Source of the DNA: a virus
Strand: one strand, 5' to 3'
IMG/VR virus record: IMGVR_UViG_3300045988_054624
Location: 1-50,810 of that record
DNA length: 50,810 nt
In this document: one piece after another, positions 1 to 50,810 of the stretch
Numbering within the stretch: position 1 is the first letter of the stretch
Layout of the letters: each line of letters opens with the position of its first letter
The notes under the pieces: generated by a model
Databases searched by the model: none
Told to the model about the DNA's origin: nothing
The model's input: only the letters and a program-made list of their open reading frames with translations
Program-made: the position numbers and the translations under genes

Positions 1-60
1 TGTTTCTTTTATCAATTTATTTTTACCTCGTCAAATATTTTTTTTCAATTTTTTTTCACG
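1..60 (-). promoter_or_regulatory. Conserved early promoter cassette (copy identical to 47112-47168 and to the window end 50771-50810); drives gene 50444..50722 across the genome junction
   Basis: Minus strand reads ...AAAATATTTGACGAGGTAAAAATAAATTGATAAAAGAAACACG; -35-like TTGACG, 17-nt spacer, TAAAAG. A 58-nt exact repeat of the copy at 47111-47168. Confidence 0.5.
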
Positions 61-64
61 CGTG

Positions 65-106
65 AAAAAAAAGCTCCCCCTGACCGCCGTAATAGTCAGG
101 GGGAGC
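65..106 (-). terminator. Rho-independent terminator ending the leftward early operon after dut
   Basis: Hairpin GCTCCCCCTGAC-N10-GTCAGGGGGAGC (73-106) followed on the minus strand by T8 (plus 65-72 is A8); embedded in a perfect palindrome tttttttcACGCGTgaaaaaaaa. Confidence 0.6.
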
Positions 107-225
107 AATCGTCAACCGAAACAACGAAACAATATTACCGTAGCCATGCAACAGTGTTCGTCATGAACCGAATCCGCCTTAATCGGTTCCGGGAAACAAT
201 CTATATCATCATTTTTCATTTGTCA

Positions 226-735
226 CTACTTTTTTTCAGTGGAGCCGAACCCGCCTTCCCCTCGTTCAGTAGTTTCAAGGATTTCAACTTGTTCAAAATC
301 AGCATCGTGCTTGTGCCTGATGATAAGCTGACCTACTACATTTCCGGGAAGAAATTTGAACAAATCAGGAACCGCTACCGTTTCGCACGGCGAAAGCATG
401 ACTTTGAGTGATCCGGTATATTCAGGGTCTATGATTCCGATAGAGTTTCCGTAAACAAATGGTGTTTTAGACAGTCGTGAATTAGGCACAACTTCCACAT
501 AGTAACCGGCTTCCGGCTTTACATGAACGCCCGTATCAATCTTGATTTTGTAAATCCTTGATTCCTCGTGACTTAATAGCTCGCAATCCTCTCGCGTAAC
601 TATTTCAATTTCAAATCCGTCAGGTGTGACAAAGTACGTGTGGAGTGCTTTGATGTCATAACCAACGTCAGATTCATGGGCGCGGGTTGGCATCGCCGCT
701 CCCTTGTCTAGCTTTATTTTTATTTTCGCTTTCAT
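226..735 (-). CDS. dut: dUTP diphosphatase (trimeric dUTPase)
   Basis: Motifs VGYDIKA (motif I-like), NSRLSKT (RSS-like motif), GIIDPEYTGSL (GxIDxxYxGE motif). Confidence 0.85.
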   Translation of the reverse strand: MKAKIKIKLDKGAAMPTRAHESDVGYDIKALHTYFVTPDGFEIEIVTREDCELLSHEESRIYKIKIDTGVHVKPEAGYYVEVVPNSRLSKTPFVYGNSIGIIDPEYTGSLKVMLSPCETVAVPDLFKFLPGNVVGQLIIRHKHDADFEQVEILETTERGEGGFGSTEKK

Positions 736-2615
736 TTTTGTACAAATACTCGTTCTACTTTTCCATCAACTCTTTTTTGCTTAGTTTCCATGTCAAAGCG
801 TTTTTTTACTTGCTTTGAAAACTCAATTTTTGACATGGCGTGATGATTATTTGCCAAGCAATATTCAGCGTATTGATTATAAATTGCTGTAGTAGTTTGA
901 TTCTCAACTTGTAATTCCGGGTTTTCCTTGAAAAATCCTACAACCGGATTATTAGCTTCTTCAAACTCTTCAAGTTCCAATTTCACCTTTTCAGATTCGG
1001 TAAAGGCTTGATTTTCAAGGATTCTCTTTAATCCTTGAATGCCTAATTGAATTAGATATTCAATGTTTTCCGGCTCTCTCAATTCGTATTTGATGTACGG
1101 CCTAAAATCCGGGTCTTGTTTCGTGAAATGAGCCAAAAACGGAACGATGACTAGGCGGCGTTGAATGGCTCCGCCTCTATCTTTGATTTTCGGAATCTCA
1201 TTGGCTGAAAATAAAAGCTTGGCATAGTTGTTGAACTCAAACGGCCTTTCACCTTTCCGTTGAACTTGAATACGTTCTCCTGTGACTAGTTTTTTGAAGA
1301 TGGCTGAATTAGGAATGAAATTATCGTCAATGTCATCCCCTACGTTTGCCAGCTTGCCGAACAATTCAGCGTTTTGAAACTTCTGGTTGAGTTCCGACAA
1401 GTCAAGGGACGTGATGTTATTCTCTCCTAACAAGGTTTTCACCATATCAAGGAACGTTGATTTACCGTTGGAAGCTCCCCTTTCTCTCGAACCATCCCCA
1501 ACCAGCATGAACGATTTTCCAAGTTCGTTTCTCCGGTAGAAACAATATCCTATGGCTTCTTCAAGTAGTGATCTAATTTCCTTGTCATTGCAGGATAACT
1601 TGTCAAGCGTTGCATCTACCAATTCAGATTCCGCATGTGGATTGTAGTTGAAATCAATCTTGTTCGTGATGATGTACCGCTCTGAAAACGGAAGCAATTC
1701 ATCATCCAGAATGTTATAAATGCCATTCTTAAATGCAATCAGGTGTGCCGGTGATTGTTCCTTGTTGTCGCGTATTAAGATATTAAGGTATTCAAGCACT
1801 TCCGTTCGTTTGGCACGGTTCAGGTTAGGAATGTGCTGAATCATTTCCGATTCTATTTTTTCCCGACTGTCCACATAAATCCCGTTTTCGTAGATATGAA
1901 GCTGCCCGTTAATTTTCACAATACGCGCGTTGTTTTTCAGGTATTCGGAAAACTTGTCGAAAAGAAATGTTTTCCCGTTGAAAAATATCGGCTTGGAAAA
2001 GGCATCATCCCGCATGATAGTTTCAAGCTCGGATTGCCTCAACGGTTCAGCCAGTACGTACTTGTTGATTACTTCCAAACATTCGCGTGATTCATCAATG
2101 GAAAATCCGTTACTTTGAAGGGTGAGGATATAGTTAAACAATGATTGATTGCGTCCTTCTCCCTTTTTCATGTTCAGGAAGTCAAGCTTCGTCCTAACCG
2201 GAACGAAAAACCTAGGAACATCTTGAATGTCAGAAGAATCACGTAAAATCTCACGTTCTTTCCCGTCAAACTTTAGAATGGAATATGCGTTAGCTCCAAC
2301 CTTTACATCAGCCGTCAGCCCGCACGCCAGTTTTACACCTGTTCCACATCGTTTCACCTTGCTATTTTTGAACAGGATATGAACTCCGCGCGTTGTCTTG
2401 TAAACACGGCACTTCAAGTCTAAATCCTGAACAATTTTCAAAGCGGTACGGGCCTGCTCTGAATCGTCAAAGTCAAGCAAGATTGATTGCCCGTCTAGGA
2501 TTCCGGCGTATTCATTGAGGTTCTTTACTTCATCATAACTTCTTAGGTTTTCAACACCTTTGAACTTTTCCAAACATCGTTTATTTCTGGTTGCAACATA
2601 GCCTCGGAAAAACAT
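732..2615 (-). CDS. Primase-polymerase / SF3 (D5/P4-type) replicative helicase
   Basis: 627 aa; Walker A GDGSRERGASNGKST in the C-terminal half; large N-terminal primase-like region; SD GGAAGG upstream of the ATG. Confidence 0.75.
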   Translation of the reverse strand: MFFRGYVATRNKRCLEKFKGVENLRSYDEVKNLNEYAGILDGQSILLDFDDSEQARTALKIVQDLDLKCRVYKTTRGVHILFKNSKVKRCGTGVKLACGLTADVKVGANAYSILKFDGKEREILRDSSDIQDVPRFFVPVRTKLDFLNMKKGEGRNQSLFNYILTLQSNGFSIDESRECLEVINKYVLAEPLRQSELETIMRDDAFSKPIFFNGKTFLFDKFSEYLKNNARIVKINGQLHIYENGIYVDSREKIESEMIQHIPNLNRAKRTEVLEYLNILIRDNKEQSPAHLIAFKNGIYNILDDELLPFSERYIITNKIDFNYNPHAESELVDATLDKLSCNDKEIRSLLEEAIGYCFYRRNELGKSFMLVGDGSRERGASNGKSTFLDMVKTLLGENNITSLDLSELNQKFQNAELFGKLANVGDDIDDNFIPNSAIFKKLVTGERIQVQRKGERPFEFNNYAKLLFSANEIPKIKDRGGAIQRRLVIVPFLAHFTKQDPDFRPYIKYELREPENIEYLIQLGIQGLKRILENQAFTESEKVKLELEEFEEANNPVVGFFKENPELQVENQTTTAIYNQYAEYCLANNHHAMSKIEFSKQVKKRFDMETKQKRVDGKVERVFVQK

Positions 2616-2620
2616 TTCAT

Positions 2621-4300
2621 TTACCTTCCTACAAATTGATTTACGTTTCTTTTTGCCATAGAGATATAAAAATCACGGTCTAGTTTGTCAGGCACCTTCA
2701 TTCCGTTAATATCATCGTTGAGGATGAAGCAATTAGTTGATGTATTGGCGAACTTTTCAGGATTCCCGCCTTTCTTCACTTTGAACACTCCACCGTCACG
2801 TAAATCGTTGCTTGCGAAAACGCGCAAGGTCTTGTCATTCAGTTTTTTACTTCCGTGCAAGGCGTGCTCGTAGGAACCTGATATTTTCACAATCTTCTGA
2901 AACTTGATAAGCTCATTACATTCCCTGATTGTTTTTTCCACCGGTATTCCATCAACAAAATACTTTATTACCGCTTCATTCAGAATAGCCGTATCATAGT
3001 CAAGAGCGTCTTGTTTTTTCACTACCGCGCCTTTTGATTTGTAACTGCCATCAGCCGCAACAATGATGTAATTGTTCACGTCTCGCTGGATCACCTTTAC
3101 GAACTCGTCAAACTCAAGCACCATGCCGGTTCTTTCTTCCCATTCGTGACAAATGGCTTCCACTTGTTCCCGGTTATTCCGCAACTTCACCAGAATACCG
3201 TCCGTGTTAGATTGCACAATGTCACAATGCCCTTCCAGTTTTTCAATCAAATCCAGCAGCAGGAGTTGACCGCCTACTACTACGTTGTTCGACTGGCGAG
3301 GGTCATACAATGGGTTGAACTTGTCTTTCATGGCACCGTAGGTTCCATTCAATACAATTTTCAACGGTGCTTGCAATGGATTTTTTTCTGCCTTGTATTT
3401 CAGGCGTTGATGATAAATCTCTTCGTACTTTTTCGGGTCTGTCATATTCCGGCTTCCCCATCCGTATTTAATCATCAAACTAGGGTAGTAGCTTGCAACG
3501 TCCACGTTCAAAAACTGGCCTTCCTCAATGTAATTGTTCCGTGCTCCGTGCAGCCCTCCCCATGCGAAAATATGAGGCACTCCGGCTATATCAATTTTAA
3601 GCGATTTTTCATAGTTTCGGTTGATAGGGTTATCATACCAGCGTTTGACTTCATGATATTTTTCGAGTTTGAGAGAGTGCGGGTATTCAAGGTCAAACTC
3701 GTCGTCTCTTTTTTGTTTAACCGCATTCAAGATAACCGCTGACAACTGCACTTTCGTTTTGCTGATTAAATTAAGCGGTAAGTTGAACGCTTTAATCATG
3801 CTCATGTGAGCGTCAAACTCGGCTTTCCGCTTTAGGAAAATCTGCATGGTTTGCTGAACGTCATTGCGGCAATATTCAATCGTTTTCTGGATTTCATCTA
3901 TTGTCAATTTCCGGTCAAGATTGAAGTCAACGCCTGATTCTTTGATGTCATTTCCCATGAACCCCTCAAGCGTCTTCAATCCATGAAAACCTATCATGAC
4001 ATCGAAAATGTTGATATTCACATTCCTGAAAAGGTCCGTGAACTGCCAGCCCATACGATGTTTGACTACAATCCAATCATTCACGTCTTTTGGATTGAAT
4101 CCAAGCAACAAACCCTTGAAAATGTACTGGTCATATTGCCGGATGTTGAACCCGACGAATATTTCATTTTTATGTTGATGGTAGTATTGTTTCAACTTTC
4201 CAGCGTCATTCACAATGACGGTTTCAGATCGCCGTTGTGGGTTAATGATGACGCAAAGCCAGTCGTCCTTGAAGACTTCAAAGTCGATAAAATGTAACAT
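2621..4300 (-). CDS. Family-B DNA polymerase, phi29-sized, with 3'-5' exonuclease
   Basis: Exo I FIDFEV, Exo II FNIRQYD, Exo III YCRNDVQQ (phi29-like YxxNDxQ), motif A DVASYYPSLM, motif B KIVLNGTYG, motif C variant QSNTDGI. The probable true start is the internal ATG (MLHFIDFE...) with GGAGGT SD; the track start at 4333 is a GTG. Confidence 0.8.
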   Translation of the reverse strand: MLHFIDFEVFKDDWLCVIINPQRRSETVIVNDAGKLKQYYHQHKNEIFVGFNIRQYDQYIFKGLLLGFNPKDVNDWIVVKHRMGWQFTDLFRNVNINIFDVMIGFHGLKTLEGFMGNDIKESGVDFNLDRKLTIDEIQKTIEYCRNDVQQTMQIFLKRKAEFDAHMSMIKAFNLPLNLISKTKVQLSAVILNAVKQKRDDEFDLEYPHSLKLEKYHEVKRWYDNPINRNYEKSLKIDIAGVPHIFAWGGLHGARNNYIEEGQFLNVDVASYYPSLMIKYGWGSRNMTDPKKYEEIYHQRLKYKAEKNPLQAPLKIVLNGTYGAMKDKFNPLYDPRQSNNVVVGGQLLLLDLIEKLEGHCDIVQSNTDGILVKLRNNREQVEAICHEWEERTGMVLEFDEFVKVIQRDVNNYIIVAADGSYKSKGAVVKKQDALDYDTAILNEAVIKYFVDGIPVEKTIRECNELIKFQKIVKISGSYEHALHGSKKLNDKTLRVFASNDLRDGGVFKVKKGGNPEKFANTSTNCFILNDDINGMKVPDKLDRDFYISMAKRNVNQFVGR

Positions 4301-4301
4301 G

Positions 4302-5186
4302 TTAGTTACCTCCGAATAAATCTGGTTGTCCACCTTGTTTTACATACGCGAGAACTTTTTCAAGTTCCAATTTATTCATGCAATAATCGTACAGTTTAGG
4401 ATAAATTTCTTTTAAAGCTTTAAATCTTGAATCGTCAATATGAGCACCGAACATGCAGAACATGCAGCCCGTTCTTTTCATTCCCATGTCATACAGTTTG
4501 CAATATGGCAGATTGAAACGCTTAATGTACGCCCAAACGTCTTCATCCGTCCAAAAAATCATTGGTCTTGATTGCGGGTGCTTGGCATGAAAAGCGTTAC
4601 ATTCGGTTCTTAAAAAAAGTCTCCTTCGCAGATTGCTTTCGCTTGCCATTACTCCGATAAACGGCGTGCGGCCTGTTTCTTTTTCATACTGGTGGAATGG
4701 CCGTTTTTTCATAATCTCGCAACATTCATCTGAAACTTTGAACGGCGCATCCACAAGGAACTTCCACTTTTCAGCAATCTTGAAGTTTCCCTTTTCCGTG
4801 CCAAACCAGCGCAGTCTTTTTTGCTTTTCTGATTTTGCGTTCCGATATTGCCTGATATAAAGGGCCTGTTCTTTAGATACAACTGGATAACCCTTTTGTT
4901 CCAATACCTGTTTGAACGTCATTTTAGGACGGATCATCGTGACGTTTTCAGTCTGTTTGACAAACTCAACAATATCTGGATATTCCAAACCAGTATTTGA
5001 AAACACAGCCGGAACCTCTGGAAACATTGATCTGACTAAATGCAATAAAACGGTACTGTCTTTACCGCCCGAAAAACTAACATAGACTTGTCCGTTAAAC
5101 TGGTGATACCATTCAAAAATTAACTGTTTTGACTTTGTTATTTTATCGTCAAGCGTTGCGGTCAATAAATCGTTCTTTGTAGTCAT
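4302..5186 (-). CDS. PAPS-reductase-like PP-loop ATP pyrophosphatase (solo copy next to replication genes)
   Basis: PP-loop VSFSGGKDSTVLL; C-terminal Cys cluster CKLYDMGMKRTGCMFCMF. The track start 5252 (GTG) lies inside a GC hairpin; the internal ATG (MTTKND) at 5186 is more likely. Confidence 0.65.
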   Translation of the reverse strand: MTTKNDLLTATLDDKITKSKQLIFEWYHQFNGQVYVSFSGGKDSTVLLHLVRSMFPEVPAVFSNTGLEYPDIVEFVKQTENVTMIRPKMTFKQVLEQKGYPVVSKEQALYIRQYRNAKSEKQKRLRWFGTEKGNFKIAEKWKFLVDAPFKVSDECCEIMKKRPFHQYEKETGRTPFIGVMASESNLRRRLFLRTECNAFHAKHPQSRPMIFWTDEDVWAYIKRFNLPYCKLYDMGMKRTGCMFCMFGAHIDDSRFKALKEIYPKLYDYCMNKLELEKVLAYVKQGGQPDLFGGN

Positions 5187-5252
5187 TTCAATCTTTCGTT
5201 GTGAATAAGAGAGGGCGGCGTTACACCGCCCTCCCATTGTTACATGTTTCAC

Positions 5253-5741
5253 TTAAAACGGTATTTCTTCTGCGGTATCTTGAGGTTCCGACATATCAAA
5301 GATTTTTTCAATCTTGTATGTGTTGTAACCCTTTGCATCCTTGCCGTAATTAAGTTGATATTCTCGTTTACCTTCAATTTCTTCCATGATGTCCATGAGC
5401 AATAAATTATATTGTTTGAACGATTCGAACGAAACGGGCAAACTAGTGATGCTTCTCAACAATTCGTTGCATTTGTGAAGTCCAAAACCACTCGTCAACA
5501 CCTGATTCATGAAAATCATTTGATTTGTTAATTCTCCGGCTACTACTTTGAACCAGCAAGTAACCATCGGACTTCCCTTTTTACTTCGCGTTAATTCAAG
5601 TTTTGTAACCTTAACTTCATATTGACCGGGAGGAACTTCTTTGCGCTCTTGATTACCGCTTTCTACATTTTCAAGGTCATTTTTCAATGCCTCTGAATCA
5701 AATTCGTTGTCCCATTGTTCAAAATTAGTTGAATTGCTCAT
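5253..5741 (-). CDS. Putative ssDNA-binding protein (T7 gp2.5-like features)
   Basis: 162 aa; acidic C-terminal tail ending in Phe (SEPQDTAEEIPF), the hallmark of gp2.5-type SSBs; sits next to the Sak4-like recombinase. Confidence 0.35.
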   Translation of the reverse strand: MSNSTNFEQWDNEFDSEALKNDLENVESGNQERKEVPPGQYEVKVTKLELTRSKKGSPMVTCWFKVVAGELTNQMIFMNQVLTSGFGLHKCNELLRSITSLPVSFESFKQYNLLLMDIMEEIEGKREYQLNYGKDAKGYNTYKIEKIFDMSEPQDTAEEIPF

Positions 5742-5764
5742 GTAACTTATTCCTTTCTTTGTAT

Positions 5765-7267
5765 TTATTTAGTGATTTCACGGCGAGTAGGATTTGATGG
5801 TTTAATCGGTTTACTCGGTCCGTTGGCGTCATCATATACTTCCATCAACTTATTAAAATCAAGCTCAATGTCTTTACCTTTTACATTCAAGCGACCACCT
5901 CCGAAAATAAGTTCATTGCTCTTGAATGACAAGATGCGGGTATCTCCGTCAGCTACAACCCTCCCAACAATGTCAACCATCCCGGCTATCTTGCTAGCAA
6001 GCTTTTCCTGAATGTTTGGCTTTATAGTAGTCAGGCTACTTCCGCTCTTGGAAGTGATATTCCTCGATGCGTCTTCGTGTGAAATGAGAATGATGTTATC
6101 GTAGTCAAGGTTCGTCAGACGCTTGATATTGTCCAAAAATTCCTTGCGTACAATGTCATATCCCTTGCCGAATCCAGCATCGGATTCATGGTCAATTCCC
6201 AATTCTCCATATTCATAAGCTCGGCAATGTTCGTAAACGTCTTCGAGCAGATCAACTACAATCGTTTTGAAATCGTTCTGTTTCTTTTCGAGTTCGTCAA
6301 TCACTTCCTTGAACACTTCCCATGCTGGCTTGCGCTTCGTAATACGCCCTTCAACGGTCACTTGGTCTTTGATGGCTATATAGGGAGCGTCAACAAACCG
6401 GATGTTGCCATCCGTATTCAGCATGAGCGGATTCGGGAACTTGTTAGCTAAATACGTCTTCCCGGAGAACGGCGCACCGTAAATCCAGATGACTTTTTTT
6501 GCTATCTTGTCAATGTTCCTTCTTTCGTTCTTTGGTAATAACATAGTAGTTTCCTTTCGTTCGCAGTATGGTTGATATTCACACCACGGGCAAAGCCGTG
6601 ATGCATTTTTAGGGAATTCGGAAGCCGCTTTGATAATCTCCACGTCATCAAGGTATTCCCTGACCTTCTGAAAATCATAATCTACTTTAGCGATTGTGAC
6701 TTTCATCTTGTACAATTCAGATTGCAGCCGCTTTCTGAATTGATACAAATCTTCTACTTTTTTCTGCCGGATTTGCGTCTTAGGCAGAAAGACAAAATAT
6801 AAATTGTCAATAATATGTCCCGGATTAGTTTTCTCATAAAAGTATTTGTAAACGTGTAACTGTCCGGAAGTTAGGTAACGCTCGACGTTGTTGCTGTATT
6901 TGAAATCGTACAAATCAAAGTGATTGTTGCCTTTCGGAACCAGCAAGTCCATAAATCCGATGAAATCTTCATCCTGAACTTTCACTTCAAACAATCCATC
7001 CGGCAGCAACTCCTTCGCTTTTGGAATGACGTGTTCGAGTTTAATTGATTCATTGATTTGCAGGTCATCACAAACTGGATAATTTGAGAAATATTGAGCA
7101 ATAGCTTCTTCAACTGTCTTTTCAATTCCAGTGTGAACCGCCGTTCCTAAATACAAGGCGTTGTTGGCATCCGTGTTTGGAATCGTTTTGATTCCGTCCA
7201 CGTAACGCAACTTATACTGATACGGGCATGTTTTGAAACAACTTATACGACTGTAGGAATATTTCAT
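5765..7267 (-). CDS. Fusion: Cas4/RecB-like PD-(D/E)XK exonuclease (N-terminus) plus Sak4-like AAA_24 RecA-fold ATPase (C-terminus)
   Basis: N-terminus YSYSRISCFKTCPYQYKLRY and Cys cluster CPWCEYQPYC (Cas4-like); C-terminus Walker A IWIYGAPFSGKTYLANKF...LMLNTDGN typical of AAA_24/Sak4. Confidence 0.6.
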   Translation of the reverse strand: MKYSYSRISCFKTCPYQYKLRYVDGIKTIPNTDANNALYLGTAVHTGIEKTVEEAIAQYFSNYPVCDDLQINESIKLEHVIPKAKELLPDGLFEVKVQDEDFIGFMDLLVPKGNNHFDLYDFKYSNNVERYLTSGQLHVYKYFYEKTNPGHIIDNLYFVFLPKTQIRQKKVEDLYQFRKRLQSELYKMKVTIAKVDYDFQKVREYLDDVEIIKAASEFPKNASRLCPWCEYQPYCERKETTMLLPKNERRNIDKIAKKVIWIYGAPFSGKTYLANKFPNPLMLNTDGNIRFVDAPYIAIKDQVTVEGRITKRKPAWEVFKEVIDELEKKQNDFKTIVVDLLEDVYEHCRAYEYGELGIDHESDAGFGKGYDIVRKEFLDNIKRLTNLDYDNIILISHEDASRNITSKSGSSLTTIKPNIQEKLASKIAGMVDIVGRVVADGDTRILSFKSNELIFGGGRLNVKGKDIELDFNKLMEVYDDANGPSKPIKPSNPTRREITK

Positions 7268-7602
7268 AAGTAATTTGCTATTAAATCTTTTAGTTTTCTG
7301 AAATCAGATGGATATACCAATATGGCATTGCCACCGGCATCATTTATTTGCTTCATCACGAACTTTTGAAGTTCAGACGGTTTTCCCTTTTCAGCTTTGA
7401 TTTCCAACTCTATAGAACGCCCGTGAATGCAAATGTGCAGGTCTGGCAGCCCCGACTTGGTAAAGAACCCGCCGCCCCATCGTTTTTCATAATATCCAAC
7501 TGGATCAACTAGCATCTTGTTCCTAGGAGTTCCAAGGGCGTAAACTCCTACGCTTTCCAAGTGCCGTTTTATCTTGTTTTCAAATAGTTTCTCGGCGGCC
7601 AT
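7264..7602 (-). CDS. VRR-NUC domain nuclease
   Basis: GLPDLHICIHGRSIELEIKAEKGKPSELQKFVMKQI matches the VRR-NUC PD-(D/E)XK signature. The start is probably the internal ATG at 7602 (MAAEKLF), 4 nt after the upstream gene's stop; the track start is 7692. Confidence 0.6.
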   Translation of the reverse strand: MAAEKLFENKIKRHLESVGVYALGTPRNKMLVDPVGYYEKRWGGGFFTKSGLPDLHICIHGRSIELEIKAEKGKPSELQKFVMKQINDAGGNAILVYPSDFRKLKDLIANYL

Positions 7603-7606
7603 CGTT

Positions 7607-8158
7607 TTATTCTCCCTTCGTTGCTTTGATGTCTTCGGCCAATTTTTTAATCCACTTGCATCCAGCTTCATGAGCGGCGTTAATGTCTTCATCGGTAATA
7701 TATCCCTTAGTCAACCCCACGTTGATGAATCCCATCTTTGCCTTGAGGTCTTCTTCCGTGATGTAAAACTTAACGTACAAGTTTGTTATGCCGAAAAAAA
7801 CAGCGTTATCTTTCCTGCTATGGTGTTGAGATACTCCAACAAAAGCTAATTTGTCGCAATTCGGGCGATTAGCGAAGATTGATGCGACAATGGGCATCAA
7901 ACCGTTAATCTCTTTGATTCTCTTAATGCCGAAGAACTCAAGCGTTTTGTCATAGCCTTGTCCCTTTTCAGTGGGTATATAATCAATGACGTTTTCGTCA
8001 TAGGTTTTCACTGAATAGGGAACCTTCTTCACCTCCACTTGTTTTTGCGCGGCTCGGTCATACTTCGGATTCCCCGCTGTTCCAAGGATGCTCAAGGTAG
8101 TACATCCACCGATAGCAAGGACAATCAGACTGCATGTAATAGTAACGGGCTTATTCAT
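7607..8158 (-). CDS. Lipoprotein (moron-like, with its own promoter)
   Basis: Signal peptide with lipobox LAIGGC; 183 aa; own sigma70-like promoter at 8211-8243. Confidence 0.55.
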   Translation of the reverse strand: MNKPVTITCSLIVLAIGGCTTLSILGTAGNPKYDRAAQKQVEVKKVPYSVKTYDENVIDYIPTEKGQGYDKTLEFFGIKRIKEINGLMPIVASIFANRPNCDKLAFVGVSQHHSRKDNAVFFGITNLYVKFYITEEDLKAKMGFINVGLTKGYITDEDINAAHEAGCKWIKKLAEDIKATKGE

Positions 8159-8210
8159 TTTTTTGTCTTTCTATTGTTTGGTTGATAGGTTTATAACCTC
8201 TCGTCGCTCA

Positions 8211-8243
8211 TCATATACAACTTTTTTTAGCCCCTTGTCAAAT
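8211..8243 (-). promoter_or_regulatory. Sigma70-like promoter for the lipoprotein gene
   Basis: Minus strand TTGACA-18 nt-TATATG, then a CA-rich SD-less leader before the ATG. Confidence 0.4.
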
Positions 8244-8256
8244 AATTTTTTACAGT

Positions 8257-9582
8257 TTAGGCTGTTTTCATCGAAAGTCTTTGAATTTCAAATTCTTCAA
8301 ATAGTGCATCGGTGTAATCACGCCGCATTTTCAGCGTTTCAAAGACCTGTTCTTCTACAGAATCCCGGCAAATAAGCGTGTAATAGAAACAGGCATTTTT
8401 CTGACCAATTCGGTGCGTCCGTTTTTTGCTCTGTTCAAAATACTCGCTGGACAAGGGTAGTGTGAAGTAAACAATCTTGTTCGCCTTTTGGAGATTCAAC
8501 CCCATTGATCCAGATTGATATTGACAGAAAGTAATGGAATCTTCCTTGGTCTCGTATGCCGTCAAGTCTTTGACTGAACCGTTCACTTCACTTTGCGGAC
8601 GGCCTTTAGCTATTTCCTTGAGCTTTTCAAGTTCTTCCTTGAAGTTGTAGAAAACTATCAACCTGTCTTCCGTTGAGGCTATGAGGTCGCCAAACGCTTC
8701 CAGCTTCGCCTTGTTGAACTGACCGCATAGCATACGTTCATAGAGCAGTCTAGTTAGGCTCATATCTCCTACTAGCGTTTTCCCTTCAACTTCTACAATC
8801 CTTTCTTTTTTGAACCGTCTATACGCCGGTGTAGAATCCACGTCGATTTTTACGAACGTTTGTTCTGGTAATGATAGCACATCTTCAGTTTTAAGAAAAT
8901 ATGCGCCATTTTTTCGTAACATCATTTTCAGTTCATCAACATTTTGATATCCCACGACGATTTTAATCGGGAATCTCGAATTTTTTATTTTGAGTTCGTG
9001 TTCAATTATGTAGCGATTGTAAAACTCACGCTTGGATATGTTCCATCCTAACAATTTGCATTGGCTCCAAAGACGCTCGTATTTTCCCGCAGTTGGTGTG
9101 CCAGATAGAAGAATCACGTTCTTTTCATTCAATCGGTTCAAGATGAACCTAGAACGCTTTGAGTTCTCATTCTGGATAAGTGACGATTCATCCAACAGTA
9201 AAGTAATTCTTTCCAGTTGCCTTAATTCGGGCCGTCTCCAAACCAAATCATAATTGATGACGATAACACCGTGAGCCGGTTTTGCGTTCGGCTTTGTGTA
9301 ATCAATCACATTCAATTCCGGATAGTATTGTTTGAAATGAGCGATCCAGTCATTGACTTTTGACTTCTGGCATATCACTAGATTGTATTCTTCACCTAGC
9401 CGAACCAGTTTTTCAGAACCAATGAAGGTCTTACCCAAACCCATATCATACCAGTAAGCAACTCGGTTTTGAGAATCACTTTTCGATAATACTTCTATTT
9501 GATGCGGATAAAGATTCACTTTGAGAACACCTCCTTCCAGAACGATTGTTTCATAGTTAGAACGGATTGATGATGAACTCAA
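8257..9582 (-). CDS. SNF2-family helicase (early region)
   Basis: GLGKTF Walker A; DESS box (LLLDESSLIQN); SGTP; C-terminal helicase motif MGLNLQKANKIVYF...RTHRIGQ. Confidence 0.75.
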   Translation of the reverse strand: MSSSSIRSNYETIVLEGGVLKVNLYPHQIEVLSKSDSQNRVAYWYDMGLGKTFIGSEKLVRLGEEYNLVICQKSKVNDWIAHFKQYYPELNVIDYTKPNAKPAHGVIVINYDLVWRRPELRQLERITLLLDESSLIQNENSKRSRFILNRLNEKNVILLSGTPTAGKYERLWSQCKLLGWNISKREFYNRYIIEHELKIKNSRFPIKIVVGYQNVDELKMMLRKNGAYFLKTEDVLSLPEQTFVKIDVDSTPAYRRFKKERIVEVEGKTLVGDMSLTRLLYERMLCGQFNKAKLEAFGDLIASTEDRLIVFYNFKEELEKLKEIAKGRPQSEVNGSVKDLTAYETKEDSITFCQYQSGSMGLNLQKANKIVYFTLPLSSEYFEQSKKRTHRIGQKNACFYYTLICRDSVEEQVFETLKMRRDYTDALFEEFEIQRLSMKTA

Positions 9583-9931
9583 GTAATCTACGCCAGAAGC
9601 CTTTCTTCTTTGGTGTTACGGGCGTTTCAGACATCGTAAACCTGTTAATAGAATCCCGTTCTGCCAAGTCTCGCATGAGGTTTAATTCCTCACCGCTTCT
9701 TACACAATCTGAACTCATATGAACCCTTTTCATGTCAGTATCTTTCAGCACTCTCTTATAGCAAGCATCAACGGCTTGTTTGCTGTAAGTTCTCTTGCGG
9801 CTTACATATCTTCCCGGACCTACCCGGTAATATGTCTTGCCGTCAACATAGATTGTTTCACGCTCTCTACCTGCCTCGGATTCCTGAATGAACGTTGACG
9901 CGATAATTATCAACAATAATGTCGCTTTCAT
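9557..9931 (-). CDS. Secreted small protein carrying a 22-aa motif shared with the TMP C-terminus
   Basis: Signal peptide MKATLLLIIIASTFIQESEA; EELNLMRDLAERDSINRFTMS matches the TMP segment EELNLMRDLAERDAINRYTMS (20 of 21 residues). Confidence 0.5.
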   Translation of the reverse strand: MKATLLLIIIASTFIQESEAGRERETIYVDGKTYYRVGPGRYVSRKRTYSKQAVDACYKRVLKDTDMKRVHMSSDCVRSGEELNLMRDLAERDSINRFTMSETPVTPKKKGFWRRLLEFIINPF

Positions 9932-10113
9932 TTTTTGTCTTTTAGATAGTTGTGAAACTTTTCGGAGTTGATGTAGTACGTGAATCTATCTGACATTTTC
10001 ACAGCACATCCGAACTCCAATATTCCCCGTTGCAATCCTATGCGAATAAATTGCTGGCTTACGCGCATTTGTTTAGCTGCTTCAGCAACGGACATTCTTT
10101 TCACATCAAACAC
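9928..10113 (-). CDS. HTH_17/excisionase-like DNA-binding protein
   Basis: MSVAEAAKQMRVSQQFIRIGLQRG, a helix-turn-helix typical of Xis/MerR-like small proteins. Confidence 0.45.
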   Translation of the reverse strand: MFDVKRMSVAEAAKQMRVSQQFIRIGLQRGILEFGCAVKMSDRFTYYINSEKFHNYLKDKK

Positions 10114-10318
10114 CTACCTCGTCAAAAAATATCTGTTTGATTTCATCGGAGTTCAACCTGTATCTCTTTGCGATACCGTCAATCTCACTTTGTTTGAACT
10201 CTGTCTTTCCTATCATTTTATTGCTCATGGTTTGCTTGGTGATCCCTAGAGCAATGGCTAGTTCGCCTTGATTGTCTCCGTTAAGTGCCATTTTTGATTT
10301 CAGCAATGCGATATTCAT
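10106..10318 (-). CDS. Cro-like XRE-family HTH regulator
   Basis: LAIALGITKQTMSNKM HTH; divergent from the repressor; SD AAAGGAGGT; operators in the intergenic region. Confidence 0.6.
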   Translation of the reverse strand: MNIALLKSKMALNGDNQGELAIALGITKQTMSNKMIGKTEFKQSEIDGIAKRYRLNSDEIKQIFFDEVGV

Positions 10319-10347
10319 CAATACCTCCTTTTGAATTGGTTACTATT

Positions 10348-10467
10348 AAGATACTTTTACCGGGTAAGTATCTAAAAAATATGTTATCAGCCTCTTTCGC
10401 AATAATCAAGACTAAATTACGTATTTTTTAGATACTTTCTAACTTTTTATGATATAATCAAGATACT
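10348..10467. promoter_or_regulatory. Lysogeny switch: four AAGATACTT operator half-sites/palindromes and divergent promoters
   Basis: AAGATACTT at 10348 and its reverse complement at 10365 form a palindrome; further copies at 10430 and 10460; extended -10 TGATATAAT at 10450-10458 reading toward the repressor. Confidence 0.55.
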
Positions 10468-10478
10468 ATGGAAGGTAG

Positions 10479-10874
10479 GTGATTTATTTGAGCGTTGGAG
10501 CAACTATAAAAAAGTTGCGTTTAGAGAAAGGACTGACGCAAGAGGAACTCGGAGAGTTGCTAGGAGTAAAGAAAGCCGCCATCCAGAAATATGAAAGCGG
10601 CCATGTACAAAATTTGAAACAAAGCACGATAAGAAGGCTTTGCGAGATATTCGACAAAACGCCTTCATACTTTGTCTATGATGATTATGAATCATCCTTA
10701 GAACACATGTTACGGTCTCAAGTAGGGATGATAGAATTGTTTCAAAGGGCTTACGGTAAAGACTTTATAGAACTGGTAGAAATATACCTAGAATTGAGTG
10801 ACCGGAATAAGGCGAAGGTTTTAGAGTACGCCAATGACATTTCACTGTTACAATCTGTTACGGGCAAAAAGTAA
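10479..10874 (+). CDS. cI-like XRE-family repressor
   Basis: N-terminal HTH LTQEELGELLGVKKAAIQKYESG plus a C-terminal oligomerisation region; 131 aa. Confidence 0.7.
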   Translation: MIYLSVGATIKKLRLEKGLTQEELGELLGVKKAAIQKYESGHVQNLKQSTIRRLCEIFDKTPSYFVYDDYESSLEHMLRSQVGMIELFQRAYGKDFIELVEIYLELSDRNKAKVLEYANDISLLQSVTGKK

Positions 10875-10898
10875 TGATTGTTAAACAGTTATGGAATA

Positions 10899-11104
10899 GT
10901 GTCACAGATGTAACAGATGTTTCCTATATATTTATTATTTTTCTCAATATGAAATAAGATGGGAATAGTTTTTTTTCACTTTTCATGTGAAAATGTAGGG
11001 GAATTGGAAGTGTTACATCTGTTACACTGTTACATCAGGCATGTAAATCTTTGAAAATCAAATGTTTTAAGGTGTCACAGATGAAGAAAGGGAAGTGTTA
11101 CACA
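10899..11104. repeat. Array of TGT(A/C)ACAGATG motifs (region A) between repressor and integrase
   Basis: gtgtcacagatgtaacagatg (10899-10919), gtgttacatctgttacactgttacatc (11010-11036), ggtgtcacagatg (11071-11083), gtgttacac (11096-11104); the same motif family as at 38995-39398. Confidence 0.6.
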
Positions 11105-12126
11105 TGCGCAACACAAACGGTTATGGAAGCGTTATCAAATTGAGCGGCAAACGCCGCCGCCCGTATGCCGTAAGAATTACCTCCGGATGGACTGATGACG
11201 GAAAACAGAAGTATAAATACATCAGTTACCATCAGAAAAAATCGGAAGCTTTGCTAGCATTGGCTGAGTTCAACCGTAACCCACACGATATTGATGCAGC
11301 GCGTATCACATTTGCGGAAGTCTATGACCGCTGGAGTGAAAAAGAGTTCCGTACCTTGTCAGACAGTTCAGCAAAAACGTATAGGAGTGCATATAAACAT
11401 TGTGCGCCTCTGTACGGGAAGGTATTCAAGGAACTTCGCACTCAACATCTACAATCGGTCATTACGTCCATCGAAGCACCATCCATGAAAGAAACAACTA
11501 AGTTCCTTTTTCAGAAGTCTTACCGCTTCGCACTTGAAAATGATATTGTACAGAAAGATTATTCGCAATTCGTGAAACTTCCTAAGAAACCACCAGCTAA
11601 GAAAAAGGTTCCGTTCACCCCGGAAGAAATCAATTACTTGTGGGAAAACAAGGACGCGATAAAATATGCGGATTTCACACTTATCTTGTTGTACACGGGC
11701 ATGCGGATTGGCGAGTTGCTAGCTATCAACAAATCAGACGTTAATCTTGAGAAACGGTATATGGTAGGTGGGTCTAAAACTGACGCCGGTAAAGAACGGA
11801 TTATCCCACTTCACAAGCGTATCGTGCCATTGCTGGAAAAACGGATGAATGAGGCGGAAAATGAGTGGTTGTTTCCAAACAAGCGAGGGTTGCGTTTGCA
11901 ATATTCACCGTTCATGAAATACCACTGGCCTAATCTGATGCAGGACATCAAAGGAGATCACACGCCCCATGATACCCGGCACACGTTCGTTTCCAACATG
12001 GATAGGTTAGGAGTTCGGAAGTTGAATATTCAAAGGATTGTTGGTCACAAAGACGCAGACGTAACGGAACATTACACGCACAAATTGATTGAGGAATTGA
12101 TTGCGGATGTAGATAGATTAGATTGA
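11104..12126 (+). CDS. int: Tyrosine integrase with N-terminal arm-DNA-binding domain
   Basis: C-terminal catalytic residues RHTFVS...HKD...HYTH; N-terminal AP2-like arm-binding domain (RRRPYAVRITSGW...). The track start at 11095 is GTG; the ATG at 11104 has an SD. Confidence 0.8.
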   Translation: MRNTNGYGSVIKLSGKRRRPYAVRITSGWTDDGKQKYKYISYHQKKSEALLALAEFNRNPHDIDAARITFAEVYDRWSEKEFRTLSDSSAKTYRSAYKHCAPLYGKVFKELRTQHLQSVITSIEAPSMKETTKFLFQKSYRFALENDIVQKDYSQFVKLPKKPPAKKKVPFTPEEINYLWENKDAIKYADFTLILLYTGMRIGELLAINKSDVNLEKRYMVGGSKTDAGKERIIPLHKRIVPLLEKRMNEAENEWLFPNKRGLRLQYSPFMKYHWPNLMQDIKGDHTPHDTRHTFVSNMDRLGVRKLNIQRIVGHKDADVTEHYTHKLIEELIADVDRLD

Positions 12127-12390
12127 TAAGTTGTAACTTGCTTGTATATTGTTTGTATATTACAGCGAAAAATTAAGCTGAATTTAGACGTTCTTATTTT
12201 TTCGCTTAATGATTCAAACCCTTGTAAACATTGGATTTACAGCATGTCCGAATCGTCTAAAAAATAACAATGATTCTTCCATCCCAAGCATGGACATACC
12301 TTGATTATCAATGTTTTACGAGCTATTTGTATATTGCGCGTATATTTTAATTCACCACCTCGTTTTTGTTATATTTTACCACAGCATAAG
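12127..12390. other. Candidate attP region
   Basis: Non-coding; three direct TTGTATATT repeats (12141, 12153, 12323); lies between int and the twin terminators that end the late operon. This is the usual int...lysin prophage end arrangement. Confidence 0.3.
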
Positions 12391-12394
12391 GTAT

Positions 12395-12429
12395 TAAAAA
12401 ACCCCCTCACTACACCCGTAGTGAGGGGG
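12395..12429 (-). terminator. Intrinsic terminator (probably bidirectional)
   Basis: 11-bp GC stem CCCCCTCACTA...TAGTGAGGGGG preceded on plus by A7 (T7 on the minus strand). Confidence 0.6.
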
Positions 12430-12532
12430 AATCTTCTTACGCTTTTCCCTATGATGCAACCTAGTGGTTATTGAAAATGGCACCTAATTTCAGGCACCGG
12501 GGGAATCATATAAAACTTGTCGTCCCTGTCAA

Positions 12533-12575
12533 TAAAAAAAAAGAACCTACCCGATGCCCCAACACCGGGTAGGTA
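12533..12575 (-). terminator. Intrinsic terminator after the late operon
   Basis: Stem ACCTACCCG...CGGGTAGGT followed on the minus strand by T9. Confidence 0.6.
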
Positions 12576-12719
12576 CAATGACAAACTATAAAACACTATA
12601 ACTAGGCGTATCCCTACGCCCGGAAACAAGTTACAGGAATCTATGGATGAAGTCAATTATTTTTTGCCAGCATGATTTTTTTCTAGCGGGCATCAACACT
12701 TCTACCAGCGGTTCACGTT

Positions 12720-13265
12720 TCATAGTGCTTTGCAGATTCCTTTCACCAGCGCATTGACTAACGGTGCAAGTTCGTTTTCCTTGGTGTCAGGGTCATCCAT
12801 CAGTTTTTTGATGTCAACTTTGGATGAAATGAACCCTAATTCAATGAGCACCCACGGCCATTTTGTTTTGTTGAGCACGGCTAAATCCGTTCTGCGTACC
12901 GTCTCGCAAGCACGCCCCGGCATGTAGTCCGTCAGATAGTCAGCAATAGCCGTTGCAATCTGCTTCCCCTTCGTGCTGGTGTAGCACACATGGCCGCCGT
13001 GTGCGCCCGTATTAGAGCTTGAATCCATGTGCAAGGATACGCCGAATGTTACCCCTGACAACGCATTCGCTGCTGCGATAGTTCGGTTCAAATCGTCCTT
13101 GTTGCTCAAATACGGATAATCAATAACAGTTACTTTGTGACCGTTTCTTTTCAACGCAGGAGCTAAGAGATTGGCAACTTTTGAGGCAAGATCATGTTCT
13201 TCCTGCCCGTTGCCTCTAGCCCCTGTTCCCTTCGCGTGTCCGATGTCTAAAATAATATGTGCCAT
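12720..13265 (-). CDS. N-acetylmuramoyl-L-alanine amidase endolysin (amidase_3)
   Basis: MAHIILDIGHAKGTGARG...; amidase_3 family (CwlC/LytC-like); last gene of the late operon. Confidence 0.75.
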   Translation of the reverse strand: MAHIILDIGHAKGTGARGNGQEEHDLASKVANLLAPALKRNGHKVTVIDYPYLSNKDDLNRTIAAANALSGVTFGVSLHMDSSSNTGAHGGHVCYTSTKGKQIATAIADYLTDYMPGRACETVRRTDLAVLNKTKWPWVLIELGFISSKVDIKKLMDDPDTKENELAPLVNALVKGICKAL

Positions 13266-13281
13266 GATGTCAGTTCTCCTT

Positions 13282-13761
13282 TTATTTGTATTTAATAGGA
13301 TTGCCCCCTAAGCCATACAAATCCACAAGGATATTTTGAGGGAGCACCTTATCCAATAAATCAATAATCATTGTTGAATTGTGGTCAGGTATTTTTAATA
13401 TCAATTTGCAATACTCGTTTATGTAACTCATTTCAAAATTACCTTCTCCAAGCAATGAAGCAAGTAATTCTTTCAACACTCGCCACGTATAAGGACGGTG
13501 AAGCATCAAATACGTAAGGATTCTGGTTTTGCGCGTCTCTAACGTGTCTCCTTCATCCGGCACAATGCTTAGCATTGATTCCCAGCGTTCCACTCCGTAT
13601 TCTGTAGCATCTTCAATGAAACCTTCCCCTAGCACCCGTATGATGCAGTCAAACAATGATTTGAATTCCGGGTTCTCGGCTATGGCGATTTGATGAAACT
13701 CGGCGGCATTCCGCACGACAGCGGGCCAATACGTTTCAATGTTTATTTCTCTAGTTTCCAT
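13282..13761 (-). CDS. XkdU-like tail/baseplate protein (DUF2313-like)
   Basis: 159 aa; sits directly after the baseplate-J homolog, as in PBSX xkdT-xkdU. Confidence 0.4.
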   Translation of the reverse strand: METREINIETYWPAVVRNAAEFHQIAIAENPEFKSLFDCIIRVLGEGFIEDATEYGVERWESMLSIVPDEGDTLETRKTRILTYLMLHRPYTWRVLKELLASLLGEGNFEMSYINEYCKLILKIPDHNSTMIIDLLDKVLPQNILVDLYGLGGNPIKYK

Positions 13762-14824
13762 TGATAGTTCCCCTTGTGACGATTGAATCTTTATCCACCA
13801 TCAAGTTTTCCGCTTTTCCGTTGATCGTGGTGCCGGTAATGTCTATGATTCCATCAATGTTCAAGATTCTGCTTTCGAGTTGAGCAATTCTAACAGTTAT
13901 CCGATTAAGGTTCTGCCATGATTCATTGAGGCTAGCAAAATATGAATCTATTTCTGATTCAATTTTGGATTTCAAAGCGGCATAGGAATATCCAGCGTCA
14001 AACGTCAAAGTTGTGACAATATCTACCGTTGTATCGTAAGCCGCTACCACTGTGACAAAATGTCCTATTGGTGCGATACCTACCCCTTCACCCATGTTTG
14101 ATTCCGGGTCAAGAGTGGTCTGTATTTGCTCAATCAATGTTTCAGTTGGCACGCCAAAATCACTATCCAGCACGACAACTTTTACCGTTCCACCCCCGTT
14201 CCATTCAGAACCGGAATAAACCTTTACCGCTCCAACGCCGGAGATAGAAAGGACTTTGTTTTTGTAGTCTATCTTGTTACCACCGAAAGCATCTGATTTT
14301 AACGATGCAAAATACCTAGCTCTAAGCGATTCCGTTTCTTCCTCGTCTTCTCCTAATATCGTAACTTCGACGATTTCAGCCGTTTGAAGTCCGTTGACAA
14401 AATCAATCGGTATAAGTTGTCCAGTTACTCCATTCGGTTCCCTGCCAAGGGTTTCACATTGCAGATAATACAATCCGTCTTGAACTTTTTCCGTAATAGC
14501 GTAGTTAAAGTCTTCATGTGAAAAGCGGGTGCCAATCGGTATTTCGAGCGTTGAAGGCGTGAATTGGCCGAGTACAACGGCATAACTCGCAGGCTTAGGC
14601 GTGATGCCACGTTCCGCACATCGTTTAATGAGGTATTCACGGCTAGCAGTATCAGCAAACGTCTCACTTAACACAATGTCAAGGTTGATGTAAAAGTTCT
14701 GTAGTTCTACCGATGCCGGAGCCGTAGCATCGAAAATAATTGAACCTTCCCGTTTATCGAACTTAGCGGGAACACGTTCAAGCATTCTCCGCAATATCAA
14801 TTCCTGTGTATTTTCTTCAAACAT
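13751..14824 (-). CDS. Baseplate J-like protein (XkdT-like)
   Basis: 357 aa; position and size match the P2 gpJ / PBSX XkdT family. Confidence 0.6.
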   Translation of the reverse strand: MFEENTQELILRRMLERVPAKFDKREGSIIFDATAPASVELQNFYINLDIVLSETFADTASREYLIKRCAERGITPKPASYAVVLGQFTPSTLEIPIGTRFSHEDFNYAITEKVQDGLYYLQCETLGREPNGVTGQLIPIDFVNGLQTAEIVEVTILGEDEEETESLRARYFASLKSDAFGGNKIDYKNKVLSISGVGAVKVYSGSEWNGGGTVKVVVLDSDFGVPTETLIEQIQTTLDPESNMGEGVGIAPIGHFVTVVAAYDTTVDIVTTLTFDAGYSYAALKSKIESEIDSYFASLNESWQNLNRITVRIAQLESRILNIDGIIDITGTTINGKAENLMVDKDSIVTRGTINGN

Positions 14825-14826
14825 GG

Positions 14827-15261
14827 TTATATCTCCACAATAGTATTTATTTCTGTTTCTCCGTAAATTGATGAAGCTGTAAATGTTACCGCTACTACAC
14901 CACGCTTGGAAGTGTCAAACTCAAAACTATGAACGCTTTCCGTCCGGTCATCCTGCATAATCGCCTCCGTGATTCTACGCTCCAATTCAGGCACTACCCA
15001 TGCGATAGGTTGGCCGAATAATTCTTTCAGTTCAATCCCGTAGTTCCACGAATAAATGAGATAGTCATATCGTTCCGTATTCAGGATTTTATAGATTGCT
15101 TGCTTGTAAGCTTCCAGTTCATCTACATATCCCGCAACGGTTTCTGATTCAATGTTGAGTTTGTACGTTAAATCCGGACTTGTTTCATATTGAAATGCGT
15201 CCGTCAATCCGTAAGTTTCGTCAACTTCATTCATGGCGGTTGGTAAAAGAGAATCATTCAT
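14827..15261 (-). CDS. Baseplate protein (XkdS / gp25-W-like)
   Basis: 144 aa; sits between the XkdR-like and baseplate-J genes. Confidence 0.4.
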   Translation of the reverse strand: MNDSLLPTAMNEVDETYGLTDAFQYETSPDLTYKLNIESETVAGYVDELEAYKQAIYKILNTERYDYLIYSWNYGIELKELFGQPIAWVVPELERRITEAIMQDDRTESVHSFEFDTSKRGVVAVTFTASSIYGETEINTIVEI

Positions 15262-15718
15262 CTATCCATTGCCCTTCCGTTTTTGCTGAATCTATCCGGT
15301 CAATGACTACGTATCGTTGCCCGCCTTGCATTTTCACTAAAACAACCCGTTCCCCTAGCGTCAATCCATAGTGGAGCATGATTTTCTTCCGTCCTTTGAT
15401 GTCATGGTGGTGTTTGGTATTCAAGTTGCCTGAATCCGTTTTCCCTCCACTATCCCCCGTGTGAGTGTGGGATGAAGTCATGTAGCTATCGTTTTCTGTT
15501 TCCATTGAAACAGTAACGTCAACCGTGTGATCTTTCACCATGTTTGTTAGAACGATGTAATTTCCCGTGAGAATATTCTTCTGGTCAATGGTTATTTCCA
15601 GCGGGTTCACTTTCGTTACCTCACCAAATGTCACATCAGCCAGTTGCATTGAACCAATGAGGTGTAACGCAATCATCTTCATTGATTCATTTAATGTAGG
15701 TGCAGCACGTTCAATCAT
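15254..15718 (-). CDS. Baseplate spike/plug (XkdR / gpV-like)
   Basis: 154 aa; order conserved with the PBSX tail module. Confidence 0.35.
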   Translation of the reverse strand: MIERAAPTLNESMKMIALHLIGSMQLADVTFGEVTKVNPLEITIDQKNILTGNYIVLTNMVKDHTVDVTVSMETENDSYMTSSHTHTGDSGGKTDSGNLNTKHHHDIKGRKKIMLHYGLTLGERVVLVKMQGGQRYVVIDRIDSAKTEGQWIDE

Positions 15719-16676
15719 AGAATTCTTCCTTCCCTTGAAGCGTTAAATCCATGTAGTGGTCATCGTTATCAAATACGTGCTTGGCTTTTTCAACTAGCAT
15801 CCGCTGCTTGGTTACTATCATGTCTCCTAGGTTCAAATCCAAGTAAATCCCGCAGCCTGCCCGCACTCGTATGTCACCTTTTTGACGCTTGATAGTTAAT
15901 GACCTTGATACCCGGTTGTAGAGATTCAACATAGCCGCCGCCATTGCTTTGATGTTAGACCCGCTGTTGACGCTTACAAAGTTCTGCAACACGCCCCATT
16001 GCTGGATTGTTTTTGTATCGTCTAACTTCGCTACATTCCGTATTTTTTGTTCTTCCGATTCAACTAATACAATGCGGTTGTATGTGTTTTTATCAATGGA
16101 CGTTGTGTAGTCAAAATCAGATGCTGTTGAAGCGTCAATCAATATATCAATCGTAGAATCTTTAATGTTTTTCAACATTAACTTGTCATAGTCTGAATAG
16201 AGATAATACAAGTTTCCTGTTGCCATAGCCGTTTCATCAATGGCATCCAGAATCATATCAAACAAGCTAACGTTTTCCTTGTAAAACTTAGGAATGATAT
16301 ATCCGGTGTTAGGCAGTTCCCCGGCTTTTAGTTTGAAGTCTTCCGCAATCCGGCTTACCACTTGATCCGCTCTCACCCCCGTCCAGACATAACTAATCTT
16401 GTTTTTCAGATAGCGCAACTGGTCATAAGCCGTCACCTTGATATGGTGGTCTTTGTTCCGTTGCTTCTCAAATACAAATCCGAAAAACACAGGCGTATCA
16501 TCATACCAGAACGTAACGCGAGCACCTTCGGAAAAACTCAATCCTTCCGTTTTAACTACGGTGAAGGTGAGTTTTCCCGGCTCGCCTTTTCGAGCGGTCT
16601 CCCATTCAATACCCTCTATTACCGCAGGCTCTTGAACCCGTCCACCGCTCCATATTTGAATAATACATTTTCCCAT
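15711..16676 (-). CDS. Baseplate hub-like protein (XkdQ / late-control-D-like)
   Basis: 321 aa; follows the LysM protein, as in PBSX xkdP-xkdQ. Confidence 0.4.
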   Translation of the reverse strand: MGKCIIQIWSGGRVQEPAVIEGIEWETARKGEPGKLTFTVVKTEGLSFSEGARVTFWYDDTPVFFGFVFEKQRNKDHHIKVTAYDQLRYLKNKISYVWTGVRADQVVSRIAEDFKLKAGELPNTGYIIPKFYKENVSLFDMILDAIDETAMATGNLYYLYSDYDKLMLKNIKDSTIDILIDASTASDFDYTTSIDKNTYNRIVLVESEEQKIRNVAKLDDTKTIQQWGVLQNFVSVNSGSNIKAMAAAMLNLYNRVSRSLTIKRQKGDIRVRAGCGIYLDLNLGDMIVTKQRMLVEKAKHVFDNDDHYMDLTLQGKEEFYD

Positions 16677-17353
16677 TATGACATCCTCAATTTTTGACCC
16701 ACGTAAATCTTGTCCGGACTTTCTAATCCATTCAGGTCTGCGATTTCTTTGTATTTTGAGCCATTACCCAATTGCTTTTTGCAAATGTTCCACAAGGTAT
16801 CGCCCTTATTCACAATGTAGAATTTGACTGATTGCTTTGATGCCGTATTTCTTTCTTTCGTAACCATAGCCACCGCCGCTGTAGCAGCTATTCCCGCGAG
16901 ACTAGATAAACTGATAGATTTTGTTCCGTAGTCTTTGTATTCCTTCAACGTGATTCTGCACAACACGTCAAAGCCGTGTGCCTCGGCATCTTCATCGTAT
17001 TCAAAATCTTCAATTTGAGACTTAATATTGGTATAGAATAAAATCTTACCTTTCGGATTCATTCTGGTTACGATGAATTGAAAAGGAATCTTTGTTTTTT
17101 TCCATTCATTCAAGACCGGAATGAAGGTGCTAGCGGTGTAATTCGAGATTGAATAATTGGAAAACGGATATTTTTGTTGAGGCAACAAAAAATCAAATGA
17201 TATTTCCCGCAAGCCTTGTTCCTTCAATATGTTAATCTCACCGTCATTGATTAACGTTACTGTTGTATTTTTAGAAGGTGTTTTAATATTCAACGCACCC
17301 GGAGTAACCGGAAGCGGAACAGGCGGTATTCCCATGAAAAAATAATATGCCAT
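16676..17353 (-). CDS. LysM-domain tail protein (XkdP / gpX-like)
   Basis: C-terminal LysM: YIVNKGDTLWNICKKQLGNGSKYKEIADLNGLESPDKIYVGQKL. Confidence 0.65.
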   Translation of the reverse strand: MAYYFFMGIPPVPLPVTPGALNIKTPSKNTTVTLINDGEINILKEQGLREISFDFLLPQQKYPFSNYSISNYTASTFIPVLNEWKKTKIPFQFIVTRMNPKGKILFYTNIKSQIEDFEYDEDAEAHGFDVLCRITLKEYKDYGTKSISLSSLAGIAATAAVAMVTKERNTASKQSVKFYIVNKGDTLWNICKKQLGNGSKYKEIADLNGLESPDKIYVGQKLRMS

Positions 17354-17366
17354 GTGTTATTCCTCC

Positions 17367-19724
17367 TTAAATATGTACACCTTCGGCAGTTGATACAACG
17401 CCCTCATAAACCTTCCGCTGAAGGTACTCGGAAATCTTGTCTAAATCCATGCTGGAAGAAACATTGTTGTTGTTCGTCATGTTGATTTTGAGATTGGACA
17501 TTGTGTACCGGTTAATCGCATCACGTTCGGCTAAGTCACGCATCAAGTTCAATTCTTCGTCACTTCTACCGGATAGACTATCGGTATCATCAGCAATGCT
17601 GCCAATGTCTTTGGCAATACCGTCTAACGCAGGATTTTTGCCCAACCCTCCGCGCAATGCCTTTTCAATGTCATTTGGACCCCCGGCACCGTTAGTAACG
17701 TTTCCGTACTTGTCAACGTTATCCTTTCCGTACTTGTCTTGCAGTTTCTTTAATTCATCCGTGCCGGTTAAATCTTTGAACTTCTTACCGGAAAATAAAT
17801 TGGAGAGTTGCTGTTCTTTTTCGGCTCCATAGTTGTAACCCTTCTCCCAATTTGAGCGAATGTCTTTATATTCCATCTTTGGAGCATTCCAGTAATCTTT
17901 TGGCTCCTCACCCAACATATCTTGCAACTTCCCTTTTGCGTTCTCAAAATCGGAAGTGATTGATGTTCTGTGTTCAAACCTCGTTGCTTTACCCAAGCCT
18001 AATTTTTCGCCAACAACCCCTAGTTTATCAACAAGCCAATTCCACCCTTCCAAAACCCCGTTAATTGCGTCAAGCATAGCGTTGACAAAATTGGTTGCCA
18101 TTTCGTCCCAACCTTTTGTCATTGAGATGCAAAGGTCTAACAGGTTTGTAGCCAAATTAACGAATAATTTTTTAATTGAATAAACCGGATTTTTGAAAAC
18201 ATTGACTAGAAATTCAACAAACGCAGAGAAATAATTCCACAAATAAGCGATTATATTGTAAATGGTTGCATACAGGACCATGAACGCACCGGCGATAACG
18301 CCCGTTGCACTGACGGACGTTCCGGCAAAATGATTCACCGCCGCAACTACGAGATACACAACTACAATCAAAGCGATTATCAGTAAGATTATCCACACAA
18401 GCGGACATGAATATAACGCTGTATTCAATCCCCATTGTGCGCCAGTTGCCGCTATTGTAGCCGTAGTTTCCGCCCAAGTCGCCATGCCTAGAAGAAACTT
18501 AGCTACCGCTAACAAGCTAGTGATTGCGAACATGGCCCATTTGGCCGCAACGCACGCCCATTCTGCAATTTTAACTAAAAGCAAAATAGTATGATACGCA
18601 GCATAAGCCGCTACGATTCCCCAAACAACCGGACCAATGAAACTCCAATTATCAATGATGAAGTTGTAAATATCGGCTAATTGGTCGTAAATGCCCGCTA
18701 GAACCGGAGCGAGCACGCTAAATACATTTTTGATAGTGCTCGCAACCCTAGAGATAGCATCTCCTACTCCGCTAGCGAACTTGATGAATCGTTCGTTGCT
18801 GGTTAGTTTACCTATCCCCTCAAGGATTGGTTGAAGTGCTTTAATGGTGTAATTCTTAATCGTAGTCCAGACTTGCCCCCATGTGTACGGCATGGATTCA
18901 AATTTTTTGTTGACATCATCCGCAGCGGAGAACAAGGCATTCTTCACGATTCCTGCGGATATTTTGCCGTCAGCAGCTAGTTCCCTCAACTTACCGATTG
19001 GCACGTTCATGTAATCCGCTACGGCTTGCATGACGTTAGGTGCCGCTTCAAACACAGCATTGAATTCTTCCCCTCGCAGAACGCCGGAACCTAACGCTTG
19101 CGTAAGCTGTAGCGTAGCGGAGGCCATTTCCTGTTCACTGGCACCCGCAATGACAAACATCTTGTTAAGCGTTTCCGCGAAAGCAATCGTTTCGTCATTG
19201 CTCTTGAACATGTTTCCGGCACGGGCCGCCAACTTAGCCACCGCATCAGCCGTTCCCGTCAGAGAACCACGTGAACGCATGGCAGCTTGATAGATTTTAT
19301 CGTTCAATTCGGCGGTAGTTTGCAGCCCGTCGTTAATCATGTTCAAGCGGGCAGTGGTAGTGCTCATCGTGTCAGAAAGACCAATGATGCCTTTGACGGA
19401 TTGAAAACCTAGATAGGTTGCCGCAATTCCTTTCAGCTTGCCCCAAAGCGCATGTGCCGAACCCGTACCATTCCGCACGCTGTTGTTGAATTGATTTTGT
19501 GCGGTGGTGTTTTGGCGTATTTCATTCTCAATGTTGTTGAATTGAGTTTGTGCTTTCGCAAGTTCCGTTCTGGCAGTTTGAATGCTCTTTGTGTCAACGG
19601 CTTTTCCTGAAACACGCTGCATTGCTTCAAATGAGTTCAGGACGATATTCATAGCCCTGTTCATTGATTGCAAAGCCGGGGTCATACCATCCGTTATTCT
19701 AATACTTGTTTGAATTGTCGCCAT
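17367..19724 (-). CDS. Tape measure protein
   Basis: 785 aa; coiled-coil N-terminus; central multi-TM hydrophobic block; sits immediately after the G/GT chaperone. Confidence 0.8.
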   Translation of the reverse strand: MATIQTSIRITDGMTPALQSMNRAMNIVLNSFEAMQRVSGKAVDTKSIQTARTELAKAQTQFNNIENEIRQNTTAQNQFNNSVRNGTGSAHALWGKLKGIAATYLGFQSVKGIIGLSDTMSTTTARLNMINDGLQTTAELNDKIYQAAMRSRGSLTGTADAVAKLAARAGNMFKSNDETIAFAETLNKMFVIAGASEQEMASATLQLTQALGSGVLRGEEFNAVFEAAPNVMQAVADYMNVPIGKLRELAADGKISAGIVKNALFSAADDVNKKFESMPYTWGQVWTTIKNYTIKALQPILEGIGKLTSNERFIKFASGVGDAISRVASTIKNVFSVLAPVLAGIYDQLADIYNFIIDNWSFIGPVVWGIVAAYAAYHTILLLVKIAEWACVAAKWAMFAITSLLAVAKFLLGMATWAETTATIAATGAQWGLNTALYSCPLVWIILLIIALIVVVYLVVAAVNHFAGTSVSATGVIAGAFMVLYATIYNIIAYLWNYFSAFVEFLVNVFKNPVYSIKKLFVNLATNLLDLCISMTKGWDEMATNFVNAMLDAINGVLEGWNWLVDKLGVVGEKLGLGKATRFEHRTSITSDFENAKGKLQDMLGEEPKDYWNAPKMEYKDIRSNWEKGYNYGAEKEQQLSNLFSGKKFKDLTGTDELKKLQDKYGKDNVDKYGNVTNGAGGPNDIEKALRGGLGKNPALDGIAKDIGSIADDTDSLSGRSDEELNLMRDLAERDAINRYTMSNLKINMTNNNNVSSSMDLDKISEYLQRKVYEGVVSTAEGVHI

Positions 19725-19743
19725 GATATGACCCCTTTCTTAG

Positions 19744-20354
19744 TTATCGCTTCCGCTTTGTTTTAGCTTTCTTCGCTTCCTTCTTTTCGTTTTCCAATTT
19801 TATGTCTATTGAAGCCACGATGAAAGCTTTTTCATATTTATCCATCCCGTCAAATTGACGAGGTGTGATTCTTAATTTGTGAAGGCAATAGTAAGCATAG
19901 TTTGCTAGACTATCGCCTTCGATGATTAGTTTTTTGCTTCTTCGACCATATCATTCATGTCTGTATCGAATCCGTTTACTTCGGAGACTTTGGCGCAAAG
20001 GTCCGCATACTCACCGGGAGCGAGCATCTTTTTAATCAATGCGTCCGCACCCATTACACCGTAACTGTCTTGCAGTTCCTTATTGTTCAAGTCAGGGAAC
20101 ACAATGGTTGCAACGGTCAATTTGGTGATGTAGGATGTCGTGTCCATTTCGGAACGGAACTGATTAGCCTTGCCTACCACCTTAATTTGCCTCATGCAAG
20201 ACCTGCGAATAGATTCGTCCGTATCAGAATCAATCCGCTTGAGTTCCCATTCTAAAGGCTTGCCTTGTTTGTCAACAAAGTCCTTAGATGCTACATACTT
20301 AACATTTTCGTGCTTGATTTTGTTTTGAGCGAGAAACGCGCTAAAATCAGACAT
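19744..20354 (-). CDS. Tail assembly chaperone with programmed -1 frameshift extension (G/GT arrangement)
   Basis: Zero-frame ORF 19926..20354 ends ...GAA GAA GCA AAA AAC TAA. The slippery heptamer A_AAA_AAC (plus 19929-19935) opens a 64-codon -1 frame that fills the whole 200-nt gap and stops just before the TMP start. Confidence 0.55.
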
Positions 20355-20384
20355 GTTGATTTTCCTTTCTGTGTGTTAGATTTA

Positions 20385-20858
20385 TTACATTCCTTCGAGA
20401 AGGTTGAACGTTTCCGGCATCTCGAAATCCTCAAACGTAAAGTCAAGGTCTTCGTCAAGATATTCTCCGTCAGCGTCAAACTTGGCAATGATGCCGCCAT
20501 CAAGGTTGCAATCCTTGAGGATTACAGTCTGACGGCCAACGCTGGATGTCGGGTCTTCATTCGTTACCTGAATGTCAAAATAGATGTCTTCCCCGGTATC
20601 CTTGTACCGCTTCAACAATTCCCGGAAAATGGACGTGTTGTAGTGGAACGTTGCGGAACCGGTTCCGCTCCATCCAGAAGCTTTATTCCCCTTTCCGGTC
20701 TTTCCTAGAATGGGAACTTCGCTCTTGTTTTTCTCCATTGTGGCTTCAAGATTGATAGCCTGCATGAAGTTGTAGCGTCGGTCTTCAATGGTCACAAAGC
20801 ATTCCGCCAACGCCGCAAAAACGGAATCCTTTGCATTCATGATTTGATTCTTAGCCAT
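20385..20858 (-). CDS. Tail tube protein (XkdM-like)
   Basis: 157 aa; sits immediately downstream of the sheath gene. Confidence 0.55.
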   Translation of the reverse strand: MAKNQIMNAKDSVFAALAECFVTIEDRRYNFMQAINLEATMEKNKSEVPILGKTGKGNKASGWSGTGSATFHYNTSIFRELLKRYKDTGEDIYFDIQVTNEDPTSSVGRQTVILKDCNLDGGIIAKFDADGEYLDEDLDFTFEDFEMPETFNLLEGM

Positions 20859-20871
20859 GTTTTAGTTCTCC

Positions 20872-22185
20872 TTATTCAATTACGCATGTCATGTAGAGTT
20901 TTTCCATAGAGGAAGTAGGAACAAGCGATTCACGTACAACAACGGAGTTTTTAGCGTCTCCCTGTTCAACCGTCAGTTCGTCCGCATTATAGTCTTCAAT
21001 GGCGCGTATCGTTTCAAGTTGCCTGCGGTGAGTGACAATATCGTTCCAGAACGATACGCGCCCGCTCTTGTCATTCTGCACCTTGCCGAGATACTTCGTG
21101 TTGAAGACGCGCGCGGTATCATTGGCGCACTGGTCAATTACTCGGATAACTTGGTTGCTTGCGAATACGTCGCTTTTTTCTTCCGTGAAGGTAATTAAGC
21201 TGTTGATGTCCAGAAGCACTTTAATTTCATCTTCCACCCGGTGGAAAATGAAATATCCTTCTTTAATTGCCGTTTCAAGCTCGGTTTGTGTTTCAGTCGT
21301 TGCAATGGTCAATTCGCCGTCATATTTCATGTTAGTGCAAGACTTGTTGACAGCGCATCCGGCTTCGGCTCCTGCTACCCAAGGCAGCGTTAAAACCGGT
21401 GCATGGACCAAAATGATACCTTCATGGTCAATAATATTATTATTCCCGCCGATAACTGACGTATCAGTAAGAACCGTCTGGAACTTGACCCCTACTTTAT
21501 CGCGCATGCGCTTCGTGAATTCAACGTACAAGCTTCCAACGTCTTGACTATTTCCATAATCCACGCCCACTAACACGTTGAAGTTGTACGATTCAAACGC
21601 ATTCAATGCGCTTTGATGTGAGGTATTAGAGGGCTCGCCGTTCACGCCAGTTTTGAAGAGAATTCCGGCAGTTACTTCAAGCGTAGCGCTTTCCCTCTTC
21701 CATGTCACAAAATCATTGTCAACCAACTCCGAGGCAGTAGCTACGGTCTGACTGTCAACCTTAACCGTCCCCAAATATAGGGAAACGTCATACTTTGAAG
21801 CATTATCTACGTTCTTAGCAATAACAACTTTCAGGTCATTCCCGCGAGTGCCTTTGTGTTTAGCAATTGCATAATCGCACGATGCTTGACCGCCTCCGGA
21901 GTTCAAATTGAACACATGTACTTTTTGAGCGTGCTTGAATACTTCCCGGAAGGGTAGCATTTCAGCAGCCGTATAATCATAGCCAAGAATCTTCAACGAG
22001 TTCTTTTGAAAGTCTTCCTGTGTAATTGTGAACACTTGTCCTTCTGGTCCCCAGTTCAGGGCAATAGGCAAAGCAACTACACCGCGATCACTCAACGTTG
22101 CAGATGCCCGTGCGGCACTCACAAAGTTAATGTATGAACCCGGCAGGACTTTATTTTGAGTGGTAAATGTACCTCCGCCTAACAT
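20872..22185 (-). CDS. Contractile tail sheath protein
   Basis: 437 aa; position and size match sheath; strong SD TAGGAGG. Confidence 0.7.
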   Translation of the reverse strand: MLGGGTFTTQNKVLPGSYINFVSAARASATLSDRGVVALPIALNWGPEGQVFTITQEDFQKNSLKILGYDYTAAEMLPFREVFKHAQKVHVFNLNSGGGQASCDYAIAKHKGTRGNDLKVVIAKNVDNASKYDVSLYLGTVKVDSQTVATASELVDNDFVTWKRESATLEVTAGILFKTGVNGEPSNTSHQSALNAFESYNFNVLVGVDYGNSQDVGSLYVEFTKRMRDKVGVKFQTVLTDTSVIGGNNNIIDHEGIILVHAPVLTLPWVAGAEAGCAVNKSCTNMKYDGELTIATTETQTELETAIKEGYFIFHRVEDEIKVLLDINSLITFTEEKSDVFASNQVIRVIDQCANDTARVFNTKYLGKVQNDKSGRVSFWNDIVTHRRQLETIRAIEDYNADELTVEQGDAKNSVVVRESLVPTSSMEKLYMTCVIE

Positions 22186-22202
22186 GATTTTGTCCTCCTA
22201 TG

Positions 22203-22400
22203 TTATTTGTTTTTTCCATTAAGGAAGTTGTTAATCTTCAATTCTACTTCTTCAATAGAATAGGTTTCATCGTCATCCAACAGAGCATTCACCAAATCCC
22301 TACGCTTGGCAAACCGCTGTGAATTGACAAATTGCTTTTTCGTGAACTTGAGAACGTCAGTAGTTTCTACAGGTTCATCGGTTGTCTTTTTTTTAGCCAT
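22203..22400 (-). CDS. Small hypothetical protein
   Basis: 65-aa ORF between the sheath and head-tail genes. Confidence 0.25.
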   Translation of the reverse strand: MAKKKTTDEPVETTDVLKFTKKQFVNSQRFAKRRDLVNALLDDDETYSIEEVELKINNFLNGKNK

Positions 22401-22403
22401 GTG

Positions 22404-22844
22404 TTATTCCTCCACGTTTAATTTTCTTTCTAATGATTCCATGTGTTCAACTTCATCCATTGTTTTCTTAATGAAGAATTCATAGTTCACGAAAAAATGA
22501 AGTACATTGTCCACAAGTTCATATCGCATTCTAATTCCCCTATGTAGATTGTCAATTCCATTGTGATTAGCCGTGATGTATTCAAGTTCAACCATTAACT
22601 TTTCCGCTACATCGTAACATTCTGCTTTGGTGTTATTTCTATCTAGGGGAAAGTAATGAATATCCATCGGATAGCTTCTAAAGTACCTGTTAGGCAATTT
22701 CGCTTCCTGCGTCGGTTCAAGTGCCACAATGATGAAACAAGGTTCAGTTAGCCCTTGCTTCACGTTTTCCTTGTAAATCTTGTAGCCACTACCGAAAACT
22801 TGATTTAACTTTACGGCTATTCCGTCAATCAATTCGTTAATCAT
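22404..22844 (-). CDS. Tail completion / head-tail joining protein
   Basis: 146 aa; position within the connector module. Confidence 0.3.
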   Translation of the reverse strand: MINELIDGIAVKLNQVFGSGYKIYKENVKQGLTEPCFIIVALEPTQEAKLPNRYFRSYPMDIHYFPLDRNNTKAECYDVAEKLMVELEYITANHNGIDNLHRGIRMRYELVDNVLHFFVNYEFFIKKTMDEVEHMESLERKLNVEE

Positions 22845-23329
22845 TTTCCAAATGCTCCGTTGAGATAGTTTGACAATTTACGTTCGATGATTTTTTGAGC
22901 TTGTCCCTCTATTTCCATTTCTGATTTTGTCAGCATGAAGCGTCCTTCTACCCAGCCACCGCCGCCTCTAGTTCGGTGCCCGTATTCAACAAAACTTGCA
23001 TATTTCACCGGGTTGATTATTGTAATCTCATACCCGTTCCCGGTTTTCACAATAGGCAATGAACGCGCATAAGCCGTAGCATTGGCATTCGTCTGACCAG
23101 TCCAACCACGGCGCAACGTGCCACCTACTTTCCCGGAACTAGGAGGATAAACCCCTACAGGCGTGCGCTTGATGACTTTTGCAAGCAACCGTGCCGCAAG
23201 TTCCTTAGCCGCATCACGGCAGAACTTTTCTAAGTCTTGCTTCTGCACAACTTCCAGCCGCTTCTGTAATTGTTGCAATTCCCGGTAGTCACATTTCCCC
23301 CACCTGCTCATTACGCATAGTCCTCCCAT
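22841..23329 (-). CDS. Head-tail connector component (HK97 gp10-like position)
   Basis: 162 aa; gene order only. Confidence 0.3.
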   Translation of the reverse strand: MGGLCVMSRWGKCDYRELQQLQKRLEVVQKQDLEKFCRDAAKELAARLLAKVIKRTPVGVYPPSSGKVGGTLRRGWTGQTNANATAYARSLPIVKTGNGYEITIINPVKYASFVEYGHRTRGGGGWVEGRFMLTKSEMEIEGQAQKIIERKLSNYLNGAFGK

Positions 23330-23679
23330 TGTTCCAGCATAATTTCCTGATGGTTCAAAAACTTTGCAGGTTCGCCGCTGCTCTTGAAAGTCAACGTTTT
23401 TCCGTTTCTCGCCACGTATATCTTTGAACCCGGTTTAATCACAAGCTCCGGTTTGATAATGAGCTTGGAAACAAGGGAGAGTGAAGCCGCTACACCGTTA
23501 CCTGATGTAGCAATGGTCTTGTGAGACAGTTTGCAAGGCACGTTCTGATAAAGAGTCACCACTTTCATGCTGGTAATGTGAGTGTCAGGGTTTTCAATTT
23601 CCCGGTATGCCATGACCGTACAAATGTCAACGTAGAGTTTTTCAATAGCCTTGCGTGCAACTGATAGGTCCATTACCAA
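23311..23679 (-). CDS. Head-tail adaptor
   Basis: 122 aa; gene order only. Confidence 0.3.
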   Translation of the reverse strand: MVMDLSVARKAIEKLYVDICTVMAYREIENPDTHITSMKVVTLYQNVPCKLSHKTIATSGNGVAASLSLVSKLIIKPELVIKPGSKIYVARNGKTLTFKSSGEPAKFLNHQEIMLEQWEDYA

Positions 23680-24050
23680 ACCAACTTTCTATGTCTGATT
23701 AACTCGGTTTCATGCCCGTTGATTAAATTGTCCACAAACGTATTGAATATGGCTTCGCTGTCACCTGATACGTTGTATTCTACCGTCGTATCTCCGTCTT
23801 GGATTTTCTTCACAATAGGTTCAATCTGAATACTCGTTAATTGACCAGTAGCTTTTTTCACCTGTAGGAACTCACCCGCTACCATGTCAACCAAAACGTA
23901 ATTGAGACATTCCGGAATCTCGGTAATGTTGCAGTAGTGCTTGATGTACTGCTCACATTTTCCCATCAGGAATTGAATGTTGAAGTCATCCCCGTCAACA
24001 CATGTATATCCAAGGCCCGCCAATCGTTCTTTAATTTGTTCAATGTCCAT
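23673..24050 (-). CDS. Head-tail connector / DNA packaging protein (gp6-like position)
   Basis: 125 aa; first gene after the capsid terminator. Confidence 0.35.
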   Translation of the reverse strand: MDIEQIKERLAGLGYTCVDGDDFNIQFLMGKCEQYIKHYCNITEIPECLNYVLVDMVAGEFLQVKKATGQLTSIQIEPIVKKIQDGDTTVEYNVSGDSEAIFNTFVDNLINGHETELIRHRKLVW

Positions 24051-24068
24051 AACGGTTCCTTTCTAAAA

Positions 24069-24102
24069 TTAAGGGGTTGAGGTTTTAACCCCAACCCCTT
24101 AA
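24069..24102 (-). terminator. Strong hairpin/terminator downstream of the major capsid gene
   Basis: Near-perfect 34-nt palindrome TTAAGGGGTTGAGGTTTTAACCCCAACCCCTTAA. Confidence 0.5.
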
Positions 24103-24113
24103 TGATTCCATTC

Positions 24114-25163
24114 TTAACCAAGAGAGATAATGCGAGCAATCGCAATATCTTTGTGATTAACCGTTTTCAGAGCCTTACCACTTTCCCCGTTGTCAATCAG
24201 CTTCCAGTTGGAGCCGGTGGCAAGTTCGGCATCAGTAGGAGACAGGCTCGCTTGGCTTGCCTTCGTGTAGGAAATACCGTAAGGCGCAAAGCACATGCGG
24301 CGTCGGGAATAGAGCGTATCTTGCCCGCCGTTGGTCTTCGGATCACGGCTCATTTCATAAGGCACCTTCGCACCAAGGTCCGCAAACCGGAACGCACCTT
24401 CACCGAACACGTAGGTAGTGTACTTCGTGCCGCCGTCAGCGGTTTCGGTAGGCATCCCGTCATCAACGATGACCAGACGGCCATTCCAAGTTGCCATTGG
24501 AAGCGGACGCTGCACGCCGTTAGCGTCGGTGTATTTCAGGAACTCAAGCAGGTTCTGATTTTCAAGGTTCGTAGCAACTGCGGAATGCATGAACACCATC
24601 GTGAACTTGGCTCGCTTGTCACCGCTGGCTTTCTGAACCGCCGTGTTCAGCGTAGTAGCAGTGATGGCGTTGTCAACTTCCGCCGTGATGTCGAACGTGT
24701 GATTGTTCACAAACTCAAGGTTCTTTTCGCCGGTCATGGAGAAGATACCCGTGAGAATGGACATAATCATGCCCGTGTCAATGTCGTCCCAATATGCCGC
24801 TACCTGCTTTGCAACTTCACTCATGAAGTCAACGCCCGCCGTGATTTCTACGGAGAAGTCTTTCTCCATCCATGCCTTAGCACGGCCAATCGCAACGATG
24901 GACTGTTCAAACGTGTCCATGCTGGTAGCGGTAATGTCGGTTTTACCGTCATAGTTCAGCGCGTTCCCACCGATACGCCCGAAGAAAGGAATCGTTGCGT
25001 AGTAGGAACCGGTTTGAGAACTAAGCAAGTTCTTAATCGTTGCGTCAGCAACAATCACACGAGACTTGATAAGTTCGTTTTTATTCGGCTGCGGAAGCGT
25101 TTCAATGTAAGAACCGAAAGCTTCCGGGTTGAATGATTTGGAATCAAATTTTTGTCCTGCCAT
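24114..25163 (-). CDS. Major capsid protein
   Basis: 349 aa; follows the scaffold; SD AAGGTGA; followed by a strong terminator. Confidence 0.6.
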   Translation of the reverse strand: MAGQKFDSKSFNPEAFGSYIETLPQPNKNELIKSRVIVADATIKNLLSSQTGSYYATIPFFGRIGGNALNYDGKTDITATSMDTFEQSIVAIGRAKAWMEKDFSVEITAGVDFMSEVAKQVAAYWDDIDTGMIMSILTGIFSMTGEKNLEFVNNHTFDITAEVDNAITATTLNTAVQKASGDKRAKFTMVFMHSAVATNLENQNLLEFLKYTDANGVQRPLPMATWNGRLVIVDDGMPTETADGGTKYTTYVFGEGAFRFADLGAKVPYEMSRDPKTNGGQDTLYSRRRMCFAPYGISYTKASQASLSPTDAELATGSNWKLIDNGESGKALKTVNHKDIAIARIISLG

Positions 25164-25188
25164 ATTATTTCACCTTTTTTTGTTAGAG

Positions 25189-25767
25189 TTATTCTAATGT
25201 ACCCCCAGCGGCCAGATAAGCCGCACGTTCGGAGTAGTTCATATCTTTGAAGGCTTTAGTTTGTTGTCCTCCGTTGCCTTCGCCGGGTTTCGCACCTTTG
25301 ATGGGCGGTTTCGTTTCTCCATCAAACAAGTAAGCATCTGATTCTTTCAATTTTTCAATCTGCTTATCTAGTCCTTTGATTGTTTCACCGTCCAGTTGTG
25401 GATCAGTTAAATCAAGCAAGGCCCTGACCGCTTTAACGTTTTTCGCTTTTGCATTCGTCAGCGCAAGATTCACCGCATTCTCAATAGACATTTGCTTAAT
25501 TTTAGCTTCATAGTCTTTTGATGCTTGCTTGTTTTCCTCTTGCAACTTGCTGATTTGTTCTTTCAAGCTTTCTGCGTCGCCTGCTGACTTTTTCAGGGTT
25601 TCAAGTTGTTTGTCACGTTCAGTCACTTGCGCCTTGTAATCTTCTACTTGCTTTTCAAGTTCCTGTTGTTTGGCTTTCAACCCGTTAATGTCATTGCCAT
25701 TTTCAGCCATGATTTTATCAATGACTTCATCCGACAGTTCCAGCGATTTTAAGAAATCTCGTTTCAT
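25189..25767 (-). CDS. Head scaffolding protein
   Basis: 192 aa; coiled-coil, charged, KQ-rich; immediately upstream of the major capsid gene. Confidence 0.55.
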   Translation of the reverse strand: MKRDFLKSLELSDEVIDKIMAENGNDINGLKAKQQELEKQVEDYKAQVTERDKQLETLKKSAGDAESLKEQISKLQEENKQASKDYEAKIKQMSIENAVNLALTNAKAKNVKAVRALLDLTDPQLDGETIKGLDKQIEKLKESDAYLFDGETKPPIKGAKPGEGNGGQQTKAFKDMNYSERAAYLAAGGTLE

Positions 25768-25944
25768 TTGTTTTTTCTCCTTACGTTGTTTTACGAGGTA
25801 TCATCCTCTTAGGTTTAAGCGATTACGCTCGCTTATGGCTAATTGGTTTTTAACTATAATAGTTTTAACTTGTCAAACACTTTTACGCATTAACGTGTTA
25901 AAGTACCATAACATAAGTATATACGGATTATTGAAAAAAGTAAA

Positions 25945-26214
25945 TCATACGCTTGCTAACAGACGTAAATCTGCATCAGTCCACGCTTTATTTACTATCA
26001 CACGATAAATCTTGTTTCTTCGTACCCTCGCTTTTTCCCGGTCATTCGTCCGCAACGGTATAACTTTCCTGACGCGCCTACCGTCACTACATCTAAATGT
26101 TACGGAGAAAAAATATTGGCCTTGACCCTTCATGCGTTTCAAGTGATGCATCTCACTGCGTATCGTGCTACGGCACCACTCTACAATCTTCCAAGTGTTC
26201 ATTATCTCAATCAC
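25945..26214 (-). CDS. Small basic protein resembling an integrase arm-type (AP2-like) DNA-binding domain
   Basis: GQYFFSVTFRCSDGRRVRKVIPLRTNDREKARVRR has the same pattern as the integrase N-terminus (YAVRITSGWTDDGKQKY). Confidence 0.25.
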   Translation of the reverse strand: MIEIMNTWKIVEWCRSTIRSEMHHLKRMKGQGQYFFSVTFRCSDGRRVRKVIPLRTNDREKARVRRNKIYRVIVNKAWTDADLRLLASV

Positions 26215-26485
26215 GATGTTCTAAAAACTCTTCACTGGCCCGTTTGACATAAACGCACGTTTTGCATTGTGATTCAGCCGCAATCCGCAATTCACGTTCC
26301 TTGTTATACTTTTCTTCCAAGCGATCAGCCCGTTTGCATTCCCGCCATAAGAATATCGACATGACAGCGGCAACACTCGCCCCGTTCTGGATATACTCCA
26401 AAAACGGGTTGTCAGTGGCTACCGAAGTAGCCACCGCAAGCAAATTAGCACCAATGATGCCCGCATTAACTACGGAATTAGTCAT
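26207..26485 (-). CDS. Small membrane protein (holin-like candidate)
   Basis: 92 aa with an N-terminal hydrophobic helix and a charged C-terminus. Confidence 0.3.
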   Translation of the reverse strand: MTNSVVNAGIIGANLLAVATSVATDNPFLEYIQNGASVAAVMSIFLWRECKRADRLEEKYNKERELRIAAESQCKTCVYVKRASEEFLEHRD

Positions 26486-26491
26486 TTCTAA

Positions 26492-26785
26492 TCACTTCCC
26501 TTTCTGCTGGATTACGGGCGGTGTAGTAGAAATAATAAATGACCCGTCAGGAGCTTTGGAAACGGATATCCCCCCTTGGTCAGATGACAAGTTGATATTT
26601 CCCGTTACGCCGCACCCGCTTTGCGTCAGGATGCCAGCCGCCACCAATGCACCAATGACAGCCCCGGCAATGATTTTTGCCCATGATTCTTTGATTCCCC
26701 AGCCAGTCAATAGACCAGTCAGCCAGTTTGCTTTTTCTTTGTTCGTGCTCATTGTGCTTCCAACTCGTTGATTTCTTTTCTCCAT
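26492..26785 (-). CDS. Small membrane protein (holin / XhlA-like candidate)
   Basis: 97 aa; single TM with a glycine zipper, AGAVIGALVAAGIL. Confidence 0.3.
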   Translation of the reverse strand: MEKRNQRVGSTMSTNKEKANWLTGLLTGWGIKESWAKIIAGAVIGALVAAGILTQSGCGVTGNINLSSDQGGISVSKAPDGSFIISTTPPVIQQKGK

Positions 26786-27231
26786 GCTTTGCGGTCAGCA
26801 ATCACTTCCGCATATTCATCGGTAGTGGCTTCCCCCTCGGCAATCTTAATCACAACATAATCGGTTTCCAAGAGTTTATTCTTCAATTCCGCGATACGTG
26901 TGAGCCTTTCGTGTTCCTGTTTTTGCGCTTCAAAAGCCGCACGCTGTTCCTCCGTCATGTCATTCCACCTGACAGATTCAAGCTCGGATTTTGGTCTTGC
27001 GGTATATCGCCCCTTGTAACAATCAATCGTGTATTCGCCGTTTTCGTTACAGGCTCTAATGACTTTACGATAAACAAGTTCATATTCCTCTTCGGTGTAT
27101 TCGTCATCACCGTTGAAATATGATTCATGCGAAACGTCAAACGTCTTGAAGTCGATGTTCAACGTACAATCAAGCCTTCCCTGTTCGTCAATGAAAAAGT
27201 TAGCCAGTTCTGTTTCTCTAGGATATTCCAT
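26749..27231 (-). CDS. Acidic hypothetical protein (XkdW-like fibre-associated candidate)
   Basis: 160 aa; follows the fibre genes, as xkdW follows xkdV in PBSX. Confidence 0.25.
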   Translation of the reverse strand: MEYPRETELANFFIDEQGRLDCTLNIDFKTFDVSHESYFNGDDEYTEEEYELVYRKVIRACNENGEYTIDCYKGRYTARPKSELESVRWNDMTEEQRAAFEAQKQEHERLTRIAELKNKLLETDYVVIKIAEGEATTDEYAEVIADRKAWRKEINELEAQ

Positions 27232-27246
27232 GATGATTCTCCTTTC

Positions 27247-27732
27247 TTATGCGGTTACGAGCGGAATAAATTTGCATTTAACGATGGATAATTGAATAGC
27301 ACCATATCCAATAACGTCACCTTTTTTCACAGGTATAAAATAGGTATCTATCATTCGAGTTGTACTATAATCACGCCAAGTTGCAATTTCAGGCATTGAA
27401 TCAAGATTCAAATATTTCACGTAAAAGCTCCTATCAGCAGCAGACGTTGATGCTTCAAATACAATACTAAATATTCCGTTAGACGGCGCGGTCCATTGTA
27501 AATCATCAACTGACATGTCTTGCATCGCGCTATAATCCGGCACCGAATAGTTGCCAGCCGTGCACTTGTCAATCTGCGTTTGCAAGTTTGAACGCGCATT
27601 GTTCAGCATGTTCAATTCATTTACATTTACCGTTCCGCTCGTAGCGACAAAACCGCCTGAATCCGTTATCAATACAGCGTTTGCGGCATGTCCGTCAGCA
27701 TTTAACTTTAAAACTCTATGTATTTCTTTCAT
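27247..27732 (-). CDS. Hypothetical fibre-associated protein
   Basis: 161-aa ORF downstream of the collagen-like fibre gene. Confidence 0.3.
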   Translation of the reverse strand: MKEIHRVLKLNADGHAANAVLITDSGGFVATSGTVNVNELNMLNNARSNLQTQIDKCTAGNYSVPDYSAMQDMSVDDLQWTAPSNGIFSIVFEASTSAADRSFYVKYLNLDSMPEIATWRDYSTTRMIDTYFIPVKKGDVIGYGAIQLSIVKCKFIPLVTA

Positions 27733-27788
27733 GAAATCCCCTCCTGTTATGCGGGGTGAACGGTGTTACCCGCTCACCCCTGATTGGT

Positions 27789-29117
27789 TTAGCATTGTTC
27801 GAGTTCTTCCACTCGCTTCTGCAACGCCTGCACCGTTACAATCAGCGGGAACACGAGGTCAGCCACCTTGACCGAAAGCATACCCTTTTCATCCTCGGAG
27901 ACGAGAAGTTTTGCCAATTCGGGAGAAACTTTCTCCAACTCTTGAGCGATTACACCAACACAAGGCGTTTCTTTACCCTTGTAGTTGAATGTCTTGACAT
28001 CAAGACTAGTAATGAAGTCAACGCAAGATTGAGCATCAACCATCTGAATGTTTTCCTTCAAACGGAGGTCAGAAGCAACCGTCCAGCTTTGATTGGCGTA
28101 CAACTTGCTGCCCGTTACATACGTTTCGAGATTCCCGGAACCAAACGTGATGCGGCTGCCATTGTTGTACGCCGTTTGAGCACCCTTCAACCTAAGAATG
28201 CCGCCCGTCAGGTTGCCGTCAAAGTCATCGCCCTGATCGCCTTTGTCACCTTTAGCCCCCTGCGGTCCGGTGGCTCCGGTATCGCCTTTATCACCTTTTA
28301 CGCCTTGAGGACCTTGCGGGCCAGTTGCACCGGTATCGCCCTTGTCGCCTTTAGCCCCTTTGAGCGCGATAAGTTGTGCCGGAGTAAAATCGGAATAAGT
28401 GAATGCGTCACCTTTATCACCCTTAGCACCTGTTGCACCCTGCGGACCTTGAGGACCGGTTTCACCCTGCGGACCTTGAGGGCCAGTCTCGCCTTGAATG
28501 CCTTGAATACCCTGCACGCCCTGTGCGCCCGTGTCGCCTTTTGGACCTTTGACATTAACCGCCGCAACGGAAGCCATGCCTGCCTTGCTAGGTGTCCATG
28601 AAAGCACGCCATCAGCAGAAACAGACGGGGTGTAATATCCTCCATCTTTTCCAGCAAGACTTGCTTGAGTGATAGCAGTATTTACTTCGTTTTTCGTGTA
28701 CGTGTTGTTAAGTCGGTCCGTCAGGCATTCATTCGTAGTGCCTACGTTGATTACGTCCGTGCTATGTTCTGCCATATCTTTGAATGTTGCGTTTCTGAAA
28801 GTTTGAGTGGTGCGGTCATAAACCATTCCTATGATGCTCTGGTCAAGCGTATCAATTCTAACTGCGTTGTCGGAATTGAGTTCTTCGCCCCAGTCTTCCA
28901 CCAACACAACCACATCACGGTCATTCAGGAATGCATAATACCAATGTTCAACATCCTGCCATTCTCCTACTTCTTCGTTGAAGTACATGCCAATGACGGA
29001 TTGCGAATTGTATTGAGATTGGCTAATAGCGATATACCCGGATTGATTGATATCTGTTTCGCTGGCAGTCACTGCCGTACAGATATTGTTTGCGTCAACT
29101 ATTGCGTAATAGTACAT
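27789..29117 (-). CDS. Collagen-like tail fibre with C-terminal S74 intramolecular-chaperone (endosialidase-type) domain
   Basis: About 40 G-X-Y triplets (GPQGPQGETGPQGPQGATGAKGDKGD...); the C-terminus LRLKENIQMVDAQSCVDFITSLDVKTFNYK...GVIAQELEKVSPELA matches the peptidase S74 chaperone domain. Confidence 0.7.
   Translation of the reverse strand: MYYYAIVDANNICTAVTASETDINQSGYIAISQSQYNSQSVIGMYFNEEVGEWQDVEHWYYAFLNDRDVVVLVEDWGEELNSDNAVRIDTLDQSIIGMVYDRTTQTFRNATFKDMAEHSTDVINVGTTNECLTDRLNNTYTKNEVNTAITQASLAGKDGGYYTPSVSADGVLSWTPSKAGMASVAAVNVKGPKGDTGAQGVQGIQGIQGETGPQGPQGETGPQGPQGATGAKGDKGDAFTYSDFTPAQLIALKGAKGDKGDTGATGPQGPQGVKGDKGDTGATGPQGAKGDKGDQGDDFDGNLTGGILRLKGAQTAYNNGSRITFGSGNLETYVTGSKLYANQSWTVASDLRLKENIQMVDAQSCVDFITSLDVKTFNYKGKETPCVGVIAQELEKVSPELAKLLVSEDEKGMLSVKVADLVFPLIVTVQALQKRVEELEQC
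28190..28565. repeat. Nucleotide-level GXY (collagen) tandem repeats
   Basis: Repeated ggaccttgaggacc / ggtgacaaaggcgac-type 9-nt periodicity inside the fibre gene; it generates spurious antisense ORFs (27756..28601 +, 28298..28657 -). Confidence 0.7.
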
Positions 29118-29149
29118 GTTTTTATTTTGTTTGTTTGTGTTTGTTTTAT

Positions 29150-30427
29150 TTACAATACTCCGAACGCTACGTTTTTGAGCGTTAGAGGACCGTAAAAATT
29201 TATACGTAGCATTATGTTACCGTTAATCAGTTCCGGAAATAATCCATTTACTCCTTGCGTCACACCAGTCCAATTTCCCCCTCCGTCAAAACTAACTTCC
29301 GGGTCAATTCCGGATGAATCGGAAAGTGCGTCATAGTCAACTTTTAGATAAAAATACGTAGCTGCGGTATTTGTGTATACCTCTCTGTAAGTCATTGTAT
29401 CTTGTCCTGTAATATTAAACTGACGCAATCTACTGTCGTATCCTCCGGGTTGAAAATCTAAATATGAGGTATCACTAAAATCATCTATCCATAAATCAAG
29501 TAATTGAGTACCCCAATCATGTTCATTAACCCCGCATAGAGCCGCTATAGCAAAGTCATTGTCCCTGTGCCTAGCGTCAACATAATCCGGCGAAACAAGT
29601 TCCTTCCATGCGCCAAATGTATTTGTGCCCGTGACGGCCCTGACAAATACGCGCACCGTATTGTCCTCCGCTGGAATAGCCACCTCTTGAACTACTCTAT
29701 TGGTAGAGCCGGAATCCACCACACGCACCGCCGCATATGTGCTTGAAATAGGCAAGTTGGTAATGTTTCCCGAACAAATATATTCGCCGTGACTAAGTAG
29801 CGTATTGAGGTTGGCATTGGCTACATATTTTGCATTGAACTCCCCTAATCTATCGCAGTTATGGTCTTCAAAATGCCCTTCGTAGGTAGATTCGTTTTCA
29901 ACGATGTAATACAAGCGGCCCGCTAATCGTTTCGAAGCGTCAAGCGTTTCACCCGGTTGTACGTAAACAATCCCGGCATCATAAGTCCCGGAAAGTTCAT
30001 TGAGGCGATCTAGCCATTGCTTCAACAAAGTAGGATAGTACGCCGTAATCTGGTTATCTCCATCAAGAGATTCACGAACAAGCAAGATAGCCTTGTAGGA
30101 GTAGAATACTGCGCTGTTTTCGCCGTCAGACGCATTTTCTTTGAAGACAATTTGATATTGAACTGCCCCGATTTGCCTCAATGAATAGTCCTGAACCGTC
30201 CAAGATAAAACTAGTTTGCCCTCTACCATCTCCGATTCAAGCTCGGTCATGTCAATCTGACCGTTAATTGAAGTAATTGCATACGGTATGTAGTTACGCA
30301 GGTCAATCGCATCGTGCATATAACTGTCTAACGTAAAGCGCAAGGTAGTAGTTCCATTTTCAAATTGAAACATTTTCACCACGCCCGGAGTAATCTGCCT
30401 GTTTGATACTGAAAGATTTAAGTCCAT
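29150..30427 (-). CDS. Tail fibre / receptor-binding protein
   Basis: 425 aa; adjacent to the collagen-like fibre; C-terminal GAWKEL knob-like region. Confidence 0.4.
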   Translation of the reverse strand: MDLNLSVSNRQITPGVVKMFQFENGTTTLRFTLDSYMHDAIDLRNYIPYAITSINGQIDMTELESEMVEGKLVLSWTVQDYSLRQIGAVQYQIVFKENASDGENSAVFYSYKAILLVRESLDGDNQITAYYPTLLKQWLDRLNELSGTYDAGIVYVQPGETLDASKRLAGRLYYIVENESTYEGHFEDHNCDRLGEFNAKYVANANLNTLLSHGEYICSGNITNLPISSTYAAVRVVDSGSTNRVVQEVAIPAEDNTVRVFVRAVTGTNTFGAWKELVSPDYVDARHRDNDFAIAALCGVNEHDWGTQLLDLWIDDFSDTSYLDFQPGGYDSRLRQFNITGQDTMTYREVYTNTAATYFYLKVDYDALSDSSGIDPEVSFDGGGNWTGVTQGVNGLFPELINGNIMLRINFYGPLTLKNVAFGVL

Positions 30428-30483
30428 GATTTAATTTCTCCCGTGTTGTATGTATTCTAGTTGTTTTATGTTGTTGTTCAATT

Positions 30484-30627
30484 CTAATATACTGGTCGTT
30501 CAGGTAGCAGGAGTTTTTCTAACGGTATCGGTTTGCCTCCGTTTTTCCAAAACTCAATTTCTTCTCTCGCTTCTTCTTCCGTATAACCACGCTCTTCCAT
30601 TTCTTTAATGAATTCATTTTCTGTCAT
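30484..30627 (-). CDS. Small acidic ORF (47 aa) translationally coupled to MuF (ATGA overlap)
   Basis: MTENEFIKEMEERGYTEEEAREEIEFWKNGGKPIPLEKLLLPERPVY. Its ATG overlaps the MuF TGA stop. It is below the 60-aa cutoff of the ORF track. Confidence 0.25.
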   Translation of the reverse strand: MTENEFIKEMEERGYTEEEAREEIEFWKNGGKPIPLEKLLLPERPVY

Positions 30628-32444
30628 TTTCCGAACTTCCTTCTATATTCTTTTTCGATTAGTTCGCCAATAGCCTTTGCAAAGTCACGAGGTTGAGGAT
30701 TGTTTCTATATTCGGCCCAAGCTTCGGCAATGGTTTCTTTTTTATTTACGCTAAGCTTTGTACTGTTTATTGCGTATTTACTTAATGTTTCACGGGTTAC
30801 ATGTTTACCGTTAATTCCTTTAGTATAGATTTCCGCGAATTCGGCATTGTCAGATATTTTCAATAAATAATCTAATTGGTGTCCGAACTCATGGTCAAAT
30901 ACAGATTTAACGGTATCACATCCAATCGGATGGAATTTTGTTTCAACGCTACGTTTTAATGCTGATGCAAACGATGATAAATCCGAACCGTATTTTTTAT
31001 TTACGGCAATTCCGCTCATTAACTCATTGTCAAAATACTTTCTATGGTCAAAGGCGTGCGCCCATTCACCGGATGTTTTGAAATAAGATGTTACTTTTGA
31101 TTTAATGCGTTTATCTATGGTTTCATCACCAAACCCGGAACGGAATGGTGCATAAGCCTTTTCAAAGTGTTTCCGTACAATGTCACCTAAAAAGTTCTTT
31201 TTCTCCTGTGCGGAACCCCAATAATGAACGTTGTTTTTAAGTTCAGGGAAATCCCTGAAATGGTCATGCAACGATTCATTCATACCGTTAGCAACTTCAA
31301 GGTCAATATTCCTGAAACTAACATTTTCAACGCCTGAATCTCTGGCAAATCGTTCCGCATCCTGTATGCTTTCAGCCGGTTTGAAAACATCCGCTACGTG
31401 ATCCGTCACATCTTCACCAGTTACGAACTTTCCACGCCATTCCTCATAACTCATATTACCGGGAATGGTAGTTGATTTTCCGTCCTCGTCTCTGGCTGCC
31501 CGCTCCGTGATATTGTCATCAAAGTAAGGAACCATGACAGAACGGCACCGGCAATGGAGCGGTGGAGCATTTACCCCTATTTCAACTTCCTTGCTGCGGA
31601 ATACTTTTCCGTCCATGCTCCGGCAAATGTCGGATGTATGAGAATCAAGCGTCGCGCAAAACTCTTGCATTTCAACGTCCAGTTCATCGTAACAATCCTG
31701 TTGTGCTACGTTGCCAAAATACGCGCTTTCCGTCATGACCAGATTCCCCGCCTTGCTCTTGGCAACGTCAAACTCTTTAGCAATCGTTGAAATGAGCTTG
31801 TCAGGGGAATCACCCCTAATGATAGATTGCGTCAAGTTCGTATGCAGCCTATTGACCAATGCGGGCCTGTGACTTCCCCAAATGCGTTCAGAAAAGTTCC
31901 TGCCATCTGATACCCAAGGGTTAGCCAACACCGTTTCTACTCGTTTTGCGTCGATTGCCGCAAAGCTGGAACCTACCCCTAAGCCGGTTTGAATGAGATG
32001 TCCGGTGCGGTAATATCCTTCGGTGTATATTTCCCCCATGACCTTTGTCATGCCGTCAAGTTCATTCCCCATGAGCACCTCAACTTGGTTCTGCATGGCT
32101 ATCTTCATTGCTTCCAAGCGGGAAATGCGATACCGCAACGAGGCATTTTCAAGTTGCTTCATCCATGCTTGACTGACGGCATTTTCCCTGCCGAATTTTA
32201 TGTATTGTTCAACATTCCATCGGAACTCTTCAAGTTCATTAGTAGTCAATAACTTTTTAGCTTCCGTCAGCGTGATATTGTTTTCCGTAGCTAACCGGGT
32301 GTATAGCTTATTGATTTCCTTTTGCGTTTCAAGCGCGGCCCGTTTGTAAGCCCGCTCTAACTCGTGATAATAATCCAATGCCTTTTTGTTCAAGGCATCT
32401 TCAAGCTGCAACGTCCGATGTTCCCAATATTCACTTGTTTTCAT
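30624..32444 (-). CDS. MuF / SPP1 gp7-like head morphogenesis protein fused to a C-terminal HExxH zincin-like domain
   Basis: 606 aa; immediately after the portal gene (canonical MuF position); C-terminal FDHEFGHQLDY...NAEFAE (HExxH plus a downstream Glu). Confidence 0.65.
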   Translation of the reverse strand: MKTSEYWEHRTLQLEDALNKKALDYYHELERAYKRAALETQKEINKLYTRLATENNITLTEAKKLLTTNELEEFRWNVEQYIKFGRENAVSQAWMKQLENASLRYRISRLEAMKIAMQNQVEVLMGNELDGMTKVMGEIYTEGYYRTGHLIQTGLGVGSSFAAIDAKRVETVLANPWVSDGRNFSERIWGSHRPALVNRLHTNLTQSIIRGDSPDKLISTIAKEFDVAKSKAGNLVMTESAYFGNVAQQDCYDELDVEMQEFCATLDSHTSDICRSMDGKVFRSKEVEIGVNAPPLHCRCRSVMVPYFDDNITERAARDEDGKSTTIPGNMSYEEWRGKFVTGEDVTDHVADVFKPAESIQDAERFARDSGVENVSFRNIDLEVANGMNESLHDHFRDFPELKNNVHYWGSAQEKKNFLGDIVRKHFEKAYAPFRSGFGDETIDKRIKSKVTSYFKTSGEWAHAFDHRKYFDNELMSGIAVNKKYGSDLSSFASALKRSVETKFHPIGCDTVKSVFDHEFGHQLDYLLKISDNAEFAEIYTKGINGKHVTRETLSKYAINSTKLSVNKKETIAEAWAEYRNNPQPRDFAKAIGELIEKEYRRKFGK

Positions 32445-33903
32445 TAGGCATCTTTCCGTTCATCGGCATAGCTCCTTCATAAGCGTCCATTGCTTCCTTT
32501 TCTTCCTTTTTGACTTCCTTTAGCTCGTCTTCAATGTCATCCACAAAAGGCACTTGAGCAAGCAAGGTACGATTGGAAAGCTTAACGCCAGCAGAAACAA
32601 GCATCTGCATTACTTCCGTTTCGTTCACCACGCCATCACGATTGAATATGATTTCAACGTCTTTTTCCTCAACGCTTTCTGTAGTGCTAAGGTATTGATT
32701 CACAAACCATAGCAAATCTTCCATTGACGATTGGAATTCAAGTTCCATGTCATTCGCGTCCAAATCAATATCAGAATAAATTGACTTGATATTCATCTGG
32801 TTCGGAGATCCACCCGTCCTCAATTCGCTAAAGTCATATCCCTTGCAGTTTTCAATCAATGCCTTTTTGAAAATGCCTAGGATTGATTCATAGTTAGCCG
32901 AGTTCACTTCCACCGTAAGGGTGCGAACGTCACCCCTTGCCCCATCACCGGAACGGACTTTGACCGCTCCGTATTGAGCTAGATTCTGCCTGAACTCTCC
33001 CAAGTTCTGGCCGTCATAGTTTTCAAGCACCAGAATCGTATTCCGTGCATCTTCCTCCATGTTGTTTTTGAAGGTACTAACGATGTCATTGATTGCATCC
33101 TGCAAACTCTTGCATCGTTTAATCAACGGAATTTCCTTGGCATTGAGCTTGAACGCAATGAGCGGAATGCGCTCCCAGTTGTAACCTTCTTCCTTTGAAT
33201 CAGTTGTAACGTTTATGTAGTTCTCGTGCGGTTTGGTCGCATCCGGCACAAGTCGATTGTTATCAAACGTGTAGAAGTCAATTCCGTCCTTCGTGTAAAC
33301 CTCTACCTTCTGGATAACGTCATGCGGAGTAATGGCATTCGGTTTTTCCTCCAAGTAGTAGCGCACGGCCATCATCAATTCATCGTGTTCCGTATCTCGC
33401 CAGAACGGAAGAATCTCATGCGCCGGGAACTTCTTAAACTTCAATTTGCTATCGCTGTAGTACGGATAAATCCAAGCAATACCTCCGTTCAAACAATCTT
33501 CCCCTAGGCTCTTCAATGTCTTGTGGAACCGCTTGTTGAACACCTTTTTTAGTGCTTCAATATATTGCGTGTCTTCACCCTTGAACGCAATAGGCTGGCC
33601 TAACAAATAGTTTTTCTTCTGGTCAACCATCTTCGCGTATTGGTTGTCCACGCAACGGTTATTCGGCAAGTTGTCCACTTCAACAACTTCACCAGCAGCA
33701 CCTAACACAGTTCGCTTTTTGCGTAAAATGTCATGGTGCCCCCTGTAGTATCGTTCACCGTTTAATTGGTCCAACCTTACCGGAGACGTGAGCCAATGAA
33801 TAATTTTCGTTTCCAGATAATTTTTATCGTTCAGATTTTGATTGTCGTTTGCAATAGTCATGAGTTTTTTCCCTGCCCAGTTCAATATGCTCTTGATGTT
33901 CAT
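32431..33903 (-). CDS. Portal protein
   Basis: 490 aa; between TerL and MuF; acidic C-terminus. Confidence 0.7.
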   Translation of the reverse strand: MNIKSILNWAGKKLMTIANDNQNLNDKNYLETKIIHWLTSPVRLDQLNGERYYRGHHDILRKKRTVLGAAGEVVEVDNLPNNRCVDNQYAKMVDQKKNYLLGQPIAFKGEDTQYIEALKKVFNKRFHKTLKSLGEDCLNGGIAWIYPYYSDSKLKFKKFPAHEILPFWRDTEHDELMMAVRYYLEEKPNAITPHDVIQKVEVYTKDGIDFYTFDNNRLVPDATKPHENYINVTTDSKEEGYNWERIPLIAFKLNAKEIPLIKRCKSLQDAINDIVSTFKNNMEEDARNTILVLENYDGQNLGEFRQNLAQYGAVKVRSGDGARGDVRTLTVEVNSANYESILGIFKKALIENCKGYDFSELRTGGSPNQMNIKSIYSDIDLDANDMELEFQSSMEDLLWFVNQYLSTTESVEEKDVEIIFNRDGVVNETEVMQMLVSAGVKLSNRTLLAQVPFVDDIEDELKEVKKEEKEAMDAYEGAMPMNGKMPNENK

Positions 33904-33947
33904 TGAAATACTTCCTTCACGTGATTCTTATAAAGTCAATTCATTTT

Positions 33948-35327
33948 TTAATCAAACCCAATAAGAGAACCCCTTCCGATTTTATCGGCTATGCCCGTTG
34001 TAGCGTCCGGCGCGTCATCATGTGCGTTCTTCCCTTCTCGCTGGTACTTGCTCATTGCCTCATGGTATTCCGGCCAGCGGTCACGCCAGTTTGCCGGGAA
34101 ATAGACATGTTCCATTACCCAAGTAGCATTTGACAGAATACGGGCAATCTTATTGGTCCTCTGTGTAAACGGCCTGATAATTGTATAATTTGACTGCAAT
34201 TCATCCCGCATGATTCGTTCAATCGAACGAGCAAAGCCGCGCCCGCCGTTGTTGCTTTCAATGTCTGCCACGTTGACCTTGTCTTCAACGAACATTCTCG
34301 CTGTAGCGGGTTCGGTGATCTCCATCGGTTCTTTCGTGTACAAGATGTCCAGAACATAGGCTTCATTGGCGAATGTCACGCCATAATTGATTGAGCAATG
34401 GTAGTCTTCGCCGGTATCAGCCGTGTCCGTGTAATTCCGTATTTCCTTAAACTCCGGCAATGCTCCGTCATACGTTTTGAAGCTGCTGTACAAGCGGCCC
34501 TTGATGTCAATCGGCTCTTGCTGGTAGTTAGCCTTGACTATGTCAATGTTCATGTTTTTTGTTTTGAACGCATAGTCTTCTTCCGTCAGGATGTCTTCAC
34601 ACAACATTGAACCGTCATCTTGAACGGCCTTGTAATTGATATGTTCTACATCATCAAAGTTTTCCAAGACGTACCCGGCCAAGTCACCCGTCGCCCATCT
34701 GGTCATGATGATAATGAGCTTGAATCCGGTTTCCGTTCGGGAAAGCATGGTATTGTTGAACCAGTCAACTTGTTTTTGAAGTGTATTTTCGTTGTATGCT
34801 TCCTCAACGTTTTTGATTAGGTCGTCAATAATCATGATGGTACAACCGAACCCGGTTGCCGTACCGGTTGGAGAAGTAGCAAGATAGTTTGTTTGTTCAC
34901 TGCCAGCCAACGCCCACTTTGAAGCGGATGCCTCGCCCTTTTTTATCCTCGTGTTCGGGAAAATGTCATTGTACACCGTGATTCCCGGTGTTTTTTCTTC
35001 CGCAATCTTATCACGCACTTGTCGGGCAAAAGTAGATGACAGGGTCTCGTTGTATGAACCTGTCATCACTTTGTTTTTAGTGTCTTGTCCGAATAGCCAT
35101 TGCACGAGCAACGTTGCCGTCCGTGACTTCCCGTGACGAGGCGGCATGTTGACCACAAGCACTTTTTTATCTGATTCATAAAACCGTTGCAACGTATTGC
35201 AAAGGTCTTTTAGGAATGGCCTGTCTTCCTTGTAAAAGTCAGGCGCAACTAACTTGCAATACTCCCAAAACTCACGCTTTGAGAGTTCAATCTTGGCTAA
35301 CAAGGCAATTTCACTTGTCACAAGCAT
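33948..35327 (-). CDS. terL: Terminase large subunit
   Basis: 459 aa; Walker A NMPPRHGKS; C-terminal nuclease-domain acidic residues. Confidence 0.75.
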   Translation of the reverse strand: MLVTSEIALLAKIELSKREFWEYCKLVAPDFYKEDRPFLKDLCNTLQRFYESDKKVLVVNMPPRHGKSRTATLLVQWLFGQDTKNKVMTGSYNETLSSTFARQVRDKIAEEKTPGITVYNDIFPNTRIKKGEASASKWALAGSEQTNYLATSPTGTATGFGCTIMIIDDLIKNVEEAYNENTLQKQVDWFNNTMLSRTETGFKLIIIMTRWATGDLAGYVLENFDDVEHINYKAVQDDGSMLCEDILTEEDYAFKTKNMNIDIVKANYQQEPIDIKGRLYSSFKTYDGALPEFKEIRNYTDTADTGEDYHCSINYGVTFANEAYVLDILYTKEPMEITEPATARMFVEDKVNVADIESNNGGRGFARSIERIMRDELQSNYTIIRPFTQRTNKIARILSNATWVMEHVYFPANWRDRWPEYHEAMSKYQREGKNAHDDAPDATTGIADKIGRGSLIGFD

Positions 35328-35805
35328 TGGCGAGCTTCCTCAATTCTTCCGTTGTCAGTTGTGACAATGGACTTTCCCGCTTGTCTTCAACTTCAACAAA
35401 TGATTTTTCCTTCCAACCAAAACGGCATTTCAGAATGAATGCAATGGCTCCAACGTCAGGCGGGAACGTCTTAGTTGTGATTTTCTCCTTAACCGGAAAC
35501 TTAGGGTCATTCTCAATAACTTTCCCGTCCAGCTTGTACCGTTCAACCTGAACTTCCGTATCTTTGTAACCTACCGCCTTGCGGAATAAAGCATTGACAA
35601 GTTCCTTCTCTTGAAGTTCCAATCCTCCGCTCAATGCGGACTTAATTTCAGGACATTTATTCGCCCAGCGGTTTAACGTTGCCCTGCCAATCCCCATATT
35701 GGTAGCAATTTGAGTATCGCTAAGTCCTTTTCCTTTCCATTCCGTCAACTTAGCCAATCCTTCAGCGGATGTATAGTAGTCGTATATTTGCTTTGCTTTA
35801 GCCAT
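35311..35805 (-). CDS. terS: Terminase small subunit
   Basis: 164 aa; HTH IATNMGIGRATLNRWANK; directly upstream of terL. Confidence 0.55.
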   Translation of the reverse strand: MAKAKQIYDYYTSAEGLAKLTEWKGKGLSDTQIATNMGIGRATLNRWANKCPEIKSALSGGLELQEKELVNALFRKAVGYKDTEVQVERYKLDGKVIENDPKFPVKEKITTKTFPPDVGAIAFILKCRFGWKEKSFVEVEDKRESPLSQLTTEELRKLANACDK

Positions 35806-35843
35806 ATCTTCCCGCCCTGTTTTATGTTGATTTAACCCTTAAT

Positions 35844-36356
35844 TCAATATTTTTTAATATCGTATGCTTTTGAATAAGCCGCAACTCCCCGCTGCATGAT
35901 ACGTAAAAAGTCCTCTCTTGAAAAGTCGGATAACCGATAAACTTCTTCCGGCTTCATTCCAAGCTGCTTTCCTATTTCCTTGACCGTCTTTCCGCTTGCA
36001 ATGAGGTTTTGAACAATAGCCTTCATTGGTTCAAGCTGGTGCGTTCCCCTTGCACGGTTGTGAGTAATGGTCCCGTACACGTCTTCCGCTTCGTCTTTGT
36101 GGTCTACTATGACAACGGGCACTTTTCCGTTGAGCTTGGTTTTCAGCGGTTCCCGTCCTGATACGGTCCAGCGGTGGAACCCGTCAATGATGGTAAAGTC
36201 TGGCCTAACAACAATCGGCAATGTCCATCCGTTAGTCAATATTGATTGAATAAGCAATTTGAGATTGTCTTCACTTACTACGTTAGGATTGTAATTATTC
36301 GCCTTCAAACGTGTTCGTTCAACTATTTGCACATTTGAGATTGGTTTTAATATCAT
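35844..36356 (-). CDS. IbrB/YbdM-like ParB-like nuclease-domain protein (copy 1)
   Basis: NYNPNVV...LLIQSILTNGWTLPIVV...IIDGFHRWT...KVPVVIVD...ITHNRARGTH; paralog of 41016..41534. Confidence 0.65.
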   Translation of the reverse strand: MILKPISNVQIVERTRLKANNYNPNVVSEDNLKLLIQSILTNGWTLPIVVRPDFTIIDGFHRWTVSGREPLKTKLNGKVPVVIVDHKDEAEDVYGTITHNRARGTHQLEPMKAIVQNLIASGKTVKEIGKQLGMKPEEVYRLSDFSREDFLRIMQRGVAAYSKAYDIKKY

Positions 36357-37441
36357 TTGTTCTTTCCTCCAAACACTTGAGCATACAAAGAACGGAAGGT
36401 TCGTTTTTTAGGGTCTCCACCAATCAAAGCTTGATAGACGACTTTATATGTTTTGTTATCCATGTACGAATTGTGCATCATGACAAACCGTTTATATTGT
36501 TTATAATTCATTTGTTGAGATGGCGTAGTGAATCGTTCGGGTTGATTGAATAATTCAAACACTTTTTCCTTGTAATCAGTATCATCTTTCCTTTGCTTCT
36601 TTCGACGGTAAAGCTCTGTATCAAAATACAACATTGCCATGTATGCGTTAGGTTCCCGCTTGCATATCTCGTTGAACAAGTCCGGGTAAAACTCGCACAT
36701 GTTGACGAGTGATCCTGCCGTGTCGATGCTGAAAAACTGCGATATTCGCATTCTGCCAAATCCTAAGCCGGTTCGGTACATGTGTTCATAGGCTATTGGA
36801 TATTCAAGCCCGTTGTCGGCTATGTACTTCCACACGTCCGTATCGGTCCAATCATAGATGGGATAGGCTTTAGCATGAATGGCCTGAAACACTGCAACGC
36901 CGTTCATTCTTTGAACACTCTCCGATACTCTAACGCCTATCATTTGAATCTTGTCTTTATTGACCCGCTCCATGAATGATTGATAGGTATCTTTCCTTGG
37001 TTTGAAAAGCGGGTGACTAGTGATTGCAAATGACGGCATATCTCTCACCCATACATCACGCTTGAACCTGTCCCAGCAAATGAAACTTTCATCATTTGTT
37101 AGAGCGTTAAAACAATTAAAATGTTTGCACTCAATCGCCCACCACCTGAACGGAACGCCTATGGACAACCATTGACGGCGAATATTCATCGTGACTTTTT
37201 CCACACATGGATAAATGGCTTCCTCGTCAATGAAATCCACTGTGAGAAGTGACTTGTCTATCTCTCCGCTCTGGCATAATTGAAAGACGAGATTGTTCAG
37301 GCAAATGCTATCCTTGCCACCTGAAACGCTTAATTGAACCGGTACGCCATTGGAAAAAATGTTTTTGATGCGCTGGCGTGCAGCGGTGACAACGTTAATG
37401 TCCGTGTAATGCTTTTTAATCAAGCGGTATGCACTCCCCAC
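36353..37441 (-). CDS. IbrA/YbdN-like PAPS-reductase-family PP-loop protein (copy A, divergent)
   Basis: PP-loop VSGGKDSICLNNL; 362 aa; Cys-rich central region. The same family as 39538..40671 and 41554..42840. Confidence 0.65.
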   Translation of the reverse strand: MGSAYRLIKKHYTDINVVTAARQRIKNIFSNGVPVQLSVSGGKDSICLNNLVFQLCQSGEIDKSLLTVDFIDEEAIYPCVEKVTMNIRRQWLSIGVPFRWWAIECKHFNCFNALTNDESFICWDRFKRDVWVRDMPSFAITSHPLFKPRKDTYQSFMERVNKDKIQMIGVRVSESVQRMNGVAVFQAIHAKAYPIYDWTDTDVWKYIADNGLEYPIAYEHMYRTGLGFGRMRISQFFSIDTAGSLVNMCEFYPDLFNEICKREPNAYMAMLYFDTELYRRKKQRKDDTDYKEKVFELFNQPERFTTPSQQMNYKQYKRFVMMHNSYMDNKTYKVVYQALIGGDPKKRTFRSLYAQVFGGKNK

Positions 37442-38003
37442 ATGACGGGCAAAGGATTGTGTTGACCGCTGCTGGTTCTGGCGGTGCTTCTTCCTGCGTT
37501 TCTTCCGATATGGGATTTCCCATATCTATAACTTGTTTAGTTTGTTTTGTTTGCACCGTTTCAGGAGTTAGAACGCCATAACTTTGAACGTCCTGCAACA
37601 CTTCTTCCGCATCTCGCATCAAGTTACGCAATACATCCTCGCTGAATCCAGCAACGTCAAAATCTCCTGTTGATGTAATTTCCGCTAGGTAGGTTTCGAT
37701 ATTTTCATAATCATCCGAACCAAGGGAATAAGTCTTGTTATCAGCCAGAATGAGCTTTTTCTTTTCAATGTCAGACAATCCGGATTTTCTATAGACCGCC
37801 GCATCTTTCATTCCCGCTCTCGTCATAGCTTCATGTAATCCATTGCCTATTAAGATATTATTATCTTCATCAATGACGATTGCCCGTGTTTGTCCAAACT
37901 GTTCAAGCGAGCGTATCAACTCTTTGATTTGTGTTTCCGTGTGCTTCCTCACATTCACCTCTAATGGTTTAAGGTCAGTTAGTTGTAATGTTTGAATGTT
38001 CAC
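37416..38003 (-). CDS. ParB N-terminal-domain-like nuclease with C-terminal zinc ribbon
   Basis: LKPLEVNVRKHTETQIKELIRSLEQFGQTRAIVIDEDNNILIGNGLHEA; C-terminal CPSCGEC. Confidence 0.55.
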   Translation of the reverse strand: MNIQTLQLTDLKPLEVNVRKHTETQIKELIRSLEQFGQTRAIVIDEDNNILIGNGLHEAMTRAGMKDAAVYRKSGLSDIEKKKLILADNKTYSLGSDDYENIETYLAEITSTGDFDVAGFSEDVLRNLMRDAEEVLQDVQSYGVLTPETVQTKQTKQVIDMGNPISEETQEEAPPEPAAVNTILCPSCGECIPLD

Positions 38004-38901
38004 GTTTCTTCCACCCTTTCAATGCAAAAAATAGAACTCCTACACAGAATGCAACACGGTAAATGCCTATTGTGCTCCAAAGCTCCACGATACCGATTTC
38101 TTTGAACACGCCCCAAAAGACGCATAGGAATACGGCAAGTAAAGTGCCAACACGCTTGTTGGCTACCTCGTGCATGGCAACGGCTATGCTGTCAATGGTA
38201 GAAGTCGTAACGGCCAGACATGCAACTAGTAAAAGTGCATTCATCAATCCGTTGAACTCGAACAGGCTCATGATGAAAATTAGAAACATGTACGCTCCGA
38301 AAAACGCCGTAGCATACCAGAACGGTTTGTTATCTTCGGCTAACTTGGCACGCTGCCACATTTGAATATCTCCGAATGGAGATGTAAGCAAGATACAAGC
38401 ACTCCACAAGGCCCACAAGATACCGCCGTCCGTAGTGACAACGTGCTTATGTATTTCCGCTCCTGAAAAAAGACCTGCTAGGATAATAACCGCAAGCGTC
38501 ACAAAAGTAATGATGCCTTGATACTTGTCAGTAAGAACGGATGTCAATAATCCTTTTTTGTACATGAGAAGGATAAAAAGCAATCCGATACACGTTGTTA
38601 TCCAGTAGTTTCCGATAATCTGATTCATGATATTGAGGTTGATAATCAGGCAGAACGCTTGAATGATGACGGCAAACGTTTTGAAAATCTTATTCTGGAA
38701 TAGATTTTCGGTGAACAATCCACGCTTGAAAAGCACACCGAACAATCCTAGCGTCAATGCGTTAGCAATGGCCCAAATGAGGAATGGAACGATACCACGT
38801 TCGATAGCGATTGATTGACCGATAACAAGTGATGAAGCCCAAGCCCAACTGAAAGCGATAGAAAGACCTAGAGAGAAAGATTTGTTCAAAAAAACATGCA
38901 C
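37975..38901 (-). CDS. Polytopic membrane protein (possible transporter)
   Basis: 308 aa with about 8-9 hydrophobic helices; the first gene downstream of the operator-controlled promoter at 38934-38958. Confidence 0.45.
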   Translation of the reverse strand: MHVFLNKSFSLGLSIAFSWAWASSLVIGQSIAIERGIVPFLIWAIANALTLGLFGVLFKRGLFTENLFQNKIFKTFAVIIQAFCLIINLNIMNQIIGNYWITTCIGLLFILLMYKKGLLTSVLTDKYQGIITFVTLAVIILAGLFSGAEIHKHVVTTDGGILWALWSACILLTSPFGDIQMWQRAKLAEDNKPFWYATAFFGAYMFLIFIMSLFEFNGLMNALLLVACLAVTTSTIDSIAVAMHEVANKRVGTLLAVFLCVFWGVFKEIGIVELWSTIGIYRVAFCVGVLFFALKGWKKREHSNITTN

Positions 38902-38933
38902 TCCTTTTTTTATAATGAATCCTTTGTATCAAC

Positions 38934-38991
38934 ATTATATCATAATAATAAGATACTTATGAAGAAAAAGGAGCGCAAAAAGATACTTTTT
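38934..38991 (-). promoter_or_regulatory. Repressor-operator-controlled leftward promoter
   Basis: Minus-strand extended -10 TGATATAAT (plus 38934-38942), identical to the repressor promoter -10; AAGATACTT operator copies at 38950-38958 and 38982-38990. Confidence 0.5.
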
Positions 38992-38994
38992 AAG

Positions 38995-39398
38995 GTGTAA
39001 CAGATGTAACAGATTAGGGTGGAATCATCTGTTACAGTAGATAAGGAAATAAAAATGAATGGGTTATAGTAAGAAAACGGTTGTGAAGTGTAACAGATGA
39101 GAAAATCATCTGTTACACCCTTAAAGCGTTAAATATTAGCGGATTGCGAAGAGGTGTAACGCATGTAACAGATAAAATGTATATATTTTCTTATTATATA
39201 TACATATATAAAAATATATAGAAATAATATTTTACTATATATAAATTATTTACATTAACTCTATAAAATATATAAGTAAGAAAGAAATAAGTGTTACATG
39301 TGTGACAGCATGAGATAACACTATGGTTTTTAATAAGTTAAAGGTGTAACAGATTGAAAAAACAATCTGTTACACATCTGTTACATCTGTTACACCTG
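38995..39398. repeat. Iteron/palindrome hub (region B): TGTAACAGAT(G) arrays flanking a TA-rich tract
   Basis: gtgtaacagatgtaacagat (38995) with an inverted partner atcatctgttacag (39023); perfect palindrome GTGTAACAGATGA-gaaaa-TCATCTGTTACAC (39088-39118); ggtgtaacgcatgtaacagat (39153); a 115-nt TA-rich tract (39175-39290); gtgttacatgtgtgacag (39291); GGTGTAACAGATTG-aaaaaa-CAATCTGTTACAC plus two more CATCTGTTACA copies (39343-39398). Confidence 0.7.
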
Positions 39399-39438
39399 CT
39401 GGAAAACGAGGGTTTTTTGCTTCGAGTGGATGATACGG

Positions 39439-39519
39439 TTTTCTAAAATTGCCCGTTTTTAGCCTAGGGGATGGCCCTAGAACGGGCTTTTACACCTCGT
39501 CCGGTACAAACTACCGGAC
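39439..39519 (-). terminator. Tandem hairpins/terminator downstream of IbrA-like copy B
   Basis: GCCCGTTTTTAGCCTAGGGGATGGCCCTAGAACGGGC followed on the minus strand by a U-rich stretch; a second stem GTCCGGTACAAACTACCGGAC. Confidence 0.45.
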
Positions 39520-39537
39520 AACATGTAAAACGCCTTT

Positions 39538-40671
39538 TTAGGCCCATTCTAGGCATGAAATATCAACCTTGCCTTGAGAGAACCCCAAACCCTTGCATGC
39601 GAAGTCATTTGTCAAAATGCACTTGCACACTCTTCTCCAAGACGGAACATCCCGTTTTTTCTCCATGAAATAATCTGCCTCGTCCGGTATTCCATCAGGA
39701 TAACCTTGACGTTTCCACTTGGAAACAAACTCGGTGATCTTCCTCCGGTAATTATCCCGTGCTTGTGGAAAACTCGTTTCGACGAGAAAGACGGCATATT
39801 GCTCCCATGTGAAATGACTAGGTTTCGTCAGGTTCTTAAACGCAACCGCTGAAGTTCCTCCGTAAATCCTGCCAAAGTTCACGCCATTGACGCGATTGAG
39901 CAACTTGCTCCACGTTTGAGGTTCAATTACCCTGTACAGTTTCAGATTGTTCAAGCCGCACGTGTGAAACGGATTCGCAACACGCATTTGATTGATTGTT
40001 AGTCCAGCCTTGTAAAACAAGTCATAAATGCAGTTGTAGTCCCATGCCATTTTCGCATTTGCCACCCACACATCAGACGTTTTCCAATCGTAGATAGGAT
40101 AAACCTTGTGAGCCTGTTTATCCTTGCCTACAATCCAGTCCACCATTCTAATTAACTTTTGACGCTCAAGGCTCTCTTCGGCTCGAATGCCAATCATGAC
40201 GGCGGTTTTCCCGTATTGACCGGCAAACCAGTCGCAAAAGTCATCCTGAACGGAATAATCTTGTTTTCCAACTTCAACGGCGAATGGACAATTATCCTCA
40301 TGTATCACATAAGGAAGTTTTGGTATCGTTCTGCACCACAGGGCCTTGTCTGGCTTGTGCCACGGAATCCAAACGGAATTGTCCATCTTGCAACCGCAAT
40401 TTGCACCAACCGGAAGACAAAGCCAGAAGCGGCGAATGTCGTTGAACCGTTCAAATGTTCGTGTAACGTAATCCGTTGTGTAACTGTATTGCGCTTCATA
40501 GTCCATATGGTACATTGCCAGTTTGTGAAGGAATCCATTTTCCTTCGCAAAATCATAGCAAAGATTAAGTAAAACACCGCTATCTTTTCCACCTGAAAAG
40601 CTTACAAGTACAGAATCGTATTCATTAAAAATCAAAGAAAGTCTGTTTAAGGCGGCTTGGTAAACGTTCAT
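39538..40671 (-). CDS. IbrA/YbdN-like PAPS-reductase-family PP-loop protein (copy B)
   Basis: PP-loop VSFSGGKDSGVLLNL; LAMYHMDYEAQY..TTDYVT; WLCLPVGANCGCKM...WIPW; close paralog of 41554..42840. Confidence 0.7.
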   Translation of the reverse strand: MNVYQAALNRLSLIFNEYDSVLVSFSGGKDSGVLLNLCYDFAKENGFLHKLAMYHMDYEAQYSYTTDYVTRTFERFNDIRRFWLCLPVGANCGCKMDNSVWIPWHKPDKALWCRTIPKLPYVIHEDNCPFAVEVGKQDYSVQDDFCDWFAGQYGKTAVMIGIRAEESLERQKLIRMVDWIVGKDKQAHKVYPIYDWKTSDVWVANAKMAWDYNCIYDLFYKAGLTINQMRVANPFHTCGLNNLKLYRVIEPQTWSKLLNRVNGVNFGRIYGGTSAVAFKNLTKPSHFTWEQYAVFLVETSFPQARDNYRRKITEFVSKWKRQGYPDGIPDEADYFMEKKRDVPSWRRVCKCILTNDFACKGLGFSQGKVDISCLEWA

Positions 40672-41023
40672 CTTCCCATTCTTCTATAATTTGTTGAGCA
40701 ATAGCATTAGCGGTGTTACGTTCGTCATCGGATAGCAGCCACCATGCTTCCCGGGTCTCGTCTTCTTTCACTCCGGCATAAAGGCAACACGCAGCTTGCC
40801 CCAGCCATGCCTTACGATTGACATTGACATTTGAAAAAACTTGTTCTGTTGATATTTTCCATCGTTTTTTAACTTCACGCATCCATCGTTGGCAAATGTC
40901 CGGTGAGGATAAGAGAGAGCGGGCCAGTTCTACACGGCCAGCCCGCCCCTCGTTTAATTCATCATACATTCCGCATTTGTAATCCTCCCATTCTTCGTAA
41001 TGATGAAATACTTGTTTAATCAT
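40625..41023 (-). CDS. Hypothetical protein inside the IbrAB-like array
   Basis: 132-aa ORF between IbrB-like copy 3 and IbrA-like copy B. Confidence 0.3.
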   Translation of the reverse strand: MIKQVFHHYEEWEDYKCGMYDELNEGRAGRVELARSLLSSPDICQRWMREVKKRWKISTEQVFSNVNVNRKAWLGQAACCLYAGVKEDETREAWWLLSDDERNTANAIAQQIIEEWEDERLPSRLKQTFFDF

Positions 41024-41534
41024 TTTCAGTTTCCCACGCTTGAGAAAATTCCTTGTCTTTGAACAATGAAGCTAATCCGGTTATTTGTTTCAGCCGCAAC
41101 AACTCTTCCGCATCCATGCCGATATTTTTCAGAATCCACGCATCCGACATGCCAGCCTCCACCAGTTCACCTACGATGTTGCTCATGAGTTCGATGGAAT
41201 GAGAACCACGGGCGCGGTTGTGCCGGATCGTCGAGGCCATTCGGTTTGAAATGTCCTTATCAATGACCACCACGGGCAGCTTACCGCCTTCACGGTCATA
41301 AATGTCCTGATGTGTCTTCATAATGGTGTAACGGTGGAAGCCGTCAACAATCTCATACTTGCCATTCTCCAGCTTGTAGCAGACAATCGGCATCGTATAG
41401 CCGTCTTCCAAAATGGACTTGTAGAGCAGCTTCATTTCCGGAGGTGCAACGCTGTTAGGGTTGTATGAGTTCGCCTGAATGTCTTCCAGAGGTACGGCGA
41501 TTACGTTATATACGGGGCTTGTAATGGTATTCAT
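41016..41534 (-). CDS. IbrB/YbdM-like ParB-like nuclease-domain protein (copy 3)
   Basis: SYNPNSV...LLYKSILEDGYTMPIV...IVDGFHRYT...KLPVVVID...IRHNRARGSH. Confidence 0.65.
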   Translation of the reverse strand: MNTITSPVYNVIAVPLEDIQANSYNPNSVAPPEMKLLYKSILEDGYTMPIVCYKLENGKYEIVDGFHRYTIMKTHQDIYDREGGKLPVVVIDKDISNRMASTIRHNRARGSHSIELMSNIVGELVEAGMSDAWILKNIGMDAEELLRLKQITGLASLFKDKEFSQAWETEND

Positions 41535-41553
41535 ATTCGTGTTGTGTTGTAGG

Positions 41554-42840
41554 TTAGAGGTTTTTGTATTTTTCGAGTGCTTTTTTTCGTTTAACTAATG
41601 CTTCTTTCGTAAATCCGAATCCTGCATATTTGCAGTAGTAATCATTTTTCAAGATACAAATGCACATGCGCTTGTATGAAATAACCGTTGAAAAACAATC
41701 AACGTCCATATCATCCGGAACATCCGAGAACGCAACAATTGAGCGGTCGTCATACTTTTCAGATGGCTTGATATATTGAGCATGATTTGACGCATTCAAA
41801 ACGTCCTGTAAATCTTTTGTCGGGAGAGTGCCACCCTTGCTCCAATACTCTATTGACCGCCGCATGACATCTTGATAATGCTCCGCAACATCTTTGTTGA
41901 GAGTAGTTAAAAGAAACTCATAGTATGATTTCCACGTGTGACCTTTCGGTAACGTGATTGACTTCCAGCCCATTGCCGTAGTGCCTCCGTAAAGTCCGGT
42001 GAAATTGGCTCCATTGACACGGCTGACGAGTTTCCCCCATGTGTTAGGCTCAATAATTTTATAGAGTTTCAACGATGCAGTAGCGCAATCGTTGAACGGG
42101 CTTGCTACCCGCATTTGATCCGGCGTTAATCCAGCTTGATAATACAGGTCATAGAGTTTGTTGTACTCAAATCCAAACTTGGCATTGGCAATCCAAACAT
42201 CATCTACCATCCAATCATAAATCGGATAGCATTTCAACGGGCTTCTGTCTCCTACGATGTAATGAGTTCCCTTGTATTTATTGACTTTACGTTGTCCGGC
42301 AATGGCTGAATAACGATGCAAGCTTTCATCCGCACGAATGCCAATCATGACACCAGTTGAACCATATTCCCGGTTGAACCATTTGCAGAATCTGTCTTGA
42401 ACTTGATAATCCGTTTCGCCTTCGTTCATGGTAAACGGGCAATTATCTTCATTCACCACATATTCAAACGCTGGCATTTCCCTGCACCAGATGCCACGGT
42501 CTTCTTTTTTCCAAGGTATCCACAAGCCGGAGTTCATATTACAGGCGCATTGAGCACCCACAGGCAGGCATAGCCAAAATCGCTTGATGTCATCAAAGCG
42601 GGCAAATGTGTTTGTCACATAGTCCGTTGTCATCTGATATTGTGCCTCATAATCAATGTGGTACATGGCTAGCTTATCAAGCAATCCATGTTCCTTTGCG
42701 TATTTGTAGCACAAGTTCAACATGACCGAGCTATCTTTACCGCCGCTGAACGCAACCAGCACGTTTTCAAACTCGCTGAAACAGAACGCGATACGTTCCA
42801 TTGCGGCATCATAGACGTTTTTTTCTATGTAGTTCTTCAT
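41554..42840 (-). CDS. IbrA/YbdN-like PAPS-reductase-family PP-loop protein (copy C)
   Basis: PP-loop VAFSGGKDSSVMLNL; WLCLPVGAQCACNM...WIPW; 428 aa. Confidence 0.7.
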   Translation of the reverse strand: MKNYIEKNVYDAAMERIAFCFSEFENVLVAFSGGKDSSVMLNLCYKYAKEHGLLDKLAMYHIDYEAQYQMTTDYVTNTFARFDDIKRFWLCLPVGAQCACNMNSGLWIPWKKEDRGIWCREMPAFEYVVNEDNCPFTMNEGETDYQVQDRFCKWFNREYGSTGVMIGIRADESLHRYSAIAGQRKVNKYKGTHYIVGDRSPLKCYPIYDWMVDDVWIANAKFGFEYNKLYDLYYQAGLTPDQMRVASPFNDCATASLKLYKIIEPNTWGKLVSRVNGANFTGLYGGTTAMGWKSITLPKGHTWKSYYEFLLTTLNKDVAEHYQDVMRRSIEYWSKGGTLPTKDLQDVLNASNHAQYIKPSEKYDDRSIVAFSDVPDDMDVDCFSTVISYKRMCICILKNDYYCKYAGFGFTKEALVKRKKALEKYKNL

Positions 42841-44006
42841 AAGTCTTTTATGGTTAAGTTTCCTTGCTTTTTGAAGTGATTGACGAGGGATTCTTTCTTA
42901 GAAATACATTCATCTATCATTCTTTCAAGTCCTACGTCTCCTGTTAGGTCAAAGTATTCACAATCAAGCGTTTGACCGTTTCGGTAGATACGCCCTTCTG
43001 ATTGTTCCCGGAATGAGTAGTCAAATGTTTTGTCAAAGTAAATGATGCGGTTATATCGTTGAAGATTAAGGCCAAAGGAACCTTTTCCGTACGTCAGAAC
43101 AACTGCATCCGGGTATCTCCGTTGAACTTCATTCCGGCTATCAATGTACTTGCAGAACACGATTGATTTATCCGTCAGAAGTTCATCTAGGATTTCCCAT
43201 TTTTCGGACGAAAGGCAATAGGAATGTTGAAGTTTTGAAAAGATAGCCAGTAAGTTTTCTTCTTCGTTACGGTTAATGTATTCATAGAATAGACAAGCTT
43301 TAAGGTTCCTGTATGCTTCATTTTCTTCCCAAGTCATATTCCAATAGCGGACGTGATACTTCTTTTCAACTTTCAATTCCAGATTGCATTGAAACACATA
43401 GGGTTTCACAAGTGAAAGAAGGTGATCGACATTCGCATATCCGGTGATAATCGTTTTGGTAACTCGTCCACCTCTTTTGTGTTGTGTGTAAGTGCAATAG
43501 CGGTCCCGGAATCGGTAAAAAGTGTAAGGCAGGATTTTAGGGGAAAGGAATTGCATTTGAGCGTAAATATCACAAATGTTTTTCGTCACCGGCGTACCGT
43601 TCAGAATGAGCTTGTATTCCGCGAATCGTCCTAGGTGCACGATGCGTTGCGTGCGCTTGGCTCTCATGTTTTTGATTTTAATTGATTCATCCGCAACCAT
43701 GAAAACCCGTTTGAATTGTTTGACGTACTCTAATTCTTCAAGGTAGATACGGTCACTACATCCGATTGATTCGATGCCCATGATGTGAGCCTTGTACTTG
43801 CATCCGCATTTTTCAAGCTCGGTTTCAAGAGTTTCCTTGACTTGGCACGGACAAAGCCAGTAGAGGCAATCCACATCCGGCACGGAGTTAATCAGGGCAA
43901 CCGCCGTTTGAGTTTTACCGGTGCCGCAAGCCATGAAGAGTGCGCCAACCTTGAGGCGTTGCAACTTTTCAATGGCTTGCTGCTGGTTGATGGTTAAATC
44001 TCGCAT
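42837..44006 (-). CDS. SNF2/DEAD-like SF2 helicase (second copy)
   Basis: Walker A ACGTGKTQT; DESI box (MVADESIKIKN); LNGTPV; C-terminal FGLNLQRYNRIIYF...GRIYRNGQ, parallel to the helicase at 8257..9582. Confidence 0.6.
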   Translation of the reverse strand: MRDLTINQQQAIEKLQRLKVGALFMACGTGKTQTAVALINSVPDVDCLYWLCPCQVKETLETELEKCGCKYKAHIMGIESIGCSDRIYLEELEYVKQFKRVFMVADESIKIKNMRAKRTQRIVHLGRFAEYKLILNGTPVTKNICDIYAQMQFLSPKILPYTFYRFRDRYCTYTQHKRGGRVTKTIITGYANVDHLLSLVKPYVFQCNLELKVEKKYHVRYWNMTWEENEAYRNLKACLFYEYINRNEEENLLAIFSKLQHSYCLSSEKWEILDELLTDKSIVFCKYIDSRNEVQRRYPDAVVLTYGKGSFGLNLQRYNRIIYFDKTFDYSFREQSEGRIYRNGQTLDCEYFDLTGDVGLERMIDECISKKESLVNHFKKQGNLTIKDL

Positions 44007-44008
44007 GA

Positions 44009-44416
44009 TTAGCGGGTCAATGAGGGGTCAGCGTCAATTTCAACCGGATCAAGTGGAGAGGGTTTATGATAGATGATTTCCTCTTTTTCCGGGGCCGCAT
44101 GGGGCGTATATGGGGCCTTTTCAACGTATCCGCCAAACGCTTCCGCGAGTTCATCAGCGGTTATTTCCTTGCTAGCGATAACTTCAAATTTGTTGAACTT
44201 CCCCTTCCCGTTTTTGATAAGCTTGAACGTCATATCCTCGTTGACGGATAAAAAACGTTCGTAGCTATGGCGGCCTTGCCTGACCAGTTTTTGACTTATC
44301 CAGAACTTATAGCCATCATGAGCGGATGAATGAGGCATGCCAATAAGCACACCGTTCATTGTTTCATGTTGTATATTTTGTACGTTGAATGCGATTTTTT
44401 TCCAAGTAGCGTTCAT
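44009..44416 (-). CDS. Hypothetical early protein
   Basis: 135-aa ORF; stop-start overlap with the helicase gene. Confidence 0.35.
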   Translation of the reverse strand: MNATWKKIAFNVQNIQHETMNGVLIGMPHSSAHDGYKFWISQKLVRQGRHSYERFLSVNEDMTFKLIKNGKGKFNKFEVIASKEITADELAEAFGGYVEKAPYTPHAAPEKEEIIYHKPSPLDPVEIDADPSLTR

Positions 44417-44492
44417 TGTTTTTTTTCGGTTGACATTGCCGGAATTGCCCGTCCGGCGCGGGGTAATTTTTTCCGTTATTCGGTTGGTTGTT

Positions 44493-44750
44493 TTAGTCCC
44501 AATCTAAAACTAAATCGTACTCTTCCGCTTTTTCGAGGATGTCTCTTACATCGACAAAATCTTTTACTTCTTCAGGAACATTGCCACCAACCAATCCATG
44601 TCTTACGCCGTGGACTTCCCGCACCGGGCAATAAAAATTATAGTTTTTTCCTTCCTCGTCATAATTTTTTACCGGTTCTCCGGTAATAGCGATTTCATGG
44701 CGATGAAAGGTGAATATTTCTCGTACTTTGTAAGTTTTATCAGCGTTCAT
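44493..44750 (-). CDS. Hypothetical early protein (own promoter cassette)
   Basis: 85 aa; preceded by the cassette at 44778-44865 and by the leader ...ACAAGACAAC-ATG. Confidence 0.4.
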   Translation of the reverse strand: MNADKTYKVREIFTFHRHEIAITGEPVKNYDEEGKNYNFYCPVREVHGVRHGLVGGNVPEEVKDFVDVRDILEKAEEYDLVLDWD

Positions 44751-44777
44751 GTTGTCTTGTTTCGGTTGGTTGTTTAT

Positions 44778-44865
44778 GAGGGCCTATCCCCTCTTGACGT
44801 TATCTTTTTAGCAATTTTTTTTCACAACGTCAAACTATTTTTTTATTTTTTTCACGAGGTTCCCA
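44778..44865 (-). promoter_or_regulatory. Early promoter cassette with 5' hairpin
   Basis: Minus strand TAGTTTGACGTTGTGAAAAAAAATTGCTAAAAAGATAACGTCAAGAGGGGATAGGCCCTC, then a CA-rich leader. Confidence 0.45.
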
Positions 44866-45195
44866 TTTATTATGATGGTGACTGTTGCAGTCAGAGCAAG
44901 GATGTTCATCTACTAAACAATCCCAAAACTTGCAATTAGCGCACATTCGGTGGTGATTAGGAATATTCCACGCCCGGCACTCGGCCCGCTTCTGCCAAGC
45001 GTCACGGATAAGCAGGGCGTGCTGTTCAGTAACATCTTGGGTCTCGCAGCAAACATAGTTTCCGCTTCTCCAATAGTGACGCTTAGAGAGGAAATTAACA
45101 CACTTCCATCCTTTATGGTCGTCTCTAAATTTTTCCAATTTCCCAAGAGCTTTCCCGTACTCAAAAAAGGCTTTCTGTTCAGGCGTCAGTTTCAT
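44830..45195 (-). CDS. Cys/His-rich putative zinc-binding protein
   Basis: CANCKFWDCLVDEHPCSDCNSHHH plus extra Cys/His residues; 121 aa. Confidence 0.4.
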   Translation of the reverse strand: MKLTPEQKAFFEYGKALGKLEKFRDDHKGWKCVNFLSKRHYWRSGNYVCCETQDVTEQHALLIRDAWQKRAECRAWNIPNHHRMCANCKFWDCLVDEHPCSDCNSHHHNKWEPREKNKKIV

Positions 45196-45201
45196 GGTCG
45201 T

Positions 45202-45384
45202 TTAGTCTTCGGATAAATCTTCTTCGCGGATGGAGCCGTAAGTGTACCCGTTGTCAAAGCTCAAATACACCTTCGCATCATCATCGTATTGTTCCAAAAG
45301 TTCAATCATATCACGGACGGTCATTGTTCGTCCGCACTGTTCAGGAGAGTATCCGTTATTTGTTGCATTGATAATTACTTTCAT
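45202..45384 (-). CDS. Small hypothetical protein (own promoter cassette)
   Basis: 60 aa; ATG preceded by ...CATCGAACAACA; cassette at 45425-45490. Confidence 0.35.
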   Translation of the reverse strand: MKVIINATNNGYSPEQCGRTMTVRDMIELLEQYDDDAKVYLSFDNGYTYGSIREEDLSED

Positions 45385-45424
45385 TGTTGTTCGATGGGTT
45401 GTTTAGTTCGTTCCTTTCGGTTAC

Positions 45425-45525
45425 GTGTACCTTTTACTAATTTTTTGATACATTGTCAAATATTTTTTTCAATTTTTTTTTCAAGCTGTAAAAAGTTCTA
45501 CCGAGTTATGCTCATAACTCGGTAG
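45425..45525 (-). promoter_or_regulatory. Terminator (45498-45525) immediately followed by an early promoter cassette (45425-45490)
   Basis: Hairpin CTACCGAGTTATG-agc-ATAACTCGGTAG, then AACTTTTT; then AAAATATTTGACAATGTATCAAAAAATTAGTAAAAG. Confidence 0.5.
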
Positions 45526-45533
45526 AAAATCAA

Positions 45534-45869
45534 TTACCTTTGCAGAACCTTGCACCGTTTCAATATCTCCTTCGGAACCAGAAAGATAACTTCATCGTCT
45601 ATGCCATCTTTATAGGAAACGACTACTGGAACAAAATTCATGCAATCGAACAAATTACAAGTTACTTCATCGTCCGACATGCAAGCTACTGTTTGAGCAG
45701 GTAGGGAATCCATCAAAAGCTTCCTAGCTTCCCGCAGTTGTCCAACATACAGAGAGATGTCATATTGGCATCCTTGTACAAGCCCATTATCCGTATCTTC
45801 TAACAATTCGTTTATATCCATAGTCTTATTTCTGTTCGAGTTCCCACGGCCATTCAGAAACATCTTCAT
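45534..45869 (-). CDS. Hypothetical protein
   Basis: 111-aa ORF followed by an intrinsic terminator. Confidence 0.35.
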   Translation of the reverse strand: MKMFLNGRGNSNRNKTMDINELLEDTDNGLVQGCQYDISLYVGQLREARKLLMDSLPAQTVACMSDDEVTCNLFDCMNFVPVVVSYKDGIDDEVIFLVPKEILKRCKVLQR

Positions 45870-46182
45870 ATTTGAATTGTTCTAATTCATTTGTTTTAAG
45901 ACAAATACCGAAAAACGTTGATTCATTTCTATAAATCTCTGTTACTCGGAAATAATGATAGCCCGAATTACTTTCGTTTACTACTAGTTCATCCCCTATT
46001 TGCAACCGCATGATTGGCGGGAACTTGGAGACAAGCTCATTCCAAGCCTCTGCGGCTTCTTGGGGCGTGAATTGCCGCAGGGCACACAAGCCACATTGAG
46101 TACAAATATATTGGTATCCTTGAGGTATTATATCGAGGAATGTTCTTTTACTCCCGCAGATAGGACATTTAAGCTTTTTCAT
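45826..46182 (-). CDS. Zinc-ribbon protein
   Basis: CPICGSKRTF...CTQCGLC; probable start MKKLKCPICG (the track start at 46299 overlaps the upstream gene). Confidence 0.4.
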   Translation of the reverse strand: MKKLKCPICGSKRTFLDIIPQGYQYICTQCGLCALRQFTPQEAAEAWNELVSKFPPIMRLQIGDELVVNESNSGYHYFRVTEIYRNESTFFGICLKTNELEQFKYEDVSEWPWELEQK

Positions 46183-46477
46183 TGTTCCTTCCTTTCTGTT
46201 TCGCAATGAGTTCTTCAAACTTTCTATTGGCGTCATCTTCGCTCCGGTATGTCCATCCGAACACTCCCCAATCAGAAGTACTAGGAAGCCGTTCATCACC
46301 GGTCATTTGTCCGGTTAAAGCGTTATCTTTTTTCATTGTGCGGAGCACTACAACTTCAAACGCCTTGTAGTTATTTTTTTCCTGTTTGTAAACAGCAACG
46401 TTCCCTTCTCTCCTGATTAGTTGATGGTGAAAACCTTGCCTAGTGTATAGTTCACGTATTGCTTTCATGACATTCAA
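46169..46477 (-). CDS. Hypothetical protein
   Basis: 102-aa ORF. Confidence 0.35.
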   Translation of the reverse strand: MNVMKAIRELYTRQGFHHQLIRREGNVAVYKQEKNNYKAFEVVVLRTMKKDNALTGQMTGDERLPSTSDWGVFGWTYRSEDDANRKFEELIAKQKGRNNEKA

Positions 46478-46519
46478 TAGTTTAAGAGGGGGTGCATTAT
46501 CTACACCCCCTCTTGTTGT

Positions 46520-47059
46520 TTACGCTTCCATTTCGTTCAATTTGTCGCACACCATCTGTGTCAACAATTCTGCCTTCTTTTTTCCCAAATTCGTGAATGA
46601 GGCAGTAGCCACAGGCATATCATAGTTCCTCCTATAGACAACACCAGTTTTCACGTAGTAGGGCGGCTCGCTGACGGGTTCAACAAGTTCCAAGTCAAAC
46701 CACTTAACGCAGTTGGAATAACCGTGACCTTTTAAGTCAACCCACCCCAAATCGCGTTCATTACTACGGACCTCATATATCTTATCTTCGTTTGGCTGCT
46801 CGGCATAGTCCTCCCGTCCGCTTGGCACATACCGCACCTGATCGCCCTTGCGGAACTTCCGATTTTTCGGATACTCCGTTGCTGATTCCACTTTGGTAAG
46901 TTCTTCCGTATCACAACATTCAATACCACCATCAAAAAACTGAACTCGAATTGGATAACAATCGGAGCCGTCATCCTCAGTGATTTTTCCAACTCGTCCG
47001 TTAGATTCAATGCTATTGACTTTCACGATAGTTCCTATTTTGCATTCTTCTCTCTTCAT
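46520..47059 (-). CDS. Hypothetical early protein, paralog of 47142..47738
   Basis: Shared NRKF(R/L)KGD(Q/T)VR(Y/L)V and C-terminal LELVEP motifs; own promoter cassette. Confidence 0.45.
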   Translation of the reverse strand: MKREECKIGTIVKVNSIESNGRVGKITEDDGSDCYPIRVQFFDGGIECCDTEELTKVESATEYPKNRKFRKGDQVRYVPSGREDYAEQPNEDKIYEVRSNERDLGWVDLKGHGYSNCVKWFDLELVEPVSEPPYYVKTGVVYRRNYDMPVATASFTNLGKKKAELLTQMVCDKLNEMEA

Positions 47060-47088
47060 GTTGTTTTGTTTTCTATTGTTTAGGTTTT

Positions 47089-47170
47089 GAGGGGCGTTTC
47101 CCCTCGTGACGTGTTTCTTTTATCAATTTATTTTTACCTCGTCAAATATTTTTTTTCAATTTTTTTCGCT
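47089..47170 (-). promoter_or_regulatory. Early promoter cassette with 5' GC hairpin (GAGGGG-cgttt-CCCCTC)
   Basis: 58 nt identical to 1-58; the leader AAACCTAAACAATAGAAAACAAAACAAC-ATG lacks an SD. Confidence 0.5.
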
Positions 47171-47738
47171 CTACGATTCTCCACTTTGAAATAAGGTCTA
47201 GGTCGGTAAAGATTGAACTTTTCCATTCCAATTCACCCGTTTCATCTGGTATTTCCACCATAATCGTATCGTTATGAAAAAGTTTCACTACTTCACAATT
47301 GGTACCGTCGATTTTGCGGGCCATGACGCAATGTTCTTCCACCATGAGCCGTATCGCCTCACAGCCGGAAATGTCATAAACCATTTCTTTACGGGGTTCG
47401 ACGAGTTCCAGCAGCGAATACGAGATTAACATGTTATCGACTAGAACGCCTCCAATCTGGTTCTCGTCTTCTTCGAGCACGTAGGTTTTCCCGTATTTCA
47501 ATGTGACCGGGGCAGGTCTTCCGTGATTTACGAGCCTGACCGTATCACCTTTCAGGAACTTCCGGTTCGGTTCCTGATTGGCTGCTTCGAGGCAGTCAGG
47601 GGAAAAGTACCAATCGCACGTGCAATCACCCCCCCTGTCTGATCTAACTAGAACGGGTCTTTGGGGGTAACCACCAGTCCCTATAATCCTTCCACGGATG
47701 ATGACTTCCGTTCCGGGTTTGCAATCTTCAAGATTCAT
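47142..47738 (-). CDS. Hypothetical early protein, paralog of 46520..47059
   Basis: The start is probably the ATG at 47738 (MNLEDCKPG) after the leader CAACCTAAACAAC; the track start at 47765 is GTG. Confidence 0.45.
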   Translation of the reverse strand: MNLEDCKPGTEVIIRGRIIGTGGYPQRPVLVRSDRGGDCTCDWYFSPDCLEAANQEPNRKFLKGDTVRLVNHGRPAPVTLKYGKTYVLEEDENQIGGVLVDNMLISYSLLELVEPRKEMVYDISGCEAIRLMVEEHCVMARKIDGTNCEVVKLFHNDTIMVEIPDETGELEWKSSIFTDLDLISKWRIVERKKLKKNI

Positions 47739-47800
47739 GTTGTTTAGGTTGTTTAGGTTTATCACCCGTCACAAATCGTGACGGGTGATAGTTATTTTTG

Positions 47801-48625
47801 TTAGATTATTCTTCCGCTGAATGTTTGTTTAGTGGTAACTAATACCGAACCCCTATGAATTCGGTTGTCAGGCAGGGCCTTGCGTAGTTTTTCATCAATA
47901 TCCTTAATTGCGTTACGTTCCGGAATATCCGGTCTAATCATTTGATAGACAAAGAACAAATGACCGTCATTCAAGCGCACACGTAACCGCACCTTGATTT
48001 CATAGGTGGTATCTTCTTCCGCACCCTGAATGACTGGAATTGCTATAGTAAACTCCGTAGGAACGTTTAATTCTCCGCTCTTGGATTCCTGCGTTTCGTT
48101 GTAGGTCAGCTTGGTTTCCCCGTCGCTGGCACGATAGGCAGATTTGAACTCAACCTTGCGGTGCATATCAAACTTGCTCGCCAACGTAAGCATTTCAGAT
48201 GCGGACGGTTTGACAATATCCTTGCTATTCTCTTCGAGGAACTCAACAAACTCTCTTTGAGACAGGCGGGAACCGTTCAACTCATTCCAGTTATTCCATT
48301 CAACCGTTTTTTGGAGTGCCATTTTCGCATAATGGTCCATCCATCCGGATTCTTCCGCCCCGGAATAATAATTGAACACTGCATGAACACATGAATTGCT
48401 CACGTAAATAACGCTCTTGACTTTGTTTTCATCGTCTTCCGCTTTGACGTGTTCAATCAACGTATCCAAGTCGAGTAGTTGAATACCGCATGCCTTTCGG
48501 TCCGGGTACTCATTCAAGTTCCTAAGATGGTGCAATTCATAACCTTCCGGCACGATTGCGGCGGTTCCGTTTCCTACTTCCTGCACACGCAGTGCAGCTA
48601 ATGTTTCTTCGTTTAGACTATCCAT
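47801..48625 (-). CDS. Hypothetical early protein (274 aa)
   Basis: ORF with an SD-less CA-rich leader; no motif recognised with confidence. Confidence 0.4.
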   Translation of the reverse strand: MDSLNEETLAALRVQEVGNGTAAIVPEGYELHHLRNLNEYPDRKACGIQLLDLDTLIEHVKAEDDENKVKSVIYVSNSCVHAVFNYYSGAEESGWMDHYAKMALQKTVEWNNWNELNGSRLSQREFVEFLEENSKDIVKPSASEMLTLASKFDMHRKVEFKSAYRASDGETKLTYNETQESKSGELNVPTEFTIAIPVIQGAEEDTTYEIKVRLRVRLNDGHLFFVYQMIRPDIPERNAIKDIDEKLRKALPDNRIHRGSVLVTTKQTFSGRII

Positions 48626-48629
48626 AATA

Positions 48630-49058
48630 TTAGGCTTGTTTTACTTTAGCGGGAGTGCTTTCAACAGATTCACTTTGGAAATCAACTACTTTCGGTTTGA
48701 TAACCTTCTTAGGTGCATCCAAATCAAGCATGCCTTGATTCGGGTCATCCGTGTGCAGGTTGCCGTCAGCATCGGCAAACATGATGCGCGCGGAAATCGT
48801 TGGGTCAGGAATGTTTGCGCTGACCTTCGGTTCAATGACTACTTGATTCATGCCACCTTTACGCTTCACACTAAGCTTCAATGTCAGATTGCCATTGTTG
48901 CCGGTTGCTAGGACGGATGCCACAAGGTCAGTCATCTTCTTATCAAGGGCATTAAGTAATGCGCCTTCGTTAATCTCGGAAAGGTTGTCAAAGAACACCT
49001 CTCCGGGTAGTTGTCGTGTAGTTTTTTCGCTCATGGTTTTGTTAGATGTTGTCCTCAT
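48630..49058 (-). CDS. Hypothetical early protein (142 aa)
   Basis: ORF; no motif recognised. Confidence 0.35.
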   Translation of the reverse strand: MRTTSNKTMSEKTTRQLPGEVFFDNLSEINEGALLNALDKKMTDLVASVLATGNNGNLTLKLSVKRKGGMNQVVIEPKVSANIPDPTISARIMFADADGNLHTDDPNQGMLDLDAPKKVIKPKVVDFQSESVESTPAKVKQA

Positions 49059-49240
49059 ACCGTGAGGGGCGGGACGGTTTTTCTAAGCCGTCAAAAGCTT
49101 CTGGATAATCCGGACAGAACCCGGAATGTGGAGATTTACCTTGCAGCAGTTCTTCATTGTCATCATTCACTACGTAAATGATTGACAGGGGAATTGATGC
49201 GTAAAACGCAAGGCCAGCTAGTATTTTCAGAATAATCATG
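49042..49240 (-). CDS. Small single-pass membrane protein
   Basis: Probable start MIILKILAGLAFYASIPLSIIYVV after the leader ACAACAAAACAACCAAC; the promoter cassette lies inside the longer track ORF. Confidence 0.3.
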
Positions 49241-49256
49241 TTGGTTGTTTTGTTGT

Positions 49257-49332
49257 GGGAGGGCGTTCCCTCCCGTTGACAAGTTCCTTTTAACAATTTA
49301 TTTTCACTTAGTCAAATATTTTTTTTTTAGAT
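49257..49332 (-). promoter_or_regulatory. Early promoter cassette with 5' hairpin GGGAGGG-cgtt-CCCTCCC
   Basis: Minus strand TATTTGACTAAGTGAAAATAAATTGTTAAAAGGAACTTGTCAACG plus the hairpin. Confidence 0.45.
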
Positions 49333-49496
49333 TATTCATCATAGTGCCCGTCTGGATTGTCACAGGTGGCATGGTCCGCGTCATGTTGGCTGATTGCTTC
49401 CTCCAACTCAGCTATCATCCCCCAAGCCTCTACCGGCGTTACAACTTCCCCATTCACCCGGATGCAGCGGTCTTCTTCGTCGTATTCAATAATCAT
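49332..49496 (-). CDS. Small acidic protein
   Basis: Probable start MIIEYDEEDR; 54 aa. Confidence 0.25.
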   Translation of the reverse strand: MIIEYDEEDRCIRVNGEVVTPVEAWGMIAELEEAISQHDADHATCDNPDGHYDE

Positions 49497-49497
49497 G

Positions 49498-50421
49498 TTA
49501 GTTCTCCTTGGTGAAATGTTCGCTGACAAACCTTTCCGTGTACCAGTTAATATATGCTTGCCAAGCCTTGAGGCGCGGAGACCACCTGAACCCGTTTCGT
49601 TTCAGCAGGGAACGTACTTCTTCATCAGGCTTGTCCGGGAAGAAAAGCCGGATGCGGTTTTCGCTAGGCACCTTTTCAACTCGGATTCCTGATTCCGTTT
49701 CCGTTTCTTCCGGGGCGGTCTCTTTCGCAATCTTGACTTTGCGGAGGCGGCCTTCAAGCCTCCGGATTTCCGCATTGTTGTTGGAAAGCTCAAAAGATGG
49801 GAACCCGATGCGTCCGCAAAAATCCGGAGTGAGGATGTCCCTTGCATCTCTTTCGCTAAATCCCATTTCCAGCAATCCGGCATGCGCCTTTTCCTTGTCG
49901 CCTTTCGCCTTGCGAATAATGGCGTTGGCAGCTTTCATCGTCTCCTGCAATTTCCGGCATGATGCAATCTTGGCTTCCAGTCGTTCAACGGCGTTCGTAT
50001 CACTGGATTTAATGGGAGCATTCGGGTCATTGTAGTACCTCCGCTTGATGGACTTTTCAGCGCGTTCGATGAAGGACATGATTTCGTCTGCTTTATTGTC
50101 AGCCCAACGTGAACGTTTCTCCATGCGTGCAACCGGGAAGTTTGCCGGACCAGCAATGAATGAGGAAACGCACCGGGAATGTGAGTGGCAGTAAGCGAGG
50201 TATTTTTCCCGGAGAGCGGAGCGGAAGCGTTCAAACTCTTCTTCAATTTTGTCTTCATGTTCGCCCTTCATGTTGTATTCCAAGACGGAGCGGAAGGACA
50301 TGAGGGTTTGAACGTAGTCGCGCCTAAGACTTTCCCCACGACGTTCAGGGAAAAAGCTTGTTCCGTTGAAGGCTTGTTCGGCTGTGTTCTGCGGTATATC
50401 GTCAATGTAGTTTGTATTCAT
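49498..50421 (-). CDS. Hypothetical early protein (307 aa)
   Basis: ORF; Cys/His motifs and a C-terminal RNGFRWSPRLKAWQAY; function unknown. Confidence 0.4.
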   Translation of the reverse strand: MNTNYIDDIPQNTAEQAFNGTSFFPERRGESLRRDYVQTLMSFRSVLEYNMKGEHEDKIEEEFERFRSALREKYLAYCHSHSRCVSSFIAGPANFPVARMEKRSRWADNKADEIMSFIERAEKSIKRRYYNDPNAPIKSSDTNAVERLEAKIASCRKLQETMKAANAIIRKAKGDKEKAHAGLLEMGFSERDARDILTPDFCGRIGFPSFELSNNNAEIRRLEGRLRKVKIAKETAPEETETESGIRVEKVPSENRIRLFFPDKPDEEVRSLLKRNGFRWSPRLKAWQAYINWYTERFVSEHFTKEN

Positions 50422-50443
50422 GGTCTTTTTTCTGTTGTGGTTT

Positions 50444-50722
50444 TCAGAATTTAAAGCAGAAGTCGATGACTTGTTCGGTTCCCGGTTTCCGGGTATAAAC
50501 GATGAATCCGCAACGGCTCGCGTCCTTGTCTATCACAACGTCATTTCCGTCCGGCCCTCTCATGATTTCAATTCCCGCTTCTTCCAGCTTGTTGAAATGG
50601 AATAAAAGTTCATCCGCTTCATCATCCGGAAGTTCAAGAACGTCTTCCTGTGAAAGTTTCATTTCAGCACGGGCAATGATGCGGAGGCTTTCCATGTTGT
50701 CTTCGATTTTTTTAGTCTTCAT
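50444..50722 (-). CDS. Hypothetical early protein
   Basis: Probable start MKTKKIEDN after the leader CAACCACCAACCGAACCAACCACA; the track start (TTG at 50785) lies inside the promoter cassette. Confidence 0.35.
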   Translation of the reverse strand: MKTKKIEDNMESLRIIARAEMKLSQEDVLELPDDEADELLFHFNKLEEAGIEIMRGPDGNDVVIDKDASRCGFIVYTRKPGTEQVIDFCFKF

Positions 50723-50740
50723 TGTGGTTGGTTCGGTTGG

Positions 50741-50810
50741 TGGTTGTGAGGTGCCTTTCCCCTCGTGACGTGTTTCTTTTATCAATTTATTTTTACCTCG
50801 TCAAATATTT
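50741..50810 (-). promoter_or_regulatory. Early promoter cassette copy spanning the genome junction (continues at 1-60)
   Basis: Hairpin GAGGTGCCTTTCCCCTC; 50771-50810 is identical to 1-40. Confidence 0.45.

What the first reader, a model, noticed from the sequence alone, without database searches (positions are those of the whole stretch)
9557..9931. Small secreted early protein shares a 22-residue motif with the C-terminus of the tape measure protein (17367-19724)
Seen in sequence: ORF 9557..9931 has a cleavable signal peptide (MKATLLLIIIASTFIQESEA) and contains EELNLMRDLAERDSINRFTMS. The TMP C-terminal region (encoded around 17500-17565) contains EELNLMRDLAERDAINRYTMS. The underlying nucleotides are only about 70% identical, so this is not a recent duplication: the peptide is conserved under selection.

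The gene sits in the immunity-proximal early region, next to the HTH/Cro genes.

Inference: it is a TMP C-terminus mimic, expressed from the lysogeny/early region and exported. That is the architecture expected for a superinfection-exclusion factor that competes with the incoming TMP for a host envelope partner during DNA injection (compare HK97 gp15-type Sie systems). It could also be an assembly factor that binds the same partner as the TMP C-terminus.
Basis: partly seen in the sequence, partly recalled or inferred. Interest (0 to 1): 0.72.

Follow-up and report, generated by a model that had tools for sequence, protein, structure and literature searches.

The report
Exported early protein with tape-measure segment
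A small, probably exported protein made early by a temperate (likely gut clostridial) phage carries a 24-residue stretch derived from the conserved end of the tail tape measure protein. Related lineages of this rare gene family keep, erode or lack that stretch, so a role as an injection-blocking decoy is plausible but unproven.

Summary
ORF 9557-9931 (minus strand, 124 aa) shares 21/28 residues (19/21 in the core) with TMP residues 720-747 (gene 17367-19724), at 76% nucleotide identity.

The segment is a conserved hallmark of XkdO-type TMP C-termini, not low-complexity coiled coil.

The ORF is a real gene under purifying selection. It is translationally coupled to the HTH gene in the cro-side early operon.

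It belongs to a very rare family: six 90%-identity clusters in 5.8 billion proteins. Members share an N-terminal export signal, a beta-meander and a C-terminal amphipathic helix (KKGFWRR...). The central part is variable.

TMP-likeness is strong in this lineage, moderate in a second (independent p about 1e-6) and weak in a third. It is absent in a sister phage whose TMP has the same motif.

Natural variants change TMP-invariant residues without any matching change in their TMPs.

Two chromosomal remnants retain the gene (one only this gene, the other also cro and HTH).

A TMP-helix decoy acting in superinfection exclusion is the best single reading (about 0.35). A recombination patch with no TMP-related role is nearly as likely. 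The gene is not in the prophage-expressed lysogeny module.

The parts
9557..9931 (-). Small early gene, 124 aa. Member of a rare family of small exported proteins.
   Evidence: ORF. dN/dS against the sister phage L001 is 0.08, with 12 synonymous and 4 nonsynonymous changes. Across six genomes there are 17 synonymous and 13 nonsynonymous changes. Family found.
9872..9931 (-). Codons 1-20: N-terminal export signal (MK, then 13 hydrophobic residues, then QESEA). Predicted cleavage after A20.
   Evidence: Hydropathy peak at residues 1-18. An N-terminal hydrophobic segment is conserved in all family members. The L004 homolog has a lipobox-like LAISC. AF2 predicts a helix at 3-17. Export itself is inferred.
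9800..9856 (-). Codons 26-44: conserved beta-meander TIYVDGKTYYRVGPGRYVS, a family signature.
   Evidence: D30, G31, Y34/35, G40 and Y42 are invariant in alignments A2 and A5. AF2 predicts strands at 26-29, 32-38 and 41-44, at low confidence.
9701..9790 (-). Codons 48-77: lineage-specific central insert with two Cys. It has no counterpart in other family members.
   Evidence: Alignment gap. blastn against L029 aligns only the 5' 47 codons and the 3' 16 codons of the gene.
9629..9700 (-). Codons 78-101: TMP-derived segment RSGEELNLMRDLAERDSINRFTMS.
   Evidence: Within a predicted helix 80-102.
9560..9607 (-). Codons 109-124: conserved C-terminal amphipathic helix KKGFWRRLLEFIINPF. The stop codon is at 9557-9559.
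   Evidence: KKGFWR and E118 are invariant across the family. Hydrophobic moment 1.09 with mean hydropathy near 0.
17367..19724 (-). Tail tape measure protein, 785 aa, XkdO type.
   Evidence: PF20155 and phrog_1068. It is flanked by the XkdN-like chaperone (19926-20354) and the LysM XkdP-like protein (16676-17353).
17496..17567 (-). TMP residues 720-743: RSDEELNLMRDLAERDAINRYTMS, the source-type motif. It lies 43-66 residues from the TMP C-terminus.
   Evidence: Conserved across TMPs. Invariant in five close relatives (L001, L032-L035), and with one substitution (M to L) in L029.
18240..18632 (-). TMP residues about 365-495: cluster of hydrophobic (transmembrane-like) segments.
   Evidence: Kyte-Doolittle scan. 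Comparable TM segments are reported for the diffocin, phiCD508 and T4 TMPs.
9928..10113 (-). 61-aa HTH gene (phrog_6058). Its stop overlaps the small gene's start (ATGA).
   Evidence: It is 78-84% identical in L004 and L006.
10106..10321 (-). Cro-like DUF739 gene, first gene of the early operon.
10322..10478 (.). Divergent cI/cro control region with four copies of AGTATCT (three direct, one inverted).
   Evidence: Read from the sequence. A plus-strand promoter-like site lies at 10429-10458.
10479..10874 (+). cI-like HTH repressor.
   Evidence: PF01381 at 2e-15.
11095..12126 (+). Tyrosine integrase.
   Evidence: PF00589 and phrog_1.
8257..9525 (-). SNF2-family helicase, the next gene in the operon. 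The likely start is GTG at 9525, after a GGAGG.
   Evidence: The gene is called as 422 aa in L001.

Best explanation
The gene encodes a small accessory protein of the phage's early lytic operon.

Shown:
- It is co-transcribed with, and translationally coupled to, the cro-like and HTH genes.
- It is under purifying selection.
- It has a conserved N-terminal hydrophobic leader, a conserved beta-meander and a conserved C-terminal amphipathic helix.
- Its central helix (residues 78-101) is a copy of a helix that is conserved in the C-terminal domain of XkdO-type tape measure proteins.

Inferred:
- After infection or induction the protein is exported by Sec. The leader is cleaved after A20, or lipid-anchored in the L004 homolog.
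- The basic 104-aa mature protein (pI 9.8) stays at the outer face of the membrane through its C-terminal helix.

Speculative:
- When another phage with the same tail type contracts on the cell, the C-terminal end of its TMP leaves the tail first. The displayed copy of the TMP helix then competes for that helix's partner. The partner could be other TMP protomers, a hub- or XkdP-derived protein, or a host envelope component.
- This would disturb channel formation and DNA entry.

This would be early-expressed superinfection exclusion, like T4 Imm or T5 Llp in timing, but working by partial mimicry of the TMP rather than by an unrelated binder. The variable central part of the family would set which tails are excluded.
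For: - The match is far beyond chance and specific to TMP C-termini.
- 19/21 residues are retained despite 15/63 nucleotide differences; p about 1e-5 under unconstrained change.
- The gene is selected: dN/dS 0.08 against L001 and about 0.25 over six genomes.
- A homolog only about 35% identical (L004) keeps a TMP-like segment at the same place. A TMP C-terminal profile hits it at 14.2 bits, p = 1.4e-6. It is closer to this TMP lineage (11-12/21) than to other TMPs (6-8/21) or to the window protein (9/21).
- The export signal is conserved in all members, with a lipobox-like form in L004.
- The slot between the HTH gene and the SNF2 gene is variable in relatives: a 39-aa TM protein, nothing, or this family with or without an HNH gene. 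This is typical of accessory or exclusion genes.
- Intact copies survive as remnants next to tRNA-Met in two unrelated bacterial chromosomes. In L006 the copy sits with cro, HTH and the promoter region but no repressor. In L007 it is alone.
- Precedents for envelope proteins that block entry by acting on the TMP: Ltp, T4 Imm, which is early-expressed and binds the TMP domain C-terminal to its TM segment, and SNIPE, which associates with TMPs.
- In the diffocin structure the TMP C-terminus sits on the spike at the baseplate (distal) end of the tail. That it is therefore the first part of the TMP to emerge on contraction is inferred.
Against: - Phage L029 has the same genome layout and a TMP motif differing at one residue (M to L), but its homolog (P0010) lacks the segment apart from RY.LA. 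TMP-likeness is therefore dispensable for the family's core function.
- Variants within this lineage carry L85F/R87S or R92G, at or next to residues strongly conserved in TMPs, with no change in their own TMP. Within the segment dN/dS is about 0.33, no lower than in the rest of the gene.
- The gene lies on the cro side, with no promoter of its own detected. It should be silent in a lysogen.
- The donor TMP is unknown. Synonymous divergence may pre-date the capture.
- Export is not demonstrated. The AF2 model is poor, pLDDT 54.
- There is no match to PADLOC, Pfam, NCBIfam or any PHROG other than the TMP profile.
- The partner of the TMP helix is unknown, and no solved structure covers it.
Confidence: 0.35

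Rival explanations
1. Recombination patch. The family is an exported or membrane-associated early accessory protein whose function resides in the conserved ends (beta-meander and C-terminal amphipathic helix). The central part is a tolerant helical spacer that is repeatedly rebuilt by illegitimate recombination. In an ancestor it picked up about 25 codons of a TMP gene, and the resemblance has no TMP-related role.
For: - The gene is a mosaic. Only the 5' 47 codons and the 3' 16 codons align with the L029 homolog. The centre is lineage-specific.
- TMP-likeness falls off across lineages: 19/21 in the window lineage, 11-12/21 in L004, then only a marginal profile match in L006 (p = 0.004) and essentially none in the L029 type.
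- L029 keeps the TMP motif in its TMP but not in its small protein.
- There is no co-variation with the TMP, and radical substitutions are tolerated in the segment.
Against: - Retention of 19/21 residues at near-saturated synonymous divergence is unexpected for a neutral spacer.
- A second lineage also keeps a significant TMP-like segment.
- Both points are explained only if the donor or donors were already diverged, or if the capture is recent. No such donor was found.
Confidence: 0.3
2. Superinfection sensor or lysis-timing modulator, analogous in logic to T4 RI. An exported early protein recognises components ejected by a superinfecting phage, for example by pairing with the incoming TMP helix, and signals to the lysis machinery rather than blocking entry.
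For: Early expression, an N-terminal export or anchor signal, small size, and a TMP-like helix that could pair with incoming TMP. The T4 RI analogy comes from general knowledge and was not tested here.
Against: The gene is not near the lysis genes (amidase at 12720-13265). There is no similarity to any antiholin family. The retention of solitary copies in bacterial chromosomes without any lysis cassette is hard to explain this way.
Confidence: 0.07
3. Cytoplasmic tail-assembly factor or competitor. The leader is not a functional signal peptide, and the protein binds the same baseplate partner as the TMP C-terminal domain during assembly.
For: The copied helix lies in the TMP region that docks in the baseplate hub and spike in related machines. 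Tail-assembly interference exists as a strategy (paper listed, not read here).
Against: A hydrophobic N-terminal leader with small residues at -3 and -1 is conserved in all members, and is lipobox-like in one. The gene sits in the early operon, far from the tail genes. Homologs survive where no tail genes remain. The protein would also poison the phage's own tails.
Confidence: 0.05
4. Degenerate remnant of a secreted GH24 (T4-type) lysozyme. Its N-terminal hairpin and following helices happen to resemble the TMP motif.
For: Two colinear weak matches to T4 lysozyme: residues 24-49 to T4L 14-39, and residues 51-100 to T4L 68-116. The best E is 0.001, to a Cys mutant. Most other listed T4 lysozyme entries (mainly engineered mutants) give E about 0.002-0.016.
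Against: The family profile does not hit lysozyme. Pfam Phage_lysozyme is not hit. By inspection, the catalytic Glu and Thr equivalents are absent. The T4L-like middle part is confined to this lineage. T4L is hugely over-represented in the PDB.
Confidence: 0.03
5. Not a functional gene: a chance ORF or a decaying fragment.
For: Very rare family with no annotated homologs. There is no strong Shine-Dalgarno sequence before the ATG.
Against: The ORF is intact in 14 sequence variants on about 25 contigs. There is a synonymous excess. The export signal and termini are conserved across members that are 35-42% identical. The ATGA coupling to the upstream gene is also conserved in L006.
Confidence: 0.02

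Closest known systems
Ltp of Streptococcus thermophilus phage TP-J34 (superinfection-exclusion lipoprotein)
   Same: A small protein of a temperate Gram-positive phage, exported by a signal peptide. [quoted passage not shown] 2013).
   Different: Ltp is a lipoprotein with tandem helix-turn-helix-like repeat domains that bind the TMP by charge. It does not resemble the TMP. It is prophage-expressed; from general knowledge, not checked here, its gene lies in the lysogeny module. The window protein has no lipobox, no such domains and no sequence similarity, and sits in the cro-side operon.
T4 Imm
   Same: From general knowledge (not checked here), it is expressed early in lytic infection. It is membrane-located and blocks genome entry of secondary phages by direct interaction with the TMP domain that follows the TMP's transmembrane segment.
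   Different: Imm is a polytopic membrane protein unrelated to the TMP in sequence. Here the protein has a single leader plus an amphipathic tail and carries a copy of a TMP helix. No binding has been shown.
HK97 gp15
   Same: A phage-encoded small envelope protein that blocks DNA entry in a process involving the TMP and a host inner-membrane protein (references listed; details from general knowledge).
   Different: gp15 is a moron in the tail-gene region, expressed from the prophage, and is a membrane protein without TMP similarity. None of its defining features was met here.
T5 Llp (early lipoprotein blocking the receptor FhuA)
   Same: An early-expressed, exported small protein that prevents superinfection during the lytic cycle (paper listed; details from general knowledge).
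   Different: Llp acts on the receptor, not on the injection machinery, and has no similarity to a structural protein.
Sequence motifs shared between mycobacteriophage TMPs and secreted host proteins (Rpf-like motifs)
   Same: A short segment is shared between a TMP and a small secreted protein (general knowledge, not checked here).
   Different: There the TMP carries an enzyme-like motif of host origin at internal positions. Here the shared segment is an ancestral, family-wide part of the TMP C-terminal domain, and the small protein is the recipient.
Cryptic-prophage survivors that protect the host, such as DicB
   Same: A small phage gene retained in otherwise decayed prophage remnants (DicB paper seen).
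   Different: DicB is cytoplasmic and acts on inner-membrane receptor proteins. A protective role for the present remnants is only inferred from their retention.

Membership tests
Tape measure protein (PF20155 / phrog_1068) | Full-length match to the TMP profile, with long helical protein and TMP_3 domain | tested here: not met
   Only residues 72-102 match positions 635-665 of the 706-position profile, E = 8e-5. There is no TMP_3 hit. It carries a fragment of a TMP and is not a TMP.
Sec-type exported protein (signal peptide) | Positively charged n-region, hydrophobic h-region of 10-15 residues, c-region with small residues at -3 and -1 | tested here: met
   MK / ATLLLIIIASTFI / QESEA, with S at -3 and A at -1. 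Hydropathy peak over residues 1-18. Conserved in all homologs. This was judged by inspection only. No SignalP-type predictor was available and there is no experiment.
Bacterial lipoprotein | Lipobox [LVI][ASTVI][GAS]C at the end of the leader | tested here: not met
   There is no Cys near the cleavage site in the window protein. The L004 homolog has LAISC, which fits the PROSITE-type pattern. L006 has PLNC, which does not.
Ltp-type superinfection exclusion proteins | Lipoprotein with tandem HTH-like repeat domains | tested here: not met
   No Pfam, PHROG or NCBIfam hit other than the TMP profile. The predicted topology is a beta-meander plus three helices.
Ltp-type / HK97 gp15-type superinfection exclusion proteins | Expressed from the prophage, either in the lysogeny module or as a moron with its own promoter | tested here: not met
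   It is the third gene of the cro-side operon, with an ATGA overlap with the HTH gene and no minus-strand promoter-like site upstream. Expression itself is not testable here.
Any superinfection exclusion protein | Blocks DNA entry of a superinfecting phage without blocking adsorption | not testable with these tools
   This needs plating, adsorption and DNA-entry assays.
Known anti-phage defence proteins (PADLOC-DB) | Match to a defence-system model | tested here: not met
   There were 0 hits for four family members at E <= 1.
GH24 (T4-type) lysozyme | Catalytic Glu-(8 residues)-Asp-(5 residues)-Thr triad and a match to the family profile | tested here: not met
   There are only weak pairwise hits to T4L, with E between 1e-3 and 1e-2. 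Asp is present, but the Glu and Thr positions are G21 and R36 by inspection of the alignment. The family profile gives no lysozyme hit, and there is no Pfam hit.
The small-protein family itself (window, P0001, P0008/P0026, P0009, P0005, P0010, P0011) | Leader, DGKTYY-type beta-meander and C-terminal KKGFWR.. amphipathic helix, located just downstream of the conserved 61-aa HTH gene in phage copies | tested here: met
   Alignments A2, A5 and A6. HMM scores of 143-146 bits for all members. Synteny in the window, L001, L004 and L006, and in L029 by nucleotide alignment.

The most novel reading that the evidence does not exclude
Superinfection exclusion by molecular mimicry of the tape measure protein. 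An early-expressed, exported mini-protein displays a copy of a conserved TMP C-terminal helix at the membrane surface. It acts as a dominant-negative decoy that prevents incoming tails of the same type from forming the DNA-entry channel. The family's hypervariable centre would be the specificity determinant. Bacteria would retain solitary copies from decayed prophages as standing protection.
Probability: 0.25. Interest if true: 0.75.

Novelty: new variant of a known kind. Interest (0 to 1): 0.48.

Why it matters
How tailed phages of Gram-positive bacteria get DNA across the membrane, and what the conserved C-terminal domain of the TMP does after it leaves the tail, are poorly understood. No solved structure covers this segment.

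A natural, exported, 24-residue copy of that domain would be a ready-made probe. If it blocks entry, it identifies the segment as a functional interaction site. It would also add mimicry of a virion protein to the known ways of excluding superinfection.

Natural variants provide a built-in specificity test. They range from a strong motif, through point variants, to a homolog with no motif in a phage with the same TMP.

If the segment turns out to be functionally irrelevant, the locus is still a clean example of a structural-gene fragment being recruited into an accessory gene.

Tried and rejected
- **Close relatives of the ORF.** None were found in INPHARED phages (tblastn and megablast), IMG/VR, or GTDB genomes. 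This held with the single protein and with family alignments. The family was reachable only through the large protein collections.
- **Loci found through the conserved HTH neighbour.** These 18 loci held no further family member. They only showed that the slot is variable.
- **A more recent TMP donor.** blastn reported an 85% local hit of the motif to L029's TMP. Codon-aligned comparison showed 76% to both TMPs, while the two TMPs are 85% identical to each other. No closer donor was identified. Degenerate-pattern scans of IMG/VR found none either.
- **Co-variation between the small-protein motif and its own TMP.** Tested in six genomes; none found.
- **Lipoprotein fusions to a TMP C-terminal domain (P0003, P0012).** At first these looked like independent support. 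The two contigs share the same junction at 99.4% identity, joined to unrelated 5' ends. I treated them as probable assembly chimeras and did not count them.
- **T4-lysozyme similarity.** Not supported by the family profile.
- **AF2 model.** pLDDT was 54, too poor for fold search. The second structure job was not used.
- **tRNA-Met as the attachment site of the window phage.** No shared core was found.
- **cro and SNF2 rows in the table.** These were mis-registered and are not used.
Full report
**1. The observation**

The ORF is at 9557..9931 on the minus strand, 124 aa, beginning MKATLLLIIIASTFIQESEA. The tape measure protein (TMP) gene is at 17367..19724, also on the minus strand, 785 aa. It matches PF20155 TMP_3 and matches phrog_1068 end to end.

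BLASTP of the two proteins gives 21/28 identities without gaps, E = 8e-12. Residues 78-105 of the small protein align with residues 720-747 of the TMP. The 21-residue core (window 9629-9691 and 17496-17558) is 19/21 identical in protein and 48/63 (76%) identical in DNA. In the 19 core codons with identical amino acids, all nucleotide differences are necessarily synonymous in the minus-strand frame. In a simulation of 15 random substitutions in this 63-nt stretch, 2 or fewer amino-acid changes arose once in 123,332 trials.

The segment is not a generic coiled coil:
- It matches positions 635-665 of the 706-position TMP profile phrog_1068.
- It is conserved in the C-terminal domain of TMPs of C. 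difficile myophages (CDMH1, phiC2) and of several metagenomic phages. The consensus is E-[ED]-L-x-Y-[LM]-R-D-[IL]-A-E-[RQ]-[DE]-x-I-N-R-[FY]-T.
- An exhaustive phmmer of the ORF against 1.84 billion proteins returned no unrelated carrier.

**2. Context**

The last 40 nt of the window repeat its first 40 nt. The same phage appears as contigs of 49-51 kb in several samples with different start points. The window is therefore a complete circular assembly of about 50.77 kb.

It is a temperate myophage with a PBSX/XkdN-XkdO-XkdP-type tail module.

The integrase (11095-12126) and the cI-like repressor (10479-10874) are on the plus strand. Diverging from them on the minus strand are:
- a DUF739 cro-like gene (10106-10321);
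- a 61-aa HTH gene (9928-10113);
- the small ORF;
- an SNF2 helicase, whose likely start is GTG at 9525;
- replication genes.

The HTH stop and the small-ORF start overlap as ATGA. No minus-strand promoter-like site precedes the ORF. The gene therefore belongs to the cro-side early lytic operon, not to the prophage-expressed lysogeny module. That this operon is repressed in a lysogen is an inference from the lambdoid paradigm.

**3. It is a real gene in a very rare family**

In 5.8 billion clustered proteins the ORF alone finds only its own cluster. That cluster contains 14 sequence variants on about 25 contigs.

Exhaustive phmmer and a family-profile search add five more clusters.

| Member | Locus | Context |
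|---|---|---|
| P0008/P0026 | L004/L005 | phage early region |
| P0009 | L006 | chromosomal remnant |
| P0005 | L007 | chromosomal remnant |
| P0010 | L029 | intact sister phage |
| P0011 | L030 | chromosome; downstream flank unknown |

All members share:
- an N-terminal hydrophobic leader;
- a DGKTYYR-type beta-meander;
- a C-terminal KKGFWRR..E(I/F).. amphipathic helix.

The centre is variable.

Selection was measured in two ways:
- Against the sister phage L001 the gene shows 12 synonymous and 4 nonsynonymous differences, dN/dS 0.08.
- Over six genomes there are 17 synonymous and 13 nonsynonymous changes, dN/dS roughly 0.25. The TMP shows 50 and 6.

There is no match in Pfam, NCBIfam, PADLOC or any PHROG other than the TMP profile. 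The AF2 model is poor (pLDDT 54). It suggests a leader helix, three strands (26-44), helices at 51-64 and 80-102 (the TMP-like segment), and a helix at 112-121.

**4. Where the TMP-like segment stands in the family**

A profile of TMP C-termini was scored against family members.

| Protein | Score | p |
|---|---|---|
| Window | 32.7 bits | 2.7e-12 |
| L004 | 14.2 bits | 1.4e-6, at the equivalent position |
| L006 | 3.7 bits | 0.004 (marginal) |
| L007 | -0.7 bits | not significant |

The L004 segment (GEFSVMRDLKEREAVDRYTLA) is closer to the window and L029 TMPs (11-12/21) than to other TMPs (6-8/21) or to the window small protein (9/21). This fits an origin from this TMP lineage, with each small-protein lineage diverging on its own.

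Phage L029 has the same genome layout. Its TMP carries SDEELNLMRDLAERDAINRYTLS. Its small protein P0010 keeps only RY.LA..TP at that place.

At the DNA level the window gene is a mosaic. Only its first 47 codons and last 16 codons align with the L029 homolog, and the centre does not. The motif DNA is equally distant (76%) from the window TMP and the L029 TMP. Those two TMPs are 85% identical to each other there. Scans of IMG/VR found no closer donor.

**5. Test of co-evolution**

In six genomes of this phage the TMP motif is invariant. The small protein carries L85F plus R87S in L032 and L033, and R92G in L034 and L035. Within the segment there are 4 synonymous and 4 nonsynonymous changes, so it is no more constrained than the rest of the gene.

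The small protein therefore does not track its own TMP, and it tolerates changes at TMP-conserved positions. Long-term retention (19/21) and short-term tolerance can be reconciled if these are slightly deleterious polymorphisms. They also fit the view that an exact TMP match is not required.

**6. Other circumstantial evidence**

The slot between the HTH gene and the SNF2 gene is variable in related phages:
- a 39-aa membrane peptide in L008 and L016;
- nothing in L018;
- this family plus an HNH gene in L004.

Intact copies also sit in bacterial chromosomes.
- **L006** (GC 57%): a tRNA-Met is followed by about 95 nt of the early promoter/operator region, then cro, HTH and the small gene. No repressor or integrase is present, and bacterial genes lie on both sides.
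- **L007** (GC 48%): only the gene and about 40 nt upstream remain. They lie next to a tRNA-Met and a transposase fragment.
- **L030**: the upstream flank is bacterial, and the contig ends just after the gene.

Retention of this gene in remnants suggests a benefit to the host, but only two cases are clear.

The mature protein would be basic (pI 9.8). Its last 16 residues are strongly amphipathic.

**7. What is known about the TMP end**

In the diffocin structure the last 23 residues of the TMP form helices that intertwine with the N-terminal helices of the spike. The TMP also carries predicted TM helices. The phiCD508 paper describes a similar interaction between the TMP and the needle tip.

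The motif studied here lies 43-66 residues from the C-terminus. It is just upstream of that anchoring helix and downstream of the TMP's hydrophobic cluster at residues about 365-495. No solved structure matches this region by sequence.

Known envelope proteins act on TMPs during entry:
- T4 Imm binds the TMP domain C-terminal to its TM segment; from general knowledge it is an early protein.
- SNIPE associates with TMPs.

None of them resembles a TMP.

**8. Interpretation**

My best single explanation (confidence about 0.35) is an early-expressed, exported, membrane-surface accessory protein. Its central helix, derived from the TMP, would interfere with the TMP of incoming phages of the same tail type. 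This would be exclusion by partial mimicry.

- Shown: gene reality, operon position, family architecture, TMP origin of the segment, and its long-term retention in at least two lineages.
- Inferred: export, timing and location.
- Speculative: competition for the helix's partner.

The main rival (about 0.30) is that the segment is a recombination patch in a tolerant spacer, and that the family's function lies in its conserved ends. The L029 case, the graded erosion of the motif and the lack of co-variation favour this rival.

Minor rivals are an RI-like superinfection sensor, a cytoplasmic assembly competitor, a degenerate lysozyme remnant and a non-gene.

**9. Comparison and novelty**

The protein fails the defining features of Ltp (lipoprotein, HTH-like repeats, lysogeny module) and of HK97 gp15 (prophage-expressed moron). 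It is not a TMP, a lysozyme or a PADLOC family member.

In timing and site it most resembles T4 Imm and T5 Llp. It differs from all of them in carrying a copy of a virion-protein segment.

I rate it a new variant of a known kind: a phage accessory, possibly exclusion, protein. The interest is moderate.

Noticed in passing
L002 1112-1473 and L031 823-1184: The same phage TMP 3' end, followed by an XkdP-like gene in L031, is 99.4% identical over 362 nt. In two different samples it is joined in frame, at exactly the same nucleotide, to two unrelated lipoprotein 5' ends. One is a Bacteroidetes-style signal peptide beside a SusC-like gene (P0003). The other is a CbiK-like lipoprotein N-terminus (P0012). 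These are probably assembly chimeras, but the identical junction is odd.
   Followed up: partly
window 9557-9931 (residues 24-49 and 51-100): There are two colinear weak matches to T4 lysozyme (T4L residues 14-39 and 68-116). The best E is 0.001; most other listed T4 lysozyme entries give E about 0.002-0.016. The family profile and Pfam do not support the match.
   Followed up: partly
window 10322-10478: The cI/cro intergenic region holds three direct copies and one inverted copy of AGTATCT (AGTATCTAAA / TTTAGATACT). These are likely operator half-sites. A TTGATT-17-TAACAT promoter-like element faces cro (sequence).
   Followed up: no
window 1-40 and 50771-50810; 47097-47166 and 50756-50810 plus 1-55: The 40-nt terminal overlap shows that the window is a circular assembly of about 50,770 bp. 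Separately, a 70-nt exact direct repeat occurs about 3.66 kb apart in intergenic DNA. It contains a GC hairpin (GAGGGG..CCCCTC) and T-rich tracts.
   Followed up: partly
L008 680-799, L016 324-443, L018 10180-10198: In related phages the slot between the HTH gene and the SNF2 helicase is variable. L008 and L016 have a 39-aa hydrophobic peptide (MSKEEYIKILGEM..). L018 has nothing there.
   Followed up: partly
L006 9075-10327; L007 9536-10306: Both chromosomal remnants carrying the small gene lie just downstream of a tRNA-Met gene, in bacteria of different GC content (57% and 48%). The window phage's int-proximal region shares no core with these tRNAs.
   Followed up: partly
window 12720-14824 versus L029 5574-7356: Between the baseplate genes (Baseplate_J at 13751-14824 and the Gp48-like gene at 13282-13761) and the amidase (12720-13265) there is no long tail-fibre or receptor-binding ORF. 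L029 has a longer Gp48-like gene and an extra 196-aa ORF there.
   Followed up: no
L001 10001-10453 and relatives (P0001, P0015, P0016 and others): Gene callers often extend the small gene to 150 aa, from an ATG inside the HTH gene in another frame. The extension is absent in the window and in several variants, so MKATLL is the real start.
   Followed up: yes
L003 385-771: A 128-aa ORF equal to a TMP C-terminus lies directly upstream of an XkdP-like gene, with unrelated sequence before it. The contig has 1.2x coverage, so this is a broken or chimeric TMP gene.
   Followed up: no

Follow-up and report, generated by a model that had tools for sequence, protein, structure and literature searches.

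IbrA and IbrB reportedly activate the eib prophage genes, from which they also got their names, and to our knowledge this transcriptional phenotype is the only one published for the pair. In the literature that was searched, neither a publication addressing a role in nucleic-acid modification or anti-defence nor a report of a modified base or backbone for any phage with IbrA/IbrB was found. The two folds of the pair are common to the DNA phosphorothioation systems Dnd and Ssp, a parallel which a preliminary description of the locus had drawn. This parallel holds at the level of the fold only: no gene of the array described here passes the membership thresholds for Dnd, Ssp, BrxP or CysH, and the models for DndC, SspD, BrxP and CysH stay far below them.

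The locus is part of a gut phage sequence of 50,810 nucleotides (IMGVR_UViG_3300045988_054624), the whole of which is called the window here. At 35844-44006, on the minus strand, it carries nine genes, all of which were confirmed as ORFs at the coordinates given below. They encode three intact IbrA-like PP-loop proteins, two IbrB-like ParB/HTH proteins and a third protein with a ParB-N domain, together with a membrane protein, a 132-aa ORF and an SNF2-like ATPase. The array had been regarded as an IbrA/IbrB pair in triplicate, but three IbrA genes face two IbrB genes, and it consists of two transcription units and three module types instead of a single pair repeated three times. A non-coding gap of about 640 bp (38902-39537) divides the two units. 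Module 1 comprises the trio helicase-IbrA1-IbrB1, which is recurrent in Lactobacillus and Streptococcus phages, plus orf132 and IbrA2, and Module 2 comprises the transporter, ParBN, IbrA3 and IbrB2. Within each module the genes abut or overlap, which fits co-translation. In gene-neighbourhood surveys, for which Pfam labels were used on few loci and blastp against a chosen query set on the rest, three recurrent and tightly conserved module types were found, which supports the earlier proposal that these are systems of several components and not single accessory genes. The stretch is best explained as three versions of the phage IbrA/IbrB system stacked side by side, every one built around IbrA and IbrB.

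All three PP-loop genes that had been claimed are confirmed by Pfam and PHROG 2302. IbrA1 (41554-42840, minus strand, 428 aa) has a PP-loop PAPS-reductase-fold domain and DUF3440 (PAPS_reduct + DUF3440, E 8e-72), IbrA2 (39538-40671, minus strand, 377 aa) is a second PP-loop protein with DUF3440 (PF11922, 7e-46; PHROG 2302, 5e-89), and IbrA3 (36353-37441, minus strand, 362 aa) represents a divergent subfamily (PF01507 (PAPS_reduct), 2e-9; PHROG 2302, 6e-75). The expected combination of PAPS_reduct and DUF3440 was therefore found in full for IbrA1 and by DUF3440 for IbrA2, whereas IbrA3 matched PAPS_reduct but not DUF3440 in the Pfam search, yet is a member of PHROG 2302. IbrA1 and IbrA2 are 54% identical and have the motifs quoted for these close paralogs in common; judged from its sequence, IbrA2 is a duplicate of IbrA1 that has since diverged, and after IbrA1 it is closest to type I IbrAs (41-43% identity). 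IbrA3 is indeed more divergent, with 32% identity to IbrA1, and a solo PAPS-reductase-family protein encoded outside the array shares 24% with IbrA1. In an alignment of these four proteins SGGKDS is invariant. IbrA2 retains this motif and the cysteines of the IbrA1 type, and the IbrA3 subfamily (2532 homologous clusters) combines an invariant SGGKDS with seven conserved cysteines peculiar to it. As PP-loop, subfamily-specific cysteines and ParB motifs are all conserved, the copies are intact and not pseudogenised. The structure model of IbrA1 finds its matches among adenylyl-transfer and PP-loop enzymes, with TilS and TtuA as examples that modify nucleic acids, and the nearest folds of IbrA are FAD synthase, CysD and CysH. 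The solo protein (4302-5252, or 4302-5186 from an internal ATG, minus strand; PF01507, 8e-31; PHROG 424, 5e-61; partial BrxP match, 1e-24) belongs to the replication module, where its gene sits between those for SSB and DNA polymerase, in line with the earlier placement beside the polymerase. In the locus L120, an ABC-type Module 2 is immediately preceded by a homolog of it (36% identity), and the solo protein is possibly linked to the array.

The first gene of Module 1 encodes the SNF2-like SF2 ATPase/helicase noticed before (42837-44006, minus strand, 389 aa), which has a PF00176 match above the cut-off (1.4e-10) and one to PHROG 62 (3e-62). Its translation shows the motifs GTGKT, DESI and QSEGRIYRNGQ, and the gene shares its last 4 nt with the start of IbrA1. 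Helicase homologs are located directly before IbrA-IbrB in Lactobacillus phage CR28, in the Streptococcus phages Pika and CHPC877, and in 21 of 80 IMG/VR loci. The small ORF of the cluster, orf132 (40625-41023, minus strand), has neither a Pfam nor a PDB match and belongs to an uncharacterised family of 697 clusters (50% identity, E<=1e-3) with the conserved motifs WE..GMY, NR.AWLGQAA.C and TR.AW. Since its homologs adjoin IbrB and IbrA in 49 of the 80 loci, orf132 is a recurrent third partner of IbrA/IbrB. None of these 80 loci contains orf132 and the helicase together; Module 1 of this phage combines both, and elsewhere orf132 is confined to helicase-less IbrA/IbrB modules. Loci of the Module 1 type have no transporter.

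IbrB1 (41016-41534, minus strand, 172 aa; PF02195, 5e-7; PHROG 2159, 2e-81) and IbrB2 (35844-36356, minus strand, 170 aa; PF02195, 4e-6; PHROG 2159, 3e-69) each consist of a ParB N-domain, matched above the Pfam cut-off, and an HTH. They are the two paralogous ParB-like proteins already recognised by DGFHR; their identity is 42%, both keep DGFHR and HNRARG, and the two motifs are invariant in the family. The family profile matches ParB/Spo0J (4umk, 2.7e-8) over N-domain and HTH, with Noc as second match, and weakly the SbnI/SerK kinases (6e-3); IbrB is best explained as a ParB-like, HTH-bearing, predicted DNA-binding NTPase. With the IbrBs of helicase-type modules, IbrB1 shares 70-83% identity. 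The third ParB-like protein, ParBN (37416-38003, minus strand, 195 aa), has a ParB-N-like domain, an acidic linker and a C-terminal CPxCGE knuckle. It found no match in the Pfam search, but matches PHROG 620 (1e-41) as well as the N-terminal ParB domain of phage DNA methyltransferases (PHROG 498, 1e-26; PADLOC MTase_II, 3e-10). NVRxH, KKKLxLADNK and CPxCGE are its conserved motifs, so that of the zinc ribbon assigned to it a single conserved knuckle is left.

Module 2 starts with the polytopic membrane protein (37975-38901, minus strand, 308 aa), the presumed transporter of the preliminary description. Its AF2 model (pLDDT 89.5) and Foldseek matches in the PDB (AdiC, ApcT, LAT1, CHT1 and DUR3, TMq up to 0.68) identify it as a short, SSF-related secondary transporter with LeuT fold, and longer homologs at the same position of the cassette match PF00474 SSF with 1e-19 to 1e-20. 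The conserved order of the cassette is transporter-(small PAPS_reduct)-ParBN-IbrA3-IbrB, with the extra small PAPS_reduct enzyme being frequent. In a sample of 82 phage loci, whose frequencies are not unbiased because the loci were the top matches to the query and a single metagenome contributed many of them, a ParBN homolog is found immediately upstream of IbrA3 in 78 and an IbrB2 homolog directly downstream in 66; with 66-88% identity, IbrB2 is the best conserved component. A transporter is present upstream of IbrA3 in 63 of the 65 loci with enough sequence and is thus a near-obligate part of the cassette. Two unrelated types occur, 59 being SSF/LeuT-type and four ABC-type, the latter with a permease and an SsuA-like binding protein that is nearest to sulfonate/taurine binding proteins, its SsuA-family match falling below the cut-off. 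Conserved order and the presence of a transporter of either type argue that substrate import belongs to the function. In most of the 82 loci the cassette lies directly ahead of terS/terL, and here IbrB2 is the last gene before terS, which starts 38 nt downstream. Phages commonly encode ParB-methyltransferase fusions in this slot. A cultured example of Module 2 is gp35-38 of Faecalibacterium phage FP_Taranis, where the cassette comes after a RinA-like late activator.

The gap between the modules holds a terminator-like, strongly structured element (39440-39560, minus strand) located at the IbrA2 3' end, with inverted-repeat arms of 36 nt and an RNA fold of -54.2 kcal/mol (z = -7.0 relative to shuffled sequences); in the relatives L004 and L005, a canonical terminator takes the corresponding position ahead of Module 2. 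The structured element is followed by ten exact TGTAACAGAT iterons (38996-39394), arranged symmetrically around an AT-rich core (39175-39290). With one mismatch allowed, this word matches 15 times in the window against 3.6 expected, a number reached by none of 100 shuffles, and its sole other cluster in the window (10853-11082) lies between the repressor and integrase genes. The array is kept with a variant word in L016, the closest relative, and is absent in L004 and L005. A promoter-like site for Module 2 (38934-38988, minus strand; TTCATA, 18 nt, TG-TATAAT; 10/12 matches, extended -10) is flanked by two exact copies of the operator-like word AAGATACTT. Its only other exact copy is found at 10348 in the cro/repressor switch region, together with three near copies, and the Module 2 promoter has these operator-like words in common with the immunity switch. 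The proposed repressor-operator control applies to the downstream unit alone, from the transporter to IbrB2 and probably to the late genes as well, but not to the helicase-IbrA1 part. No riboswitch pointing to an imported ligand was found.

The reading we favour, tentatively and at somewhat less than an even chance, is that phage DNA is covalently modified in an ATP-dependent reaction, for which Module 2 would import the substrate. It draws on the invariant SGGKDS and subfamily-specific cysteines of IbrA and the adenylyl-transfer and PP-loop matches of its model, on the alignment of IbrB with ParB/Spo0J over NTP-binding N-domain and HTH, on the homology of ParBN to a methyltransferase domain, on the SNF2 translocase as integral part of 21 of 80 IbrA loci, also in cultured phages, on the conserved Module 2 order with its transporter, and on the pre-terminase slot. 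IbrB, and in Module 2 also ParBN, would bind phage DNA and position IbrA, which would use ATP to adenylate a base carbonyl or phosphate, and a nucleophile would then displace the adenylate and leave a covalent modification on the DNA. In Module 1 the SNF2 motor may give access to the DNA, with orf132 replacing the helicase in other phages, and in Module 2 the added group or its precursor would be a small molecule imported by the transporter. Module 1 would be expressed with early or middle genes and Module 2 would open the late operon, so that the mark would be set on replicated DNA ahead of its packaging, probably for escape from host restriction or other DNA-targeting defences. Against this reading speak that no candidate gene for a transferase or for donor synthesis is evident, that no riboswitch for the imported ligand was found, and that the searched literature reports no modified base or backbone.

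The published phenotype counts against DNA modification and would rather suit transcriptional co-activators or anti-silencers, with IbrB loading on DNA like KorB/VirB and switching on phage (late) genes and IbrA as a cofactor-producing or regulatory partner. The eib activation, the database annotation "co-activator of prophage gene expression", the domains of IbrB, the position of Module 2 at the head of the late operon with a RinA-like activator adjoining in FP_Taranis, and the iteron arrays next to the Module 2 and int promoters are all consistent with it. However, regulation needs neither an invariant PP-loop enzyme, a second PAPS_reduct protein and an SNF2 motor nor a near-obligate transporter of alternative types, the iterons are missing from relatives keeping the whole cassette, and cassette-bearing phages can also encode a dedicated late activator, which makes this explanation rather unlikely. 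We give a similarly low chance to a small-molecule pathway, in which the transporter would import a metabolite, IbrB (ParB/Srx-fold) would phosphorylate it like the serine kinases SbnI/SerK and IbrA would adenylylate it like FAD synthase/CysD; the resulting activated compound, or the depletion of a host or signalling metabolite, would serve host takeover or anti-defence. The closest folds of IbrA act on small molecules, the best structural neighbours being adenylyltransferases for small phosphate or sulfate acceptors, and IbrB has the DGxHRY motif in common with SbnI besides its weak likeness to both kinases; both points also speak against DNA as substrate. The near-obligate transporter and the frequent extra PAPS_reduct enzyme fit as well, and the succession of transporter, kinase and nucleotidyltransferase has a counterpart in the LicB/LicA/LicC choline pathway. 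Nevertheless, IbrB matches DNA-binding ParB/Spo0J far better than kinases and has an HTH, the SNF2 partner and the methyltransferase-type ParBN domain indicate DNA, and Module 1 types lack the transporter.

Phosphorothioation itself, with IbrA as DndC/SspD-type sulfurtransferase and IbrB as DndB/SspB, is very improbable. Besides the common folds and the sulfonate/taurine relatives of the alternative transporter, it could invoke the conserved IbrA cysteines and the weak DndC matches (E 4e-8 to 7e-6) that IbrA1 and IbrA2 give in PADLOC and NCBIfam. DndC has a three-Cys cluster and a Cys dyad (PMC10853773). The cysteine patterns, however, are not the same in the IbrA1/2 and IbrA3 types, and for neither is a match to that of DndC established; TIGR03183 (DndC) gives 22 bits where the cut-off demands 290, and the SsuA-family match is below its own. 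Furthermore, DndA/D/E and SspA/B/C have no match among the nine array proteins and the solo PAPS reductase, the remaining ORFs of the window being screened by PHROGs or Pfam only, and no cysteine desulfurase, DndD/DndE or SspA/B/C was seen in these proteins or in the neighbourhood surveys. An auxiliary role in sulfur metabolism, with cysH-like assimilatory reduction of PAPS/APS raising the sulfur assimilation of the infected host, can practically be dismissed, since against the labels "PAPS reductase" and "auxiliary metabolic gene" in Pfam/PHROG and the SsuA-like proteins of some cassettes stand 20-24 bits for IbrA1-3 in the CysH/PAPS-reductase equivalog models (cut-offs 154-254), the missing C-terminal Cys motif of the family in IbrA1-3 (GCxxC, which the solo protein retains), and obligate ParB-like partners, a helicase and a pre-terminase position that do not fit sulfur assimilation.

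IbrA/IbrB is a widespread phage gene set, of which three different versions adjoin in one phage; one of these belongs to a conserved cassette that almost always has a membrane transporter of its own, and this suggests a reaction not described before, probably on DNA, that would be fed by an imported compound.

The window represents a temperate tailed-phage genome in which nearly all transcription proceeds from the minus strand. The replication genes (732-9582) encode a primase, a DNA polymerase, a solo PAPS reductase, an SSB, an exonuclease/Sak4 fusion and an SNF2-like helicase. Two plus-strand genes follow, for an HTH repressor (10479-10874) and a tyrosine integrase (11095-12126). Then come the lysis and structural genes up to terL (33948-35327) and terS (35311-35805), next the array of minus-strand genes at 35844-44006, and beyond it small early genes. 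The early genes upstream of the array include a zinc-ribbon ORF with a sub-threshold match to Lar (restriction alleviation) as well as a DUF2303 protein (45826-46299 and 47801-48625). The array and half of the window gave zero DNA-level matches to deposited phages in megablast, which argues that the phage has no close cultured relative. Its TerL is 57-63% identical to TerL of Fusobacterium and Clostridia phages, which loosely hints at a kinship with phages of Clostridia or Fusobacteria. The same phage is found in a Logan assembly, with identical array order and 93-100% identical proteins. MAG-based host labels of the relatives (Rikenellaceae, Spyradenecus, Sutterella, Desulfovibrio, Clostridia) are mutually inconsistent and were discarded as binning noise.

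Every gene listed for the array in the preliminary description was recovered at the position assigned to it, and the idea of one array under one promoter had to be given up, as the stretch consists of two units split by a non-coding gap of 640 bp (38902-39537). Inside each unit the genes overlap or abut, and the gap divides IbrA2 from the membrane-protein gene. Module 1 comprises an SNF2-like helicase (42837-44006), IbrA1 (41554-42840), IbrB1 (41016-41534), orf132 (40625-41023) and IbrA2 (39538-40671), and Module 2 comprises a predicted transporter (37975-38901), the ParB-like protein ParBN (37416-38003), IbrA3 (36353-37441) and IbrB2 (35844-36356).

The PP-loop paralogs belong to the PAPS-reductase family as proposed, with PAPS_reduct and DUF3440 present in IbrA1 (E 8e-72) and IbrA2 (7e-46). 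IbrA1 reaches 241 bits with PF11922 and 49 bits with PF01507, and IbrA2 157 and 48 bits, respectively, at cut-offs of 25 and 22.5, which agrees with the IbrA architecture of an N-terminal PAPS_reduct domain with a PP-loop and a C-terminal DUF3440. IbrA3 passes the cut-off of PF01507 without a match to PF11922 (DUF3440), and is covered end to end by PHROG 2302 (6e-75), and is therefore treated as a divergent IbrA subfamily. IbrA2, IbrA3 and the solo PAPS reductase are 54%, 32% and 24% identical to IbrA1, respectively, and the SGGKDS motif is invariant in the alignment of all four. IbrA1/2-type proteins have the conserved cysteines C91, C98, C100, C252, C393, C395 and C403, and IbrA3-type proteins have a set of seven conserved cysteines unlike that of the IbrA1/2-type. 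None of the copies looks decayed, and PP-loop, subfamily-specific cysteines and ParB motifs are kept across dozens of homologues. Homologous proteins form at least 8000 clusters at 90% identity for IbrA1 and 2532 for IbrA3. PDB sequence searches with IbrA1, ParBN and orf132 returned nothing useful. The solo PAPS reductase (4302-5252, minus strand) keeps a GCxxC motif and is BrxP-like.

The two DGFHR proteins described as ParB-like paralogs proved to be exactly that: IbrB1 and IbrB2 are 42% identical, both contain ParB_N (PF02195, 30.1 and 27.2 bits at a cut-off of 26.3) with conserved DGFHR and HNRARG motifs, both match PHROG 2159 (2e-81 and 3e-69), and both genes adjoin an IbrA gene. The IbrB family profile aligns with ParB/Spo0J at 2.7e-8 across the nucleotide-binding N-domain and the HTH, followed by Noc and other ParB CTPases. 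A partition function is not indicated, as the model TIGR00180 (parB_part) gives 23.7-31.3 bits at a cut-off of 58.45; no ParA-like match was found among the window proteins scanned. For ParBN, the ParB-like character suggested earlier holds, while the supposed zinc ribbon is reduced to one conserved CPxCGE knuckle. ParBN has no Pfam match and resembles PHROG 620 and the N-terminal ParB domain of phage DNA methyltransferases.

The first gene of Module 1 is indeed SNF2-like, with 41.2 bits for PF00176 (cut-off 24.9), 19.3 bits for Helicase_C (below the cut-off of 23.5) and readable motifs I, II and VI (GTGKT, DESI and QSEGRIYRNGQ). A second SNF2-like helicase of 441 aa in the replication module (8257-9582) falls into PHROG 62, as does the array helicase. 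Whether the triplication of IbrA is recurrent was answered in the negative by the neighborhood survey, in which a single copy was present in 226 and 223 deposited phage records and in 80 IMG/VR loci. The 226 records, each with one copy, derive from tblastn of IbrA1 against deposited phages. Among them, Lactobacillus phage CR28 and Streptococcus phages Pika and CHPC877 have IbrA between a helicase of ~390 aa and IbrB, as in the window. The IMG/VR loci of the IbrA1/2-type were the 80 best matches to the query, taken with 10-kb flanks and searched by tblastn, and each contains one full-length IbrA (80/80). In 21 of them IbrA is accompanied by helicase and IbrB, in 49 by IbrB and an orf132 homologue and in seven by IbrB alone, and three have neither partner nearby. 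Helicase and orf132 never occur together (0/80), and thus they are mutually exclusive among the sampled loci, save in the phage lineage of the window. As it stands beside IbrB in 49 of the 80 loci, orf132 is a real and recurrent partner; its family comprises 697 clusters at 50% identity with conserved motifs, and has no relative in Pfam or PDB. IbrA1, IbrB1 and the helicase have their nearest relatives in helicase-type modules, and IbrA2 is closest to IbrA1, followed by helicase-type IbrAs at 41-43% identity, so that IbrA2 is not a member of the orf132-type modules. Judged from these relationships, the best interpretation of Module 1 is a helicase-type trio plus an acquired orf132 gene plus a diverged IbrA duplicate. 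Many orf132-type modules (L025, L027 and L042-L063 among the compared loci; e.g., L025, 5216-5413) contain a separate ORF of ~60 aa with homology to the C-terminal end of DUF3440 in IbrA2 (residues ~305-370).

Module 2 is headed by a membrane protein with 194 homologues and no Pfam family, whose AF2 model (pLDDT 89.5) resembles transporters of the LeuT/APC fold, namely AdiC, ApcT, LAT1, CHT1 and DUR3 (TMq up to 0.68, best E 5e-4). Longer homologues in the same cassette slot, 24-29% identical, match the sodium:solute symporter family PF00474 at 1e-19 to 1e-20. In IMG/VR at least 527 of 600 candidate IbrA3-type stretches were confirmed, and the neighborhood was compared in 82 loci (80 IMG/VR best matches and two from other assemblies). 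These samples are best query matches, many from metagenome 3300045988, with mechanical ORF calling and neighbors classified by blastp against a small query set. ParBN lies directly upstream of IbrA3 in 78 of the 82 loci and IbrB directly downstream in 66, or at most two genes away in three more. An upstream stretch of at least 3.5 kb was available in 65 loci, to which the transporter count was restricted; of these, 59 have a transporter homologue upstream and two were unresolved. The other four (L116, L120, L136 and L140) have instead an ABC permease with an NMT1/SsuA-like binding protein, which is nearest to sulfonate and taurine binders, below the cut-offs. A PAPS_reduct PP-loop gene, mostly of ~265 aa and located between transporter and ParBN, is present upstream in 32 of the 65 loci and absent in the window; the protein has a WSAGKDS motif and PF01507 (e.g., L121, 6588-7403; L143, 6420-7217; L140, 6603-7409; and ~30 others). 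It does not correspond to the solo PAPS reductase of the window (E 0.18). At locus L120 (2467-3522), a 36%-identical homologue of the solo PAPS reductase lies directly upstream of an ABC-type cassette, and therefore there may be a functional link between the solo subfamily and the cassette. The next genes after IbrB are in most cases terS and terL, which belong to several types. The same cassette is gp35-38 of Faecalibacterium phage FP_Taranis, preceded by a RinA-like activator and followed by terS/terL. Together with the conserved neighborhood, this places Module 2 in a widespread conserved cassette.

Some contigs show further arrangements. Contig L004, from a relative, has Module 2 without Module 1 genes within 10 kb upstream, and an IbrA1 homologue (P0307) is encoded on the same contig, evidently elsewhere. 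L004 and L005 (IMG/VR 3300045988_155456 and _118791) end 200-270 bp past IbrB2, where terS is expected to start, which may indicate that the genome ends physically (pac or cos) at this point in these relatives. Transporter homologues with 45-49% identity were also seen in another conserved trio, radical SAM-Vut_1 (YhhQ-like)-transporter (L010-L013, L017-L019), which lies after the tail-fiber genes in L017 and L018 and has no IbrA/IbrB nearby.

The gap between the modules begins, in the direction of transcription, with a hairpin at the 3′ end of IbrA2 (39440-39560, minus strand; -54 kcal/mol, z = -7.0) that has no clean U-tract and no Rfam match. It is followed by ten exact TGTAACAGAT iterons (38996-39394) in a symmetric layout with an AT-rich core between them. 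Two exact and three one-mismatch copies of TGTAACAGAT surround another AT-rich stretch between repressor and integrase genes (10853-11082), and the closest relative (L016) keeps the iteron element with the variant word TGTTACACTTG. Candidate functions of the element are an origin, an SPP1-like pac site, a site of a shared regulator and a ParB loading site. Integrase arm sites are unlikely, since downstream of the integrase gene, where attP usually lies, there are separate TTGTATATT repeats (12140-12350), which are better candidates for attP arm-type sites. For Module 2, a good extended -10 promoter is predicted in the gap, flanked by two exact AAGATACTT words (38950-38988). The third and last exact copy in the window lies in the cro/repressor switch region (10348-10468), together with three near copies, which suggests that AAGATACTT is an operator common to the Module 2 promoter and the switch. 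As promoter and AAGATACTT words are both placed in the gap, the putative repressor control is confined to the downstream unit; the repressor-operator-controlled promoter proposed for the whole array is thus plausible for Module 2 and does not apply to Module 1. More distant relatives have a terminator, a promoter and a RelB/ParE-like pair in the same gap in place of the iterons. Such antitoxin/toxin-like pairs lie directly upstream of the transporter gene in L004 (9000-9550), L005 (9390-9570) and L010 (9435-9966), the latter with Pfam labels RelB and ParE/YafQ and the other two read from sequence, so that this slot looks like an insertion hotspot. No riboswitch that could name the transported ligand was found with Rfam in the window, in the gap at relaxed threshold or in nine Module 2 loci.

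Like the IbrA/IbrB pair of E. coli (YbdN/YbdM), IbrA1 and IbrA2 have the defining PAPS_reduct and DUF3440 domains beside a ParB_N protein, and the window genes fall into PHROG 2302/2159, as do the annotated IbrA/IbrB of Streptococcus, Lactobacillus, Flavobacterium and Faecalibacterium phages. The window differs in carrying three IbrA and two IbrB genes in three architectures in one genome, in adding SNF2, orf132, ParBN and a transporter to the pair, and in having an IbrA3 without Pfam-detectable DUF3440. The helicase trio known from Firmicutes phages of dairy and rumen (Lactobacillus CR28 and phiAQ113, Streptococcus CHPC877 and Pika) has the same order and overlaps and similar sizes; its helicase is 36-45%, its IbrA 46-50% and its IbrB 70-76% identical to the window proteins. 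In these phages the trio stands alone after the lysis genes, whereas in the window orf132 and a second IbrA follow and the genes lie upstream of the packaging genes. FP_Taranis gp35-gp38, known from annotation, has the four-gene order of Module 2 and likewise lies where the late region starts, with 37% identity to IbrA3, but lacks Module 1.

Inferred from anatomy and neighborhood, covalent modification of DNA before packaging is our tentatively preferred reading, at somewhat less than even chance. DNA would be the object of the reaction because the partners are an SNF2 translocase, a ParB/HTH protein and a ParB domain of the methyltransferase-fused kind, and the position, where the late operon starts and ahead of the terminase genes, agrees with this as well. 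The PP-loop fold points to an ATP-dependent adenylation by IbrA that would be followed by a substitution, and in Module 2 the donor or precursor may be imported, as the transporter is near-obligate and of two interchangeable types. It is these partners, the late-operon position, the PP-loop fold and the transporter that together favor DNA modification. The phenotype behind the IbrA/IbrB name is the activation of prophage gene expression, and a regulatory (anti-silencing) role, which agrees with this apparently sole published phenotype, is nevertheless quite unlikely beside a near-obligate transporter and a PP-loop enzyme. A purely small-molecule pathway of a kinase and an adenylyltransferase is improbable to the same degree; ParB-fold serine kinases (SbnI, SerK) are weakly matched by the IbrB profile, and the SNF2 translocase and the HTH point to DNA.

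DNA phosphorothioation specifically is poorly supported. DndB/DndC, SspB/SspD and BrxP of type 4 BREX likewise pair a PP-loop ATP pyrophosphatase fold with a ParB/DGxHR fold, and the window has a helicase near the pair, as in BREX and Pbe-type systems. However, the likeness to the Dnd/Ssp core, to which the preliminary description had pointed, does not extend to membership, as the DndC, SspD and BrxP models stay far below their cut-offs and partner genes were not found. With the DndC model TIGR03183, IbrA1 reaches 22.3 bits at a cut-off of 290.4 and IbrA2 and IbrA3 are not listed, and the PADLOC DndC matches are partial (23-31 bits). DndA, DndD and DndE were found neither among the nine array proteins and the solo PAPS reductase (Pfam, PADLOC, PHROG, NCBIfam) nor in the replication/immunity region (PHROGs) or the upstream early genes (Pfam). 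SspD of PADLOC is matched, partially, by the solo PAPS reductase alone (5.9e-12) and by none of IbrA1-3, and SspA/B/C are missing among the array proteins. The matches to the 779-position BrxP model cover about 90-190 positions (E 1e-24 for the solo copy, 4e-8 for IbrA2, at least 2e-4 for IbrA1 and IbrA3), with no PglZ or BrxC among the proteins scanned. DndC has a 4Fe-4S cluster on three cysteines and a separate Cys dyad (PMC10853773), to which the conserved cysteines of the IbrA1/2 and IbrA3 types, different from each other, may not correspond; unlike Dnd, Ssp and BREX, its genes are phage genes heading a late operon, in Module 2 together with a transporter. Sulfur assimilation is also poorly supported, since CysH/PAPS-reductase equivalog models with cut-offs of 154-254 bits give 20-24 bits for IbrA1-3 and 40-70 bits for the solo copy.

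A similar logic to that of a covalent DNA modification is known from the Dpd system, in which the ParB-like ATPase DpdB aids DpdA in 7-deazaguanine modification of DNA and precursors can be taken up from outside and salvaged through YhhQ (PMC12839542). This is echoed by the distant transporter homologues that adjoin Vut_1/YhhQ-family and radical SAM genes in other phages. However, IbrA is a PP-loop enzyme unlike DpdA, with marginal matches to QueC models, and no DpdA transglycosylase was found among the array proteins or the surveyed cassettes. The most far-reaching version, which we consider rather doubtful, is that the transporter-(PAPS_reduct)-ParBN-IbrA3-IbrB cassette, present on at least several hundred phage contigs, performs a new DNA hypermodification in which an imported small molecule would be attached via PP-loop adenylation before packaging, that the helicase-type and orf132-type modules are transporter-less relatives with endogenous donors, and that the stacking of all three in this phage provides layered protection.

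The gene families by name and the simple IbrA/IbrB pair are already known, and literature searches (IbrA/IbrB, DUF3440, ybdN/ybdM, PAPS reductase with ParB, DndC with ParB, Taranis) returned annotation-level mentions and no mechanism. The paper describing FP_Taranis does not mention gp35-38, and as far as we found, the Module 2-type cassette has been annotated and apparently never discussed in the literature searched. The stacking of three architectures in one genome, compared with a single copy in all others sampled, the mutual exclusivity of helicase and orf132, and the description of the transporter-linked cassette as one unit appear to be new. IbrA and IbrB are among the commonest phage genes that are annotated but not understood, and are routinely mislabeled as sulfur-metabolism AMGs or partition proteins. 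They now gain a testable structure of three fixed architectures, with either SNF2 or a 132-aa protein as exclusive partner, and one architecture that heads the late operon and in nearly all cases has a transporter, of interchangeable type. The transporter cassette is accessible in culture through FP_Taranis, and helicase-type modules through CHPC877, CR28 and Pika. If DNA is indeed modified with an imported compound, phage DNA chemistry would gain a new class, with bearing on restriction evasion, sequencing artefacts in gut viromes and enzyme tools.

Follow-up and report, generated by a model that had tools for sequence, protein, structure and literature searches.

The window, that is the whole 50.8-kb stretch of DNA that was analysed, is the genome of a 50.77-kb temperate phage and is circular, its first 40 nt being identical to its last 40 nt. 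It includes two repeat arrays, named here region A and region B, that are probably two copies of an iteron-type replication origin module, most likely read by the primase-helicase of the phage itself. Origins of this kind are already known; what is unusual is the duplication, with one of the copies located between the repressor and integrase (int) genes. The best reading of the sequence takes region B as the canonical origin at the junction of the early and late genes, while region A may be a second origin, an enhancer or copy-control array similar to crr of P4, and/or a control site for int. An earlier sequence-only reading had listed a replication origin consisting of iterons and a DNA-unwinding element as one option among several, and this option is supported by the architecture of the two regions, by the homology of the helicase and by the co-variation of the helicase wing with the repeat motif. 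A function and a candidate binding protein would thus be assigned to the non-coding feature that stands out most in this 50.8-kb genome of an uncultured gut phage, and the same module is spread across a large metagenomic phage family that has no characterised member.

Two repeat arrays and their common plan

The sequence TGT[AC]ACAGAT (TGTMACAGAT) has 14 exact matches when both strands of the whole genome are counted, and dinucleotide-preserving shuffles averaged 0.20 and never exceeded 1. Four of the matches are found between nucleotides 10900 and 11082 (region A), ten between 38996 and 39394 (region B), and none elsewhere, which bears out for all 14 exact copies the earlier observation of the motif at these two loci. 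A looser pattern that includes degenerate copies finds 13 sites in region B and about 9 in region A, and the remaining 50 kb has 13 scattered single matches. The two regions are separated by 28.2 and 22.6 kb around the circle. Region B includes the following features.

38995-39036: outer-left iterons, a tandem pair (plus, plus) at 38996 and 39005 and an inverted copy (minus) at 39027
39088-39118: left dyad, GTGTAACAGATGA-N5-TCATCTGTTACAC, with the centres of its sites 22 bp apart
39155-39173, plus strand: inner-left tandem pair, TGTAACGCAT (degenerate) and TGTAACAGAT, with a spacing of 9 bp, adjoining the A/T tract and 44 bp from the left dyad
39175-39290: A/T tract of 116 bp, 90.5% A+T, the proposed DNA-unwinding element
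39289-39307, minus strand: inner-right tandem pair, TGTAACACTT and TGTCACACAT, both degenerate, inverted with respect to the left pair
39343-39396: right dyad, GGTGTAACAGATTG-N6-CAATCTGTTACAC, followed by two further minus-strand tandem copies (39376, 39385)

Both dyads had been reported in the sequence-only reading (39088-39118 and 39343-39375) and are exact as quoted there, and the A/T-rich tract that it described is confirmed by a content that compares with 57% A+T for the genome. Nowhere else in the genome does a 90-bp stretch reach 85% A+T. The site centres of region B are located at 39092/39114 and 39158/39167 on one side, 44 bp apart, and at 39295/39304 and 39348/39371 on the other, again 44 bp apart, with 128 bp of A/T DNA between the two halves. 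The corresponding features of region A are as follows.

10843-10862, minus strand: outer-left degenerate iteron pair, within the 3' end of the cI-like gene
10900-10918, plus strand: inner-left tandem pair, TGTCACAGAT and TGTAACAGAT, 44 bp from the outer pair
10919-11007: central tract of about 90 bp, 74% A+T, containing the small dyad TTTTCAC-N7-GTGAAAA
11008-11034, minus strand: inverted tandem triple on the inner right, spaced by 9 and 8 bp
11073-11102: right dyad, plus at 11073 and minus at 11093, with the int ribosome-binding site between its halves and its end 1 nt upstream of the int ATG (11104)

Regions A and B have in common a pseudo-symmetric plan that consists of a dyad, about 44 bp, a tandem pair, the A/T tract, an inverted tandem pair, about 44 bp and a dyad. 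No Rfam family matched anywhere in the window, megablast of both regions against GenBank phages gave no match, and the GC-skew profile, computed to locate an origin, was uniformly negative, tracked the coding strand and was uninformative.

The primase-helicase wing and the repeat motif

The candidate initiator is encoded about 12 kb from region B, which is downstream of the gene on the circular map, while region A is located 8.3 kb upstream.

732-2615, minus strand: primase-helicase of 627 amino acids with prim-pol, D5_N, SF3 helicase and C-terminal winged-helix parts
744-791, minus strand: hypervariable wing, residues 609-624, a beta-hairpin of about 16 amino acids at the helicase C-terminus

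The protein matches the Pfam families D5_N and DUF5906, as well as Pox_D5 with a score just over gathering, and its C-terminal match to the RFX winged helix is sub-threshold. The sole relative found in the PDB, over residues 239-608 with E = 1e-40, was 7OLA/7OM0, the structure of SaPI5 PriRep5, deposited as 'DNA primase' (PMC9371898). In an AlphaFold model (pLDDT 86.6) the C-terminal end consists of a helix (596-607) followed by a beta-hairpin (609-616 and 619-626), and the most variable 12-amino-acid window among 40 homologues comprises residues 604-615. Phage records matching the primase-helicase include 498 of Streptococcus among 1,111, all with less than 60% identity, and 102 of those give S. 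thermophilus as the host.

The same architecture was found in about 90 related loci (80 from IMG/VR plus others) with at least ten different motifs, each of which tracks the helicase wing in a tally made over loci without phylogeny weighting, with wing and motif classes assigned by eye. Modules in these relatives were identified by structure, the criterion being an A/T tract between inverted flanks. A pattern scan of IMG/VR with AATTCAAC-N0-1-AATTCAAC was unspecific (L098 is among the matches listed), and three relatives collected through IbrA2 (L008-L010) were too distant for comparison. The pairings are as follows.

Wing IVDKK or IVDKW: motif TTCAA[GC]
Wing TTDAR or VTDAK: motif GAACAGAT
Wing TTDSR: motif CCACAGAT
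Wing TTMVK: motif TAACAGAT
Wing TTKTKK: motif GGTAACA
Wing ETKQKR (this window) or TTKVKK (L206): motif GTAACAGAT
Wing VHKH: motif TTAAAGAT
Wing EVSIVK: motif GGTTACGGTT
Wing VVQRK: motif GGTAGCGGTT
Wing EIAEKK: motif ACAACT

Some pairs of helicases are 92-97.5% identical outside the wing, yet differ in both wing and motif. L188, whose type of wing is FIIVDKWISRLGKCRVF, and L175 have 97.5% identity outside the wing and 48% within it, with the motifs TTCAA and GAACAGAT respectively. Between helicase gene and module, this pair has 80-91% DNA identity, so that wing and module are two separate diverged patches and their association is not one of simple linkage. The helicases of L151 and L217, on the other hand, are only 56% identical overall, yet they have a common wing core, KIVDKKIDGKK, and a common motif, GGTTCAAGAT. 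There is one exception, the distant locus L226, where GGTTCAAGG repeats go with a different wing, GLKSKAVKVNGRKF, and the backbone is different as well. Three loci (L192, L221 and L173) have two tandem modules of unlike motif and a single wing type, which indicates that a non-cognate module can persist. None of the integrase, the excisionase-like HTH protein, cI, the late regulator or the ParB-like proteins co-varies with the motif.

One and the same motif is found at both loci in four genomes, namely this window, L229 with L141, L232 with L147, and L004 with L098. The sequence-only reading had postulated a common regulator of the two loci, and it was right as to one shared trans-acting factor, as four independent genomes with four motifs show; this factor is most likely the initiator-helicase, however, and not a regulator of transcription that connects lysogeny with packaging.

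What we infer, for binding and melting, for the firing of the origin and for region A, is as follows. The C-terminal winged-helix domain of the helicase would bind the TGTAACAGAT repeats and, by analogy with the SaPI Rep proteins, hexamers would assemble on the arrays at both sides of the A/T tract, melt it and load themselves. Bidirectional synthesis would then be begun by the primase part of the protein and the phage DNA polymerase. Initiator bound at region A may block the expression of int during lytic growth.

Other readings of region A and of the repeats

Within the origin reading, region A could be an auxiliary array, such as a cis enhancer of the P4 crr type, a copy-control (handcuffing) locus or a roadblock for int, with region B alone firing. 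We consider this plausible, if somewhat short of probable. The central tract of region A is less rich in A+T than that of region B (74% vs 90.5%), its last dyad is placed around the ribosome-binding site and start codon of int, and most of the relatives found through the helicase have a single module, at the early/late junction. The canonical position of the module in relatives is the end of the replication and nucleotide-metabolism genes, just ahead of the late genes and 2.4-5.5 kb downstream of the helicase gene. Against an auxiliary role, the complete order of an origin, namely outer sites, a 44-bp gap, the tandem pair, the A/T tract, the inverted tandem, a 45-bp gap and the dyad, is conserved at the int-proximal locus of at least five lineages with different motifs; an array that only titrates or blocks would need no such plan.

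The module adjoins the start of a gene in several relatives, either int (this window, L012, L013, L016 and L004) or the sigma-like late regulator (L098, L153, L162, L164 and L211), so a regulatory role may coexist with the origin function. That the arrays are nothing but operators, through which a phage repressor or activator co-controls int and the late or cassette promoters, with the A/T tract as promoter DNA, appears improbable. Besides those gene starts, it is favoured by a promoter-like GTAACA-17-TATTAT that overlaps an iteron of region A and by a 77-bp stretch that is identical in L004 and L098 and precedes two different genes. No regulator, however, co-varies with the motif. The sigma-like late regulator is near-identical in L188, L163 and L220, which have three different motifs, and was rejected as the reader; no homologue of it was found in the window. 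The excisionase-like HTH protein (9928-10113) was rejected because its recognition helix is invariant in all motif classes, and cI and Cro because the array motif differs among the window, L012 and L013 although the AGATACT operators are conserved in them. The helicase wing is the sole co-varying protein segment found, and 9-13 sites disposed symmetrically about an A/T tract of 90-128 bp correspond to the plan of an origin.

The protein encoded at 9928-10113 had been called HTH_17 in the sequence-only reading. It has no Pfam match at threshold, although it resembles an HTH of the excisionase type, and the 'small AP2-like regulator' named beside it was not found. Neither the proposed operator array for HTH_17 or AP2 nor the proposed centromere for ParB is compatible with the comparative data, since none of those proteins co-varies with the motif.

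A pac or cos signal bound by the small terminase, with repeats flanking the cleavage zone as in P1 pac, is unlikely. Repeat arrays flank a central region in some pac sites, region B is upstream of the late and packaging genes, and TerS has an N-terminal HTH; but terS follows region B only after four genes and 3.1 kb, a second full copy is found beside int, and the motif tracks the helicase wing. That the repeats are centromere-like or modification-target sites for ParB-like (IbrB-like) proteins encoded nearby is very unlikely. Region B has three ParB_N-like genes around it (35844-36356, 37416-38003 and 41016-41534), and GTGTAACA resembles a half-site of the canonical parS, TGTTNCAC-GTGNAACA. 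However, homologues of ParB2 are 72-83% identical in L008-L010, where the motif is absent; L142 and L148 keep the whole ParB/IbrA cassette with only three matches each to the palindromic 7-mer core TGTAACA and no upstream array; and in phages of the L098 type, which have the module, none of the ten ORFs scanned in its neighbourhood is a ParB gene.

The reading of the motif as an integrase arm-type site, with region A as attP, is hardly credible: Int has a weak Arm-DNA-bind_4 match and region A looks like an attP in its tandem sites, central small dyad and inverted tandem sites, but the Int N-domain (GWTDDGKQKYKY) is almost invariant across motif classes while the upstream motifs entirely differ, and a separate conserved repeat, TTGTATATTG, found directly downstream of int as two sets about 170-185 bp apart, fits attP. 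These sets are present in the window (12143 and 12328), L012, L013, L005, L016 and L229, and the region is likely attP by sequence comparison because the interior between them is 70-75% conserved. A tblastn search with the Int N-domain gave nothing below E = 0.1, the exact Int protein, used to look for prophage junctions, matched free-phage contigs only, and no tRNA gene was found at int in any locus examined.

Comparison with known origins and elements beside region B

The ori of the staphylococcal pathogenicity islands (SaPIs) has 6-12 iterons and a central AT-rich region with at least two iterons per side in opposite directions, and the C-terminal domain of Rep has a winged helix that reads them (PMC9371898). 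Regions A and B have this same arrangement, and the phage protein resembles its homologue PriRep5, the self-loading initiator-helicase of SaPI5 (E = 1e-40), in joining a primase to an SF3-type helicase that has a winged helix at its C-terminus. Specificity resides in the C-terminal domain and differs between elements in the SaPIs, as the wing-motif co-variation suggests in silico for the phages. The iterons, on the other hand, are penta- or hexanucleotides (5-6 bp) in the SaPIs and about 10 bp here, and the sites number 6-12 there and 13 (region B) or about 9 (region A) here. The SaPI origin directly follows rep, while some 12 kb separate region B from the helicase gene. The phage genome differs also in having two modules, one of them between cI and int, and in belonging to a complete temperate phage of 50.8 kb, which has a DNA polymerase of its own, and not to a satellite.

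A repeat found at two loci recalls P4, in which the alpha primase-helicase, which likewise has a C-terminal DNA-binding domain, binds the same octamer in ori and in crr, several kb away. The same repeat is found at two loci here, and at two loci in three other genomes with other motifs. In P4, however, ori and crr differ in layout, crr consisting of two 120-bp direct repeats, whereas both loci of the phage have the same symmetric plan with an A/T centre and are 22-28 kb apart on the 50.8-kb circle.

The Bacillus phage SPP1 also has two distant origin regions, oriL and oriR, bound by G38P, with the same initiator boxes beside an AT-rich unwinding tract. Its initiator, a replisome organiser, is not a self-loading SF3 helicase but brings in a helicase of the DnaB type by way of a loader, and the site architecture is different. 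The Sfi21-type phages of Streptococcus thermophilus have a non-coding ori downstream of a D5-like primase gene, and by description this repeat-rich and AT-rich region after a replication module with a D5-type primase-helicase is similar to the module described here. We know of no second, int-proximal copy in those phages.

The wing-motif pairing may be considered a code from which the specificity of a winged-helix initiator can be read. It is represented by ten or more natural variants and by near-isogenic swaps, and could predict replication compatibility, or interference among co-infecting phages and satellites. The conserved second copy at the int start codon suggests a so far undescribed link between the initiation of replication and the expression of the integrase; alternatively, it may indicate in-situ replication of the prophage starting beside attL. 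In a broader and tentative picture, which as a whole we regard as rather doubtful, the swappable wing and its matching iterons would define exchangeable replication-specificity groups, comparable to immunity groups, in a large family of gut Firmicutes phages, and in a subset of them, this phage included, the second module, once occupied by the initiator, would fire a roughly antipodal origin next to attL and switch off the integrase, coupling the start of lytic replication to the lysogeny module.

Two further elements are found at the edges of region B.

39451-39487 and 39499-39519: two G+C-rich hairpins, read from the sequence, directly after the stop codon of the IbrA-like gene 39538-40671
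38934-38988, minus strand: promoter-like site TTCATA-18-TGnTATAAT, with the -35 at 38963-38958 and the extended -10 at 38939-38934

The hairpins, which a terminator scan did not flag and which are missing in the closest relative (L141), are probably terminators of the upstream operon, located outside the iteron module. The promoter-like site is flanked by AAGATACTT operators at 38950 and 38980 and would serve a cassette of membrane protein, ParB-like and IbrA-like genes. Comparison of loci separates this promoter and operator unit from the iteron module: L142 and L148 keep the cassette and have no upstream iteron array, and in L147 the same operator-bearing promoter adjoins an iteron module of a different motif (TTAAAG). 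Four copies of AGATACT are found in the cI/cro intergenic region (10349-10467), and the earlier proposal that AAGATACTT belongs to an operator system distinct from the iterons proved correct, these operators being common to the cI/cro switch.

Layout and common plan of the repeat arrays

Nucleotides 1-40 of the window are identical to 50771-50810 and the gene order runs on across the ends, which indicates a complete, circularly closed phage genome of 50,770 bp. Almost all genes are on the minus strand, and the main features are listed below.

Features of the window
10321-10106, minus: Cro-like gene, start of the early genes
then in order, minus: excisionase-like HTH, SNF2 helicase, PD-(D/E)XK/AAA_24 protein, SSB, DNA polymerase and primase-helicase genes
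2615-732, minus: primase-helicase (627 aa), an early gene
past it, minus: small ORFs across the contig ends, then IbrA-like/ParB-like early genes, the last ending at 39538
38902-39537: region B, non-coding, after the IbrA-like/ParB-like early genes
beyond region B, in order: cassette of membrane protein, ParB-like, IbrA-like and ParB-like genes, then terS, terL, structural genes and amidase (12720)
10479-10874, plus: cI-like repressor
10899-11104: region A, between the cI-like repressor and tyrosine integrase genes
11104-12126, plus: tyrosine integrase (int)

The motif TGTMACAGAT is present in 14 copies in the window (0.2 expected, maximum 1, in shuffles), all confined to 10900-11082 and 38996-39394; when degenerate copies are included the sites number 13 in region B and about 9 in region A. 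Two dyads and an A/T tract quoted for region B in a sequence-only reading are as described, and the AAGATACTT operator placed by that reading at the left edge of the region is present there, together with a promoter-like site, and is common to the cI/cro switch. The small AP2-like regulator it had also named was not found. The A/T tract of region B has 90.5% A+T, and the genome includes no other such stretch.

Both regions share one pseudo-symmetric plan. The site centres of the left half of region B are 39092/39114 (a dyad) and, after 44 bp, 39158/39167 (a tandem pair); 128 bp of A/T sequence are followed by the right half, consisting of 39295/39304 (an inverted pair), 44 bp, and 39348/39371 (a dyad), with additional copies on both outer sides of this core. 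The corresponding series in region A is 10849/10859, 44 bp, 10903/10912, 102 bp, 11014/11023/11031, 45 bp and 11076/11099, its last site ending 1 nt short of the int ATG. Two neighboring features fall outside the origin module: hairpins (39451-39519) that probably terminate the upstream operon, and, at 38934-38988, a promoter with AGATACT operators that belongs to the downstream cassette.

The primase-helicase as candidate reader

Origins of staphylococcal pathogenicity islands (SaPIs) include 6-12 iterons around a central AT-rich region, with at least two iterons per side in opposite directions; the self-loading Rep helicase recognizes them through a winged helix of its C-terminal domain (PMC9371898). 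Regions A and B match this plan; unlike the SaPI pattern, the module lies at a distance from the helicase gene. D5_N and DUF5906 domains are present in the primase-helicase of the window; Pox_D5 matches its C-terminus with a score just over threshold, and an RFX winged helix matches below threshold. Its sole match in the PDB is the SaPI5 initiator-helicase PriRep5 (7OLA/7OM0; E = 1e-40, residues 239-608). Its C-terminus is modeled by AlphaFold (pLDDT 86.6) as a helix (596-607) followed by a beta-hairpin (609-616 and 619-626), a predicted winged helix. Among 40 homologues, no other 12-residue segment of the protein varies as much as residues 604-615, where the wing starts.

Other readers were considered and rejected by comparison with related phage loci (L-numbers). 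Integrase arm sites were discarded because relatives with wholly different motifs upstream of int have nearly the same Int N-terminal domain (GWTDDGKQKYKY).

Motifs of the arrays upstream of int
L013: TTAACAGAT
L012 and L230: TTTACGGAT
L002 and L004: AATTCAAC
L016: ACAACTATTT
L231: TTAAAGAT

The sigma-like late regulator is near-identical in L188, L163 and L220 despite three different motifs, the recognition helix of the excisionase-like HTH protein is invariant across relatives, and the cI operators are constant while the array motif changes. ParB2 homologues with 72-83% identity are found without the motif, and the membrane/ParB/IbrA cassette with its operator-controlled promoter is also found in L142 and L148 without an array upstream. 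In L147 the cassette and its operator-controlled promoter lie beside a module of a different motif, TTAAAG.

Co-variation of wing and motif

Among 80 IMG/VR loci encoding primase-helicase homologues, most of those extending far enough include a module built on this plan; it lies 2.4-5 kb past the helicase gene on the downstream side, usually directly upstream of the sigma-like late regulator. The motif varies by lineage, in step with the helicase wing.

Wing and motif classes, read from outputs; the pairing tally ignores phylogeny
IVDKK / IVDKW / IKDK: TTCAA[GC]
TTDAR / VTDAK: GAACAGAT
TTDSR: CCACAGAT
TTMVK: TAACAGAT
TTKTKK: GGTAACA
TTKVKK (L206) and ETKQKR (window): GTAACAGAT
VHKH: TTAAAGAT
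EVSIVK: GGTTACGGTT
VVQRK: GGTAGCGGTT
EIAEKK: ACAACT

Identity between the L188 and L175 helicases is 97.5% when the wing is left out and 48% within it; their motifs are TTCAA and GAACAGAT, respectively. L163 and L183 behave in the same way when each is compared with L175. For L151 and L217 overall identity is no more than 56%, yet both have KIVDKKIDGKK as wing core and GGTTCAAGAT as motif. As judged from these pairs, the wing/motif dissociation holds in both directions. Since the L188 and L175 DNA is 80-91% identical from the helicase gene to 2 kb beyond it, wing and module are two separate diverged patches, and their pairing is not a matter of simple linkage. One distant compact locus, L226, has TTCAAGG repeats but an unrelated wing. 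Three loci, L192 (14640-15090), L221 and L173 (14353-14675), include two complete modules in tandem, one of the TTCAA and one of the AACAGAT type, and a single helicase with a wing matching only one of the two; such tandems resemble recombination intermediates, or a route to replication by a co-infecting relative.

Int-proximal and early/late-junction modules with one motif are found in four genomes, the window and the three below, and the two loci thus seem, from their sequences, to follow the same factor.

Genomes with one motif at both loci
Logan contig ERR14044561_380 (L229 and L141): TGTTACAC/CATCTGTTACA
L147/L233 phage and near-twin L232: TTAAAG[AG]
IMG/VR contig 164467 (L004 and L098): AATTCAA[CG], including a 77-bp identical stretch

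On in silico evidence, we consider it probable that regions A and B are iteron/origin arrays for the PriRep-like initiator-helicase of the phage. Region B would be the replication origin, as suggested by its extreme A/T tract and family-typical position. Given this reading, region A could be auxiliary and not itself fire as an origin, a possibility that we put forward tentatively: its A/T tract is weaker than that of region B and its last dyad adjoins the int start, which leaves room for a P4-crr-like auxiliary role or a role in int shut-off. Several lineages, however, preserve the full origin plan in region A, a point in favor of origin competence. Iteron origins recognized by an SF3 initiator-helicase through its winged helix are already known; the duplicated, near-antipodal origin arrangement, the module copy wedged between repressor and integrase, and a family-wide wing/iteron specificity code appear undescribed so far.

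Neighboring elements

Directly downstream of int, TTGTATATTG-type repeats (12143, 12154, 12328 and one degenerate copy) form two sets 170-185 bp apart that are conserved in many relatives. The interior of about 170 bp is 70-75% conserved in L012 and L013, and such sets are present after int in L005, L016 and L229 as well, while L003 and L006 have variants of them; the region 12130-12355 is the likely attP. Terminator hairpins are found further downstream (12402-12429 and 12545-12574).

The AGATACT sequence of the cI/cro switch (10349-10467) also flanks the cassette promoter (38950-38988), an arrangement retained in L141 and L147; the repressor or Cro therefore probably controls the cassette operon directly. 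The four-gene cassette (35844-38901; 308-aa membrane protein, ParB-like, PAPS-reductase/IbrA-like and ParB_N) moves as a unit upstream of terS (window, L142, L143, L147, L148) in phages whose terminases differ considerably (SPP1-like and GpA-like). A homologue of its membrane protein, at 45% identity, has Vut_1 and radical-SAM genes as neighbors in a bacterial contig of 3.17 Mb (L144), a possible sign of a precursor transporter. The window totals three IbrA-like paralogues and three ParB-like genes.

Between int and the early operon, no cI-like gene is present in L002, L003, L004 (2449-3000) or L016 (8425-9000); the L016 iteron module itself fills the divergent int/early-operon region, and the early operon begins with an excisionase-like HTH gene. 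L226 (IMGVR_UViG_3300000062_000243, 11.9 kb; 828-5430) includes int, an iteron module (GGTTCAAGG) some 180 bp upstream of it and, just 1.4 kb away, a distant D5-type helicase with a wing outside the main family's code, an arrangement that resembles a satellite or PICI-like replicon. The long perfect 18-nt tandem repeats near early genes in L168 (2290-2570) and L212 (1-260) appear by eye to be coding (roughly GDAKVWGNAKV) and not DNA-binding arrays, and in L231 (11894-13509) and L232 (11891-13673) the helicase gene is followed by 1.6 kb free of genes that includes sequences resembling a tRNA gene cluster on the opposite strand. Three copies of an element of about 85 bp, 76-96% identical, are found in the window upstream of early or middle genes (47070-47160, 49230-49335 and 50715-50810, minus strand); in each, a promoter-like part, TTGACG...TGATAAAAG, precedes a GAGGGG-N4-CCCCTC hairpin, and the element may be a repeated promoter that includes a leader structure.

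Follow-up and report, generated by a model that had tools for sequence, protein, structure and literature searches.

The window, which is the whole stretch of 50,810 nt analysed here, is the closed circular genome of a gut phage with a length of about 50,770 bp. Since bases 1–40 are exactly repeated as bases 50771–50810 (a 40-nt assembly overlap) and the independent metagenome contig L042 reads uninterrupted across the circle junction, the two terminal pieces listed in an earlier note (1–60 and 50741–50810) belong to a single copy of a repeated cassette. The genome encodes a CI-like/Cro-like switch at 10.1–10.9 kb and a tyrosine recombinase. A co-directional gene block contains genes for a DUF3560-like protein of 307 aa, YfdP/YfdQ-like proteins, a sub-threshold Lar-like zinc ribbon, an SNF2 helicase, PAPS-reductase-like proteins, a ParB_N protein and many small ORFs. 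For the early, strongly expressed host-takeover or anti-defence genes suggested in the earlier note, this zinc ribbon is the sole functional hint. Five cassettes (W1–W5) and one variant (W6) were annotated together with the neighbouring terminators and hairpins (SD: Shine-Dalgarno):

1–62, minus strand: upstream part of W1 with an UP-like A-tract, GTGAAAAAAAATTGAAAAAAAATAT, at about 59–35
66–105, minus strand: canonical intrinsic terminator (stem 105–74, T-run 73–66), which closes the replication/dUTPase operon and adjoins W1 on its upstream side
8159–8268, minus strand: W6, with -35 TTGACA (8241–8236), 18-bp spacer, TATATG (8217–8212), an AU-rich hairpin at about 8202–8184 and a CA/A-rich leader to the ATG at 8158
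39538–50722, minus strand: block in which about 20 SD-less genes run in one direction, putatively served by W1–W5
44751–44860, minus strand: W5, with A-tract, -35 TTGACG (44833–44828), TGc and -10 TAAAAA (44810–44805), hairpin GAGGGGATAGGCCCTC (44793–44778) and a CA-rich leader to the ATG at 44750
45385–45486, minus strand: W4, with A-tract, -35 TTGACA (45459–45454), -10 TAAAAG (45436–45431), no stable hairpin and a CA-rich leader to the ATG at 45384
45496–45527, minus strand: intrinsic terminator directly ahead of W4, with a 14-bp stem and then CTTTTT
46485–46513, minus strand: promoter-less hairpin AGAGGGGGTG...CACCCCCTCT and leader before gene 46468–46169
47060–47172, minus strand: W3, with A-tract, -35 TTGACG (47145–47140), TGa and -10 TAAAAG (47122–47117), hairpin GAGGGGAAACGCCCCTC (47105–47089) and a CA-rich leader to the ATG at 47059
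47759–47791, minus strand: promoter-less hairpin without a sense-strand U-tract and CA-rich leader before gene 47738–47142
49240–49340, minus strand: W2, with A-tract, -35 TTGACT (49315–49310), TGt and -10 TAAAAG (49292–49287), hairpin GGGAGGGAACGCCCTCCC (49274–49257) and leader ACAACAAAACAACCAAC to the ATG at 49239
50723–50810, minus strand: downstream part of W1, the junction copy, with -35 TTGACG (50804–50799), -10 TAAAAG (50781–50776), a degenerate hairpin (50764–50748) and a CA-rich leader to the ATG of gene 50722–50444

The repetition reported in the earlier note was confirmed. The degenerate 30-nt pattern TTTGACNNNGTNNNAAWAAATTNNTAAAAR matched five distinct minus-strand sites without mismatches (6–35, corresponding to 50776–50805, 49287–49316, 47117–47146, 45431–45460 and 44805–44834), or six including the overlap duplicate, compared to 0.01 matches expected by chance (100 shuffles). 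No further sites were obtained with up to 3 mismatches, whether within genes or on the plus strand. The relative consisting of TTGACA, an 18-nt spacer and TATATG was found at 8241–8212 as well, upstream of gene 8158–7607, the product of which begins with the lipobox-like MNKPVTITCSLIVLAIGGC and is lipoprotein-like.

W1–W5 share a common build, consisting of an UP element-like A-tract at about -38 to -60, a -35 TTGAC, a 17-bp A-rich spacer, a -10 of the form (TGn)TAAAAG and a cACGTCA start region, which provides a pyrimidine-purine (YR) step 7 nt past the -10. The -10 is weak, ends in G or A in every copy of the window and is extended by TG in 3 of the 5 copies (W2, W3 and W5). Each cassette is intergenic and aimed into the downstream ORF. 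Both the orientation of the cassettes and their spacing from the next ATG are strict. W1 and W4 are located directly 3' of canonical hairpin-plus-T-run terminators, and the one ahead of W4 (45527–45496) is the only clear sense-strand terminator within the block.

The sigma70-type geometry, position and orientation of the cassettes, along with promoter-like conservation in relatives, agree with the proposed promoter nature. Most likely, W1–W5 represent sigma70-type promoters of the host kind that are interspersed in the accessory-gene block of about 20 co-directional genes. A generic scan (A/T-rich upstream region, TTGAC, 17 bp, TAnnn) recovered all five in the early block of the window. A slightly stricter scan, limited to TTGAC with a 17-nt spacer on the gene strand, yielded one site in about 1.3 Mb from 80 more distant relatives. 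A T at the last -10 position belongs to the best-conserved sigma70 contacts. The consensus promoter scan did not flag the cassettes, because their -10 ends in G or A instead of T, and returned promoter-like sites without excess overall (18 vs. 18.6 expected). The proteins scanned included neither a phage RNA polymerase nor a phage sigma factor.

The early promoters of T4, T5 and SPO1 and the A1–A3 promoters of T7 are also reiterated and read by host RNA polymerase. The cassettes resemble them in the many host-type copies, the extended consensus, the A-rich UP-like tracts, the TG-extended -10 and the placement in one orientation before small accessory or early genes. They differ in that only five or six copies are present, that the -10 reads TAAAAG and not TATAAT, and that a recombinase and a switch of the lysogeny type are encoded in this phage genome. 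The claim that each small early gene forms an independent cassette was overstated, as five promoters stand for about 20 co-directional genes with one clear internal terminator.

Conservation in relatives, on which the earlier note had made its proposal depend, extends to the -35 and -10 boxes, the start region and the presence of a hairpin, but not to the spacers or the sequences of the stems. In strain variants L081–L086 and L057, TTGAC, TTGnTAAAAG and the start region are retained, as is the hairpin (except in the junction promoter of L057 and L086), whereas spacers diverge (for example, TTGACAacgtactaataagttgaTAAAAG vs. TTGACGaggtaaaaataaattgaTAAAAG). The more distant L045, the replication module of which shows about 80% nucleotide identity, carries five similarly built promoters; the generic scan recovered four of them and one was read by eye. 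Two of its -10 boxes, TATATT and TAAATT, feature the canonical final T and an A/T-rich core; the others are TAATTT, TAACTT and TAAAAG.

With the circle closed, W1 and W3 (the 47.1-kb copy) share an exact run of 70 nt and a block of 84 nt at 96% identity, while other cassette pairs show 57–70% identity over 82 nt. The near-identity of two copies described before therefore stands, but not its length of 58 nt. Gene 50722–50444 is missing from the otherwise collinear variants L057, L081 and L086, where the gene that follows has an older promoter ahead of it. W1 therefore arrived together with this gene as a copy of W3. In L081, the W5 gene is located behind the W2 promoter. Gene gain, loss and relocation in the strain variants fall exactly at the cassettes. 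Recent gene conversion, as suggested earlier, was essentially right for the W1/W3 pair, and the 70-nt identity reflects a recent duplication with insertion of one gene, not an additional bound factor.

Such rearrangements exactly at the repeats and the two almost identical copies would also suit recombination scars without function, or a short mobile repeat resembling a promoter by chance. This explanation is very unlikely, given the strict orientation and distance to the downstream ATG, the lack of copies within genes or on the opposite strand and a conservation that, both in the variants and in L045, is confined to the -35, TGnTAAAAG and the start region and leaves the spacers free to vary.

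The additional bound factor proposed earlier is not needed, since spacers diverge freely between orthologous promoters and the operator-like repeated motifs AAGTATCT and GTAACAGAT, which occur at the switch, were absent when sought in the cassettes. An extra phage or host regulator could act on the conserved flanks, for instance as a dimer on the inverted repeat TTGAC (-35)...GTCAA (+1), and co-switch all cassettes. At least 5 nt of complement between the -35 and start regions are present in 7 of 13 distinct copies, with a perfect 8-nt complement in W5 (TTGACGTT/AACGTCAA), and the ACGTCA start motif is conserved across copies, even in an Akkermansia-type prophage promoter. However, the complement is short, does not reach significance on its own in most copies and is lacking from 6 of 13, the half-sites would stand about 37 bp apart, and the -35 and YR start region account for both halves without an extra factor. 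We regard such a regulator as improbable.

Morons of lambdoid and other temperate phages consist of a promoter, a gene and a terminator inserted between conserved neighbours. The presence of W1 with gene 50722 here and its absence from collinear variants, the relocation of another unit and the position of W6 ahead of a lipoprotein-like gene, typical moron cargo, are similar. The cassettes may be constitutive, unrepressed promoters that express accessory genes from a resident prophage or plasmid state instead of an early lytic programme. This possibility, which we hold only tentatively, concerns timing and is compatible with the promoter reading. The CI-like/Cro-like switch and the recombinase, the location of the cassettes past the terminator that closes the replication operon driven by the switch and the lack of switch operator-like motifs in them all speak for it. 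Unlike morons, most units have no terminator of their own (one ends only 1 of 5) and form a continuous co-directional block. The helicase, ParB-like and PAPS-reductase-like genes of the block are typical of early or middle lytic functions, and no integrated copy of the phage was seen in searches, both of which count against it.

According to the earlier note, most cassettes are followed by a GC hairpin. This holds for W2 (-14.9 kcal/mol, z -4.2), W3 (-11.5 kcal/mol, z -3.5) and W5 (-9.4 kcal/mol, z -1.8), so that 3 of 5 hairpins are more stable than shuffles, but not for W1 (degenerate; -5.6 kcal/mol, z 0) or W4 (the 45.4-kb copy), in which folding gave no stable hairpin. Stems differ among copies and relatives (GAGGGG, GGGAGGG, AGGTT, GCCG, a 14-bp stem) at a constant distance to the -10. 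Pairing is kept although the stem sequence changes, a behaviour resembling that of RNA structures. W1 has a degenerate version, and neither W4 nor the junction promoter of L057 and L086 has one at all, so the hairpin is dispensable. In the E. coli ompA leader, a 5'-terminal stem-loop stabilises the mRNA. The cassettes are comparable in having a predicted stable hairpin a few nt from the predicted 5' end and, after it, a translation initiation region that is unstructured; the difference is that the hairpin is missing or degenerate in 2 of 5 copies and that similar hairpins occur between cistrons.

These promoter-less hairpin-plus-leader modules (47791–47759 and 46513–46485), also present in L045, could instead point to processing signals (RNase III-type, as between T7 early genes) or nut/put-like antitermination signals. 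Nut sites are placed just downstream of promoters, as are the cassette hairpins. Loops and stems nevertheless vary in sequence and size (AAACG, AACG, GATAGG and 3-nt loops), a conserved boxA/boxB-like sequence is absent among the hairpins, stems of 5–7 bp are short for RNase III, a single downstream terminator would have to be overridden and the Rfam search gave no match. Signals of this kind are thus unlikely, and 5' stabilisation is the preferred role.

The host is probably Akkermansia. Proteins of the early block are 70–75% identical to prophage proteins on contigs of 257–425 kb, one of which is named Akkermansia sp., and 229 nt match one such Akkermansia-type prophage at 98% identity. Cappable-seq of A. 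muciniphila revealed -35/-10 promoters with a YR start (PMC4782308). Counting against this host, the phage G + C content is 42%, compared to about 55% for Akkermansia, and the modules for replication and structure look like those of Clostridia prophages. Among named genomes, the nearest match is a MAG labelled Candidatus Enterousia, and no integrated copy of the phage was seen.

The proposed contrast between early and late genes is real. A GGAG/GAGG core was found for 1 of 20 genes of the block 50722–39538, but for 18 of 30 structural genes (Fisher p = 7e-5), and median anti-SD duplex energies are 0.1 and -7.6 kcal/mol, respectively (Mann-Whitney p = 1e-6). Of the 20 block leaders, with a mean G content of 13%, 18 carry an A at -3. 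The leaders of all five cassettes are CA-rich and G-poor, have this A and lack an SD. CA-rich or CAA-repeat translational enhancers are known from the TMV omega leader and from CA multimers in E. coli. Cassette leaders such as ACAACAAAACAACCAAC and AACCTAAACAACCTAAACAAC resemble them, and a CA-rich composition may simply avoid secondary structure. Instead of the special S1 enhancer suggested previously, the leader is more likely the ordinary region for translation initiation in a host where SDs are scarce: Akkermansia is listed as SD-scarce (PMC10783764), the Akkermansia-type prophages sharing early genes have almost all genes without SD and the same leader style, and a Kozak-like A at -3 is a signature of SD-independent bacteria, e.g. 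Bacteroidia (PMC6847099). Block leaders match those of SD-scarce bacteria (PMC6847099, PMC10783764) in being SD-less, A/C-rich, G-poor and unstructured with A at -3, whereas the strong SD cores of structural genes in the same phage genome differ from them. If the host were an SD-dependent Firmicute, this explanation would need revision.

We consider it probable that reiterated host-polymerase promoters, a 5' stem-loop, an SD-independent leader and recombination joints are combined in the cassettes. W1–W5 and the variant W6 would be read by the host primary (sigma70/sigmaA-type) RNA polymerase. The promoters would restart transcription past the terminator closing the replication operon and recur at intervals along the co-directional accessory-gene block. 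The predicted transcript of most copies carries, some 6 nt inside its 5' end, a short GC stem-loop that may slow 5'-end-dependent decay. A subsequent unstructured, G-poor, CA-rich leader of 20–30 nt with A at -3 would direct SD-independent initiation, the normal mode in the probable host Akkermansia. Being repeated, the cassettes would also act as homologous joints for gene insertion, loss and movement between related phages. Of this picture, the build of the sequence, its non-random recurrence, its pattern of conservation and the rearrangements at the cassettes are observed, whereas promoter activity, start site, timing, hairpin function and host are inferred.

Reiterated cassettes of this kind are real, yet a fairly ordinary phage means to drive and reshuffle accessory genes. 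The classical ribosome-binding sites on structural genes of the same genome are the odder point, and since SD-less leaders fit the probable host, the SD-rich structural genes are the real anomaly. The SD-less leaders quoted in the earlier note are all present in the sequence; one of them, AAACCTAAACAAC-ATG at 47738, sits behind a promoter-less hairpin and not behind a cassette.

The first 40 bases of the window are identical to its last 40, and an independent metagenome contig (L042; 50,779 bp, 99.99% identical) runs continuously from the dUTPase gene through a promoter into the next gene. Since the ends are identical and L042 reads through the junction, the window represents a whole circular genome (about 50,770 bp), in which the stretches 1-60 and 50741-50810 form one element. 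Almost all genes are located on the minus strand. The features needed here are listed below, with genes and modules assigned by family searches.

9.9-0.2 kb: replication module (helicase, exonuclease/Sak4-like, DNA polymerase, D5-type primase, dUTPase)
10321-10109: Cro-like DUF739 gene
10488-10871, plus strand: CI-like repressor
11104-12126, plus strand: tyrosine recombinase
38.9-12.7 kb: virion module, myovirus-type
50.7-39.5 kb: promoter-served block (early/accessory genes)
105-66: intrinsic terminator, ends the replication operon directly ahead of W1
45527-45496: intrinsic terminator directly ahead of W4, the sole sense-strand terminator within the block
1-62 and 50723-50810, minus strand: promoter cassette W1, across the junction
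49240-49340, minus strand: promoter cassette W2
47060-47172, minus strand: promoter cassette W3
45385-45486, minus strand: promoter cassette W4
44751-44860, minus strand: promoter cassette W5
8159-8268, minus strand: variant cassette W6

With the degenerate pattern TTTGACNNNGTNNNAAWAAATTNNTAAAAR, five distinct sites were found without mismatches, all on the minus strand, against a chance expectation of 0.01. This confirms the reiterated cassette described in the earlier note, which was made from the sequence alone. Allowing up to three mismatches yielded no further site elsewhere in the window. The sixth, looser copy (W6; TTGACA-18-TATATG, 8241-8212) precedes a gene whose product starts with a lipobox-like MNKPVTITCSLIVLAIGGC. 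With the circle closed, W1 and W3 share an exact run of 70 nt and are 96% identical over 84 nt, while the other pairs are 57-70% identical. The columns common to W1-W5 in the alignment are an A-tract directly upstream of the -35, TTGAC, 'GT' three bases later, an A-run and TT in the spacer, TAAAA and then AC.GT.A.

In line with a sigma70/sigmaA-type promoter, the -35 is close to TTGACA in all copies (TTGACG, TTGACT, TTGACG, TTGACA, TTGACG and TTGACA in W1-W6, in that order), and the spacer of 17 bp in W1-W5 and 18 bp in W6 falls within 17 ± 1 bp. All copies have T and A at positions 1 and 2 of the -10. At position 6, G (W1-W4, W6) or A (W5) stands in place of T, which is why a consensus promoter scan did not flag the cassettes. 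W1, W2, W3 and W5 carry an extended -10 TG, with TTAG instead in W4, and a C-G (pyrimidine-purine) step follows 7 nt past the -10 in W1, W3, W4 and W5. A-tracts such as GAAAAAAAATTGAAAAAAAATAT are kept upstream of all five copies and in relatives; they resemble an UP element (an A/T-rich tract at about -40 to -60), contact with the alpha subunit being putative here. A Bacteroides-type promoter (TTTG ... TAnnTTTG), for which the consensus spacing is about 19-21 nt, was rejected because TTTG and TAAATTG are separated by 12 nt in the cassettes. An ECF-type promoter was rejected as well, the AAC and CGTC motifs being just 2 nt apart. Judged by these features, the cassettes appear to be reiterated host-type phage promoters with moron-like cassette behaviour, comparable to the early promoters of T4, T7 and SPO1 and, as units, to lambdoid morons. 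Reiterated host-type phage promoters, 5' hairpins and morons are all well known.

The automatic gene calls of public assemblies include a gene at 50785-50444 (113 residues) with a TTG start at 50785, within the promoter and hairpin. A more plausible start is the ATG at 50722 (92 residues), which stands behind a CA-rich leader.

The same phage and its variants (about 92-98% nucleotide identity; L042-L044, L057, L058, L081-L086) were found in several human-associated metagenomes, and L045/L100 is a more distant relative, with about 80% identity in the replication module. A search for the cassette in related phages, which had been suggested as a check, found it conserved in the strain variants and in L045. 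Orthologous promoters of the variants keep TTGAC, TTGnTAAAAG, the start region and the hairpin, and their spacers diverge. L045 carries five promoters of like build (four found by scan, one by eye), with TATATT, TAAATT, TAATTT, TAACTT or TAAAAG as -10. The spacing is 17 or 18 bp in the strain variants and L045, and 16 or 18 bp in the promoters of L059, a MAG locus. Hairpins of the relatives occupy the same position with other stems (GCCG/CGGC, GGG/CCC, a 14-bp stem). This pattern of conservation would fit promoters plus an RNA structure and not a sequence-specific protein site across the whole 60 nt. It thereby supports the promoter reading, with promoter elements kept and spacers free to vary. 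The additional bound factor that the earlier note had also considered is not supported, because the spacers differ between orthologous promoters and the repeated operator-like motifs of the genome (AAGTATCT and GTAACAGAT) are absent from the cassettes. An inverted repeat between TTGAC of the -35 and GTCAA of the start region, about 37 bp apart, was also observed. It is perfect over 8 nt in W5 and at least 5 nt long in 7 of 13 distinct copies (W1, W2, W3, W5 and relatives), with marginal significance.

The operator-like motifs are located elsewhere. Three copies of AAGTATCT lie in the intergenic switch between the CI-like and Cro-like genes (10348-10466) and two upstream of gene 38889 (38950-38988), beside a TGATATAAT box. 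From this distribution, a single repressor may govern the switch as well as entry to the late region. GTAACAGAT has 13 copies, often as GTGTAACAGATG and in both orientations, confined to two clusters at 10845-11100 and 38995-39390. The first is found around the recombinase gene start, and the second flanks a very AT-rich region (about 39170-39300) that separates the early block from the late genes. These sites could be recombinase arm-type sites, origin iterons or operators.

The hairpins begin at about +6 from the predicted start. Stable 5'-end folds are predicted for W2, W3 and W5 (-14.9, -11.5 and -9.4 kcal/mol; z = -4.2, -3.5 and -1.8), while the hairpin is degenerate in W1 and missing in W4 (z = 0 for both). 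They are of unequal length and not homologous column by column. Together with the differing stems at the same place in relatives, the stem-loops support the RNA hairpin that had been proposed. It may be likened to the ompA 5' hairpin, a stabilising role being putative here. Reading the hairpins as rho-independent terminators was rejected, as they lack a U-tract and are followed by A/C-rich sequence instead; true terminators were found only at 105-66 and 45527-45496. A lambda-type nut site, which has a conserved boxB loop and a preceding boxA, does not fit either: stem and loop sequences and sizes vary between copies, and no common boxA-like motif is present. No Rfam family reached the gathering threshold, the single weak match being to an sRNA (E = 0.04) over a promoter-less hairpin. 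Such hairpin-plus-leader modules without a promoter stand between cistrons at 47791-47759 and 46513-46485, and likewise in L045. Each of W1-W5 serves a run of co-directional genes; the runs comprise three, four, four, two and about seven genes, about 20 in total. With five promoters and one internal terminator for these genes, the idea that each cassette drives a single gene was not borne out.

Comparison of the block between variants indicates how the cassettes move. Gene 50722-50444 is absent in L057, L081 and L086, where a TTGACA-17-TAAAAG promoter of the cassette class without a hairpin stands directly ahead of the gene for a 307-aa protein. In L081, the W5 gene and its leader are placed behind a W2-type promoter and hairpin. 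Several more small genes are replaced between the window and the variants. W1 with gene 50722 and the relocated W5 gene are thus units present or absent between adjacent genes, as in morons; of the terminators that morons typically carry, the whole block has one, at 45527-45496. As to why W1 and W3 are nearly identical, the best explanation is that gene 50722 was recently placed behind a copy of the W3 promoter. The recent duplication suspected earlier is therefore supported by the 70-nt run and by the absence of the gene in three variants. Repeated promoters in this way act as joints for the swapping of accessory genes between related gut phages. A 229-nt segment of the window (44967-45195, in gene 45195-44830) is 98% identical to 17081-17309 of L047, an Akkermansia-type prophage on a 257-kb contig, which implies recent exchange.

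Beyond these relatives, the element was not recovered. By megablast, no match to 40000-50810 was found among 50,697 phage records. In tblastn, the 307-aa early protein matched at 45% identity or below only, and a scan of genome contigs with the early protein alignment found nothing. Neither the pattern nor a looser version matched in IMG/VR. In JGI metagenomes, the looser pattern gave 11 single matches, which are chance matches since all lie in unrelated AT-rich contexts without the cassette build. No such promoter is present in 41 IMG/VR loci encoding a DUF2303 protein at about 71% identity (median GC 53%), and 80 IMG/VR primase relatives (46-64% identity) gave one generic match in total. As the DUF2303 and primase relatives do not have it, IMG/VR gave no match and the JGI matches are due to chance, the element is lineage-restricted.

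The leaders from hairpin to ATG are nearly free of G, and the mean G content of the 20 block leaders is 13%. A GGAG/GAGG core precedes 1 of 20 block genes versus 18 of 30 structural genes, and the median anti-Shine-Dalgarno (anti-SD) duplex energy is 0.1 versus -7.6 kcal/mol (p = 1e-6), so that the proposed contrast between SD-less early and SD-bearing late genes was borne out. A at -3, a Kozak-like determinant for SD-independent initiation (PMC6847099), is found in 18 of 20 block genes versus 13 of 30 late genes. The block genes accordingly combine the features expected for such initiation: no SD, an A/C-rich unstructured leader and A at -3. One structural gene departs from its neighbours: the collagen-like tail-fibre gene at 29117 has a CA-rich SD-less leader amid genes with strong SDs, an exception conserved in L100 (10001) and in L098 (10001), a relative with 52% GC. 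A strong GAAAGGAGG was observed at a few genes that overlap the end of their upstream neighbour or adjoin it (15731 and 18065 in L047; 16523 and 17480 in L051; 13831 in L045; 46182 in the window). This suggests that otherwise SD-less phages use the SD for translational coupling only.

Proteins of the early block share 70-75% identity with those of higher-GC phages and prophages, some on contigs of 257-425 kb, one of which is labelled Akkermansia sp. In Akkermansia-type prophages, the SD is absent in nearly all genes, including structural ones, and leaders are A/C-rich. Akkermansia is listed among 'SD-scarce' organisms that still keep CCUCC (PMC10783764), and A. muciniphila has -35/-10 promoters with a YR start (PMC4782308). 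Based on the common early genes and the 229-nt segment, Akkermansia is a reasonably probable host. Counter to this assignment, the GC content of the window is 42%, the replication and virion modules resemble Clostridia prophages (45-68% identity), the closest named genome match in a primase scan is L059, a MAG labelled Candidatus Enterousia (81%; Clostridia about 55%), and the collections contain no integrated copy. The genome is a mosaic of modules, with an Akkermansia-type early block and Clostridia-like replication and virion modules. Considering the Akkermansia evidence, the SD-less prophages and A at -3, the CA-rich leaders are read as putatively host-typical initiation regions. They had been likened to S1-dependent enhancers and do resemble CAA-rich enhancers, but a special S1 enhancer is not supported, the leaders being normal start regions of an SD-scarce host on this reading.

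SD use tracks module ancestry, and the split between modules is the most interesting thread. In an SD-scarce host, the SD-rich virion genes would be the oddity; in a Firmicute host, it would be the SD-less early genes. The phage might deliberately use two translation 'dialects', with SD-less early, accessory and tail-fibre genes for an SD-scarce host such as Akkermansia, and with most structural genes bearing strong SDs that would normally be ignored there. We consider this unlikely. If true, it would mean either a programmed translational switch, e.g. a change in anti-SD accessibility during infection, or a recent cross-phylum chimera of an Akkermansia-type early module and a Firmicute-type virion module. 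The data relevant to this question are that the split follows ancestry, that the tail-fibre exception is kept and that Akkermansia-type prophages are SD-less even in structural genes. The split could be used to ask if SD-scarce bacteria outside Bacteroidia can use SD sequences. If the promoters are active, UP-like tract, -35, extended -10, 5' hairpin and SD-less leader would form a ready-made, compact module for gene expression in a gut lineage that is hard to work with and has few genetic parts, probably Akkermansia. Current understanding is not overturned by these findings.

Homologues of the recombinase (50-96% identity, more than 100 clusters) are found almost exclusively on contigs of 40-58 kb. 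No close homologue was found on long bacterial contigs and no integrated copy of the phage in the collections examined; one homologue is on a contig whose length, 101,668 bp, is about double that of the genome. Members of this family may exist as free or plasmid-like circles and not in an integrated state. Along with two ParB_N-domain genes and two SNF2-type helicases, the genome has four paralogous PAPS-reductase/DUF3440-like genes (4302-5237, 36353-37423, 39538-40671 and 41554-42840). So large a set is unusual and may have a role in DNA modification or partition.
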